NCBI RefSeq assembly: GCF_000150275.1
Contig: NW_002060963.1
Location: 143,669 to 207,668, forward strand
Direction: 5' to 3'
From: Trichoplax adhaerens
Taxonomy: Eukaryota; Animalia; Placozoa
Length of the DNA stretch: 64,000 nt
Shown piece by piece: positions 1 to 64,000 of this stretch. The notes under the pieces are model-generated. The model was not told the DNA's origin. It was given only the letters and a program-made list of their open reading frames with translations, and searched no databases. The translations under genes were made by a program, and so were the position numbers. The stretch's first letter is position 1. Each line of letters starts with the position of its first letter.

Positions 1-210
1 TTAGTTCTGGTAGTTACACGGTAAGCTTGCAGGCTTTACCTATTCTACACTACTACAGTAATTCGACTAGTCACGTCGTTACTCTCACGATAATCTTACA
101 CGATTATTCTCTTACACTAGCTCAATAAAGGTTACTTTTCTGTAAACTATTCTATTGTAATTTATTGCGACTAATGCTGAAATCTCAACCTTCCGAAACA
201 TCGCACTAAT
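1..210 (+). repeat. Intronic repeat homologous to 33126-33338
   Basis: Shared tagttctg.tagttacacg, ctattctaca.tacta.ag, attcgactagtcacgtc and ccttccgaaacatc in the same order. Confidence 0.8.
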
Positions 211-494
211 CAAATAATTTTATTTTCATACTAAGTTCTGTAAATGTTAAATTATGTTTTTCGCAATTATCATATTGTAAATATGTTAGATAAAATATTT
301 AAGCAGCTACGCTTTTCTGTAATTGTTATTCTTAGTCCTTCTTTTCTAAGATCAGCTGTTATAGAAAGTTTTCCGTGTCTATCAGAGCTTGTTATACTAT
401 TATGTACGTAGTATCTCAATCGATAGAGAACCAGTAATAAAACCTGCTATTCTAGAATTACTTGTGTGAACTACACTTTAATTGCAGTTAGTAG

Positions 495-614
495 AACAGG
501 TTATGTTACAACGACATAGTTTAGTAACAGTTTACTATTAAATTAAGTGTCAGCTTAATATACTTACATGATATTCCTTGGTGATTAAACTATGTCGTTG
601 TAACAAAACCTGTT
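495..614. mobile_element. MITE/foldback-like element with 29-bp terminal inverted repeats
   Basis: aacaggttatgttacaacgacatagttta (495-523) versus taaactatgtcgttgtaacaaaacctgtt (586-614): 28/29 complementary. Confidence 0.7.
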
Positions 615-661
615 GTCTATTAATTCTCCTCATTAAATCTGTTATTTAAGTTTTCACTTAC

Positions 662-3600
662 AGTATCCTAATAAGGTTACATCTTTCTAAAAATGTTGGT
701 TCAATCGTTGATAAGTTATTACCGGCCAAATTTCTAGGTAATGATAAAAAATACAACCACATCTTCATGTGACTTACAATACTTTCAATTATTGATAATT
801 ACAAATTTTTAATGCGGGTAATTCTAGGCAACAGATCTTGGTTGAGAGTTGAGCCATTAAAACGGCAAAATGATAAATCTCTGGAATTGAAACAATATAG
901 AGTGGATTAACGAAAAATAAGATGTTAATGATAATGATATTTTTATCGCCAGTAAGATAAAGTTAATAGTAACTTAGGCTATATTAAAGAAATATTAAAA
1001 TACGGCCATTATGACGAATTTCAGACCTGTAGCTATCGAATCATTGTAATTATTAAATCGGATCTGGCAATCTTAAAAATTAGCTCATGAGAATCGCTCA
1101 GTCGATTATTTTGGGGATTTCTAACCCTAACCCTAGTCCTAGCCCTGCAATAAACGCATAGCCCTGTATAAAAAATGTATCGCTGTATCTCCTAGGAAGT
1201 GGAAATGATTTATTTCTTCTTTCATTATAGGGGGTAGATTTCGATTTGCACATAAAATTTACATAGCTTAGAGAAAATATATTAATTTCCTATAAATTTG
1301 AGGTGATAATCATCAAACAATGTTGATGCGAAAGAATATATGTCATGCTATTAGTTTTCTAACTGAAAAATTGTGATCTTCATCTGACGCACACCCACTC
1401 TTCTACCGAACATGCGATAGCATCCTACCTATAGTATATAGAAACTAGCACTAATCTGATGATTTATGTTAGTCATTATATATCTATATTTATGAACACT
1501 GTTTTTTTTATTAGGAAGTGACATAAAAGATCAGCCTGTAAATCATTGTAAGAATTAAAAGCTATAATTCTAAATAGGACTCGTGAACTATTGTAGAAGC
1601 ATATTTAAATCGCACTTTGTTATACAATAAGGAAAGTTCTAGAGAGTCTTTGTATAACATAGACTATAAAGTCTTATCTATTAGAGTAGTAATCCTAATG
1701 ATAGGACAGATATTATCCCCGATATGTGGTTCAGGGAGTTAGCTATTAACGTAAGTGGCATTAACATATTTAATCCTTTACCAATACTTAATTTAGTTAA
1801 GTTAATATCTCGCTTGTTGCGCAAATATGGGTGCTTGTATAATATCATACAAGTCAAGCATAAAGGATTACTATTTCGGATTAATTTCCAGGCATAGGGC
1901 ACTGTACAGTAGCCTATTATTTTAAATCTAAAATTTAATACCGTACCATAACCTAAAAGCTTAATCCTAAGCAGGTATTAGGAGTTACTCCAAATGATAT
2001 ATATTAGAATCAACTAATTTTTGTAGTACGTTACTCTACTAACGCTTTCACTAAATAAAATATTCATGGTTATTTAGAGTGCTCAATTTTGTAATTTGCA
2101 CATCAAATTTGGACCATAAATTTCGTCTTAGTATTAACATATAGTATAATGTATGCGAGTTGATGTCAACGATTTGCCCCGTGAAGAAATACGATATAAT
2201 CTACGTAAGATATTAAATTTAATTTTAATAGAGAGCATAAATTAATCTGATACTACTATTACCAGAATAGCCGCAATAGCATAGTAACTAAGCTGTTATA
2301 GTAAATTTCAATCCACCACAAGGATATTTAGGAAGTGAGGCAATATTTTAAGACCGATTTACGGTATATAACTTTATACCCTGTTCTATATACTAAACTA
2401 AGCTAACTGTAATAATGAATTAACTGACTATTAACTGAGATAGGTACACCCCGCATAGATAATACTAATCCTATCTGCAAGTACTGAAGTCAGTCAGATA
2501 AACTTCAAGTGAAGCTATTATTTGAAGTTTACTACAAAGTTTAAGCCTACAAATCGTGAAGCCAGGCGAAATGATCAAGGAACTCAAAATTCACAGATTG
2601 AAAAACATTGTCGGATAGAGTTCTAACCAAATAAAAATAACCAAATAAGATAGATAATATTAGGGTATATAATTATTGATGAAGTATTTAAAAATTATAG
2701 TGTGAGATATTTTACAGGCTTCCGAGCTTGGGTAATTCCTTAAATGTTTCTCGCCTCAGTTGGATAATTTCATTACTTTGTAACTTTCTAATGATTAATA
2801 AGAAATAGAGATAAATACAGTTACAGTAGAATATTTTTACATTTAACCCTATCATAAATCGTGTTCTAATTTATAGAACAGATTTTTCTGACAATGCTAG
2901 GATAATTTCTGTTTTAAGCATACATGAAGTAGTCTAAAACCGTATTATTATCTTATACCCGAATATTTATTACTCTGTAATATATTACTTCATTCACTTA
3001 CAGATTTCGTAAATTTTTTAAACCAGCGAACGCCCCATTTGGAATTTCTTTAATTTTATTTTGATCAAGGGTGCTAAATAGATAAACATTAGCGAAAGTT
3101 ATGGTGTGCTTAACTTTCGTACAAGCTTTAAAATTCAAGTAAAACAAAATTAGCACCAGAAATATACAATTCAGAAATAGATGATTGGGATTGTAATTGC
3201 AGTGCAGATAGTAATTGAAACCCTATTTCAATCTACATAAGATTTCAACTTCATACCGTTACTTGACTATTTTTAAGTACTAATTCTGGAGAGCTGGTGT
3301 TACGATTAAAATTTTTACATAATGCTTATTTTCATTTAATAGACAAAAATTAGTTGGTAGAAAAATTGAAGTAAGGAGAAGTTATTTCTAATAAATTTTA
3401 TTGATTACTTACAGAGCTAGTAGATAGGGAATTTGGTTAAATAGCTGAGTCGGTATTTCAGCCAGTAAGTTGTTCTTTAAAAGACTGGATGTAAAAAAAG
3501 AAAGATATGTGAATGATTAAATAGATATTTATTATCGCTCTGTGATAATCAATCCAATTATTCAAAGTAAATATTTCACAATTACAGATTTTGTAGGGTA

Positions 3601-6600
3601 GAAATGTTGCCAAATATTCCAGAATTGATATATGAGATCTTATTTCCTTCTAGATTTCTATATGACATTTAAACTAATCTCAGTTATTAAGATCAAGAAA
3701 TATAATCTTGACCACGTAATTTTCTGTGCTAGATAAATGAAACACTTTCCATGTGATAGAAAATACTGGTATTTTGATGAATTACAGCTGGTACAAGAAG
3801 GTAAAGAATGGATATGATTATTTTGCACACGTACATAGTTTGTAGTGGAGAAATTGAAGAAAAGCTGTTGGTTGCAAGGTATTTGATATCATTATTAGTG
3901 AGAAATCTGTATCATAGATAAACATAAATTTAAGATTGTTTACAATCATGAGTATAGCTACAATTAGGGGCGGTATCGGTTTTGAATTTCACTATAGCAA
4001 TTTCATTATATCAGTAGAAGATTCATAAATCGAGATTTTAATTAGTAAGACATAATTAATATTGCAAGAGCCAGATTTTGAGTGTATTAGAAATTCAAAA
4101 TAAAATACATATACATGTAGACACCTAGAATATTAAGAAAAGTATTATCAAATCTAATATGACTTACACAGTCTGCAAGGATGTCATATCTCTAAAGGTA
4201 TTACTTTCAACTGATTTAATCTGATTTCTTGAAATGTTTCTATAGAAAGGAATATATTTATTTCAGTACTTAAGAATTTATAAGACTATAATCAAGATTA
4301 AACTGGAATTGATATAGAGTAGCTGAGGTCAATGGTTGTTCAATAGTACGTTTAACTATCAGTAATTTGTAGATTATTGATGTCTACAGCTGCATAACGT
4401 ATAAAATGTAGATTTACCATAGAAGACTAATACCATAATTAATACATATTCTCTGTTAGTTTATCATACTGAGCTTAAAAGTTCTAATTGACTTACTATT
4501 AGTTAGAGTAAAGAATGAATTTAATTCAAACTTTTGCCAAAACTATCACTGCAAGTCCATGATTTGGCATTATATTTACGTTACGGTTGTAAACCGTCTT
4601 GATATTTATAGGATAAAGTTTTACAAGTTATGGTAATATAAGTTCATTGCAAAACTGTACTAATTTGAAGTACAGTAGTACTAGGAAGTAGAATAGTGTA
4701 CTATGCTTAATAAAGTAATTGCATGATAGCTGGTATGATAAATGGTGTAGTCCACTTGTAATATTCGTACTGTGTACTGTACGTAGAAGGCCGTATCTGA
4801 TAGCTATATAAAGTTATTTTGTGTAATGTATTTAGGTAATTCTGAAGTTGTACGGAATTATTGTTGTAGAGGATAATAAGTCGATTTTCCAATTTATCTT
4901 AGTTATTTTCAACTGTTATTAAACGAGAAGAAAAGTAAATTCTACCCAGTAAATATGCTATTAATAAATGATACTTTTAAACTTAAATACGACGCTGCCT
5001 AATTTTGTCACGTCGAAGGTTTGTTTAATTTTAATATCTTAAATTTCGAGTATATGAATTGCGAGCCTAAAAGGTCATAGAATCCATCCATTACAAAAGT
5101 AGAGTAAATCGACTACAGTTAGTTACTCTACCACTTCATAACAAGAATAAGTACTGTCTTATATTTTAGTTATCCATCACATGTAGTACTTATATAAGGA
5201 CTTTTATCTCGCTTATATTATGTACGGCATACTTACACAAATGTCGTATGTGAACAACTTAAGAAATGATTTCGCTGTAAATGTTGGATCTTGTTATTGT
5301 CAAGATAGCTGATTGAATATTTTAATGAAGACGTCGATTTTTAATATCTTGAGATTTGATAGTTCGAGTGTTGTTATACATTTCTTAATAAATTTGATTC
5401 TTACATGTTAAGTAATGTTGTTCCATTGCAGATGTCGTGTGGAATTTCTCTCAAGCGATTATTAGATAGGAGACTATCAATGTGAGATTACCAAGATAAT
5501 AGACGATGTCAAATAGCTAATTTGATAGCATTATCGCCGAATAATTGAAATTAAATCTCGTCTTTTACTTGTAGCTCACATATAACGATTTACATACGAG
5601 TACTAAGAGTGTGTAAAACTTAATTAATTATTCCCCGCGTAATTTAAACAGTTCTCTATATAACGTACATATTTCTTAAAAATGGAAAGTTGGAGAAAAA
5701 TCCATCTTCAATTCTTTGGATGTAGTTATCTTTCACACTACTAAAGAGCAATATAAAGTAGTCCTACGTAAATATATTAGGTTAGAATAGTACATTTGCT
5801 GTAATCGTGTATCATTCTTATATAAACTTACATATGGCGTATTGTTAATACTTTTGTTCTGTCATCATTTCTTAATGTGGTTATACGATTATAGCGAGCA
5901 TCACTATAAGTTTAATCAGTTCGTTCTAGATATTAATTCTTAATACGTAAGATTTTATTGTGATGATTATATTTGTATTGCTGAATTAGAAAATCAAACA
6001 GTTTAAGTTTTATTCCAATTTGAAGGAAAATTACGTTTTAAATGTTTTCAAATTTAGTACATGTAATGCTATTAAAAAAGTTGCAGTATTCTTTTATTTA
6101 TAATATCGTATAGTTATAAGAACAAATTCATGAATAATCAGGTATTTTTATCGTAGGGAAAATTATTAAGAATGATCTATTTATGGTCACAAGCATGTAA
6201 TCAAAGGACTTATTTCTAAAATGTGCTGGCAAGAAAATGATCTATTTTTTGATTCAATGCTGTATGATGTATGATAATATCAATGCAAATGGATGTAAGT
6301 AAGTAATATTTATGTAATCTTGGTGAACTAAGTTTCATTTATTATTCGCGCATGATTAACTTACATATAAGTCATGATTGGGTGTTCATAAAAATAACTG
6401 AAGTCTATTTCCAATAATCCATTTTTGGTTAAGTATCTGTAAATAGTTAAGTTTAATTAAGTTACGTGGAAAAAATATACTTACATATCTAAAATTTGTT
6501 ACTCTCAGATGGCGATGTGATTTTAAGGAAAATGATAGCTTTGTATTCATGGATAAGCAGTTAGTAGGTCGTATTCTTATAATCAGGTCATTAAGCTGTA

Positions 6601-9600
6601 CTTTACTAGAGAAACTAACTAAGAATGTGGCATTTTGTGGCAATATTGAAAGTTCTTACATAGCATTCAAATGTTCTGCATTTTCGAATAAATTCTTAGG
6701 TATTTGTGTCAGTAGATTATTGATGAATAACCTATGATGTGAGAATTTTGCGGAATGGCATTTGCTTTAGTGATATTTTTAGGTTAAAACGATACCGTAG
6801 ATGACTTGAACTTGTTAATACCAGCAAAATATGTCAAATAGTAACATAATAATTCAACCAATTTCTCCTCGTTTTATGAAAAATAACGTTTTCAAATATT
6901 ATTACAATGTAAACATTTATTTTAACTGATACTTTTTTAAAGATGTATGCGTACATTACAGCCAACATTGTGATTGCGACATCACTTTAGGCTAAAACTA
7001 ATACAACCAAATTTTAGTTAGATTTACTATGCTTTATTTTAGTTAGTTGTTTACAAATATCTAAGGTTTGGTATATTCTTCAAGTCAAGTGCCTCTATAT
7101 GTCCAAGATTATTTGAACTGTATTGTCTATAGATCAAATAAATTAATTCAATTTCTTAAAATGGAATAAGTTAAGATCAAGCTTAAATACAATATTTAGG
7201 ATACAGGTAAGGTATAGCTAGTATTTTCTTCGATTACTAGTTAAAGGCAATTTATAATTGCTAAACATAGAGTATCATTAGTTATAGTAATTTTTATACA
7301 ATTCTTAGTAATAAATAAAAATTTAGCTAATATATATATAACTACTATATGTAGCCCTCAATGGGAATATGCATATTTTCGACAAAGCCCGCTTGTTTTA
7401 CATATATTGTCATTATCAAATGGTAAAAACATTAACTACCCTCAATTGATACAAGTAATTGTGGCCCAAGCTTGGCTAGTACAGTTTATAATTACAATGA
7501 ATGATCTTAAATAGTGTTTAATTTTCTCACATTTGATAAAGGAGAGTATTTTTAAAGTAAGATAAGTAACGGGAAGGCAATTGATTGCCATAGATTCGCC
7601 TGCAATACACAAGAATTAGTTAATAAAGTGTATATAATATAATAAGTCACCTAGAATAAAATGTAAGTCGGAAGCCTCTTTAATAGCAGAATCTAGGTTT
7701 GTCAATTTCTGTGCTTACAAGGAACTAATGCTACGAAGTGGTGGAGCTGTGCCATTTTCCGATGTATAACTGATCGATTGAAGTCGGTTCCAGCCTAAGG
7801 CTCTAGATTTGTTATATTGATAAAAATAAAGATAATTATTGGGCTTTGCATTGTAAGATTTTTACGGTAGTAGTGAATTATGTACCATATAAACAGTAGA
7901 TTCTGTTATAAACTATTAGCCGAAGATAGACATATCTTACTAATGTAGTAGACTAAATAATTTATGAAACAAAACTCAATTTTACTAGAAATTGCAGTCC
8001 TGTTATTCAGCACAGTTTTTGATATTCTTTATGTCAATATTAAAAATATCCCTTTTTAAATAGGACTAAAATTTTGTCGTATTTATTACGATGAGCGCCT
8101 TTATTAATCATATTAAAGTTTAGTGTTAGTAAATTTGCTTTGTATTGTGATGTTGACTATAATTTCGACTAAAGTAGTGATAAAATTATAATTCTGTTTC
8201 GGATAATATTGAATACAAATCATTCTGTAGTTCAATCAACGAAACGCCGCAATATTCGCATACCATACACGAACGTGATTAATTTAAGACAAATTAACTA
8301 ACCAATAAACGTATTGTCTTAAATCGATCCCATAATTTCTGAGTATAATAGTCATGCAGCACTTTAGTAGTAGTTTAGTTCTAATAACGGCGATGAAAGC
8401 CAAAGATTTGCTTCTCGCATCAAATCAGAAATATGAATATCGTATTGTTATGGTACAAGTACACTATGAAAGATATCATATGCGCTGATTAAGTATTTAT
8501 TTCGTAGTAGATTTCTGCCTATATAGGTTAGGTTGACTAAACTTTTGTAACTGACTTGTAATTGCTAATGATGCTCATTAATAACCATTTTTATAATTTC
8601 TACGAGTAAACTAGCGTTGGTCGTTTTAGTTGAAATAAAGTAAAAGTAGTTCAACGTTGTGAAATTTGTGTGATTACAATCTAGAAGGGTAGTTTTAAGC
8701 CCAAACTAGAGTAGTAGTTGACAGTAGCAACTTAAAAGAGCAGCGTACTTTACTTTATACTTTGTCAGGATAGTAGTCCGTGACACGTATATATAATTTA
8801 ATTCTTCACTAGCTAACTTTAAATAACTAAATCATAAATTCTCATTCTAATTAGATTTAAGCTTATACTACTAAAAGTCTTTTTCTTATCTCGGGTTATG
8901 GACTAATATCCAAATACACGATATCATTACTTACAGTATTCTTAACGTGGGCAAATTTGCAACACAACGTAAGTCAAAGCTCTTTATTTTGTTGCCATGG
9001 AATACGCTGTAAAAAATTAAATCAATTTTGATTAAAATTTGAACATTATGCGGTTTAGCAGCAAAATTGTAGATATATCAACTGGCTCATCTTCTAAGTT
9101 CAAGTTTAATCTTTATATCCAGTAAAACAATTTAAGATTGACTTAATGTAGCCATATCCGCATTTTCTTATTTCATTTAAATTGAGTTGGTTCGAAGCAG
9201 GAATTGTTTCTAACTACAGTTTAAATCATTATTTGCTAAAATATTTAGATATAATACTGTGATAAAGTGATCTTTCAAAACAATAAATCAAGAACTACAG
9301 TTTCTTGTAAATTCCACTTTATTACAGAAGTTAGGTTCGTCTAACTACCAAGGACTATCTGACTATCTGACAATCTACTTATTACAGCAAAATTCACGAT
9401 TTATATACGATTAGTTACAGAATGCTTTTACTGTAACAAATCTTATCTTGCCCATTAAGTCGCAAGATCAGATCTAAATTTACCATCGCGCAATCTATTC
9501 ATAATTCGCGCGTCTATTTAAAGCATTACAATACAATACTTACAGTACTAACATACTTAGCGCAAATCTATTTACATCTCAGATCTTTATATAACCATCT

Positions 9601-12600
9601 TAATAGATTCGCTACAATACGTACTGTAAACATCTTCTACAAATAGACTCTTACACAATCTTACGCTCTAGCTTACAAGTTAAGTTATTCTCGTACAGTC
9701 TTATAATAGTAATCTAAGCTATATTTGGGGCTGCACTACAAATACCTTAATAGTTAATTAAATCAGCTTCTTCTGCAAGCTAAATGAGTTATAAGTCTCT
9801 ATATTTCTTCTAGTTTATAGGATTTAGTGCTATAAATCGAAGCTTTTACTCGCAATTTTAATAATTTCATCATATTTTTATTCTAAAATAACTTAGGAAC
9901 ATATTTCTCTAAAGTTGACAAACATTAATCTTCGAGAAGCAAGTGTAGAAGTTAATATACGTATTATATATTCGACGGATACAAAAAGGGGTATCTTATT
10001 ATATTAGGGTGCTGCTAGATTGAATCGGTAATGTTTGGATAGGTGCGTCTTTAATAATTCCTAATATACCAGTTCCATAATTATAATAATCGACTTACAC
10101 TTCGTAGACTTGGGGTAGATTTTGAAATACTAAATTAGGCAAGCTGTTTATCATGTTATGCGCCAAAATTCTAATAGCAATGGAAATTGCATTTATTAGA
10201 AGATATGAACGCAGCTGATTTTTCACTGACTATGTCTAAAAGCTATTACTCTATTTGCATATTAGCTATGTAGTGATCTCCGACATATATATCAGTTTTA
10301 ACATATATAATGCTTACAACTGCTGCAGCTTGACCAGGTTTGTAAATGCGTTTTCTTCTATTACATTTATCAGATTTCCTGTGAAATCTCTATTTTTGAG
10401 AGAGAAAAACAAATAAATTTAAATTTGACTTTGCTATTTCCTTAAATTTACGTAAATTTAGGTCCTTATATCAGTACAACTGCCGTTAAACTTAAATGAC
10501 GTGTTGACAAGATTTTATAAATTTTAAAAGCACGAAGTAATTGCCATGGAATCTTTATTTTTGGGTGTACTATGAATATAATATGAATCCGTGTAATAAA
10601 AATATTGCCTAATTATTACTGATCCTCAACAACCGAAACAATAGTTTACTTCCGAACTTAAAGAAAGTCTAATCTTATTACCATCAAGCTCTCTAACATA
10701 TAGTTGGGCATCAATTTACACATACAGCTATAAAGATTTAACAAGTTTAAGATAAAAACAGTAGTTCAGATCCAATCTTATTCAATTACTTTATATGAAA
10801 AATTATGAGATATCATTAGTAAGGATTTATCATGCTTATTACAAAGATTTCAAGCTTCATAAATTCTTAGTAAATGTAAATTAATAACTAATAATTCAGA
10901 CGAGAATTAGCAGTTTTCAATAATTTACACGCAAATAGCATGAATTTTTAATTATATTTGTGAACATAGACACCTTCTCTACATATAAATCGACATACTG
11001 CGTATGGTCTGTAAACTCTATACGAAACACTATAAATTTGAATTCCCTGCTTATTAGAATTACCATTTATACAGTATTTGATTTTGTATATTAATTTTAC
11101 AATACTATTATAGCTGGTAGTATGTACCGCGACATTAATATGTTGAATTTAAGATTTAGATTCTGTTTAGATATACAGTAAATGCATTATAGTATCATTA
11201 TAGTATTTATCTACATGGATACAGTAGTTCAATCTATAGCATAACTAGAAGTGACGTGGTTTAGCGATTTTTTCATATTTGCATTTTTAAGACAGAAGAT
11301 ATTATTGCTTGCTTTGAAACCTTGATTGCGAGTAGGCATACTGAAGATAGTATTATTTATGGGGTTTACATTAAGTATATAAATACAATGCAAGTTTGGA
11401 GAAAAGGTGTTCGTGAGCTATTCTTAAAATCGAAATATTTTAAACTTACAGTGTTTTTAGATTTAGCAAGGAATCGAACTGGTAGGATGTCAGGTTGGTC
11501 ATCTTATTGCTTGTTAGATTTCTTGCGTAATGAGATAAATCAAGGGCATAGGAGAATATAAACTTAAGTAATGAAATACGGGTATCGATTGATTTCAATA
11601 TCCGATGAAAAGCTATTACGATGTGTAATACTGATTGTAAATAAACTAGTAAATATTCTTGGTATGCATGTTATCAGTGCGATAATAAGGCAATGATTCA
11701 CCACGAAAATTAAGCGAATTTCCTCAACATCCTTTCAACAAACTAATGATAGAAGCACACTCAATATATCAAGAGTAAATTTCTGTTTATAATTTTTGTT
11801 TATATAATATCTTATTTCATAGCAATAAGAAGTAGAAGCGATATGTCTATTGGGTACATAGGATTTATATTAAATTTTACTCCATAAATTGTATATTAAA
11901 TATAGTTTAATACGCTTATTTAGTATTTTTCAACTTTAAGAACTTTAGTTAGACTATATTTTGATCATCTTTAAAGGCAAGTACTTTATACTAGCACTGC
12001 ATTGCGTTGTAAAATCAAATACGATTGGAGTTGATTTAGAATGATACAAAGAGATTTTAAGCATACAGAATTTGTAAATTTGGTATCAAGTTGAATGCAC
12101 TTCTTTCAATAAGGCTAATCTCATTGAATTGTAATTCTCTGAAAATTGAAGTAAATAGCACATATTGTATGAGTAATACACGATTATAAGGAAAATAGAA
12201 ATGTAATTGAATATTATGCACCTAAATTTGCCTTCAGATATTTAATACTACCTTATTTTCTTTTCAAATGCTAATAGTATTCAACAAATCTGAGCTATAA
12301 TGATAGATTATCACATAAGATTTCGATATCTTACAATGTAGTCATAGCAGGTAGAAATGGAAAGCTATCATTCTTAATAGATTGAATTCGATTAAGATTC
12401 AAATACCTAAATTTTGAGGTGATAACGATTTACAGTCACGTATCGCCAAGCTTTTATATTGCTATGACATTCATCAATTATCTTTACGAGTATTATCGCA
12501 TAATATACAGTATTATTTAATTATCATATAAGTAGTAAATTGATTACAAAAACATTATAATTTCGTAACGTACAGTACTTGTAGTTGGTAGAGTTTAGCA

Positions 12601-15600
12601 AATTTATAGCTTTCGATTTGAAAGGGTTTTGGAAATAAGCCAGAAATGTCACTATTGCAAAAATTTAAAATTAAATATTAAATGACGGTAATGTACTAAA
12701 AATTACGTTCTAGTTTTAAAGATCTTGGCTTGTCATAGCAGATAACAATTACATCAGGTAATCTGAGAGAAATAGTGGTTTTGATATTAATATTCAATAC
12801 TGAACAAGAAGTACATAATATGAGAGAAAGAGAGGATTATGATGTAGTGAGATCGCTACAATAAAGCAGGGGAGGTCAAGTGCGCGAGCTTTACGAGCTA
12901 GTAAAACTACCTTTTAATTAGATAGATAATAAAAAGTTTTTTAAAAGATGAGAACATAGCATGAGATGTACTATAATGAGAAATAGTAGTCAGAGCATCC
13001 CACTTCTATGGTGAGATTAGTCTTTGATACGACGAATTTAAATATTAATTTAGAAATATGCTAAAGTAGATGTAATATGGTAAAGTAAAAATAGACCGTA
13101 TCGTTTATAGGAGCATATACTATCATGGCGATCGCTAAATTGGTATTTAACTCCTGTTGTAATATTGGTCTATTGCGTATTTAAAGTATACTTGTTGACT
13201 TAAGAAACATACACTATATAGTGCATGTCCAGTTACTTCCATACATTGTGTATTTATTCATACTTACAGATATTTTAGGTGAGGATGAGCACTGAAGCTG
13301 TAGTTAGCATGAGTAATGCTTTGAGAGATTTTCCTGATCCCAATTATTGATGGTATAAAATAAACAAAGTTTAAGTGAGTATAATGCAATTGTTTTAATC
13401 TAGATATATTCATATATAAAAAGAGTCTTCAAAACATTATAACAAGAACTGTAATTACTTATAAAACTGCTCTTTAATACATAAACTTGGATCATCTGAC
13501 AAATCAAAGACTAACTACTTTCAATCAAGTTTTCGACGATTTGTATACTTATAAGTTACTGTAATATTTTAGCAAAATAACCATAGATTACCAACTAAGT
13601 CAGAAGATCAAAACTAAATTTATCATCGATAGATCTATTATCGACCATCGCTTCTAATTGGTGTGCTACGATGAATTCTTTATAAAACTAAATTACTTAG
13701 TGTAATCGACTAGTTATCTTGAGGTTTCGATATATTCATCGTCATAGAAAAGCTACAATGCGTACCATAAATACACTTTTGAAAAAGATACTCTCACTGA
13801 ACGAGTTATTGTGAAGAATCAGATTATGAAATTTAGTAAATGTAATATTGTATTATGATGATCATACTTGACTACGAAGCGCAAGAATCACTGTAGTTAT
13901 AATTACTTGTGTAAATTATATGCTGTGAGCTAGTTCTCTAGAATTAGTCAGTAGATGTCTATGACTAGAAGTATTTCTGCTTTAATTTGGTTGTCTAGTA
14001 TACATTAACTACTACAATGTTACGATGTTTCATTAGTGTTAGCTGTCTGGTTAAGAGTATATAAGCTCGACAGACAGTGGAGCAAGATCAATTTCCTAGT
14101 TGTTAGCGTAAAAGCAAAGACTTCTTTAATTTCTGTAAAAAAGTCAATAGAAATTGAATCCCAGAGACGTTGGGTGTTAAGAGATTAGTTTTTACGTAGT
14201 CCTTATTGCGAAGCTGTACTGTGATAGATACTTGCCTAGTCTTGTAATCAAATGTACAACTTACACTATTCTCTTACTATATTTTAAATTTAGGTTTAAC
14301 CTATTTTAGGAATTGCTCTAATGTTTAGATGTTCTTTAAGTTTAGAACATAGATTTTAGAAATTGTTAACTTGAAAGTTAAAATTTCAAGTAATAAAATA
14401 TATATTATTTGTTAATATTTCGTACGTACGCGTGTATAAGGCAGAAATTAGGTGTTAACTACCGATATGCAATAGAGAAGTAGCTCTACTATGTTGATAA
14501 ATAGGGGGCCTGTACTAACATTAGTTGGAGCTTGTTAAAGTTGGATATAGCACTAACTTCGCCATCTCTAAGGTCCATACCACTGGCATCTCTATAAAGC
14601 AATGTAGATATTATGGTTATATAATTGTTAAGAGGCATTTTGTTGCTATTACGGTTATTTTATTAATAATCAAAGGCCTGCGCTAAATCACAACTTATTG
14701 ATTTATTTTATATTTCTAAAGCTATAATAGCTATAAAATTGCGCGTAATTTCTCCATTAATGAAGGTGTTCATTACTGAATTACCAGATGTAGACATACT
14801 TACAGACGAAGTGTATTTCTGAAAATATGGAAGGCACCTGTACTTAAATTTGTTTGTTTATGGACTATTTCGTTACTACGAAGTATACTTTTATGATATC
14901 CAAGATAAAATGATAGAATAGTTAAGGTATTCATTTAAAGTGATAATTTTACTTTTTTGTATAAATAAACTCTAATAGTGCATCCTAATTATTATAAGAT
15001 TGCGTTCTGAATAAAAGAAAATAGTAGAATATAGATGCTATTGCATGTGTGTAGTACGAATGGACATGATATTGAGTATAGACGGAGATGCCTTACACCG
15101 TTTTGAATCTTTTAAAAGGTGATGCTGAAGTTAAACCATGATAATTTGATATATCATTTCCATTAAGATATCTAAATAATGATATAGATAATCTAAATTA
15201 ACTTCCTATCTCATAAATATATTTTCAGATTTAATTTAATACGATTTCATCTAGCGTATTTTAATATGAAATTATTTAATAAAGTCGAACGAAAATTGAA
15301 ATCACTTACAATACGAATAATCTTGAAAATTTGGATAAGTCTGCTACATCCAAACTTGTTAATAAGTTGTTACTAGCAATTCTATGGTGTTGAAGAAAAA
15401 TACATATTATAAATCTAATAACAATTTTAGCAATTCTTAGTCTACTTCTATTGATTTTTATATTCTTTGTATAAGGATTACAGTCATAATATGCATAACT
15501 ATATGGCTGTTCTAAGTACCAGAATGTCAAGCTGGTCACTAATTGCGTTTTACAGACCATGACGTAAAGCTACTCTTTAGCACTTGTAAGTTACCGATAA

Positions 15601-18600
15601 TCTGTGTTTTATTTTGAGTTGTAATAAATAATCTTACAATTCTCCTAAACTGTGCCAACAGTATCTCAGTCCTTCTACATTGAATGCCTTCAAATAATTC
15701 CACCAAATGATTCTAACATATAATGTCAATGCCATTTTAGTAAATGTTACAATAAGAATTATTTACAATTTGATTCGATTTATTTACAGTTACTACTTCT
15801 TCATATAAAAATTCTTTCCAATATCGTATTCCTGAACTATGATCAGTAATTACTGTGTCAATAAGTATTTATACACAACGCTGAAAAAGGTAGCGGATAT
15901 AAAAACTTTATACTGCGATAATGAATACATAAACATGTCTCCGTATGAAATTGAGATAGAGTTGATTAGAGTATGTGCAAGAAGTAGTTCAGGAAATTTA
16001 ACAGTATTCTTCTCGCGTAAATAAATATTAGATGAAAAATATAGGTCTGTATAAGCTGATAATTAAATTTTAATCACAGCTACACCGTTCGAGAAACGTT
16101 ATAATTTGATACACATATTAACTAGCTTTTAATAAGCTCAGATTTATGATCTTTTATCGAAGAATGGAATAATTTGACATGTGTCCAGAATTAGTAAAAG
16201 TTAAGGTAATACTGAAATATAGGCTTTGAACATAAGAAAATTTTTAATATGACAGATATGCTCGTATAATTATATAGTTACAGTAATTGTAGTCCACGTA
16301 AACCTTTGCATATATTTTCATCAAATTCTTCAAAATAGTTATTGCCTAAATGCCTTCGCATCAAAATAGGGAAAGTATTCCCAAATAAAATTTATTTATA
16401 CGAGTATCTATTTTTGAAGTCGATAGGTAATAAAACAATTGACCAGAATACTTACAATTTCGAAATATATGGCGTGCTTGAAAAAATACCATTTGGTAAA
16501 CGAGTTAAATTGTTGCGTTTTAAAAACCTGATTTAATGCAATATAAACATTTTATTTTTCGGTGATAAAAGGCGTTTTTCCATATGATTTAGATCAAACT
16601 TTATCGCTCTTTTCGATTATAGTTGCATAAAGTGTTTAAAATGCAATAATATGAGGGCCATTTACAATTCTCGAAGTGAGCGTAGTCCATAAAATGTTCG
16701 GTTTGTCAGGACACTGAGCGTGTTATTAGATAAGTCGCTGAAGTAGATAAATTTAAAATTGGCTTTATTACGGAATATTAAGATGGTATCAATATCAGTT
16801 TTAGGTATCTTAAAATAGTATTAAATATAGTTATGAAGTAAATAACTAATTGAAAAGCTACTAAATAAGAATCACGGACTAAAGCTCCTACAATGCTAAA
16901 ATTTAATGTTAATCCGTTATTTTTGTAAGTTGTTGAATATTTTAGTATTAATTCGATACAGGTGCATAATATCGACTTTAAACTACGAGTAAAATTTATT
17001 TTAATCTGCTATGACACTATTGTAATGAGTGCTGTTCCTATGCCTACGGCAGTAATAATTGTAGCGGATAAAAGCTTTATTACTAAATAATTATTATAGA
17101 ATATTACGACAATTAAAACATTATTGATGAATATTACGGCCGTAAACATAAACAAGGTAAAAAAATGCACTACTAGATCCAAAACTGAATTCCGTATTCA
17201 AAGAGACTGACTTATTGACAAACATGCTTAGTAAAACGTTCTTCCAGGTCAAGTTCTCTCAGACTACAATCGAAATCTATTTCATAGAATTCCGTAACCG
17301 GCTCTCACATTTAGCATGGCATCTTATAACATGGAGTTCCAAGTGAGGTTTGATTGTTATCTCTGACGCTCTAATAGCATTCGACAATCTTATCGTCTTA
17401 ATATCTGTAATACCTTTGACACCACTAAACTAGCTATTTATCGTCAGGGGTATACATCTTACAGTAGAACATATTTTTTCCGCGTATACTACAAATTTGA
17501 TGAGCTTTGCCTCATTGATGTTACTATAAAGCAACATCGATTTATGATATTACTATGAAATATAATGATAGAAGTTCTCTAAATGTCCCTTTAATAGTAG
17601 TCGTTATACTATTTTGTAGAGCCTATTTTCCTATATAGATTAAAAACTTGTTGAACTTTGCCTCACTTATGATACGATATGGTAATATTGATTCATGATA
17701 TTACTAAAATTTACATTAAATATAACAAACGAAGTTCTCTAAATGCACCATCGCAAATACTTCTTATTCCGTTTGAAAACAAACGCCTTAAAAAATAGAA
17801 AAATCAGATAATACGTTGTCTCGTTAATTAGTGGTTGCAATTCGTAATTACAAACATCAACATCCCTTACAATCTTCGCAATCGAGGTAATTGAGAAAAA
17901 ATACCACATTCGACTCTAGGTAATGATTGATAAGCGAAATCACTGGATAATAAAATACAAGCAAATGATGGCAAATGTTAATGCAGTATACAGTGAGCCT
18001 TAAATGCCTTATTATTAGCGAGTTACTTAGTAAAAAAATCGTGCCGATAATATATAGGTATGTTAAATTTTTCTGTCGCGACAATTACACAAATTCAATG
18101 TTTATCTATAATACTGTCCTTTCTATTTGATATTTACAGTATTGTCAGCCTTGGATGACGAAAAGCTCCCATAGCTATTTTGTTAATCTTATTATTGATG
18201 AAGAAACTGAAATTGTTTCAAGAGAAATTTTAGATTACAGTAGAGAAGTTGATTAATTAGGCAAGTACCAAATAATTAAAAGTAGGAGCGGCGCTAATTT
18301 TCTAATATATAACACTTATTTAATTTAAACTTTGCCTTCCGTATAAAATTGGCATCTCAGATAAAATATTGCTGGTTATTGCTTGAATTGGATTTTGTCT
18401 AAGATTTCTAAAATTTTCGATAAGGTAGAGAGTTTAATACATTTAATTACCGATGATACCAGCTTAATCGTGACTGCTGCAATGTAATATAGGTACTAGC
18501 GAAACAAATTTAAAATTTAGTACATGTCTACGCGACTAGATTTGAAATCGTATAGTTATTGTTTCATAACATTATAAAATTCTAATATATGCGTTATTAT

Positions 18601-21600
18601 ATAATAAGTAGAAATAACGCTACAAGGTGAATATTACTGTTCTAGAAGAGCAGTAGAAATAGATAGAGTAAACTATTAAAATTGTGTTACAAGAAGATGG
18701 ATTATTAAGTGGCAATAAATATATATTTCTGTTATCACTATACGAGAATTCTTCGACTTACAAAATTCGAAGACCACGTAAACCGCGAAAAGTCTCTTTA
18801 GTAATATTTAGAATGTTGTTGAAGTCCAAATTTCTACACTCAACGTTTTAAGCAGTTGCTTAAATGCACAAAATTGTAATTGGAGCTAACAAAATTGCTA
18901 CATTAACGTAATTCACATACATATCTTGTAACTGGTGAGAATTTTTGAAGGTTCCATTAGGAAGATTTCGAATATACGCACCTTCAAAATTCCTAAAATT
19001 ATCAAAACATAATTAGCCTCGTAAACGCGTATTATATCACAGTATAGATATATTTATTTGCTAAAGCAATTTATAGAGAAACGGGTAGTTACTTTCGGTA
19101 TTGCTTGTTTAACGATGGAATTGTTAACAAATGCTGGCAGTTATATCGACTTAAGTGATTAGTTTTCAGTTTAGATATTTACACTATTTTTAATGTCTAA
19201 CTTACAATGACAGGAGATTGGGTAATGCTTGCAAGAAGCCGTCATCCAAAGAATATACTAACGTATGTAGAAGTTTTCTGAAATATTGCCAATGTTTTGT
19301 TGTATGAGATAAACAAGCTAATATCTTACTAAAACAATTTTTTATAGTATACGCTCGTAAATGTCACACATGTATTTATGCTAGCACGTATACTGACGGA
19401 ATATAGTTAAGAATAAATTAATTCAAATCATAATGCTTTAATCTCGAATTCTTTTGTTTATAATAAAGTGCTGCAGAAGCTAAGTCTTCTATTGATTTTT
19501 AGATTATAATTTAGTAGTTTGAACTTATATTAATCAGAAAAAATCAATCATCAGTATTAAAATTTTTCTCACAAATATTGTAGGCGTTGCAAACACTTAA
19601 AGGCCGTCCGAGGTAAGGAGTGGAGAGGGTTGTTTGATAGATGGCTGTTATACAAGATCAGAAAAATTAATTTACTAACATTACTAAAGACTATATCGAC
19701 TGTATAAATTTTAATGATATTAGTCATAAGAATTTAGTAAATCAATAATTTAGCTATGTTTTAAGTATCTTACAGAAATTTTAATCTTTCCATTCCGCTA
19801 AAGGCATGCTCCTCAAGTTTTTTAATGCGGTTTAGTGTCAAGTCTCTTGATTTAACGATATAAATGCCGTTAGCGATGTAGGTAGAAGCTTCAAGTGGAT
19901 AGTTTTTTTTTACGAAATTATCACCCTTTCTTTAATCTTAGAAGATTGTGATCTGTAGCCAGGCTTGCTTGATTTATGTTAACTATTTTAGCTTATTAAT
20001 TAAAATCTAATGAACTCTTTGCTGACATGCTACACAGCTTTTATACTACCATACCTTCTATAAGCTCTCTATTATCGAGTATGACCAAGATACTTAATGA
20101 TGCAATAAATACGTAATTCACAATATAGTCAATGAAATTAGATATAACGATGGAAAATAAAAGCATTTATAAAGGGTATATTATTAGTCTGTACATTTGC
20201 TATATGATTTTAAAAAAATACTTTAGTTTTGAAACGGCTAAAGCGACTCTTAAAGGTTCATTGATACTACAATTTTGATGACATACAGTTTTAGCAGGAC
20301 CTTCTGATGCTTGAATAGATAGTTTGGGATTATTTTTAAGTAGTTATCAGACATCTGCCTAATATGCAAAACCAAAAGTAAAGATGAATTGTGGTATGTT
20401 ATGATAATGTCATTTAAGACTGCATTCTACGTTTTTAAAAGTATTATTATTCACAGCCTTTCAGATGCTGGAAAGAATCCTACAAGTTTTATGGAGTAAT
20501 TAAAACAATCCTATTTATTGGGAATAAAGCTGTACGGTAGATAATGAGAAACTAGATAATTAATGAGAAATGAAATAAAAGTATCGATAAATCGCTACCG
20601 TACAGGAGTCGCAGATTTGGCAGGTTCTGAAGTGCTTCTGATAAATTCTCATTTGTAATCATATTATCTTTGATATTGCTAGAGTTTAGTAAAAAAAGTA
20701 TGATTAAAGAGGTCGCTATCAAAAATATGATAAATATATAAGTCGGTCTATAATTGGTATATTCCAATCTATTATCAAGTTTAAGATTATAGTACTTGTA
20801 GTTTTATTTACAGTGCAATAATCCAGGGTTGTGTAACGTTGGGATCAATTGGAAATTTTATATAGTAGTTATCCTGAAACGAACTATATATGAAATTTAT
20901 TCCAAAAATTTAGGCATGATAAGTTTTAAGTAATATTTCTTTCTAAACTTTGTTATTGTAACTAGAAAGGAGTTTTATTGGCTCCACTAGCTTTGCTATA
21001 AATCAGAGCAGAAATAATGATCATGTTACTAACACGTGCTGGTATGGAATCATCATTCGCTTGATGCTTTTAGTCCTGCGACCACTCTCACACTTCATAT
21101 AACTTAAGCCACATAGGCATCCGGCAATACATGGAAGTTTAACTAAATAACCAATAGAATTTTATTAATTTATATATTATGATTACAAGTCGACAATGAT
21201 AGCCTTAGGAGATTAAGTTAACCAGATAGTCTATAATATATAGTCAGTTAACTACTGAACCAGTTTAGGGCTACCTAACTTATATTAGAAATCAATCGCT
21301 GAAATCTATCAAATAATTTTACTATCGGTTAATAGATACGATATATGGCACTTTTAATCACTTAAACAAGAATATTTGCATTACAGTTTGTATTGGAATC
21401 GAATTAGTATTGTTACTTTAATCTATTTAATGAAGCTATGCATTTATCTCTCCTTAATTTTGTTGCATCTTAGAGAAGAATTTTAATTTACTGAAGTTAA
21501 AGTTTCGAAATTGAATGGTTACTTTCGATTCTTACCGCAGCTTGCGTTTTGTGTTGATTGCGTTCGTGTATCGAATTTCCATAAGGGGCAGGTTAAAGGC

Positions 21601-24020
21601 TTGCATACTATATTGCCATAATAGGCATAAGAGTCAGCCAATATACTTTAATCGTAGATATTGTACTTATTCGTGCTGTATAAACTTACATTGTGTATAT
21701 ACGATTCCATCGTTTAATGAACATGAATTTCCTTTGCAACTGGTTACACTATTTTGAACTGCTGTGGCATTAATTGGAGCTAAAATTTAAAGCAAATTTC
21801 AGAAATGGACTATTGTAAGCCTTGAAATAATTGCCTTGGATTAAAAATATCTATGTGTACGGTTTTACTCTAAACTGGGTAACGCTAGTAGGTACAATCT
21901 CACTTAGAATTAATAGATACCACGCACTTTAGAAATAATTTTTTGTAACTTATTAAAAATATGCAGCACTGCTAGAGTGTCTATTCACTCGATAGTGTTT
22001 TTATCTTAAATTGATTTCAGTAGCATATCGAAAAATAGACCACATAAACCAATGAAAAATTAATGTTGATATTATCTACATTGTATGTATAGTAGATAAT
22101 AAGTTAGGTTAATTGTTGTAAGAAGACAATTTCGTTTTACTTAAAGTAAAAAGAAGAGGAAGCTATGATTTCATTGACTTAGTATAATGAAAAGTTAGTG
22201 ATGACTACTTGTGGTCCTGATGAATAAATCACAGTGTCTTATTGTACTTATGACGTAATAGCTAATAAAGGACATCATTCTTGAATAAGTATTATCATAT
22301 TAATAGAAATTTTTTTATGAGGTAAAAAGAAGTAAACGCATTTATTGTCGATGAATATTAAAGATCGCTATTGCATTATTAATTAATTTGATGAAATGTT
22401 CTGCTGAAAAATTTTAGAGCAAATTTATATCTTTCCAATAATCATCTAGTAATAATGAATCAGTATGCATTTCACTGGAGAAATTAGATATAAAGTATAA
22501 ACTGGAAATGACAGCTTAGTAAATGGAGAAAAACGGTAAAAGTTGTTATGATATTATGAATGTTGAATAGTTTTATTAATGTCAGAAAGCCATCGCTCAC
22601 ATACATACCTCTAGTAAGACTAAACTATGGATCTAAGCATTGAAATTTGCACTAATTCATGCCTTCATTGAAATTGCTCTAACATTTGAATATGGCTATT
22701 TTAGAATATATCCGTAAGAAAAAATTGTCTTGTTAAGTAGTATAAGACATACAGTACTATAATACTGCAGTTTGAGCCTTCAAATATTCATACTTTTGGG
22801 CAGTGATGATGTACAAATTTGACAGATATTACGTCCAGCTGTAGTTGTAACGATAGTAGCGCAGATAAACCTACTTTGATTTAGTTGCCTAAAATTATCT
22901 TGGTAAAGCTGGATTAATAACCTAATTTATGCATCATAGGCCGTATAACAAGTTAGCGAAGATTCGATATAAATTCGTTGAAGCAATGTTCAGCCCGCAA
23001 ATTCTATTTGCAATCATTCTCTCTGATATTAACTTTATCCTGTCTATTACTTGTAAGTTTCACAAAACCTCGATTACGGTTATGTCGGCATCTTGTTACC
23101 AATGAAAATTTGTAAAATGGAAGTTAACACTACCAGAAAATTCGAAACATTCTAGGATTACTGTCTGGCTCCTGTCCTCAACACTTTATCTATAAAGTAC
23201 AACACTATACTGGCAATCCTTCCATCGTCAGGAAGCCGTTACTTCATCTCTTATAGTCTAAAACTTTCATTCTAAACTATATTGAGAAATCAGCTAATAG
23301 TACGCAGTACACGGTATAAAGTTACTGAACTAAAATTAATATCTAATTCAGTAAATGATTCTAATGTTAATTGTATTAACTATGACTCATGAACTATTGA
23401 GGAATAGTATATAAATGCAGTATATCGTGAAATAAAGAAGAATTCTCCAACTTAGTGTTTAACGTAAAATACGAGGCGTCTAATAAGTTTTTGTGTAGTC
23501 TGCTAGTAGAGCAAAAGTGTTTGTGATAGTGCAGATATCGTTCCTTGATACGTGGTTCAAGGAATTGACTTATTGATCGTATATTGCGTTATCTTGTTGC
23601 AAAGCTGTTTTGTGACATAGCTCTATACGTTTTTTTTCATGCTACTAACTATAATAAGACGACTATGTTTTTTCACCTAAATTATTCTTGGTAATCTTTG
23701 CTGATACAATAAACTCGTATATTCATTGCAAACTTCTATTTCAAATAGTCTTACCACATCCGATTTCATCATATTGATTTTTACAGTCGACTTGACAGTC
23801 GCAAAATTGTTCGAGTTGTATGTTTTGCACGGTATTGCCGCAGTGTAGAGCGTTCGCAACTAGAGCAATTTACGAATATTTCATAAATAAAGACTGAAGT
23901 ACATCTAAAGATGGGTCAAATACTCATTCTTATTTAACCAACTGAAATATTTTTACCGTGGTTATGAATCAGAGCTATAGCAAATAATATCAACCATTGA
24001 TCAATATGACCTAGCGCCAT
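662..24020 (-). CDS. Gene B: tandem paralog of gene A (signal peptide, LDLa, Cys-rich, LRRNT, at least 44 LRR exons); 3' part lies beyond the left edge of the window
   Basis: Signal exon 23957-24020 (MALGHIDQWLILFAIALIHNH); LDLa 23755-23859 (FCDCQVDCKNQYDEIGC); 21690-21779; 21536-21607; LRRNT 21034-21142 (LPCIAGCLCG). LRR exon left coordinates: 20812, 20604, 20287, 19774, 19206, 18921, 18762, 18336, 18138, 17871, 17715, 16666, 16456, 16282, 15638, 15310, 15097, 14804, 14520, 13268, 12574, 12335, 12067, 11450, 10318, 10099, 8935, 7719, 7531, 7055, 6660, 6365, 5669, 5405, 5237, 4168, 3835, 3586, 3413, 3002, 2716, 2551, 803, 662. No in-frame stops; collinear with gene A. Confidence 0.88.
9257..9640 (+). 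repeat. Diverged dispersed repeat, homologous to ~13410-13780
   Basis: Colinear blocks tcttcaaaaca.ta.a.caagaact, taagtc..aagatca.a.ctaaattta.catcg, acttag.g.aa and gctacaat.cgtac. Confidence 0.65.
13410..13780 (+). repeat. Diverged dispersed repeat, homologous to ~9257-9640
   Basis: See 9257-9640. Confidence 0.65.
17553..17612 (-). pseudogene. Degenerate duplicated LRR pseudo-exon in gene B
   Basis: Copy of the adjacent exon 17715-17786 plus intron (GTFRELLSLYFI versus GAFRELRLLYLM); donor GTAAAT deleted and acceptor out of phase. Confidence 0.55.
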
Positions 24021-25661
24021 GTTACTTCAAGTATTTACCAATACTAATGCTTGGATTGAAACGGTTGATAAACAAACGGAAAAGTATATGTGTAAGCAGA
24101 ATTTATTAGGTAATATCAATAAATTGGCTGTAAGGTCACCACAATAACATTGCGAGCCAGTGGGCAAACTTGACATATGATGCAATAAACGGTGGAAATG
24201 AATTATCCACAGAAAGTTGGTATCATTATACTATAATTAGGACAAATATTACAGACTGTTTTGAGTAGGATGGTTCCGGATTTGCAACAGTTATAATGTT
24301 GCTATTTTAGTTTTGGGAATTATGGAACCTAATCAAAGCCACTATTGTCTATAATGATAATTGTACTTAAATAAATATTTTGAAATGATAAAAATAAAAG
24401 TTATGTTTCGTAGCAACTAACCTGCGCGTCGTCAATGCTTTAGAATACTGACTTGTGATGTTATAGCCTCAGTATACAGTTATAATTCTGTATTGCAACT
24501 CAGATTTTATACCAGTAGAGCAATATTCTTTATATAATGAACCGAGACACGAGACAAAACTCAAATCTGTAATCACTTATTACTTTATTCACGATAGATC
24601 TTATTCATTGGAGAAATTCTCCACATACAAGCAAATTATTAATATTGTCTCTAGTCTCCGTTCGATTTCGAAATATTAGTAAGTACATAAAGAGTTTCTT
24701 CTACATTGTTCTAATTTTTTTAAATTGGTTATTTATTTATTATTTTTAATATCAAAATATGCTAATGATTGGTTTTTAATAAGTTGATATGAATAACCTA
24801 CATCATTAAATGTGTCTGGGCTTTCTAAGTGTATCATTATTCTAAGGGCGTACTAAATTATAAAATTTGTGCTTTATGATATTAGCAGCATGATAGTATA
24901 TGGTAGCCTATAAATTATTTATAAATCAGAGTGCAAATGATGAAAAATTTATTTATAATATAATATCATTATTGAACTCTTGGACAGGACGGTATTGGTA
25001 GATCTTGGAACGCTTATGGGGTAACTCGCAATCTTACCATGCCCCAGAATGATTTATCCAGGTATTGATCTATGCTAATTAGGTTTCTACTTAAACACCT
25101 GAGCTATTCCTATAACCTCATTTAGTCAAGACCAGTAGATTACAAGAATTTTCATATTAATGTAAATAAAAAGAATTGTATATGGCGTTGACTGATAATT
25201 TTGATTATGTCTTGCAAAAAGGAATAATACTTTAATTAGCTTTTCTTATTGAATTTATTGGACTACAAGCTACATTGTAGCTTATTACTAATAAAAGAAT
25301 GACGTAAACAACTAAATTTTCTTCCATCGTTTTGTAATTTTGGGCCGTATAAAATCAAGTTATGGCTGATGAAGAAGGTGCATGACAGTGTATTTAATTT
25401 TACCTGGACAAGCCATTAACATGGCTTGGTCACATATACGTAATGACAATCAACGCTGAATGCGTTGGTCTATGTTTTTGTCGCAGTTTGAGATTAATAT
25501 TAGACATAGACCTAGTAAAAGCAATGGCTATGCAGATATATTATCAAGATTAGTAACGGGTAATTAGTTGATTGTTTGGCCTGTGAGCCGGAATACTTTG
25601 TTAGCATGTTATTTTGTTGAATTTTGCAGTGATACAAAATTCTAGGCGGACGGAAGTAAAT

Positions 25662-26216
25662 TAACTTAGCATTGTGATTGTAGACTATTAGCCATGTTTA
25701 GTATGATGTACGGTAGTGTCTTTACTAAATTTATCTTATAATATATTTAGTAGCCTATAACTATAGACTGTAAGGATAGACTCTATGCTAGAGTACAGAT
25801 GGCTATATACAATAAGGTGTTGCACTGCTAATAAGGTTAGAGATAGAAATAGAATTGTAAATCATATATGATGGTATGCTTAGTTCATTGTACTTTGAGT
25901 GGTAGGAATAATATATACGAAAATACTGTAATCATTTCTATATTAAGTTAATGATGGTTCGCTGTAAAATATTATGACTAATAACAAGCTGAATATGTGT
26001 AAAATATGGTAGAATGCTGCTATGCTGATTGTAGCTGTGAAGGCTACGGAGAGTATAAAAGCAAGAGACAATAGATTATGTGATTATTCTTTCTAGAAGT
26101 CTTTCGGTTGTTGTATTCGGCTAAAGTACAGCTGTATGTAGCTAGTCTTTGTATTACATCTAATAAAGTTCTAATTTTCTACAACTTTGGAATTTTCGTG
26201 ATCGGATTTTATCATA
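25662..26216 (+). mobile_element. Solo-LTR-like dispersed repeat, copy 2 (between genes A and B)
   Basis: Colinear with 38735-39278 (attgtgattgtagac..ttagccatgtttagtat.atgtacggtag, gactctatgctagagta, gattgtagctg, gtattcggcta, aataaag). Confidence 0.6.
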
Positions 26217-27436
26217 AATATGTAATTAAATTACCAACTCATTTCATTTAAAAATATCCCAGCTAACTTTGATGTATGACTTTTAACATGTAAGAAAGTT
26301 TCAAGGCTTTAACTTTTGGTAAATTACTTTTCTATTTTAATAAACATTTTATTATTATTAAATGGATATCATTATGGCTTCATTTCGAAATCATACTAAT
26401 TTAATTCATCAATTACATGAAAGATGATACAGAATAAGCCAAGAATCACGTTATGTTAAATGAAAGATTTAGATTAATAAACAGCGAATATGAGCTTCGA
26501 ATAACTAGTTAGGATTTACGAGGTTTGCATTTAGTTCTTTATGTAAGAAAGCGAGAGCTGGGATTTTTTCATCTAGAAAGCAGGAAATTTATTTATTTAG
26601 GGTAAGTCGTCACGCATGGAATTGAATGTCTTTACTAAACTGCGTTAGTTCTTTTTAATTAGATTGCATCGGAGTACTGGTTTTCGATAGATGTTTACAA
26701 CAGCAGGGTTAATTATTTCAGTTTCACTATCTATTGTTTTGAAGTATATGGACTAGAGAATTAGAGTTATATACTGTGCCAATTTGGACACTTCTGGTTT
26801 ATCTGAAGCTTTATTTTTCCGTAGTATAGACTTCAAAATGTCTAGTTTCTATACATTAGCAGTTTTTTATATAGTCGCTTAATGTACTGATATTGAACCA
26901 TTAAATTTGTATCGCATACTACAGTTGATCTTGTAAATCGCTATTGCTATAGTTTAAATACTATCTATGGCTTATATTGTAACCATAATTTATCAACTGC
27001 AGGATTATACATACAACGAAAACAAGTTCTGTCAGATACATTTTTTATCTTACAGCAAGATCCTTGCTGCTAAAGGGTACTATTTAAAGCCCTTCTAATT
27101 CTAACCGAGTACTTGAAATAATAATCCTTCTGGAATACATTATACGGTATTTACCGTCATAAATACATAATAGTTAAAATGGAAATTTCGGAATGAAATT
27201 AATATTACCGGTTGTTAATATCCGCGATACTAAATACAATTTAGATTTGACTACTGGATATTTGGTTATTTAATCTCGAGTTTTATAGCATAACTTATAG
27301 CTAATTCTACTACTTGACTTGAATACATATATGGCTAATATTTGCCATAAACAAATTATCCAAAATTATTGTGGGGCATGAACTCTATCATCAATTAATA
27401 ATATCCTTGACATGAAGGAGTACTTCTAGTTTACAT

Positions 27437-28829
27437 TTAAAGAGCAAATGGGTATTGTGAGTGTTCCTGGAGATTGCGTATATATCCTCCAAGGACGGAT
27501 GATACTTTGTCTGCTAGCTTTTCTATTGAAATATCTTTTTTCTGTTGATTTTCAATGAATATCTTTGTATTCATCAGCTAAATTAATATTAATTTGGAAA
27601 GGTCAGCCAATTTTTATTAAAGAATGAGTTGAATAATTTAAAGCGAAAAATACTAAAATAAAGGAAATCATCATAAACTAGTAGAGCCTCAACGACAGCT
27701 GCGATATTGCTTACCGAAGTCTGAGCAATCGTCCACAAGTTGCAAGGGGAGCTTTTCTGATTTGCTAGGCTTAATTCAGAAGATCTAGATAGCTCTAATG
27801 CTTTAGTTTGACAATACAGTGAGAGATCACTGCATAATTTTCCCAAATCAGCAATATCTTTAGCCATTAACTTGTTTTCATCATTATATTTCGACGAACC
27901 AATTTTGTTCGAAAGCAACAGCGCGGAAGTAAATCCTCCCAATCTAGTTGTAATCATGCTGTCCTATTTTATCGTGAAAAAATTCATCATGGAGTAGTAA
28001 GTGCTGCTTATCATTTGTGCTTCAAACTAAATGATATTAGCATTACGTAGCTGCAATCTGTTAATGCATGTAGCAATCATTAATTACTCCATTATAAATC
28101 GATCTTATGTTCACAATTATGAAATGTTGTTTACTGCAGGATACTATACAAATATTTGCTTTACTCATGACAATTTTTAAAGTTTTGATACTGTACTTCA
28201 AGGCAAGATCTCTTATATACAGTATAGCACCTGCTTATAGATACCAATGAAGATGCTTTCTGCATTAATGTGTCGATGAACGATATTACAACTATGTAAA
28301 GATTTAATTGCTCGAACAATATCTTGCACAATTTGAAGGGTTGAGGAAGGTCTCAAAGGAATCAATTGCCGTTTGATGACATAATCCAGTGTGCACATAT
28401 CCTCTCCTACTAGTTCGTAACACACCATCCTATTATAATGACGATTTAAGTTGTTACTTTCTTCCAAGCATAAATTCGACCGAAATACCGTCAAGAAGAC
28501 TAACAATTGCTTTAGTATACTTAAATAGATCGATAGAAGCTTTTGATCAGTAGTATAAAATAATTTAACAAGAATTTTATGCTAGCAAGTTCTACGAACC
28601 ATCGATTTCCATAGTAACTCGAGGATCGGCCATAAGGAGAGCGAAATTTATGACCTTCGCAGAACCATAAGCATGAAATTGTATTGATTAAATTTATTTG
28701 TTTTGATCCATTTTGTTTGTAAAATTCTTTTTCGCGTTCCCAACATTCTCTTTCATTTTCATTATACGCTTTTATTAATCCATAAATTTCCGACCGGTCT
28801 GCCTTGCGTAGCTTAACTTTGAGATATTG
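27437..28829 (-). CDS. Gene A C-terminal protein-kinase-like (pseudokinase) domain, 4 exons
   Basis: GLIKAYNENERECWEREKEFY (subdomains II-III); LQIVQDIVRAIKSLHSCNIVHRHINAESIFI (VIa/VIb); TRLGGFTSA (VII); KDIADLGKL (IX). Exon lengths 230/199/249/141 keep the frame from the 62-nt linker exon. Confidence 0.8.
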
Positions 28830-31800
28830 CTATTGCAAAAGAATCATGACTATCATAGTTTTAAATAATGTAGCGACGCAAGAATGGAGATTAAATGATA
28901 ACTTCTTAAAATAAGCATCAGAGATTGCCACAAATCAAAATTTGAAATAAGAAAAAAGTCGAACTATTGCAGAAACTCAATACTACAAGCCTACTGTCAG
29001 GTCCATCCGCCCCGATATTTACCTACAGTACGATTCTAAATACTGACGATGTCCTATAGTCAGGAGGAACAGTAGCACAACACTAGTCTCTCTTAGACAC
29101 AACTAAACCCAAATTTTATTGAAAATGTTAGTCAACGCATAGAAAATGCACTTAAATATTAGTTATCACTTTATTGATAATATTATACAATTATGCAGTT
29201 ATCTTTTAAAAGTATGTATAACGTCATAGATTAATTAATGTAAATACATTCCAAAGATAAGTTATCTTGTGGAATCGATATTACAATAGCTACGCAAAAG
29301 TTATCCGTAACAGGAATCTATTCTAGATAGACATACCTTGGAAATATTAACAGAATTGGATATTACCGATATACTGGCATAATAATGGGGTCCATAATCT
29401 AGGTAGACCGAAAACATTCGAATATATCGTTAGCAAATATAAGAATTTTAAGGAGGTTATGTCCTATTTTAAACTAAATTGGAGTCCAAAACTCAATGCA
29501 GCTTAGCCAAATTTGCTATCACTTTACGTATTTTAAGCTACCTTTGCCTGGTCCATCAGAGGTTGAAGGCAGATGATTACAATATATCGTTAAGCAGTTA
29601 TGGCACCGGCACTGCATTAGAAATATCCTTGCATATTTAATGAATTTTTTAGTGAAAATTGTGTATAAGATCGGGTTAATACAAGAATTTAACGGTAGGG
29701 ACATAGTAGCAATGAAGGATAGGGAATCCATATCGAATCCTTGCCCGAAGAAAACACGAATTATAACAATGTATAACGGCATCCAGCAAATTAAGTCTGT
29801 AGCTACAATAGATATCATTTTAAAGATGATAATATTATCCTCCAATGATATTTTACTTTGCGTGAGTTTTCGTGAGCGAATAATTTCAATAACAATGACA
29901 ACATACATTATAGTTATGGCTACCCAAGTAACGAAAGTAGTACCGCAAAATGACAGTAGCCAGATGAGCAGATATTGATTTCTGATATTGCTTGGTAAAC
30001 AAACACTAGTTGTCCCATATAATCGATTAGCGGCCGGTTGATTTATGCTATATAGGATAGGGATACCAGTAAAAATAATAGAAATTGACCATAGTGCTAA
30101 CAAAGTTATTGCGTTTGCCTTATATGATAAACGATAATCGAAAAATGGATAGGTAAAATATAAATAGCGGTCGATGGTTATAAGTAAGAGCACAAAAGTC
30201 GACATTAAACTAGATAGAGAAACTAAGAAGGATGCTATTAAACATAATGCACTACGCAACCATACTTCAAGATATTCTGAATATCGTTGAGAATAAAACA
30301 GATTAGCTGAGGCAATTAAAATTAAATAGAATCCCATTAGCAAATCGGCAATAGATAAATTAGTAATTAGTGTTTTAACAATTAGCATATCTTGTTTCCT
30401 GATTTTTAAATGCCAAATGATGGAAACGATATTGCCGATAATAGCTATAGTACCAATAATCCATATAAGTAAGCGTAACACTATATGAGATAGAAGATGG
30501 GAACAAGTGGAAAGTTTAAATTGGTTAGGTAAAGGATTGCAACTGATTATAGATTCTGGAGCAGCACAGCATAAGTATTCCCTATTCGAAACCCTAATTA
30601 AATAAAATAATAGAAGTAATTTTATTCAAGTTTTACGCGTAAACTAATTTCGCCGTTTAATTTTAGACGGATCAATGATATTTCGTAGTCTATAATTATC
30701 GTAAGATATAGTAGGCTGGCTATAGGTTAAATGAAATTGCTAGGTTTATCTATAAAGCACAGTTACATTATCGATAATATCATAATTTGATAATCTTATA
30801 GACTGAACTTTGGTATATAATTGAGTATATATGCTTTTTTAATACTTACATCATTCTTAAATCTGACAGACCATAAAAAGAGTCTCCCTTATATTGAATT
30901 ATTGGATTATTTCTTAAGTTCCTGCAAAAAAAGTTAAGCCTTACTGAAGGATGAATCATAGCTGGCTAGTTATTAATTTATTTTGAAATTGTATAGTTTT
31001 TCAAATTATTAAATTAGATTAATACTTGAGTGTTATAGGAAGCCCTATTGAATAGATTTACCATATTATCTACATAAAATCTTATTCGTTACATGCTTAC
31101 GTACAGGTTTATTAATAAGTGGAAAATGTTGAAACAGTTGGCATCTAATTTATAAATGTTGTTATCGTCTAAGTCCCTAAATAGCGTATTAATAAGATTA
31201 GGAAAAAGGAGTCAGTCGACAAAATATGACGCTTATCTACAAACTGCTATTCCAAATCGGTATTAGATTCCTGTGGGAAATATTCACTTTGAAAACTATC
31301 AACTTTCATGGCCTGTATACAGCAACTAATAGCTGTTTAACGAATAGTTATGTCTAGTCTAGCTTTTAAAAATCAAAATAAATATCTATACTGTTGATAA
31401 AGTACTCATTAGATACAGTTAATATTTCTAAGAAGTAATGTATCTGTTCAATAGGAAGATAGAAAAGCTAATTGTATCTTGAATATAACTTCTAAATAAC
31501 GATTACCATAACTGGTTATAGCTATGATAACATTGCCTTTAATTTTGCATGCACATTTACTTATTTATTATTTGTGTAAGTCACATGTAAATAATTAAAA
31601 CTACGTGTAAAAATGAACTGAATGATCGACATCATGTACGACAAATAATAGCAATGATTTCTTACTTACAGAGCTTTTAATTTCGTCAAAGAAACATTGA
31701 ATTCTGGTTCAATACATACATTCACCAATTTATTTCTAGACAGAGATCTAGAATTTATAGTAACAGGAATAATATAAATGCTAACATTTTTTAATTACTA

Positions 31801-34800
31801 GGATACTAAGGATCAGAAATAAATGTTACTACAATTTTATACCATAGATCAAAATCTAATCTAGAGTATGGAATAGATTTTATATTTTGTTTTAAGCTGC
31901 AGCTATTCTGCAATAATAGAAATTTTGATTATATAGTTAATTTAACTAAGGGAGTTGTAATAAACTTACAGATATTCGAGACCCGTTAGTGTTAGTAATG
32001 TGGCATAGTCTTTATCTCTTAATCGATTACCCGCAAGCCTTCTGTTTGCAGCATTCATTTATTCGCATGTCATTTATCGATGATACAAAAGCATGAAGAT
32101 TAGATGCTAAAGCTAATATAAGCTCATCTTTAATCAAAAGGGCGGTATAACGACTAAGAAAACTTACAGAATACGAAGCGAGTGCAATGGCAGTAGCGAT
32201 TGCTGATCGATTCCTTCGACCTCGTTATTTTCAAGATCCCTACGTATAAAAAAAAACTATTACTATCAAGCTGTAAAGGCAAAATTGATTCTATAAGTAG
32301 GTACGAACAATCTTATGGCGCCCGTTAAAACTTTGAACAGCACGTCAGGAGATTTAATTGCAAGCCCAGCTAGGATCCTATTAATCGCGAGAATTTATAC
32401 GCGTTAATCTTCAATAATTTTTTGCGATCTGATGATGTTATATAATCTTGTATAGATTCTTATGATTTCGAATTTTCAAAGCTGCAACATACACATTCCT
32501 ATATCCAAATTTCTTGGATAGTATGGAAGCAACTGTGTCTAGAGGAATTTTAGTATGGCTTAGGCTTCTATATATTAATTAATTAGTAGAGATTTTAAGA
32601 GCTTAGAACATCTTCGGCCTGTTCTTTTAAGAAAATACAAGATAAATATTATCAATTCGCGGTATACTGATGCATTGTAATACTCGTACCCTACATAACC
32701 GATTAACTAGGTTATAACGATATTATAATTGAATCTTAAACATTGTATTAGTTTGATATTATTTTGAATGTTGGATTCAAATTTTAAGCTAGATCGATGA
32801 TTACATAGCGCTAAGGACACTGAAATTTTCCGGATACTAATTAGAGTTTCAGCTGTTTTATTATTGTAGTGTATGCTTCTAAATACGGTACAGTCTATTC
32901 TTAGTAAAGTTAATTTCCACATAAACTATAATATAACTCCTTGTTTGTATAATCTACATTTAACTATTCATACTGTGGAAATCTCTTATACTCTAGCTTG
33001 ATTATATCGTAGAATTACCCTTATGTAGAATCAAGCTATTCTTAATAGTCATTCGTGTTTTAGGAATAATTTCCTCCTACAGTGCTTCTTACATTATAAA
33101 AGCGCTAATCTTGCATTTATTTCGTTAGTTAGTTCTGCTAGTTACACGATTAGTGTGCACTTTTTATCTATTCTACATTACTATAGCTATTCGACTAGTC
33201 ACGTCTTTGTAAACGCTATGACCTCACACGCTTTTCCTCTTGCACTAATTCCAATAAACTCTACAACTCTGCTAATTTGACTCTTCATAATTTAATTACG
33301 ATTATGACAGACCCTAAGCCTTCCGAAACATCACAATTATATTTTGGCTAATCTAAGATTACTAGTGAGTTATAGACTAGAAATGATATTGGTAAGGTTG
33401 TATGTAAAAAATTGCATCGTCTGAAATGGTATAACTACTGGTCTATTTTCTAACTTACAAGGACTTCAGTTGAGAAATATTGTCAATTAAGCTCTCATCA
33501 ATTCCAATCAAGTTATTACCATCAAGAAACCTAATAAATGAATCAGTTTAACCATTGTACTATTTATTTTTTAATTTATCTTCAGTTGATATGTTCATTT
33601 ACTTGATTATAACACGTCTAATTTAGTCACAATTACTTAAAATTTATGTGCTTTCCAAAAGGTTTATAATAGCAAACTGATCATCATTTACAGAATCTAT
33701 TTTAATTACGCCACATTTGAAAATTTCATTTTATCAATTTAGCTGCCATACAAAAGGTTTCTTTCTCTAAAATTCACTATTTAATTTTAGGAAACATGCT
33801 CTTTGACTGAGATGATATGTTCTAGCATAATTTCAATACAGTAAGATATTGTCACAGTAAAAATATTTCTATATTAGCCTTAGTTATGACGGTAATATTT
33901 TTCAGCAATTTGAGTTCGCGTATTATACTATATTTTAGCGAAGAATATTTTCGCAGCTATCTATATCGGTACACATGAGAACAGTAGAGCTTTTATAATT
34001 AATTATTGTATATTTTGAAATATTACTCACAAGCTATGAGCCGTGGAAATTTTCTGAAATAACTGCCGCTTTACGATGGAAGCATTAAGGTTACAAAATC
34101 GCATACTCCTAGTTTGTCCAGTTAATAATAAAATTTTATGAAATTATTTCTGAAATCTGGATTGCGATTTCATAAAGTGGATCAAATAATAATTAAGTCA
34201 AATTGTTTCAAGATTTTATTGCTACGTAACTATATTAAATACTGCATTAAACTCCTTACAAATTTCGTAGAGACAAAAACTTGTCAAATAAACGAAAATC
34301 GATCGATTGAAGATGTTGATTATGATCAAGTCGCCTAAATATATGTCGGTCAAATGTCGTAAGACTCAGTAGATTGTATGAAAAGCGATCAATAATCTTA
34401 CAAGCTCGCCAAATTTTGTAACCCATGGAAAGAATTTTCTTTCAAACGAATGAATTTATTGTTAGCAAGTTCTCTAAATAATGAAAATAATTAAAGCGAA
34501 TACTCTATAAGATAGTTTATTCTCAGTAAATGAAAAATTAGATGCTTTATAAGATTCTAAACTTATTTTTAGATATTGGTATAGCTTATAGTGATATCAT
34601 CCTCACAGTTGAATTCTCAATTATAGCTAGTTAAATATTATTCAGAAAAGAATTTCGCTTGTCCACTTACAAACTTCCAAGTGAAGTGATAGTTTTGAAG
34701 GCGAAATCAGGAATTTCAGTGATATCGTTGCTTTCCAATTTCCTAGAGCAGATCAATTCAATTGGATTAGTAGCAAAGGTTAAAATAGTATTACATAAAC

Positions 34801-37800
34801 CTAATATTGTATTTAATCGGTAAATATAATCGGCTAGACTTAAAGTTTATTTTCCGAAAAATACAACGAGGAGTACGCAAGCACTCTTAAGTTATATTGG
34901 TTATGCAATACATAATGTGCATTTATATCGTTGATTGCCTGATTTCGCTCAAAAATTATGGATTGGTTAAGATTTAAATTCGATCAGAGCATAACAGTAT
35001 ATTTGCATACTCTGTTAAGTTATAATTTAAACACAAAGCTGTTAAGTTTAAACTGAAGTAAATGATAGTAAGCTTGGAATGCAACTTAGCTTTCAATACA
35101 GTAACCATAATGACCATAAAAAACAGACACTATTTCAGAAATTCATGACATGTCGAGTCTCGTCCCAAATTAATAAAATAGATAGTAAACTATCGTTAAT
35201 CATCTACTTATGATTTTAATTGTAAGATCAAAGATTAAGATTTCTTTGTCACGGTACGAACTACCGTGAAGAAATAACTATCTAAATTTAAACCGTCAGC
35301 AAAGCGACGGGAGTTTGCACTAGTGTGCACTGAAATGATTCTGTGAATGGACATATTGTAGTCCGATTGTGAAAAATTAGTTAGGTAGATGTTCTCACCT
35401 AAGTATTTTTATAAGATAACTCGTGAATGTTAGCTGCTGTAGAAGGGTATATAAGCCCGTCAGATAGTTGAATAAAGTAGTTCTCAATTGTCTAGTTGAG
35501 TTTAACGTAGGATCAAAGGCGTCTAAATTCTTGTGAGGTAGTTAAGGGATACTGAATCCCGGAGACTATAGTAATTTAGAGATTTGTTTTACGTTATCCT
35601 TGTCACGAAGCTGGTTTATGACAGTCTTCAATATGAAAAGAATGATAACAAAAAAACAACTAGATTGAGGATTTCACTATTGGATTTATATGTCTGAGTT
35701 ATATTTATGTAGTAGTAACTTACTCCTTAATGTAATAGTAATTGTATAAAAATTAATTTTTTACTAAGATTTAGATATACTATATCATTATTATAGGGAA
35801 TCAAATGAGACCATATCGGAAATTTATAAAATTATTCACATTTAAACTGGAATTTATGATTGAAAGCGCCGTAAAAGGGTCATGCATGAATTCATGGGTA
35901 AGCTTAATAAAGTAATTTATTACTGAACTGTAAGGTATTAGATATTAATTTAATTTTATCTGGAGAGAAATCAAAACTTATAACGTAATAATGTACTTAT
36001 CGGTACGATAAATATTGTATCTGAAGTAAATATTGTGGTATTAAAGATTAAAAATACATTTTCTTAAGCCATCTTACAATATTCGGAGATAGGGAATATG
36101 AGGAAATAATGAAATTGGTATAGCTTTAAGTCGATTTTCGCCTAGAAACCTAAGATTGAAAGGTAAAGTAGAAAGGTAAGGATTCAGTATAATTTAGCAC
36201 TATGTCGCCTTGTAAATGTATGAAAAAGAATGGATTTGGTATTTACAGTTGTTCCAAAGAAGATAAATTGCTAAAAGCTCTATTATCGATTTTAGTTATT
36301 CTGTTATGGGTTAAATTTCTAATAATAAATGATGCCGATTAGTAAAAGTTTAGGATAATTCCGGGTTGTATTAGCAAAACATCTTGCAGTAAAACTAATC
36401 GCGATCGATCATTCACTAGCGAACGATTTTCGATGGGAAAGTTGTATTCACTTTATTATTTTTTAGAACAATTTTAGGGTCGGCTATTATATTCACTTAC
36501 ACCAGATGTAGTGGGCTGTAGGATGAAAATATATGTGTTTCTAAATATTCAATCTGATTGTGCCCTAACCATCTATTTTAACAATAAGTAAAACAAATGG
36601 TTATACTGAAGATGAAATTAACATTTTACTATTGATTTGCATATAGAGATTGAGTACGAATACCTATTGTAAGTGCTCTTTAATATTACACGGGATAAAT
36701 ATAATTTTTACGTATATATTGCATATATTAGTAAGTAGGTATGGTTTAAAATTAAATGAAATGTTTCCATGAAGAGGTTTTGTAGACGTTACAATGTGAC
36801 TTGCAACTCGATTATAGTCAAGTACATTATCTCTGTCTATTGTGACAGAAAATGGTAATGATATGATATTTCAAAGCTCACATTTGTTGTAAAGACTTCA
36901 TATCAGCAAAGATATTACTGTGCAAGGTTGATATTAAGTTCTTCGTAAGGTTTCTGTAAGCCAAAAGTCCGAGAGTAAAGTCAATTTAATTGATAAATGG
37001 ATTTAATTGAGTGATTTCGATTGCTACTCTAAAAGCAAGTGTAGCAACTAATTATATATTAAAATAAAGTAGTACATTAGTAGAAATCGAAAGTTCAAGA
37101 ATATAGCCATACTGTTTTCCTGCCTATATTTATGAATTTTAATTTGGAACGGTGATACTTTAATTTAAGTCTACGGTCGATTAAATCAGAATTATCCTTA
37201 ATATGAAAATCTTGAAACTTGGTTAAACTTAAATTTAGAGAGTAAGAGAGCCTTGGAGTATTTAAATATAGAAAATTATATCTTTATTCTATTAGTTTAA
37301 TCGATTAGTACTAAAGGCTAAAACAGGATGTATGATTATGAGGCATCATAGAAATACCGTCTGAGGACTTTAATACATTTTGTTAGTACAGTGCCCTAAA
37401 TCTAAGCATAATGGATAGATAACTCAAAATTTTTATTTCTTTTATATCTGCTGAAATAGCCTACGTTACGTGCTAGAAATAGCCCTAACTTGCAACTAGG
37501 AGTGAGTGAGTACTCTCTAGCCACACTACTATTATTTGGAATACTAGTCAGTTAGTATTCCTGGGCAGATAGGATTTAACACCGTAAGGCCTTCAAACTT
37601 TCTAGAAAATCACAATCTAATTTATTATCGGCGAAGCCGCCGCTCACATAGGTTTTGGTACCTAAAACCGGTTGGACTACATAAGTTATCTCGTCTATTA
37701 TAAATTGACCAATTTATTACTATATAGAGCCCCTATCTGTACAGGTTAAACAAAGTCTAATCCTATTAAATTTACCGTATCAGGATTAAATTAATCAATT

Positions 37801-40800
37801 CTTAATAATAGTTTAACAAGCACATATTAGGCTATCCTACTAAGATATTTCCTCTAAACTTAGAAATTGTACTTTCAACCTTAAAATCCTTGGAGGCGAT
37901 AGATAAAATCTTGTTAAACTAGTTGGTAATTACTTTCTCAGTCTATCTAATTCTAAATTAAGGATTAATAACATATCAACTGTTAACCACTAATGTTACA
38001 ATTAAGGTGGTCGTAAACATTTCTGAGATATAACATACGTGTTTACAGAACGCAACATAGAAATAAAGTACATGCCACGAAGATAGCTTTCATGACAGCC
38101 TAGCTTAGTTTACGATTCTCTTGCAAAGATGTAACTATTCAAGGTCAAAAAATGATTGTCAGGAGATAAATATAAAATTGTTGCGATCAAAGTCAAAAGC
38201 CTATCATTTTAGAGTTAAATTAATGATAGTACTTACATAGATCTTACATATTCGCATTCAGCAAATTGGAGACGACGCAATTTATCAATCTGATTCATTT
38301 GTAATTCTCTACAGGTAAAAATAGAAAGATGTTGTTATTGATGCAATTAACTAAAGCATCTAGAAATATCAATATGCTTACATGTACATTAGCTTTGTCC
38401 CGTTACAAAAATGGTTGGGAATTCGTTTCAATCGATTGTAACCTAGATCTCTAGATTGATAGTATGGCATTGAAAGTTAAAAATTAAAGTTAGTAGGTGG
38501 CGAAAGTTATCTAAATATTATGCCATTTTTCATCTATTTCATGTACTTGTATTTATAAAATACGATTAAACGCCTAAATGTGAGTATTAGGTATTATAAC
38601 AATTGCCTATTATGCATAATAACCAGCAAAAGCAGGTATTTTCAATAGCTGTAACATAATGTATATGTAACGACCACTAACATATATAACTGGTAATGTA
38701 TAGTACGTGAAGGTATTCATTGACTTTTGTAATGTTACTTAGTATTGTGATTGTAGACAGTTAGCCATGTTTAGTATAATGTACGGTAGATATTTATCCT
38801 AAGAGATATTTGGTAGCTATAACTATAGACTATAGTGGTAGAGACTCTATGCTAGAGTATACATGACTATATACAGTAAGCTGTTGAGTTACTAATAAGG
38901 CTATAGGTAAAAATAAAACTATAAATCATATATTAGGATATGGTTAATTCATTGTACTTTGGCTGGTGTGAATAATGTCTACGTAAGTACTGTAGTCGTA
39001 TTCATATTGGATTAATGATGGTCCGCAGTAGAATAGTCTTACTAAGAATAATTTAACTATGTGTAAAATAAGGTAAAAGGTTGCTATGCGAATTGTAGCT
39101 GCGAATGCTACGGAAAGTATAAAAGCATGCAACTTTAGATTATTCTGTTAGTTCGTTGTAGAAGTCTTTAGTAGTGTATTCGGCTAGAGTAGAGCTGTGT
39201 GTAGTTAATCTTTGTATAAGATTGAATAAAGCCCTTATTTTTCTAAAATTTGGAATCTCGTGATTGGTATATATCACAATTTTAAATTAAATTTAAGAGT
39301 TGAATATGATTCTAATTTTAGCCTAAACATCTACTCTGAAATAGTTTTAACGGTCGAATTAATAACTATCTTTAAAATCAAGTCTAACTTACAGTTGATA
39401 TAATAATGGAAAGTTGGAAAATAGTCCATCTTGAAGTTTCTGGATAATATTCCCTTCAAGATAGCTAGGAGATGATATGAATGCAACATGTAGCTAGGCT
39501 AAGTTTTAAATAACGATATCCTACTTGATAACAAAATAGTACTGATGTACGGAATATTACTGTCTTCTATGGCTTACAGATTCCTTATCTCTATCATTTT
39601 GGATTTTTGTGTATTAAGTAGTATGGTGATGTAGTTGTAGCTAATAAGGCTAAATTTAAGCATAGATGTGGACAAGATTTACGTACGCTCATAGTTCATA
39701 AGAAAAGAAATGAGGTAGGCAATTCACATTAAAAGTGAGAATTAACATTTCATTTTTTTGACTTACACTATACGCAATAATTTGAGCTCGGTAAATACCG
39801 CAAAATCAACTGAAGTTAGTCCATTAATAGTCAAATCCCTGATTGAACATAGTAAAATATTTCGATAGATTGATTCGCTACCGATATTAATTCAATATTT
39901 ATTTTAGAGGAAGTATTCATAATGAGTTATCAATACGACAACTGTTTTATATACTGCTCAATCATTATGAAGACATATCTTAATAAGTATACTTAAGTAT
40001 TCTCGATAATGATTACAAACATAATTTTTAAGCAATTATTTCATGATGATTCTCACAAATATGTCACTTTTTGTAAGTTCTGGAACAAATTTTCGGGCAA
40101 CGAAGTAAGAAAATTGATTCTAAAATGACTAACAGAATGAGAAATTTAATTACTTTCTTCCATTATTTTTAACTTGAGTAACATATAAACGTTTGCATGA
40201 TTTATATTTCGTAATATAGGTTATTTTTTAGAACTCTCCTTCAAAATTTTGAATTGAGAAAGTAATTGTAATGTATATATAAAAGTATAGAAGATACATT
40301 ATAAGTGTTGCAATATAAATCTTTACCACCGTAATTAATTTAGTATTCTAATTACAGTAGACTTTCTGTCGTGGGTTGTCACAATTTTGCCTTTGCGAGT
40401 GGGCTACAGTATACTAATTCAGTAGACTACTTATACCCTGAAATCGAAGGAGTTCTATAGTCGAGGATAAATTTTCATCACACAAGATTATTCTAGCTAG
40501 AATTAATATAGTCTAAGTTTATTTGGTATTTGGCCGTATATTTCTTATACCGTAGAACTAAGGAACTGGACAGTTAATTGGCCGATAGTCCTCTCTATAC
40601 CCTTACCATTAATCGGTGATTAACATTGTGTAAACGAGCTATCTAATTACTAAGTGCAATTTCGTGACACGGATATATTGTAAATCGGATTGGTTTTTGT
40701 GGATTATGAATTATTGTTGTTGGATAGTCATAATTTTTGGAAGCATTGCAAATTGTAACAAGCAACTTAGTCGATATGAGAATTTAGTTATTGTAATATT

Positions 40801-43800
40801 TTTATTTTAAAGAGGACTAGTTTTATAGCAATATGCTCACTAGGATAACAAATTTTGTTTATAAATTGATTATGGAAGTTCTATTAGTTTGTCATAAAGT
40901 TCGATATAATGTGAACCCGATTGTTTTATCTGAGTTCTAGTTTAAAGGCTTTAGCTTGTATAAGTTCTTTCATTATACGTTGTATATCGCAGTAAATGAT
41001 TGTAGCCGGACTTGATTGTTATCAAATTATGGTCATATTATTGACTGAGTGGCTTAATGTCCAGGAGTCTATCGTCAGAGCTATTATGTGAGGTTAATTA
41101 CTAGAATAATTTGAATAGAGATTATTTTTTACTTTAATACAACCTACTACTCTACATAGCATATAAAAAGTGATGTGGTTTGAATATTGAGTAGTTAAAG
41201 GTTCTTAAGTGAAGAGAAAAAATGCTGAAAAGAAATGACTCTGTAATTTTAAGTAATTCTTATCGGTTTTAATTTAGTGCTATTTTGTCGTTGTCATTAA
41301 AATCGGGAATAAAGTGGCATTTTCCCCTGTTTTAAGTTGATTCAAAGTCTAATTTCTGTAATTTAGCAAAGTTATAAAATGACTAGAATATGTAATTAAT
41401 TTGTGAAATCACTCGTGTTTGTGCTCTACTTTTAGTTACGATTGTATTTACCATGCTCATTGAAAATAACCTAGAAATAGAACGAGTTTGTGATGTTATG
41501 TGTAATCTTTAAACTGCAACTAATCCAGATCATCTCAAATCTAATTTTGCAAGCCTTTCAATGACTTAAGATATTTGAGAATTGTTCCCAAATGTAACTA
41601 TTTTTAATGTAAGCAATCGAAGTAAGTCACTAACAAATAAAAGTTTTGACGCAATATGGAGCAGTTTGACATTGCAGCTACGATTGAAAATCCACGAGAC
41701 TATTCAATCCTATGCGTGGTAAAAAATTCAAGCATAGTATGCGAAATATCACCAGCGAGGCACTCTGCGTTGAGCTGGTCTTGGATGTCAAGACTGAACT
41801 ACATAATAAATGCTATTTTAAACTATGCCCGCTATGGGTGGGTTTAGCCTTTTTAAGACTAGTTTATACTGTAACGTAGAGTTATTAAATCGAAATTTTT
41901 AGGTTTAGTCATGTTGTTGCAAGTTGATCGGATTTAAAGAAATATTTACATGAATTGTAGGTTAGATATATCTTTGAAAACTTCTGAGTTCAGTTCTTTG
42001 ATATTGTTCTTATTGAAAGCTCTAAGATGAAAATCAAAAATTGATCCTTGCAATTAATTACACAATTAGTGGAGTTATTTTACATATAACGAACAAGTGA
42101 TATTTATAGAATGTACAAATGGACTCGTATTCTTGCTAAAATAAATCAATGATAAAAATTCCATCAGTTTTTGCTTGAAATGCTACAGAAAAATCGATTT
42201 CAGCTACTTAATGCTACTAAATAATTAAGCTAAACTCGAAGTAAATTAGAAAATGCTAACACTATCAGTAATTATGGTGGAGTAGAAGAAAACTTCTTCA
42301 TAGTGCTGTAGCCAGAATTTAAAATCGAGCGACGGTAATGTTGAAAAGAACTAATCTTACAATTGATTTAGTGTTGTTCCTTTAAATGCCTTGATATTAT
42401 CGATAGCCAATTTATTTCCATTTAGATTCCTAATTATAGGCATAGAGATAAGCTTTGCGCTTTAATTTATCTTTCTAGATTTAGCACTATGATAGCAACG
42501 TAATTACAATATGACTTTAGAGCTGAAACGAACATTGTAGCCTCGGCCCAAGGTTTTCGTTTAACAGTGTTTACTTCGTGCTTCAATACTTGCAACTGGT
42601 TCATTTTTAAATCTCTAAATATCAGATACATTTTATATATTAATGTACACAGAAGTGGACATAATAATAATATATGTGAGTTAATTAAATATAAAAACCA
42701 TTGGTCATAGAATAAATTCATAATGGAGTATTCTACTTACATATATCTTAATCTATGTTGATTGTTGAAAATTCGTAGATCAATTTCACGAAGACGATTT
42801 CCGTAAATATGGCTGTAAATGTAAATAGGGAATCATTAATTGGAATGATTTTATGTAAACTATTAATTAGCGTGTCGTCAGTGCAGATAGATCAAATTTA
42901 AAGTGATTTAGAATTAAGTTTTATAAATAAATGGCAGTTCATAGTTTAAAAGGTAGGATAGTTCCTATTATTATCACCAAATATTATTCAGTCTATCTGG
43001 TAATTATATTCATTCATTTGAGTTAAGTCCTTTGCTTGTTTAAATATTTTTATTTTCTATTACATGGGTAAGTTAATTACTGTATTTGTTAAATATTTAT
43101 TTTGTGTAAAAAGTAGACATTAGATAGGTTAAACCAGCTGAATTTCTTTAGTTAGTAAACATCTCTATGTTACGTAGCAGGTGATAGTAAAAGGGACTAT
43201 GTATGAGCAGTACCTGTATAAGCACCTTAAGTATAGCGGTGTAAAAGGCAGAAGGGAATTTGTAACATTAGTTACGAGCAATTTGCGAAATCCGGCATTT
43301 TGCAAAATGCCGGAAATGCCTGATTTCGCAGATTGCCGGTAGCCAATGTTAATACGCAAAAATGAACATAAAAGTATTCCAAGTCTATTTTACCACAGAC
43401 TTTTAAATAGAATGCATGAGTATGAACGGTATACAGCACTTTGTGTCTATCGGCATCAATTTATACGTATCTACAACTTTTTCTGACTTTCAAATTACTA
43501 TAACGTACATCTGTCAATATCTCGACAGTACATTACAAATTATTATATTTCAATGGTAAATTGCTAGACGATAGAATTTCAGAGCCATCATCCTTTCTTT
43601 ACTCTTATAGTGAAGATACTACAGTACCGTCATTACCACATTCAATCTAATACTGTTACCGCATTTATTCAAAAATTCGTCATTTTACAAAATCACTAGG
43701 CGTACTACGGTAAATTACGATATTCCACAATAGTCCATTTACGTAATTCGCAACAACTCGAGTCCTTGATGGTTTTACTAATTAAGATGGTTTAAGTGAC

Positions 43801-46800
43801 AGATTATGAACTTGTACGTCAATTCGAGCTATGACTATAGTAGTTACATCCAGAGCTCTTTACTTTATAGGTCAGAAATCTACTACGGAGGGTAATAGAT
43901 TTAGATTATGTTACTGTTATAATGGTAGCCACTATGTATTAAGATAGAGAGATTTTGCATGAAGCCAATAGCGAAAATGAAGAAGATTTATCAGCAAATA
44001 ATGATACATGTAAACAAGGAATTTAATACGGAATCTTACAGTTGTGATAGAAAGACTGAGCTAGCAAACATCTTTTCCGACAAGGTAGTGATGTAGTTAA
44101 AGTCGAAATAGCTGTAAAGAGGTGAAAATATTGCGAATATGTTATAGTTAAGTGCTGACGGAGAGTTCATAAAAATTACTTCAAGCCTTTGAATTGTACA
44201 CCATGTTAATTAATGCTTATTTCTCTTATTTATAATTAATCATACACGATATTTAAATTCGGCAAATCATTAAAAGCTGCTTCTTCGATGGTCGATATGG
44301 AATTTGAGGATAGATTTCTACATTTTTCGTTAGATCAAGAGAGTCATGATAAATGATTTTGAATGGTTACATTTGCAAAAATGCCATTTAAAATCGTTTA
44401 ATTATACCAGTATATAAAGCAATTCAGTATACGGATGTACTTACAAATACGCCAAATTCAAAAGCGAATTAAATTGATTGGAAACAAGAGTCTTAATCTT
44501 ATTCCGTGCTAATGATCTATATTGTCAATAATACAACACTTCTAGTTTTATTTCTAACAACGGTAAAAGCAAGTTTTGCCGTAATCTTTTATATATTGGC
44601 TAGGTCAAGGAAGCTTCATTAAACTATATTTCTTACCATATCAGGCATTACTTAATTTTTATCTAATATAAAGTATCTTAAATAAAATCATTTTTGCAAA
44701 TATCAAAATTTGATGTAAACTTGAAAATCAAGAGACTTAATAATTAGTCGGTTAGGACGATGAGCTTTTTGAGACAGCCACTTATCGCCAATAGTATACA
44801 TGAAAAGTAGACAGTAATTTTCCTAATTCTTATTTACTTGATCAACTTTAATACCTCGATAGCTTTAATGGGCTACTTACAGCGATCTCAATGCAGGTAA
44901 CATATTAAAGCTATATGGCTCCACTATTTTGATTAAATTTGCTTCTAGATGTCTATTAATATCAATTAAGTTAAGTTACCTTTTTATCGAACGATAAATG
45001 GTGCTCATACTATTAAACAAATCTGTTTTGTTAACATTATAATCATATCGATTAATAAATGGTCTTCAGATGAAGTTTATTATTTGCGTACTGACTTACA
45101 AGTCTATAAGAGATGAAAGAATGGGAAAACTTGTATTTCTTACGGCAGAAATATTATTAAGATTAAGATATCTATCGACAGATCATACCGATTAGATTCG
45201 ATTCTTCGTTTACTATAGCCATTACTTGGCTAAATGAACGTTGAATTATTTTCTTTATTCTTAAATCAAGCTGCTAAATACTCACAAATACATTAAATCA
45301 GACAACCCTTTGAATTTGTGCCTTTCTAATCTGAATGCCTCAGGTCCAACATGGCTCAAATCGCTAAGATGAAACGTATCAAAAATTTAAAATAATGTAT
45401 AGCTAGGATTTCATACGAAGTCAATAAAACTAGATTTTTTAATACCATATTTATGTTAACGTCATAAATTTGTTTTCCTAACTAACTTTATAGTTTAACT
45501 GTTACTTTACTTATGCCTACAGATATTTTAACTTTGGATGATGGCTGAATGAATAGTTAGAATGAATGCGGCATGCAGCAATGTTCCTAGATGAAATAAA
45601 ATAACAAAATATGGACATAGTTATAGTGTGAGATTACCAATCAATCTTATCAGGTATTGTTCACTTCATGTAAAAATGTTGTTTTATATTTGCAGCTCAT
45701 GATCGTGAGCTATTATATTATTGGCGACAATACCGGCAGTAACTATTATTTATTAGCTATGGAACTAACAAAGAATCCAGGTTGGAAAGTTGTGATAACG
45801 CTGCTCCTCCATCGTCTGCTAAATTCATTGAGGAAGCCTCCCTAGGTGTAATTATTAACGTTCGTATATAAAGTAAAAGAAGATTATTCAAGTTCGTAAA
45901 TGTTTCCTTACCTGTCGTATAGTAGCTTATTTTGCAAGCTATTATGAACCGTTCATATAAGGTAAGCAATTTTTATTATTGTAATTAATGATCATTAATT
46001 ATAATGGCTTACAGAAATTCAATGTTGCGGAAAACTAGGAGAGAATCTTCCTTTAACGTAGGTACGTATGTATATTTTAAACTCCTGTAGACAGCAAATA
46101 AGGTACAAACGCATTAGAATCTTAATAGAATCAAATGGACACTTTATAATAACCAATAGTTTCTTAACAATGTTATGCTCGGTATGCTATATACGATTTA
46201 GTAAGCTATGTGATTAGTCATCATATTCACAATTATGTCTTTCTGTAGTTATATTTACAAGTATTATGAGCTATAGCTATAAATGATGCAAGATATCATT
46301 CACATAATTGTATTATTGTAACAAAGATCAATTTAGAGAATACTATGTTCTGTATGTGTTATATAGAGAGGAGTGTTAGTCTTAACGGTGAATAAATATC
46401 TAATTTTTATTCTGAAGTCTACATTTACAATTTTTTTAATTCCGGCAGCGGACTTGCTGTGAGCAGTGGTGATATCGATGAGATTAAATTGCTTTTCAAG
46501 GATCTAAGTTATAAATACATTAGTATAAAGTTTTGAAATTGCTAAGCACTACGTATAATAAAGTTCTTTCACGATAATTCGTACCGTGCTTAGGAAATAA
46601 ATAAGAAAGCTATACAGAGTGGAAGCTTACAAGCTAGTTAAACTTCGCATTATTGATAAAGTTGACGCATTAATGTGAGTAATGAAATTTTTATCGGTTC
46701 TCCTGAAATACGAAAGTCAATTTGGTAATTGATTAATTGTTTTACTTGTACGATCTCAGCGTTAATGGGTGAGATTCCATTAAATTTAGCTCATTTAGAT

Positions 46801-49800
46801 ATTGACAGTATCGTAACATGATGTATATAGGAGTATACAACTTTACATAGTGCTTAACTTACAAGGTTTTTAAGGAATTGGAGCAATTGCTCAGGGCGTC
46901 AACGTTGAGTTTCTCTAATCGATTCATCTCCAGAAATCTGTTTACGTATGATAGCAATTTCCGCTTATTAATGGTTGTATGTGTGATATATATGCCAATA
47001 TAGCAGCGATATTAATTTTTACAGAAGGTTCTTACAGTTATTTTGACACTCATTTTATAACGTACAATCAATTATAAATTTTTAAATTATTTTGAACAGT
47101 GTTAGAGCTGACAAATTAAGATTATTTGGATAGGAAAACAACATTCTCTAAATTTTCAAAATAGAATAAGGTAAGTTCTTTGCTTTTCGAGTATTGTATA
47201 ATAAGTACTAGATAAATAGTGCGTGTATTTCGAAGGTGGAACGTCGCACTTACATCTAGAAATAATAAGGGCAAAGTGCAGGAGAAAGAGTAACAAAATA
47301 CAGCTAAAGCTAAAAGTAGCGCAGCTATCAAACGGAACTTATTAAATCGACCTTCTTTGTGCCGCTCGTGTAAATTATTCCATATATATATATAAATCGA
47401 ATATATCAAAGGTGAACAATTTCTATTTTTCTTAATTGTTAGGTTAATGCCTTACATATATTTTAGCTGTCTTGGACCATTGCAGATGCTTTCATCAATT
47501 TCTCGAAAGGTGTTTCTATTCAAATTTCTATAATATTTTGCAAAAGAAAATTAATCATAAATTACGACCCATTATCATTTTAAATAATACTAGGTTACAC
47601 GATAGAACTAATCTATTAGCGGCACTTATAAAGACGTAATTAGGATAAAAGTTACATTTCTTGCAGTGAAACAAGATTGGAAAAAACTCCTAGAGGAAAT
47701 TGCTGTATTCTGTTGTCGTTTAAATCTCTACGTAAGAAAAATTTTGTCGTTTTTATAATTATTATCAATTTTTTAATCTTACTGACTCAGCTGAGTATAA
47801 CTTGGCTATACGAGCTCGTATGATTGTATTCACAATCGAAACCTTTTCTTTCAAAGAATTTATTTTTGTAGATTTGATTTTAAAAGTAAGCTGTGATTTT
47901 ATCAGATATTGTACAGCAGTACTTTACAATCTAAAAAATCATGATTAGGATAACTTACAGCTTTACTAAAGAAATTAATCCGTAAAATGTCTGATTGCTG
48001 AGTACTTTCAGGGCATTAGAAGATAGGATCCTAAAATCAGTAAATACCTTAGCTCTTTTTTTTAGCAGATGTTTTAATTATGAGAGCATTGATAATTAAT
48101 CATAAATTATTTCGGCAAGGTGAGAGTACATGATAAATGAGTGTTTATACATTACTGATTAATTGTTATTATATTGTTGAAAATAATGTTCTAAATGTTA
48201 CAATATCGTATAAATATTTATGATTGTCAAAGATAGTTCTAAAGAATTTATGTAGGTGAGCTTATTTTCCATGTTTATGACATTTTAAATTATTTGCTTT
48301 CTTACAAAATTTTTAAGTTGCTTAGCTCTTTAAATGCTCCGTCACAAATAGTTTTGATGCCGCAATTCTCAGCTTTGCTAATTATTAGATATAAACAAGT
48401 CGAATAGTGCTGATGAGATTTATTTTAAATTATGAATGTAAAGTATCAGTTAAATAGAAATAATCAAAGCTAAAGATTATTACAGATAATTCAGACGAGG
48501 CAATTTTGAGAATACTCCACAGTTGAGGTAACGCTGTCTTCTACTAGCGATGTTGCTATCAAATAATAAATCAATCTTATTTATTTCGTTATAATTCTTT
48601 CGCGCGATCTATTGTAATATCTATTAAAGATATTCTTGGCTAATTTAATGATTGAAACATGGCTGTATTAGCTTTGCGGAAAAATAGCTCTATACGGCAG
48701 TTGGATAGTTATATCTTCTATGTTAACAGCATTCTTATAAATATATAATCATTATAATATAACTCTAGTAACAAAGAGATAGCTGAGTATCACGAATTGC
48801 CAGCTAATATCATTTTATCAGGATAAATTCTTATTTCTCGGAACTAACAGTGATTTCAAGGAAGGCATTTCATGAAACAATCCTCGGGCAAGATCGTTGA
48901 TGTCAGTGTACGCTAGATTACTAAAAGCAAAAAAGTAACCTGTTTTATTAATTTTTTAATATATATTAATGGAGCTATCTGATATTGAGGTGTACATATA
49001 TAATTTTGCCATCACATTTTGATTAATATCACCTCGATACTGTACTAACATAGTTGTGATGTTTTTCATGTCTGAAAAGAAATTTCTCTCAAATGCTGTG
49101 ATTGGGTTTCTTTGCAAGTTTCTGAACAAATAATAACATACTCGTATAAGTTTTAATTTTTTAATTCTCAGATGATCAAGGGATTTTTGTGCGGTTTAAT
49201 GATAACCCGAAATTTCTAGTTAGTTTTAGTTATTCGGTATTATTAAGCTAAATAGTATGTTGACTAATACACATATGCTCAGTTCTTAGTTTATGAAGTA
49301 TGTTAAATATTTTCTGTTCTAAGTAAGTTTAATCAAGGATATAACATAGACACATAGAGTATTAAAGAATTTGTTAATACAGTACTTACAAATTTTGCAG
49401 GAATTTCAAATTTTGAAGAGTTTGACGATTTATGCTTCGAATTTTGTTCGATGATAATTCTCTACCATAAAGAAGATAGAAATAGAGCTGTCAATTGCCC
49501 AGTAAAAATGGTAAAAGAATCTATGGAAGTAGATAAGCTCACATGAAATTCAAGCTTAGTAGATTGGAAAATGTTCCATTTTCAATTACTCGAATATGAG
49601 AGTTTCTTGCATATCTGGCATAATTTCAGATAATTTGTTTACAAAATATAAAAATACAGAGATAAGACACATTTATTCATCATAAAATAGTAATCCTGGA
49701 AAAAATGCAATAATGAAATAGTATAAATTTTAGAAGAAAGGTATGATACTCTTGTCACTTATTTACGTACAATCCCTTTAAATTTCTTAATGGCTTAAAA

Positions 49801-52800
49801 ATTTTTCTTTCCAGTGAGATTAAGAATGTTGACCTTATAGAACTACAATTTCAACCATTGCGTCATTATTTATTATATTTTTACAATGTATTTCTGTAAT
49901 GTAAACCTGCTACGCTTTATAGCACTATAAAATCTAAGAAATAAAGTATTGTAAGTAATTAATGGGTTATTGCAATTCGATTATAATTGGCCAATTGTAT
50001 GTAATGCATGATAAGCAACGTAGTGATAGATATTTTAATGCAGTAGGTTACGATAATGTAAACGTTATATTCTGTTATTTGAAATAAAGAAAAATTAGAT
50101 TATGTGAAGGACCATGAAAATGATTCCGGACATACAGATCTATTAGTTGCGGAGTGTGTTCGAAGACACCTTGAGGTAATTGAGAGATTGGATTTTCGGC
50201 GATTGATCTAAATCGTATCATTAATTTAAAATTTATTAAAATTAAATAAAAAATTAAAAGAAATCTACATACAGCTTTTCAAGGTTCACTAATCCTCTGA
50301 AGGCATCTTTACTGATGGTGTTAATGAAATTTCGATTAAGATATCTAAAAAAAGATCAAGATAGTATAATGTCAATAACTTGGTAAAAATTTGCTAGTTA
50401 GCAATATTGCCTAAGATATCTAAAGTTATAGACACATAAGAATCATGCTGATTGAATTTATTTGTATTCCGTAAGGATGGTAATGCGATGTAAGGTATAG
50501 TGTCAAATTAATTTACGAGACATTCTGTTGAGAGTATCTGACTTTCAATAATAATATTACGATTAGTGCTAAATGAAGATAGAATGAATTTAACAGTAAC
50601 AATGGCATTTGTTTGTACTGCAAGATAAATTAAATAAATATGTTCCATATTAACTAGTAAATTAGGTTTGATGATATCAATGCGTGTTCGATTCTATTGT
50701 CTTTCAGTTTTCTTAATGATTTATAATGGTATATGCCTAAGGTCTGCATAAGGCTAGAAATTGTTCTCTTTATTGAACGAAAATGAATGTCAGTTGTAGA
50801 TTTTAGAATATTTTATTCATTATTTTTAGCAAATATGCGTTTAGATATTCATTAATATACAGTAAAAATTTTAATTTAGGGATTGCTACAAAATCGAGAT
50901 AAGAGGAAAAATATACTTTCGGAATTGATTCCGCTAGCTTCGATATTAACAAGGTATAAGAAATATTTGATGTTTATGAATTTGCAAGATAGAATTTTCT
51001 GTTATATGCATTAATGGTATATTGTTCAGCTTTAAGGCTAGGATCCTAAGCTTTAAGTAATATTTAGGTGATGAAACATCTATTATGTACTTTGTTTATT
51101 ACTTACAAAAATCGTAAAACCTTCAAATTCTTGAACGTATCATCATGGATCGTTGTTAGAAAGTTCGTAGTTAAGTCTCTGAATAGAGTCGTAAGTTACC
51201 AGTAATAGCACACAGAAACTAGTCAGTTATCACATATAATTGATTTAGAATAGCCGAGATCAATTTAGTTAGCGCTTACAGATGCCTTAGATTTGGTAGA
51301 TTTTTTAATACTTCTGGATTTAGATTTTCACTAAAAATCCGGTTCGTGGTTAGTTGACTACAGCAGAGGTAGAGTATATTGTTAATAATCTCTTGTCACT
51401 ATCAATTATTAATACAATCTTAAATGAAAGTTAATAGAATGCTTGCGATTACATTTGTAATTATGATTCCTTCTAGTAAACGCAAAAATATTAAACTTGA
51501 CGGGTATGGTTGGGACTATTACATCGGATAATTCTAATACTGAAGATGCTATATGGGCAAAAATATTTTACCTTTACAATCCCTACTTTTAGGTTAGCTG
51601 TATATCGGTACTTATGATGTTCTTTAAATATTATTAATATCGTAACTGACTTAATCATAAGTTATTAGAAGATAGCCAGCAATAGCAGTTTAGCTAAAAG
51701 GTTTCACAGACAATCAAATGGACTTACACAAAAGAAATCCATGGTTGAAGAATTGATGTATCGATTGGAAATTGTGCAAGATAATTCATCACTATTTGTC
51801 TGATAAGATATGTAGGATAAAATACGTCAGATGAGTATTTTAATTTTAATGAATATAATTTTCATTATTAACTGTCTTGTTACGATAAGAAGTAAGCTGC
51901 ACTTTAGATAAACAGAAGATCAAAATAGAACTAAATTTTTATTTTTACCGCACGATAATTTTATAAGGTATCAGTAATAAATCGAAATATTTGAGTGGTA
52001 TTAATAACAAGTTTTTAGCTCAGTATGTTCTCCTTGATAGCTAATCTGCTGCACAACTGTACATCGGTAAATTAATTTAGTCTAAGAAGTATAATTTGTA
52101 CAAATCTTCTACTAGATTAAATTTCAAGCCTAAAACTTATGGTCATTTACAGCGAAATTACCTTAACATCTATTAAATTTATGCTACGGTTAAGAAACAT
52201 TATTCTCCCAGTGGAAATACTATATTAATTACTATTGAATTATATTAATAAGACCTATTACTAGTGACTGAAATAGTTTAAAATGCTTTTACTTGGTTAT
52301 ACTCGAATTTAGCGATCAGTAAGGTTTAAACTCTTATTTAATTTAAGATAAGTATACATACATCTTTTTATAAGGAATGACAATGTTGTCGATAGCCTTT
52401 GTCATCCTTTGCAACACACACTGCATGTATGTTGCACCGCATTTACAGCCGGCGATACAGGGCAATGTTACTGAAGAAAATTAGGTAAAATATTAACTCC
52501 ATATGTTAGATACTAGTTGCAAGTTTAGAACGAGAAACTTTATAGAAAAGTGAAATAAAACAATAATTCAGTAACTAGTTGTAATTTATTTTATATTTAT
52601 ACGCAGTTTCAACAAGGACTACTAAGGCAGAAAGAACTATAATACCGATTAAATGACTAGTTGTAATTTGTTTTATTCTTATATAGTTGCTGCAGGAACT
52701 AGTAAAATAGAAATAAATTAAACACTGATTCAATAACTAGTTGTAATTTTTATTTTTTACATAGTTCCAGCAGGAACTACTAAGATAGAGAGAAATAGAA

Positions 52801-55387
52801 CACTGATTCAATAGCTAGTTGCAATTTGTTTTATTTTTATATAGTTCCTGTAGAGACTACTAAGACAGAGGGAATAAAAACTCTGATTCAATAATTAGTT
52901 GTAATTTGTTTTACTTTTACATAGGTCCAGCAGGGACTACTGAGACACAAAGATAAAACACTACTTCAATAACTACAGTAGTTGCAGTTTGTTTTATTAT
53001 TATACAGTTCCTGTAGGGATTACTAAAAGAGAGAAAGGGAGAGAGGGACGAGAAATGACCGTTCAGCGCAAAATAATGCCGAGAGTTATCATTTTTCTAG
53101 TTATCCTACCATATGATACAGATGAAATTGTAACTATACTGTATATAACTATTCTGGTGGCCAATGTGGATGACAATCATAGACAGCATAATGCGGACAT
53201 AAGATATAATTGAAATGACCAGCAAATGTGCCAGTCTCTCCATTTTTAGTATAGCGAACGACCATTTCCCGTCCTTCTCTTTTTTTTAGTAGCGTTTCGT
53301 TTCAGATGATTATAAAAATGGTGCGGAAGAATTGTTGTATCAAGTTATTGAAATAAAGTTCAAAGTTCAAATTGTTGCCCACAATAGGAGATAGTTAGCT
53401 TATAAGATTACAGTAGAAAAATGGACGCTACTGGTAATCTCAGAAGTCAAGTTTAAAGTTTCAGTGCTGTACAAATAACATAACTAGAGGAGCAATTAGA
53501 TCGTCAGTAACCTCGCTGTGATGAAAACTTGAATTTACTGTACAAATGAGATTGGTATAATCAGTTATTGCTGTCATGAAATAGATAAATATCTGTAGAT
53601 ATTGCAGATACGGTAGTTCTAGCTAGCTAAAAATAACCTGTAGTATTAGCAAGTTATCAGACCGTTTTGCTAAATTAAAGAAAGTAAAAGTACAGCTACA
53701 ATATGTGATCTTCTAGTGTCTTGATGGCTATAATAAATTGCAATATTAGAAAGTTATTAGGTCGATTTACTAAGTTGAAGAAAGAAAAGTACAGCTACTT
53801 AAATTCGCTCATGGCAGTAATATTTTCGTGAAATGCTATATGAGGATCAGTTTTTATTTTAGAAAAAGCGTATTATAGGGATATTGGCTTGAAACATTGC
53901 AAATTACCCAGAAGTGCCTGATTTAGGTGAAATGTAGGTAAGATACCGATACTAGCTTGAAATTACATTAGTCTCAAATAAGCATCTATTACAAATTGAG
54001 AAGTTATAAAGTAAAAAGCACAAGTATATACAGACTGTATACAGTACGCGAAGTACAGTAGAACAAATGTAGGTTCTGCTAGTGTTATTAGAAAAGGTGT
54101 CGATGTGTTTCTTATTGAGAAAGACTAGTCGCACACATTAATAGAAATGGATGTGAAAACATATTTGTATTATTAGTCAATGATAATTAGAGGTTCAAGA
54201 ATTGTAATTACTATTCTTTAACACTGCTTTTATAATAAATGTCATTAGACAAAAAAATGGTATATATATATATATATATATGTATACAGGTAATAATTAG
54301 CTATTTTTATTTACTTATGGAAGCTGGAAGACTTAACGTTTGACGTAGTGGAAAAGTTTACTTGTATTTATTAATCTGGTTACCGCTAGATCTAAATGGA
54401 TAGTTTATTTACTTACGACATTGGGTGTTTGTTAAGTCAGAATATTTGCTGCCATTAGTATACAATAACTTGCAGGATAAAGGCTTACAAACTATGAATA
54501 CATAAATTAAAGTTATATTGTATCTATCTAAGCTTTATTTTTAAATGATCGAATTTAGTTTTTGTGACAAGATTAAAAGGTATGATCACTTACAATGGTT
54601 GTACTGGATCTTGTAATTTTTAGAGCATGAACCATTTTTACAATCGGCCATACTTAATTGAAGCTTTTCATAAATTACGTTAGCTAAAGATTGATAAATT
54701 TATTAAAACCATGGAAAATCTTAATTTCAAATAAACGCTACGCTCCAATTCGGTCGTATAGATATAAAAGCTCGGAATATGTTTTATTGAAGATAGTTGC
54801 GAGTGAAAGCAGAGTTAATAAATTAGGAAGTCAAAATATGTAACTTTTAGGTTACAATACGTTATTTTCTAAGCCAGTTACTGCTACTTACTGCATTTAT
54901 TTTCATTGTATTCATTAGGGCAGCTTTTTTCGCATTTGCATATTTGTTTAGCATTAATATTATGTCCACTTTTAGTACAGGATAGGGTACAAGCTGGTAA
55001 AGGCAGAATAAGTCTAATTTTTATCTGAATATTGCAAGACTTATGAATAGCAGTCATTTTGTATAAAAGGCATAGACTACTTGAATCAGATCGATTTAAG
55101 ATTCCCATCAATAACTTTTTAGTGTATTTAAGACTACGAATCATTCATGTCTGATTTGTATGATATTCGTAGTCGTAATAAAATATTTCTAATTTAAATT
55201 GCAGAGATTTAAATTTACGAATCTTGTAGTCTCTGTAATAATAAAGGTGATACAAGATTTTACCTGAAACTTTGGCTATCTTATTATTTAACGTACAGCA
55301 GTATAAAAATTAATTTATTACAGTACCGTATGGAAGCAATACCAAAAGAGTGAGATTAAATATGATTCGATTCCGCGAGTAGTTCAT
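27437..55387 (-). CDS. Gene A: giant LDLa/LRR-containing GPCR (RXFP/GRL101-like, type C LGR) with C-terminal pseudokinase domain, ~61 exons, ~2000 aa
   Basis: Hand-spliced GT-AG exons in a continuous frame. Signal peptide 55327-55387 (MNYSRNRIIFNLTLLVLLPY); LDLa-like 54892-54993; Cys-rich 54594-54683 and 54417-54491; LRRNT 52362-52470 (LPCIAGCKCG); 51 phase-2 LRR exons from 51728-51799 down to 30850-30921; hinge+7TM 29542-30593; linker 29337-29398; kinase-like exons 28600-28829, 28231-28429, 27715-27963 and 27437-27577 (stop TAA). Exon phases are compatible throughout. Confidence 0.88.
29542..30593 (-). CDS. Gene A hinge + rhodopsin-class 7TM exon (RXFP/GRL101-type)
   Basis: Hinge YLCCAAP...CNP...LSTCSHLL, TM1 GN, TM2 NLSIADLLMGFYL, TM3 ITIDRY, ECL2 VCLP, TM6 TDLICWMP, TM7 LPLNSCINPILYT. 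Overlaps ORF 29519..30481. Confidence 0.95.
30850..51799 (-). CDS. Gene A LRR array: 51 single-repeat exons (66-81 nt, mostly 72 nt, all phase 2-2)
   Basis: Exon left coordinates: 51728, 51280, 51107, 50273, 49771, 49543, 49390, 49050, 48849, 48484, 48306, 47959, 47656, 47456, 46863, 46631, 46429, 46013, 45770, 45521, 45286, 45100, 44881, 44445, 44246, 44040, 42741, 42534, 42361, 41950, 40057, 39767, 39393, 38382, 38237, 36882, 36501, 36248, 36078, 34671, 34402, 34260, 34031, 33459, 32493, 32309, 32168, 31970, 31670, 31105, 30850. Examples: YLNRNFINTISKDAFRGLVNLEKL, DLNDNRIQQFPLGVFSNLVSLQEM, NLTHNRITKIDNRAFSNLSSLEQL (xLxxNxIxxIxxxxFxxLxxLxxL). Confidence 0.9.
33126..33338 (+). repeat. Intronic repeat homologous to 1-210
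   Basis: See 1-210. Confidence 0.8.
35203..35323 (+). mobile_element. Miniature non-autonomous Helitron-like element
   Basis: A|TCTAC... 5' end; 3' hairpin CCGTC-agcaaagc-GACGG, 9-nt spacer, CTAG|T; internal hairpin tcacggta-cgaac-taccgtga. The 5' boundary is inferred. Confidence 0.55.
38728..39278 (+). mobile_element. Solo-LTR-like dispersed repeat, copy 1 (intron of gene A)
   Basis: Begins TGTAA and ends ...TATCACA; internal TATAAAA and downstream AATAAA; alignable over ~550 bp to 25662-26216. Confidence 0.6.
43263..43351. repeat. Nested palindrome/foldback
   Basis: Perfect 24-bp palindrome tccggcattttgcaaaatgccgga (43291-43314) inside longer imperfect inverted arms gcaatttgcgaaatc / gatttcgcagattgc. 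Confidence 0.8.
52510..53040 (+). repeat. Tandem repeat, ~6 units of ~80 bp, in intron 4 of gene A
   Basis: Recurring unit actagttgtaatttgttttatttttatatagttcc.gcaggaactactaagatagagagaaataaaacactgattcaata, starting near 52574, 52656, 52736, 52814, 52894 and 52977. Confidence 0.9.
54261..54281. repeat. (TA)n microsatellite
   Basis: tatatatatatatatatatat. Confidence 0.9.
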
Positions 55388-58300
55388 GTTGTATCTTGCG
55401 AGCTAGGGAAACTTATTCCTCTTAATAAAAAATTGAATTAATGAAAGAGTCTTTATATATCTTATCATAACTCAGATGGGAATATTTTAATCCATTTCTA
55501 ACTTGAATCAAAGCCTATTATATCCATTGGGTATTAATTAAATCCATTGTTTATATACATTATTTTCATCGATCAAATTGGTTGTTTATCATAAACTTTA
55601 GCTAGTTATGATTTTCGCTTTTGAAATTTTAAAAAATTTATATCCAAAACAAACACCTCCGCCTTTTCTATTGCAAAATTAACTTGCAGGCCAGTTAGAT
55701 AGGTGTATCTTCTATGACCAGAAGCAGTCTTGAATTAATATGAGATATTAGATTTGTCAAGAGTACCGGTATTCTTTAGTAATGTAGGGGATAAATTAAA
55801 ATTAGTTTTACGATAGACGTGATACAGTCAGTAGTTTGCCTCAGTTGTCTAATAATGGCATAATCTTATTCTATCTCCATTGACTTTGGGAATGGAATTA
55901 ATTAAAAAGAGAATCAGGTAAGTTATGATCGCAGTAACACTCATCCTTTATTACAGTTAGATATCCATTCATTAATTGTTTAACTCCTAATATCTATATC
56001 TATGTGCACTTAATTTGATATCGGAACTAGGCATTTACATAATGGAAATTATTTTTACAACATAGGATCAAATTTTTAATCCATAGGTAGAACATAGAAT
56101 TCATTCTTGGCAAACACTATGGAAGCATATTGATACAGGGAACTATAAATGAATAGCGTTAAAATAATACATTATTAATTGTTCCATAATGCATATAACT
56201 GCCAGCTGAATTCATTCATTTCAAATGCACATTACCACCGATGAATCGCCTATATACTACAGACAGGCTTATGCAGAGAATATAATCAGAAGCTTTAGCA
56301 TCCATGATTTCCTAGCAAGCAGCTGGTCGCCAACAATTTGTATATCGATTGACATACTCCGAATAATCAATCACTAATTAACATACTCCTATTATTACAG
56401 TACTACCGTTACGTTGTCAATATTCAGAATCAGCTTATTTCATGTATAACGTATATTTTTTTAAACAGTAGTCACTTATTGATGTATCAAAAGCTTATGG
56501 TAAAATTACTGGTACATAAACTAGTTGATAGCGGGGTATGGAAATATTACTCCCAAATAAGGGCTATTTTCCTTTTCTTTTTTCTTTACTATTTTACTGT
56601 AAGATCTATTTTTTGATGCTTCTAAATAGAAATCTGTAAATTGAGTGTAACCCGCACATGCTAACCATGTCCTCAACGTTACTAGTTCGATTAAGCATGG
56701 AACCACTGTATATTTGAAATGTGAGTTGATTTGTAGCTAAGACATGAAAGTCTCAATACAATGTCGATGATATCATGAAATTTAGCTATTATCTTCTGAA
56801 GTATGTGCTGAGGTGGGATAAGGTAGGCCATGATAAGTGCCGGATATATGTAATACTGTATGCCATCTAATTATCGAACCAAAAATGGTGTAATGGTTAC
56901 TAAACAAAATTTGCTCCGTAGTCATGGTTATACGGTAACTTTAGTATCAATTTTGCTAGTTGAACAATGTCTATTTGCTTCAGTGCACTTGGCAGCTGTT
57001 CACGAATTGATCATGTCACTTCTATTTCGATAAATAGCTCTTGTATTGAACGTGGCGCATGCAAAAACTATAGTAACGTATGTCGGTGGACATTGATATT
57101 CTTTTACTAAAGCATAATTTTATACTTACAACTTGTAATATTACGGGCTGTATTCTAGATTAGCGCTTGGGCAATTACTAATATCTCTATCGAATAAGAT
57201 CGCAATGAATTATACAAGACATAATTACATCAAGAAAGACTAGCTGCGGTATAATGTTGTCGATCATATATTACTTGATTACTAACTGAAAGCTAGACGT
57301 GTTCGTACATTGATCCTAAGCTTAACTTCTAAAGAATAGAATCATTATGAAATTAACACGTTGGCATAACTACAACAACAGTCTGTTGTACATTACATAT
57401 CTAAACTGTAAACATGGCATGAGTAGTATAATGGTCATCAACGTAATTAATATTTTAATTTCGATGTTTTCGTTGACTGCTTAGATTAATATGTATTAAT
57501 ATTTTACTTCTTACTTTTAAGTCTAACTATTGGATCACGATTGTTTTTAGATTAGCGAAGTGATAAAAGTAATTTCTTTGAAAGATTTTCTGTAAGACTT
57601 CGGTGCGGTATATCTATAGATAAACGTATCAACGCCTAATGAAATGAAGCTGTAATCCGTCTGATCGATGAAGAAAGTCACAGATAACTTGCCTCGGTAG
57701 TTAAATATTGGGTATACTAGCAGTGCTAAATCATTGTATTACATACCGCAATATCTCTGTCAGCGAAACGACATGACATTAAGCTAGTGCAAGTTTAAAG
57801 GCAAGAAATATCCAATCTGATCTCATAATGTAACTTATTTCTGATTTTTTACCTGATGCTGTCTAGTATAATTGTGCTCGATTGCCAATTTCAGGAAGCA
57901 ATGATTTTCATACTATTTCTTACTCATTTATTAAGCTAACACTAGTATTATTTCTTTTGGTCGCAGGAGCTTAGATATCGTTAAAGCTGATAGCGGAAGT
58001 ATTGTTAACAAGAAGCATGAAACAAAACGTGATTTGATATTACAGTATTTCCTGGAAAGTATAAAAACTATCGCTCCTTACATGGTGATTAAAAAGATGA
58101 CCGGAACTCTTCCATTTTAAATATACACTATATGTACGTGATTAATTCATTGATAATATTTCTATTTGTAGATTTTTGCAATTATCAATGGGGTATGAGG
58201 TCATTTGCATATTCTAAATAAGCCTTATTTGTTGAAGTTATTTTCTATGCTTTTGATCTGTTCTAGCCAATAACTGTTGATATCTAGATAAAGTAATAGC

Positions 58301-58486
58301 TACGATAGTTTGGTAGATACGAGCATAACAGTGGCATTTTAACATTAGTGGCTGTTGTAAAGTCTACGGTATTGATAGTGATTCAATTTCCATATCAGTT
58401 TGGCAACAGGAAGGACTGTCGATACTACTATCAAATATATGTTTTATAAATATGACAAGATAGTTTACACCACTTAATTTATCTTA

Positions 58487-58686
58487 AACTCTTTAGATAG
58501 AATTAAGGATATTTATTCTTATACAGTTGCTGCAGGAACTAGTAAAATAGAAATAAATTAAACACAGATTCAATAACTAGTTGTAATTTTTTATTTTTTA
58601 CATAGTTCCAGCAGGAACTACTAAGATAGAGAGAAATAAAACACTGATTCAATTCAATTTGTCAACTCTTTAGATAGAATTAAGGA
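58487..58686 (+). repeat. ~140-bp copy of 52671-52812 flanked by a 23-bp direct repeat
   Basis: 58511-58653 is nearly identical to 52671-52812; aactctttagatagaattaagga occurs at 58487-58509 and 58664-58686. Confidence 0.9.
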
Positions 58687-58717
58687 AATTTTTCATTGAT
58701 ATATGTACTGTAACTCT

Positions 58718-58822
58718 CCGTCGGCGAAGTGACAGGACGTTAACTGGTAATTGGAAGAAAATAGAATGTTAATGTCAAATATAAAGGTGTACCAGTTCTA
58801 CAATCCGTCGTGTTGCTGACGG
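58718..58822. mobile_element. Two convergent Helitron-like 3' ends
   Basis: Plus strand: ccgtcggcgaagtgacagg...CTGG|T (58718-58748). Minus strand: ccgtcagcaacacgacgg...CTGG|T (58822-58791). Both resemble 35293-35324. Confidence 0.5.
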
Positions 58823-59801
58823 ACTAGGACTCATAACGCTATTTATATTACTCCTGTTAATACGTATGTGAGAATCAGGTAATCACATTATTGACGTTAA
58901 ACGATTGCCCATTGCATCCCTGACGGCCCATAGCTATCGAACGATCAGTTAAAGATTGTCCAATATTTCCATATCCAGTTCAGAATTTTAGCATTATAAA
59001 AATTCTACTTACGCCTACAAAATTGCGGAATTTACTGTAAACACACCGATGCAGACACAGCTGAAATATTGTATCTGTTAATTTACTGCTTGACAAATTA
59101 AACATCTTCAAAGCGGTTTTTGAGCAAGCTTTATTAATAAGTATCATAACAGATCCGATAAAAACTCAGAATGTACTCCGATAATTATATAAAACGAATT
59201 TTCACTACTAGTACGTGAACCAGTTAGATCTATACTTACTTTCTTAAGTCATTTGAGGAATGTGAATGAAACTTTTTATCGAGCATTTGGCACAACTTTT
59301 ATAATATTATCTCGTCTTGCCTTTCATATTCGACGTAATAATACATATATCAAGCCAAAATATGAGTTAAATAGTGAAAAGAAGAAGGAAATTACTGTAA
59401 AGACGTACTACAAATGAAAGCAGAATACGGTCATAAACAAATTAGCACAGTATCACGCACAGAAGAGTCAAACTGAAATTACTACACTGATGCATGTTCG
59501 AAATTATAGCTAATCCAGCAAGCTTTCATCTTATATTTAGAAAGGATATCATTAAGTTAGTGAACATAAACCAAAAAATTTGATACGGCTGATAAAAGAG
59601 TTTTAAAAGAGAAGATATCAAGTACTTTATAATTTAGGTAATTGGTCGTGATATTATTTTGTATAACAAATATAGTATTAGAAAAAATTTAGGAAATATT
59701 AGACGCTGGTCTATTAAGTTTGTCTAGATTCTTAAGCAGGGTTAGTGCTTATTGCTCAACAGATTGTCTTCCAACTTTCTACTGTAATTATTCATCTATT
59801 T

Positions 59802-62800
59802 TTAGGAAGTATAGCTTGGCGAAACTAGTGCATAAATCATCCTAATAAATGAAAAAATGATTACGATTGTGAGCAGACATCAATGGAAGTAAAATATTTC
59901 ATTACTCTACGTGATCAATTTAAATCGGATGAATAAGCTATACATATGCTACGTTGGTATCTTTAACAGTGAAAAAAATTGAGACAATCTCTACTTATAA
60001 CTGTGATCAAGCCTAGATCTATCGTACGTTACGCTAATCATAGCAAACTTGATCTATTTCTACATTATTAAAGAATCAATCGATTTCACACATGTAGCTA
60101 TACGTTATCACCAATAAATTGCATTATATAGTAATGTAGATGTACTGTATTCTTTACTAGATTTCAAAATAGTATTCTATGTGTATTTCGCATGCAACTT
60201 GCCTGTATAAATAATAGAAAAAGCATAGAATGAAGAAGATCAGCTTCGCCCATCCTTCTTTCTGATGCTTGGCTAGTTCTGTGCTATTCATAACCGTCGT
60301 AGGATCGTATAAGCCGGGGCCAGTCATGAATGGTCGATTGGCATATCTAAATATTGTTTTACATAATACTAGGTAAATGCAATTTATGCTATTCGATTGG
60401 CGTATCTAAATATTGTTTTACATAATACTAGGTAAATGCAATTTATGCTATATGTCTGTTAAGTAGTATGCGAATAGTTCAATGTAGAACTATCTTTCAA
60501 GTATGATAATGACAGATGTACTGTACTGTACGTAAGTACAGTCTTTACAGCAAGGAACTAACAGTAAAATAGTATTTTAACGTGGTAAAGTTATTTAAAT
60601 ACGTTCGAATATACTAAAAATTACATGGCAGTGAAAGATGTCCATTTCTTCTTTATGTAAATTATCAGAATAGATTTAATTTTTAAGAAATGATGCTTTA
60701 TTAATACGCACTCACCGATAAATATTGTATATGATTACTGGCAAATTTATGAGCAAAGCAAATATCTGACCATCCACCAAGAAGAAGAAGCAGAAAAATA
60801 GATGGATTCCATACTCCGGTAAGATTAACTACATTCAATCAATTGCATAAAAATAGTTTTGTTCGATTAATTTAAGATTATCCACTTTGTAAATCTAGAT
60901 GTAGCTGACTCTTCGTTCTTAATTGATGACTACTTCAATATTTTACAATACTCTACCAACCATCACCAATATTGAAAATACGAATGGCTGTAGTTATTAA
61001 TATACAGTAGATGCAATAAATTCTATACTAATTTGTAGCATGAATCAATTTTAGATATTTGGTTAGCAGATACGAAATTTGTGATCGTACCAGTTAGTGA
61101 ACGAATCTGGAAATAGCGGCAATACGTAGCCATATTTCTAATTGAGTGATTATACCTTATATGCAGTTGTGCAATATTGATTTTACGCTTTATGAACTAC
61201 AGTAGTCTGTAGGAATACGCAGTAAGAAGAGAATGTTTAACCTCTTTCAAAAGAGATCGTTACAACTGACATTGTAGGCAAACGGTTTATAGTGCAATTT
61301 ACTTTCTACGCCATACAGTACAGTAAAGTTATCTTGTATCATTTGTACAATATCTTATTGATGTACACACAGCATCTACACTACGTAGAGAAGATAGCGA
61401 AGAGGTAATGTTATCAACGTCAATACAGTACACTATAATTATTGTCAAACCCAATATTGACAGTAATCTCACTTTATTTTTCAATTTGTTTATAACATAC
61501 TCACCGGATTTAAATTATTACACAAGTCTACCGGATTTTTGAAGTCGGTTTTGAGTTCGTCAAAGGCAATAATCTAATGGAAAGGAAGATTTAAAAATGT
61601 TCAGTTTGCTTCAAGACAATGCATACAGCTAATGACGGTGGAAAAGACAAATTGTACAGTACAGTATACTATAATTATGAGACATGTAGTGTCGATTTTG
61701 AGCGCAAACTTCAGATCAGCCATCGACCTCTTTAGCAAAAGATGTCATTGAAGTTCAACGACAGACTAGCTTTTGACATCCATTATAATTTAAAATTTCG
61801 ATTCGTTGACAAGATTTTATAGCGAATACCTAGAACATGATAACAATGTCAGACGCACACAGTACTGTGCAGTATTCATATTTTGGACTGTCGTTTGATC
61901 AATTTTTTCAAGGACATGTAGAGTTTACAGAGGTATTTTTGCCTCAATGATTGTACCGTAGAGTCTATCGCAAGGCAATATAGTGGCTACAGCATAATGG
62001 TATGCGTCTTTCAGTCCAGTATGAAAACTAACGGTATTCTATCGACAGTATTGACTATTCTCACCAATTCAAGGTAATTTATTCATGTTAGTCTGGGTAT
62101 TTGACTAGCCGAATCTCCTGCTTATGCTACTTGGTGTCAATGTTTCAACTATTGTAATACTTTCATCTATCGCGCTATATTACTTTATCACGGTATGAAC
62201 ATTGACCTGGACTGGCGACTAGTACAGTTTAGCACTGCTAAGGTACTACTGTATTTTAGCACAATTTCAATGGGATACCGTTAACGGAGTGATTCATTCC
62301 TGTCCATGATTCTCCAAATGCTATTAGAAAGTTGGATAGTTGATATCAAAGTTCAGTAAAACAAGGAAAAGGAACTTGACTGACTACCGTAATCTTGGGT
62401 CATCGATGTCAATACCCACTATGCAAAGCATGATCAATCCACTATACTGTATTAGGATAAAAATGAACTTTTCCTAGCACCAATAGCTTACTATTCTATC
62501 TTGTGGAAGACTGTAATATTTGCAATGACATTGTAGTTTGCACTTGCACTTTACTAGCCGGGTGGTGTTGTCTACATTCAATCAAACTAGATTGTAGCTA
62601 GCACACTGTTGTATTTATGGCTTGTAAAATAGCAGGCACAAGTATCTCAACATGGTTGCCGGTATAGGCTTTACAGTTGAAGAAGGACGAGTATTCGTGC
62701 GCTATTTCAGTCATCATTGATTATTCTATCATTGAAAGTAGCCTTGATGGAAAATTGTAGCTGTACAACACAAATTGGTTGAGGATAAAACAGAACTTAC

Positions 62801-62875
62801 ATGCCATACAATCATTAAAATGAGCACAGCATCGAGAATTAATGCTATGATAAAAGCCCACAGTTCCAGAGACAT
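59802..62875 (-). CDS. CNIH1: Protein cornichon homolog (CNIH1/2/3 class), 5 exons, 146 aa
   Basis: Exons 62801-62875 (MSLELWAFIIALILDAVLILMIVWH), 61505-61573 (IIAFDELKTDFKNPVDLCNNLNP), 60716-60828 (LILPEYGIH...), 60203-60346 (RPFMTGPGLYDPTTVMN...QKEGWAKL), 59802-59841 (MIYALVSPSYTS*). Diagnostic cornichon motifs. Intron 4 has a GC donor (AG|GCAAGT). Confidence 0.95.
60334..60451. repeat. 59-bp tandem duplication spanning the cornichon intron 3/exon 4 acceptor
   Basis: 60334-60392 and 60393-60451 differ at one base. Confidence 0.95.
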
Positions 62876-62989
62876 GGCGTCTTGAGCTTGGTCTTCCTCC
62901 AAACCACTCGGATGCAAGTGACTTGACCTACGTGTCAACTAGACTGCGCGCTGACGTTTCGAACGTCCCTGATGCGTTTCTTTGTCCTT

Positions 62990-63500
62990 CCACAGTACAG
63001 TACATTAAGCTTACAGTACGCGACTGTACTGTACTAGGGCACTGTACCGTGCCGGTAGTCTGACGTCATGCCATGTGTCTGGTGAACTTTCGCTTCCAGT
63101 ACAGTACTGTGCAGTACAATGTCCAGAAAGATTGTACTGTACTGTACACTGTACCAGTAATTTGGAGTGTCCAGCTTTCCCAATTTGGACACACGACCGT
63201 CCCCGTAGGGTACAGTACTGTATACTGTAGGCATCCTGTATGCCTAGTACTGTACTACTGCATACAGTACTGGAGAGAGAGTACAGTACAGGCCCCAGTA
63301 CTGCACTAGTAATGTACAGTACTGTACTGTAGTGTACTGTACCTCACTGTACTGTAGTTAGAACCTGTCATTTGTACTGTACAGTACAGTATTTGGCATA
63401 CAGTACAGTACTGTACACGGTAAACTGTACTGTAACCGGTCAAGCTGATTTGGTACTGTACCATACGCTGTACGGCATCATACAGATTACACTGTATCAG
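62990..63500. repeat. Degenerate (CAGTA)n/(TACTG)n pentamer repeat field with many CAGTACTG palindromes
   Basis: e.g. acagtacagtac, gtacagtactgtactgtagtgtactgtac; it generates the spurious ORFs at 63034-63518. Confidence 0.85.
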
Positions 63501-63762
63501 AAAAATCTTGGATTGCACTACAGTAGATTGGAAGATTGACTCCGTTGACGAACGGCCCTCGTTGACGAACGACCCTCATTGAACAACGACCCTCATTGAC
63601 CAACGATCTCGCCCTAATTTATACAGTATTTGGCATACTGTCAACCTTCAGGCTGATTTGGTACTGTACGGTATCATACTGAGTACAGTAGACAACAAAA
63701 ATCTTGAATTGCACTAGATAGGGAGATTGACTCCAGCCAATCACCTTCATTGACCAACGACC
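63385..63762 (+). repeat. Imperfect tandem duplication (~63385-63610 / ~63622-63762) with internal ~16-bp repeats (ttgac.aacgaccctc x4)
   Basis: Shared blocks acagtatttggcatac, gctgatttggtactgtac, aaaaatcttg.attgcacta, gattgactcc and ttgaccaacga occur in the same order in both copies. Confidence 0.75.
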
Positions 63763-63781
63763 TTGTGCTCAAAGAAGAAAG

Positions 63782-63853
63782 ATGGCGCAAGCAGCGGTCT
63801 TCGTCTTTGCGCTTATTGATGATTGCTTTTTACTCTTTCTTGCTGTTTACTTT
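63782..63853 (+). CDS. CNIH4: Cornichon homolog 4 (CNIH4-like), first coding exon; gene continues off the window
   Basis: ATG in good context (AAAGATGG) encoding MAQAAVFVFALIDDCFLLFLAVYF, closely resembling the CNIH4 N-terminus (MEAVVFVFSLLDCCALIFLSVYF). Followed in phase 0 by the donor GTATCCTTTT. Confidence 0.85.
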
Positions 63854-63863
63854 GTATCCTTTT
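63854..63863 (+). other. U12-type (minor spliceosome) 5' splice site
   Basis: GTATCCTTTT matches the U12 donor consensus RTATCCTTT immediately after the CNIH4-like exon; the branch point lies outside the window. Confidence 0.8.
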
Positions 63864-64000
63864 CAAATGTTGATATTTTTCAATGTGTAGACGCATACAC
63901 GCACATCCATAGGGTACAGTTGTCCATTCTCGGTATCTGATCATCGATCTGCTATTGGGCAGTGTACAATGCAGATTGCAATTGTGCCATCATTTTCTCA

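What the first reader, a model, noticed from the sequence alone, without database searches (positions are those of the whole stretch)
27437..30593. Rhodopsin-class LRR-GPCR fused to an intracellular pseudokinase domain
Seen: after TM7 (NPILY) and a short tail, a 62-nt linker exon and four further exons splice in frame (phases 1-0-2-0-0) to add ~270 aa with protein-kinase subdomains in order. Established: characterised LGR/RXFP receptors end in short C-tails; GPCR-enzyme fusions are best known from oomycetes and Dictyostelium, not as a standard animal architecture. Inference: one polypeptide combines an LDLa/LRR ectodomain, a 7TM with intact DRY and NPxxY, and a kinase fold. It could be a receptor class coupling G-protein signalling to a built-in scaffold or allosteric module. 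Automated annotation would probably split it into a GPCR and an orphan ORF.
Basis: partly seen in the sequence, partly recalled or inferred. Interest (0 to 1): 0.92.

Follow-up and report, generated by a model that had tools for sequence, protein, structure and literature searches.

The report
Hormone-type GPCR with dead-kinase tail
This Trichoplax gene most likely encodes a leucine-rich-repeat, hormone-receptor-type GPCR that continues after its seventh membrane helix into a catalytically dead kinase-fold domain, a design I found in no paper on animal rhodopsin-class receptors; I could not check the splicing with RNA.

Summary
On the minus strand a 7tm_1 exon (30593-29542, with DRY, CWxP and NPxxY) is followed by five GT-AG-bounded exons. 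They join in frame (phases 1-0-2-0-0) and end at the stop at 27437.

The tail is kinase-like. One exon hits Pfam Pkinase weakly. A profile of the paralogue tails hits only protein kinases in the PDB. AlphaFold models fold confidently, and the nearest solved structures are TGF-beta/activin receptor kinases, then IRAK, RLK and RIPK kinases (Z 15-16). It lacks the HRD Asp, the catalytic Asn, the DFG Asp and the Gly loop, so it is a pseudokinase.

Evidence for fusion:
- All 14 non-fragmentary paralogues of this 7TM subfamily carry the same tail exons downstream, with conserved exon phases.
- Tail dN/dS in recent duplicates is 0.2-0.4.
- The public Trichoplax sp. H2 orthologue (RDD40245.1) is already one fused model.

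One correction: the third tail exon starts at 28429, not 28519. Without it the H1 sequence reads into a TAG.

I found no homologues outside Placozoa. This scan had already reported the same family at other loci of this genome.

The parts
29542..30593 (-). Large exon: Cys-rich hinge, seven transmembrane helices (DRY, CWxP, NPxxY) and the start of the C-tail. It ends in phase 1 at the donor AAG|GTAGCT. Read through unspliced, it stops at 29519 after 7 more codons.
   Evidence: Pfam 7tm_1 E 6.5e-25. 343/350 residues identical to the H2 orthologue. Frame and splice sites checked.
29337..29398 (-). 62-nt linker exon, phase 1 to 0. The junction codon G|AT gives Asp, followed by Y-G-P-H-Y-Y-A-S-I-S-V-I-S-N-S-V-N-I-S-K. 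It probably forms strand beta-1 of the kinase-like N-lobe and has no Gly-rich loop.
   Evidence: Homologous linker exons of 63-72 nt lie between the 7TM exon and the first tail exon in L021, L023, L027, L031 and L034, with a donor directly after the last codon (phase 0) in four of the five (L021, L027, L031, L034). The shared G|AT entry codon (phase 1) I read off for L031 only. Public paralogue models P0047, P0048 and P0050 include them. The H2 orthologue model omits this exon.
28830..28832 (-). TAG. Its AG is the acceptor of the first tail exon. If the linker exon is skipped and the H2-type acceptor at 28851-28850 is used, this TAG is an in-frame stop just before the kinase-like domain. H2 encodes Gln here.
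28600..28829 (-). Tail exon K1, phase 0 to 2: strands beta-2 and beta-3 with the conserved Lys (G-L-I-K-A-Y), helix alpha-C with the conserved Glu (W-E-R-E-K-E-F-Y), and beta-4.
   Evidence: tblastn to 12 paralogue loci, E down to 1e-11. 75/76 residues identical to H2. pLDDT 84-93 in the P0051 model.
28231..28429 (-). Tail exon K2, revised start, 1+198 nt, phase 2 to 0: beta-5, hinge, alpha-D, alpha-E and a degenerate catalytic loop (H-R-H-I-N-A-E-S in place of H-R-D-x-K-x-x-N).
   Evidence: Pfam Pkinase E 5.3e-5 and PK_Tyr_Ser-Thr E 4.8e-4. Same exon size and phase in the six other paralogues whose exon edges I placed cleanly (L021, L023, L027, L030, L031; L025 is 195 nt). 66/66 residues identical to H2.
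28430..28519 (-). It is an open frame but most likely intron.
   Evidence: No homology in paralogues or in the H2 orthologue.
27715..27963 (-). Tail exon K3, phase 0 to 0: the DFG-equivalent (L-G-G-F, no Asp), a short segment in place of the activation loop, and a long alpha-F-like helix.
   Evidence: 83/83 residues identical to H2. Homologous to the paralogue K3 exons. Helix 924-965 in the P0051 model has pLDDT 91-96.
27437..27577 (-). Last exon K4 (46 codons plus a TAA stop): two C-terminal helices.
   Evidence: 45/46 residues identical to H2. Resembles, by eye only (no alignment or score), the last exon of the L031-L035 paralogues and of P0047. Helices 975-998 and 1002-1023 in the model.
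30800..55006 (-). Upstream part of the same gene (approximate span): dozens of single-repeat LRR exons and a Cys-rich N-terminal exon at 54887-55006.
   Evidence: Open segments with LRR consensus on the minus strand. The H2 model covers 37160-30800 with LRR_8 E 4.9e-43. The N-terminal exon is homologous to the neighbouring gene's LDLa-like exon.

Best explanation
Window 27437-30593 (minus strand) is the 3' end of one gene of about 27.7 kb in Trichoplax adhaerens. The gene encodes a placozoan-type LGR: many leucine-rich repeats, a Cys-rich hinge, and a rhodopsin-class 7TM with intact DRY, CWxP and NPxxY. A flexible stretch of about 25 residues follows TM7. The protein then continues through a 62-nt exon and four further exons into a kinase-fold domain of about 290 residues.

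The domain has a full N-lobe and keeps the beta-3 Lys and the alpha-C Glu. Its C-lobe is shortened. It is closest in shape to TKL-group kinases, with TGF-beta/activin receptors first. It lacks the catalytic Asp, the catalytic-loop Lys and Asn, the DFG Asp and the Gly-rich loop, so it should not transfer phosphate.

Shown here: the exons, their frames and splice signals; the kinase fold; the loss of catalytic residues; the conserved linkage across about 15-20 paralogues; purifying selection on paralogue tails; and a fused public model of the orthologue.

Inferred: the exons are spliced into one mRNA. Also inferred: the receptor signals through its 7TM core, while the tethered pseudokinase acts as a docking or allosteric module. 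It could dimerise receptors, or recruit or sequester an active kinase or another effector. Known parallels are the kinase-homology domain of receptor guanylyl cyclases and the pseudokinases IRAK3 and NFR5.
For: - Exons join in frame with GT-AG introns.
- The linker and K1 exons contain no in-frame Met; the first is at the start of K2. An independent tail gene would therefore lack a start for its N-lobe.
- Every one of the 14 non-fragmentary loci with at least 50% 7TM identity has a K2 exon 1.2-5 kb downstream on the same strand. None of the roughly 55 more distant LGR 7TM exons does.
- Exon sizes and phases are conserved in paralogues that are only about 37% identical in the tail.
- Tail dN/dS is 0.20-0.39 in recent duplicates, against 0.18-0.56 for their 7TM exons.
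- H1 against H2: tail 269/271 identical, 7TM 343/350.
- Public fused models exist: RDD40245.1 (the orthologue), RDD39592.1, RDD45093.1, RDD36152.1 and TRIADDRAFT_62465. The H2 models come from the evidence-based Maker pipeline with RNA-seq (PMC6057997).
- Kinase fold of paralogue tail P0012: AF2 pLDDT 78, pTM 0.79. Foldseek gives at least 500 PDB matches and every listed row is a kinase, best E 1.2e-7. VIA-align gives Z 16.2 for ACVR2A, and the top 38 entries are all TGF-beta-family receptor kinases. The unbiased wide search gives TGFBR1 15.5, ActRII 15.4, then RIPK, RLK and IRAK kinases; all 50 rows are kinases.
- This gene's own orthologue: the tail has pLDDT mostly 84-96 with the same order of secondary-structure elements. 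It is 34% identical to P0012, E 5e-32. ESM Atlas neighbours of residues 752-1030 are all kinase clusters, score 0.97.
- The family profile against PDB sequences returns only kinases among the 60 shown, best E 1.1e-4, with the catalytic loops aligned.
Against: - There is no transcript evidence for any junction.
- The H2 orthologue model skips the linker exon. The same splice in H1 meets a TAG, so the junction between the 7TM exon and the tail is the least certain part.
- An unspliced 7TM exon would give an ordinary short-tailed receptor, with a stop at 29519.
- Pfam kinase scores are below gathering cut-offs, and P0012 alone finds no PDB kinase by phmmer.
- TM-scores to kinases are only 0.40-0.51, because about 200 of 271 residues align and the C-lobe is shortened.
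- No homologue of the tail was found outside Placozoa.
- The H1-H2 conservation is barely above what genomes with 99.1% nucleotide identity give neutrally (PMC6057997).
- The proposed mechanism rests on analogy only.
Confidence: 0.76

Rival explanations
1. There are two transcription units: a conventional short-tailed LGR that ends at the stop at 29519, and a separate downstream gene for a small orphan pseudokinase.
For: The JGI annotation of a paralogue does exactly this, with TRIADDRAFT_61684 and TRIADDRAFT_61685. The H1 record for this locus holds only a 312-aa GPCR ORF. The unspliced 7TM exon terminates cleanly 7 codons past the donor.
Against: The linker and K1 exons have no in-frame Met. 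The JGI tail model needed a dubious 10-codon first exon. The linkage, order, strand and phase compatibility with the 7TM exon are kept in all 14 non-fragmentary subfamily members. The H2 evidence-based models fuse them.
Confidence: 0.08
2. The tail exons of this particular copy are rarely or never included. This could be through alternative splicing or polyadenylation, or early decay, so the main product in strain H1 is a tail-less receptor.
For: With the splice pattern of the H2 orthologue model, H1 reads V-M-I-L-L-Q-stop. The family contains at least one copy with stops, at C1394:267620-270248. The tail diverges faster than the 7TM, about 37% against 58% identity among paralogues.
Against: All five tail exons are open with intact GT-AG sites. 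The tail is 269/271 identical to H2. The linker exon that avoids the TAG is homologous to linker exons of the paralogues.
Confidence: 0.12
3. The tail is an atypical but active kinase or nucleotide-binding switch, not a dead scaffold.
For: The beta-3 Lys and the alpha-C Glu are conserved in all paralogues. Some paralogues keep an Asp at the DFG position (G-D-F in P0048 and P0050). From general knowledge, precedents exist for kinases active without canonical residues, such as WNK and CASK.
Against: In this gene the HRD Asp is His, the catalytic-loop Lys is Asn, the Asn is Ser and the DFG Asp is Gly, and there is no Gly-rich loop. No paralogue keeps the HRD Asp. The activation segment and part of the C-lobe are missing.
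Confidence: 0.04

Closest known systems
Type C LGRs: relaxin receptors RXFP1/2 and GRL101-type receptors
   Same: LRR ectodomain, Cys-rich hinge and rhodopsin-class 7TM with DRY and NPxxY. The best solved sequence match of the family profile is RXFP1 (7tmw, E 5.2e-64), followed by LGR4. NCBI names the H2 orthologue 'GRL101-like'.
   Different: It has far more LRR exons. It belongs to the placozoan-specific LGR expansion of 41 of 46 T. adhaerens LGRs described in PMC9545775, a paper where the word 'kinase' does not occur. LDLa is only weakly indicated.
GPCR-kinase fusions: GPCR-TKL/K of acanthoecid choanoflagellates, GPCR-TK of choanoflagellates and sponges, and the oomycete and amoebozoan GPCR-kinases (PMC12716839)
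   Same: A 7TM domain followed by a C-terminal cytoplasmic kinase-fold domain. The kinase part is TKL-like. Function is unknown in all of them.
   Different: Their 7TM domains are not LGR or rhodopsin-class, and their kinase domains are recognised by Pfam/InterPro. [quoted passage not shown] Here the kinase is degenerate and falls below Pfam thresholds. This looks like an independent fusion.
TGF-beta/activin/BMP receptor kinases and other TKL kinases (IRAK, plant RLK, RIPK)
   Same: They are the nearest solved folds: ACVR2A Z 16.2, ALK2/ALK1/TGFBR1/TGFBR2 15.2-15.9, IRAK4 15.0. In the wide search TGFBR1 scores 15.5, ActRII 15.4 and RIPK/RLK/IRAK 14.1-15.1. From memory, the alpha-C motif W-x-x-E-x-x-F-Y resembles the S-W-x-x-E-x-E-I-Y motif of these receptors.
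   Different: Those are active kinases of single-pass receptors, with a GS or juxtamembrane region and a full C-lobe. Here the catalytic residues and the activation segment are missing. Z differences of about 1 are ties, and no phylogeny was possible.
Tethered pseudokinase modules: kinase-homology domain of receptor guanylyl cyclases, JAK JH2, IRAK3, NFR5
   Same: A kinase fold without catalytic residues, attached to or acting with a receptor as a regulatory or docking module. IRAK3 (Z 14.1) and NFR5 (Z 14.6) are among the structural matches.
   Different: None of them is attached to a 7TM receptor. The resemblance is functional analogy, not shown homology.

Membership tests
LGR (leucine-rich-repeat-containing rhodopsin-class GPCR) | Rhodopsin-family 7TM domain | tested here: met
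   Pfam 7tm_1 E 6.5e-25 at 88.5 bits (cut-off 30.5), profile positions 3-260 of 260.
LGR (leucine-rich-repeat-containing rhodopsin-class GPCR) | N-terminal LRR ectodomain joined through a Cys-rich hinge in the same protein | tested here: met
   The H2 orthologue P0051 has LRR_8 E 4.9e-43 ahead of 7tm_1. LRR exons lie upstream on the same strand. The hinge is encoded at the start of the 7TM exon. Best PDB sequence matches are RXFP1 and LGR4.
LGR (leucine-rich-repeat-containing rhodopsin-class GPCR) | Activation microswitches DRY, CWxP and NPxxY | tested here: met
   D-R-Y, C-W-M-P and N-P-I-L-Y are present in the translation.
Type C LGR (RXFP/GRL101) | N-terminal LDLa module(s) | tested here: inconclusive
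   No LDLa pattern was found by regex. The Cys-rich exon 54887-55006 has no Pfam hit. Its homologue in the neighbouring gene (23744-23869) gives Ldl_recept_a E 0.0022 at 18.6 bits, below the 24.1 cut-off.
Eukaryotic protein kinase fold (Pkinase clan) | Sequence match to the kinase profile above the curated threshold | tested here: not met
   The K2 exon scores 23.2 bits against a cut-off of 31.7. P0051 scores 19.2 bits. Paralogue tails P0012 and P0007 give no Pfam kinase hit. The family profile does hit only kinases in the PDB, best E 1.1e-4.
Eukaryotic protein kinase fold (Pkinase clan) | Bilobal kinase fold: five-stranded N-lobe with alpha-C, hinge, alpha-D/E, catalytic-loop strands, alpha-F | tested here: met
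   For the P0012 model, Foldseek gives probability 1.00 and E 1.2e-7, and every row listed (of at least 500 matches) is a kinase. VIA-align gives Z 15.5-16.2 with about 200 aligned residues and rmsd 3.1-3.9. The P0051 tail has the same elements at pLDDT 84-96. The C-lobe beyond alpha-F is shortened.
Catalytically competent protein kinase | HRD Asp, catalytic-loop Asn, DFG Asp and a Gly-rich loop | tested here: not met
   The catalytic loop reads H-R-H-I-N-A-E-S, the DFG equivalent reads L-G-G-F, and the linker exon has no GxGxxG. The register comes from the hmmsearch alignment to MAPKAPK3 and CDKL3. No paralogue keeps the HRD Asp. The beta-3 Lys and the alpha-C Glu are kept.
TGF-beta receptor (STKR) kinase family | Groups with STKR kinases to the exclusion of other TKL kinases; GS or juxtamembrane region | tested here: inconclusive
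   STKR kinases top both structural rankings, but only 0.4-1.2 Z above RIPK, RLK and IRAK kinases. The sequence profile ranks MAPKAPK3, CDKL3, PAK and IRE1 first. No GS motif was seen. No phylogeny was possible with the sequences at hand.
GPCR-kinase fusion receptors (GPCR-TKL/K, GPCR-TK) | One polypeptide with a 7TM domain followed by a kinase domain | tested here: inconclusive
   Met at the level of gene models and conserved exon structure. It was not verified with transcripts. Homology with the described families was not tested. The 7TM here is rhodopsin/LGR, unlike theirs (PMC12716839).

The most novel reading that the evidence does not exclude
The roughly 15-20 placozoan LGR-pseudokinase receptors form a distinct receptor class. 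In this reading a TGF-beta-receptor-derived dead kinase, tethered to a G-protein-coupled 7TM, pairs with active type I/II receptor kinases or other TKL kinases. LRR-sensed ligands would then feed directly into Ser/Thr-kinase or Smad-type signalling, as a hard-wired bridge between the two main animal receptor systems.
Probability: 0.1. Interest if true: 0.85.

Novelty: new variant of a known kind. Interest (0 to 1): 0.64.

Why it matters
GPCR-kinase fusions have been reported from oomycetes, amoebozoans, choanoflagellates and sponges. The 2025 survey of holozoan GPCRs states they were not found in other animal lineages (PMC12716839). The review that counted 46 LGRs in Trichoplax does not mention a kinase (PMC9545775).

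If the splice is real, a second early-branching animal phylum has independently attached a kinase fold to a GPCR. Here it is a rhodopsin-class hormone-receptor type, the kinase is dead, and the design has been multiplied to about 15-20 genes. That offers three things:
- a natural test case for how a tethered pseudokinase modulates a 7TM receptor;
- part of an explanation for the puzzling LGR expansion in an animal without neurons;
- evidence that domain surveys based on Pfam thresholds and split gene models miss such architectures.

Tried and rejected
- **K2 exon against 1.84 billion representatives.** It found only placozoan fragments and generic multi-kinase proteins (Pfam). No 7TM-kinase protein from another phylum appeared.
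- **Tail of P0051 against proteins of 566-1802 aa.** Nothing. The long Trichoplax models are hidden behind short cluster representatives, so this blank says little.
- **Tail profile A2 against proteins of 149-474 aa and against the own genome.** Only Trichoplax paralogues; no bona fide kinase reached E 0.1.
- **P0012 alone against PDB sequences.** No kinase.
- **Profile A1.** Swamped by LRR and GPCR hits, so I rebuilt it as the tail-only alignment A2.
- **Co-divergence of 7TM and tail identities.** The Mantel r of 0.89 is carried entirely by recent duplicates. Without them r is 0.16, so this says nothing about the old paralogues.
- **ESM Atlas with 7TM plus tail.** The best score is 0.84, an oomycete kinase cluster; this is a lead only.
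Rejected in favour of 28431/28430.
- **The H2-type junction without the linker exon.** Rejected for H1 because it meets a TAG.
None of my searches supports it, but their reach was limited.
- **Joined sequence.** Exons were searched one by one by reference, and the public orthologue P0051 stood in for the whole protein. The only joined computation was a local frame and stop check.


Full report
**Source and setting.** The window is contig C1394:143669-207668 of a 105.6-Mb assembly in 1414 contigs. Its proteins carry TRIADDRAFT names, so this is the Trichoplax adhaerens H1 reference genome. GC content is about 30%. The finding lies on the minus strand.

**Observation.** The 320-codon ORF 30481-29519 sits inside an exon that starts at 30593, after the acceptor TTAATTAG.
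- Its translation gives Pfam 7tm_1 at E 6.5e-25.
- It contains D-R-Y, C-W-M-P and N-P-I-L-Y.

The phases are 1-0-2-0-0, all five introns are GT..AG (143, 507, 80, 267 and 137 nt), and the frame ends at TAA 27439-27437. The junction codon between the 7TM exon and the 62-nt exon is G|AT, giving Asp.

**One boundary needs correcting.**
- The six paralogues with cleanly placed edges have a 1+195/198-nt exon at the K2 position; phase 2 entry was worked out for three of them (L021, L023, L027), and all six end directly before GT.
- The window has the same exon if the acceptor at 28431-28430 is used, giving W-M-V-C-Y-E-L.
- The public H2 orthologue uses that site.

**Is the tail a kinase fold?**

*Sequence evidence is weak but consistent.*
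- Exon K2 alone gives Pkinase E 5.3e-5 and PK_Tyr_Ser-Thr E 4.8e-4. Both are below the gathering scores.
- The H2 orthologue gives Pkinase E 8.6e-4 at residues 834-907.
- A tail-only alignment (A2) built from two public tail proteins plus exon-by-exon references from the window and 11 paralogue loci, searched as a profile against all PDB sequences, returned 294 matches at E up to 10.
- The 60 matches shown are all protein kinases, best E 1.1e-4. The family's I-v-h-g-s-i-n-t-d-a aligns on I-A-H-R-D-V-K-P-E-N.

*Structure evidence is stronger.*
- AlphaFold2 of the paralogue tail P0012 (TRIADDRAFT_61685) with this family alignment gave pLDDT 78 and pTM 0.79. The elements are beta1-3, alpha-C, beta4-5, alpha-D, alpha-E, two catalytic-region strands and long C-terminal helices.
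- Foldseek found at least 500 PDB matches at E up to 0.001. Every listed row is a kinase, best 1.2e-7, with TM 0.40-0.51 over about 190 columns.
- VIA-align on those chains put ACVR2A first (Z 16.2, 206 residues, rmsd 3.9). The next 37 entries are all TGF-beta/activin/BMP receptor kinases, and IRAK4 and SYK follow at 15.0.
- The Foldseek-independent search of 48,161 chains gave TGFBR1 15.5, ActRII 15.4, then RIPK, plant RLKs, NFR5, IRAK1/4, RIP3 and IRAK3. All 50 rows are kinases.

*For this gene itself.*
- The orthologue's tail is 34% identical to P0012 over 194 residues (E 5e-32).
- A full-length model of the orthologue has the tail at pLDDT mostly 84-96, with the same order of elements. Residues 731-757 form a low-confidence tether.
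- The ESM Atlas neighbours of residues 752-1030 are all kinase clusters at 0.97.

*Verdict on the fold.* It is a kinase fold of TKL-like shape. TGF-beta-family receptors are the top neighbours, but within about 1 Z of other TKL kinases, so membership in that family is not established. The part after the DFG position is short: there is no recognisable activation segment and the C-lobe is reduced.

**Pseudokinase status.** In this gene:
- the catalytic loop reads H-R-H-I-N-A-E-S, so Asp is replaced by His, Lys by Asn and Asn by Ser;
- the DFG position reads L-G-G-F;
- the linker exon, which takes the place of beta-1 and the Gly loop, has no glycine motif.

Across paralogues the HRD Asp is never present. 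The DFG Asp is present only in some, such as P0048 and P0050. The beta-3 Lys and the alpha-C Glu are always present. Catalysis is therefore very unlikely. A folded, active-like core that binds partners is plausible.

The case rests on five indirect lines.

1. *Linkage.* A K2 search of the genome gave 20 places. A 7TM search gave 74.
   - The 14 non-fragmentary loci whose 7TM exon is at least 50% identical to this one each have K2 1.2-5 kb downstream on the same strand. Twelve also have a detectable K1, and where both are found K1 lies between the 7TM exon and K2.
   - None of the roughly 55 more distant LGR exons coincides with a tail hit.
   - A profile search found only these loci.
   - This pattern fits one fusion event followed by expansion to about 15-20 copies.
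2. *Exon structure.* A linker exon of 63-72 nt lies between the 7TM exon and K1 in all five paralogues examined. Its phase-0 exit is visible in four of them and its phase-1 entry was worked out for L031. K1 runs from phase 0 to 2 and K2 from phase 2 to 0. These features are conserved although the tails are only about 37% identical. The window's linker peptide resembles those of L031, L034 and L023 by eye.
3. *No independent start.* The linker and K1 exons have no in-frame Met.
4. *Selection.* Among the recent duplicates L031-L035 the tail has dN/dS 0.20-0.39. With dS up to 0.48 this is similar to their 7TM exons. Between H1 and H2 the tail differs at 2 of 271 residues and the 7TM exon at 7 of 350. 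This is only weak evidence, because the two genomes are 99.1% identical overall (PMC6057997).
5. *Independent annotation.* The Maker evidence-based models of Trichoplax sp. H2 fuse receptor and tail for the orthologue (RDD40245.1, 1030 aa) and for three paralogues. JGI fused TRIADDRAFT_62465 and part of TRIADDRAFT_61684.

**The weak point.** The orthologue model skips the linker exon and enters K1 21 nt early. In H1 that path reads V-M-I-L-L-Q and then TAG at 28832-28830; H2 has Gln there. With the linker exon this TAG is simply the acceptor AG. A tail-less isoform remains possible, either through this splice or through read-through to the stop at 29519.

**Rest of the gene.** LRR exons continue upstream well beyond the H2 model. 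A Cys-rich exon at 54887-55006 is homologous (37.5% identity, E 1e-4) to the N-terminal exon of the neighbouring gene at 23744-23869. The neighbour's exon has a sub-threshold Ldl_recept_a match. The gene therefore spans about 27.4-55.0 kb. LDLa is indicated only weakly.

Its 7TM, K1 and K2 exons lie 4-10 kb before the window start (L028), so it also ends in the kinase-like domain.

**Comparison with what is known.**
- PMC9545775 reports 46 LGRs in T. adhaerens, 41 of them placozoan-specific with very many LRRs. The word 'kinase' does not occur in that paper.
[quoted passage not shown] The T. adhaerens proteome was among those sampled, and none of these receptors has been characterised functionally.
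- Further searches for placozoan, LGR, GRL101 or GPCR together with pseudokinase found nothing relevant.
- I found no tail homologue outside Placozoa. Those searches are limited by length windows and by sensitivity.

I therefore rate this a new variant of a known kind: a known architecture class (7TM plus kinase) in a new combination (rhodopsin-class LGR plus dead TKL-like kinase) and a new phylum.

**Earlier notes of this scan.** Earlier notes report the same family at seven other loci of this genome. My census agrees with their 'about 15'. One note's claim of a wide invertebrate distribution is not supported by anything I could run.

Noticed in passing
window 1-24300 (minus strand); L028 = C1394:133700-143600: The 5' part of a neighbouring paralogue fills the first 24 kb of the window. 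It consists of LRR exons and an LDLa-like first exon at 23744-23869 (Ldl_recept_a E 0.0022). Its 7TM (55% identical), K1 and K2 exons lie 4-10 kb before the window start, so this tandem neighbour also ends in the kinase-like domain.
   Followed up: partly
window 54887-55006 (minus strand): A Cys-rich exon homologous to the neighbour's LDLa-like exon (37.5% identity, E 1e-4 within the window). It probably marks the N-terminal end of this gene, which would then span about 27.7 kb, far more than the 1030-aa public H2 model covers.
   Followed up: partly
window 28830-28832: TAG in H1 where the H2 orthologue model reads Gln.
   Followed up: yes
G000 C1394:267620-270248 (outside the window): A family member whose 7TM match carries 3 stops (45% identity). 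The 4 TAG and 2 TAA inside its tail match may be intron read-through. Possibly a pseudogenised copy.
   Followed up: no
G000 C1384:436185, C1384:396389, C1384:522007, C1413:5533, C1413:39929, C1410:4821447: More distant LGR 7TM exons (36-38% identity) sit in open frames of 530-600 aa. This suggests another subfamily with a long C-terminal extension encoded in the same exon. No kinase-tail hit occurs there.
   Followed up: no
proteins P0032 and P0001 (ENA contigs of up to 2961 nt): A 7TM ORF 70% identical to this gene and a K2-like ORF 44% identical (catalytic loop H-S-N, also dead) have the same contig count and the same longest contig length. They are probably the orthologue in another placozoan lineage with the linkage preserved. 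The contig could not be fetched.
   Followed up: partly
window 52552-53032: A tandem repeat of period 80/158 nt, 3-6 copies, 75-77% matches, inside what should be an intron of this gene.
   Followed up: no
window 62001-64000: GC content rises to 0.415 against about 0.30 elsewhere. A 17-nt tandem repeat lies at 63545-63606.
   Followed up: no
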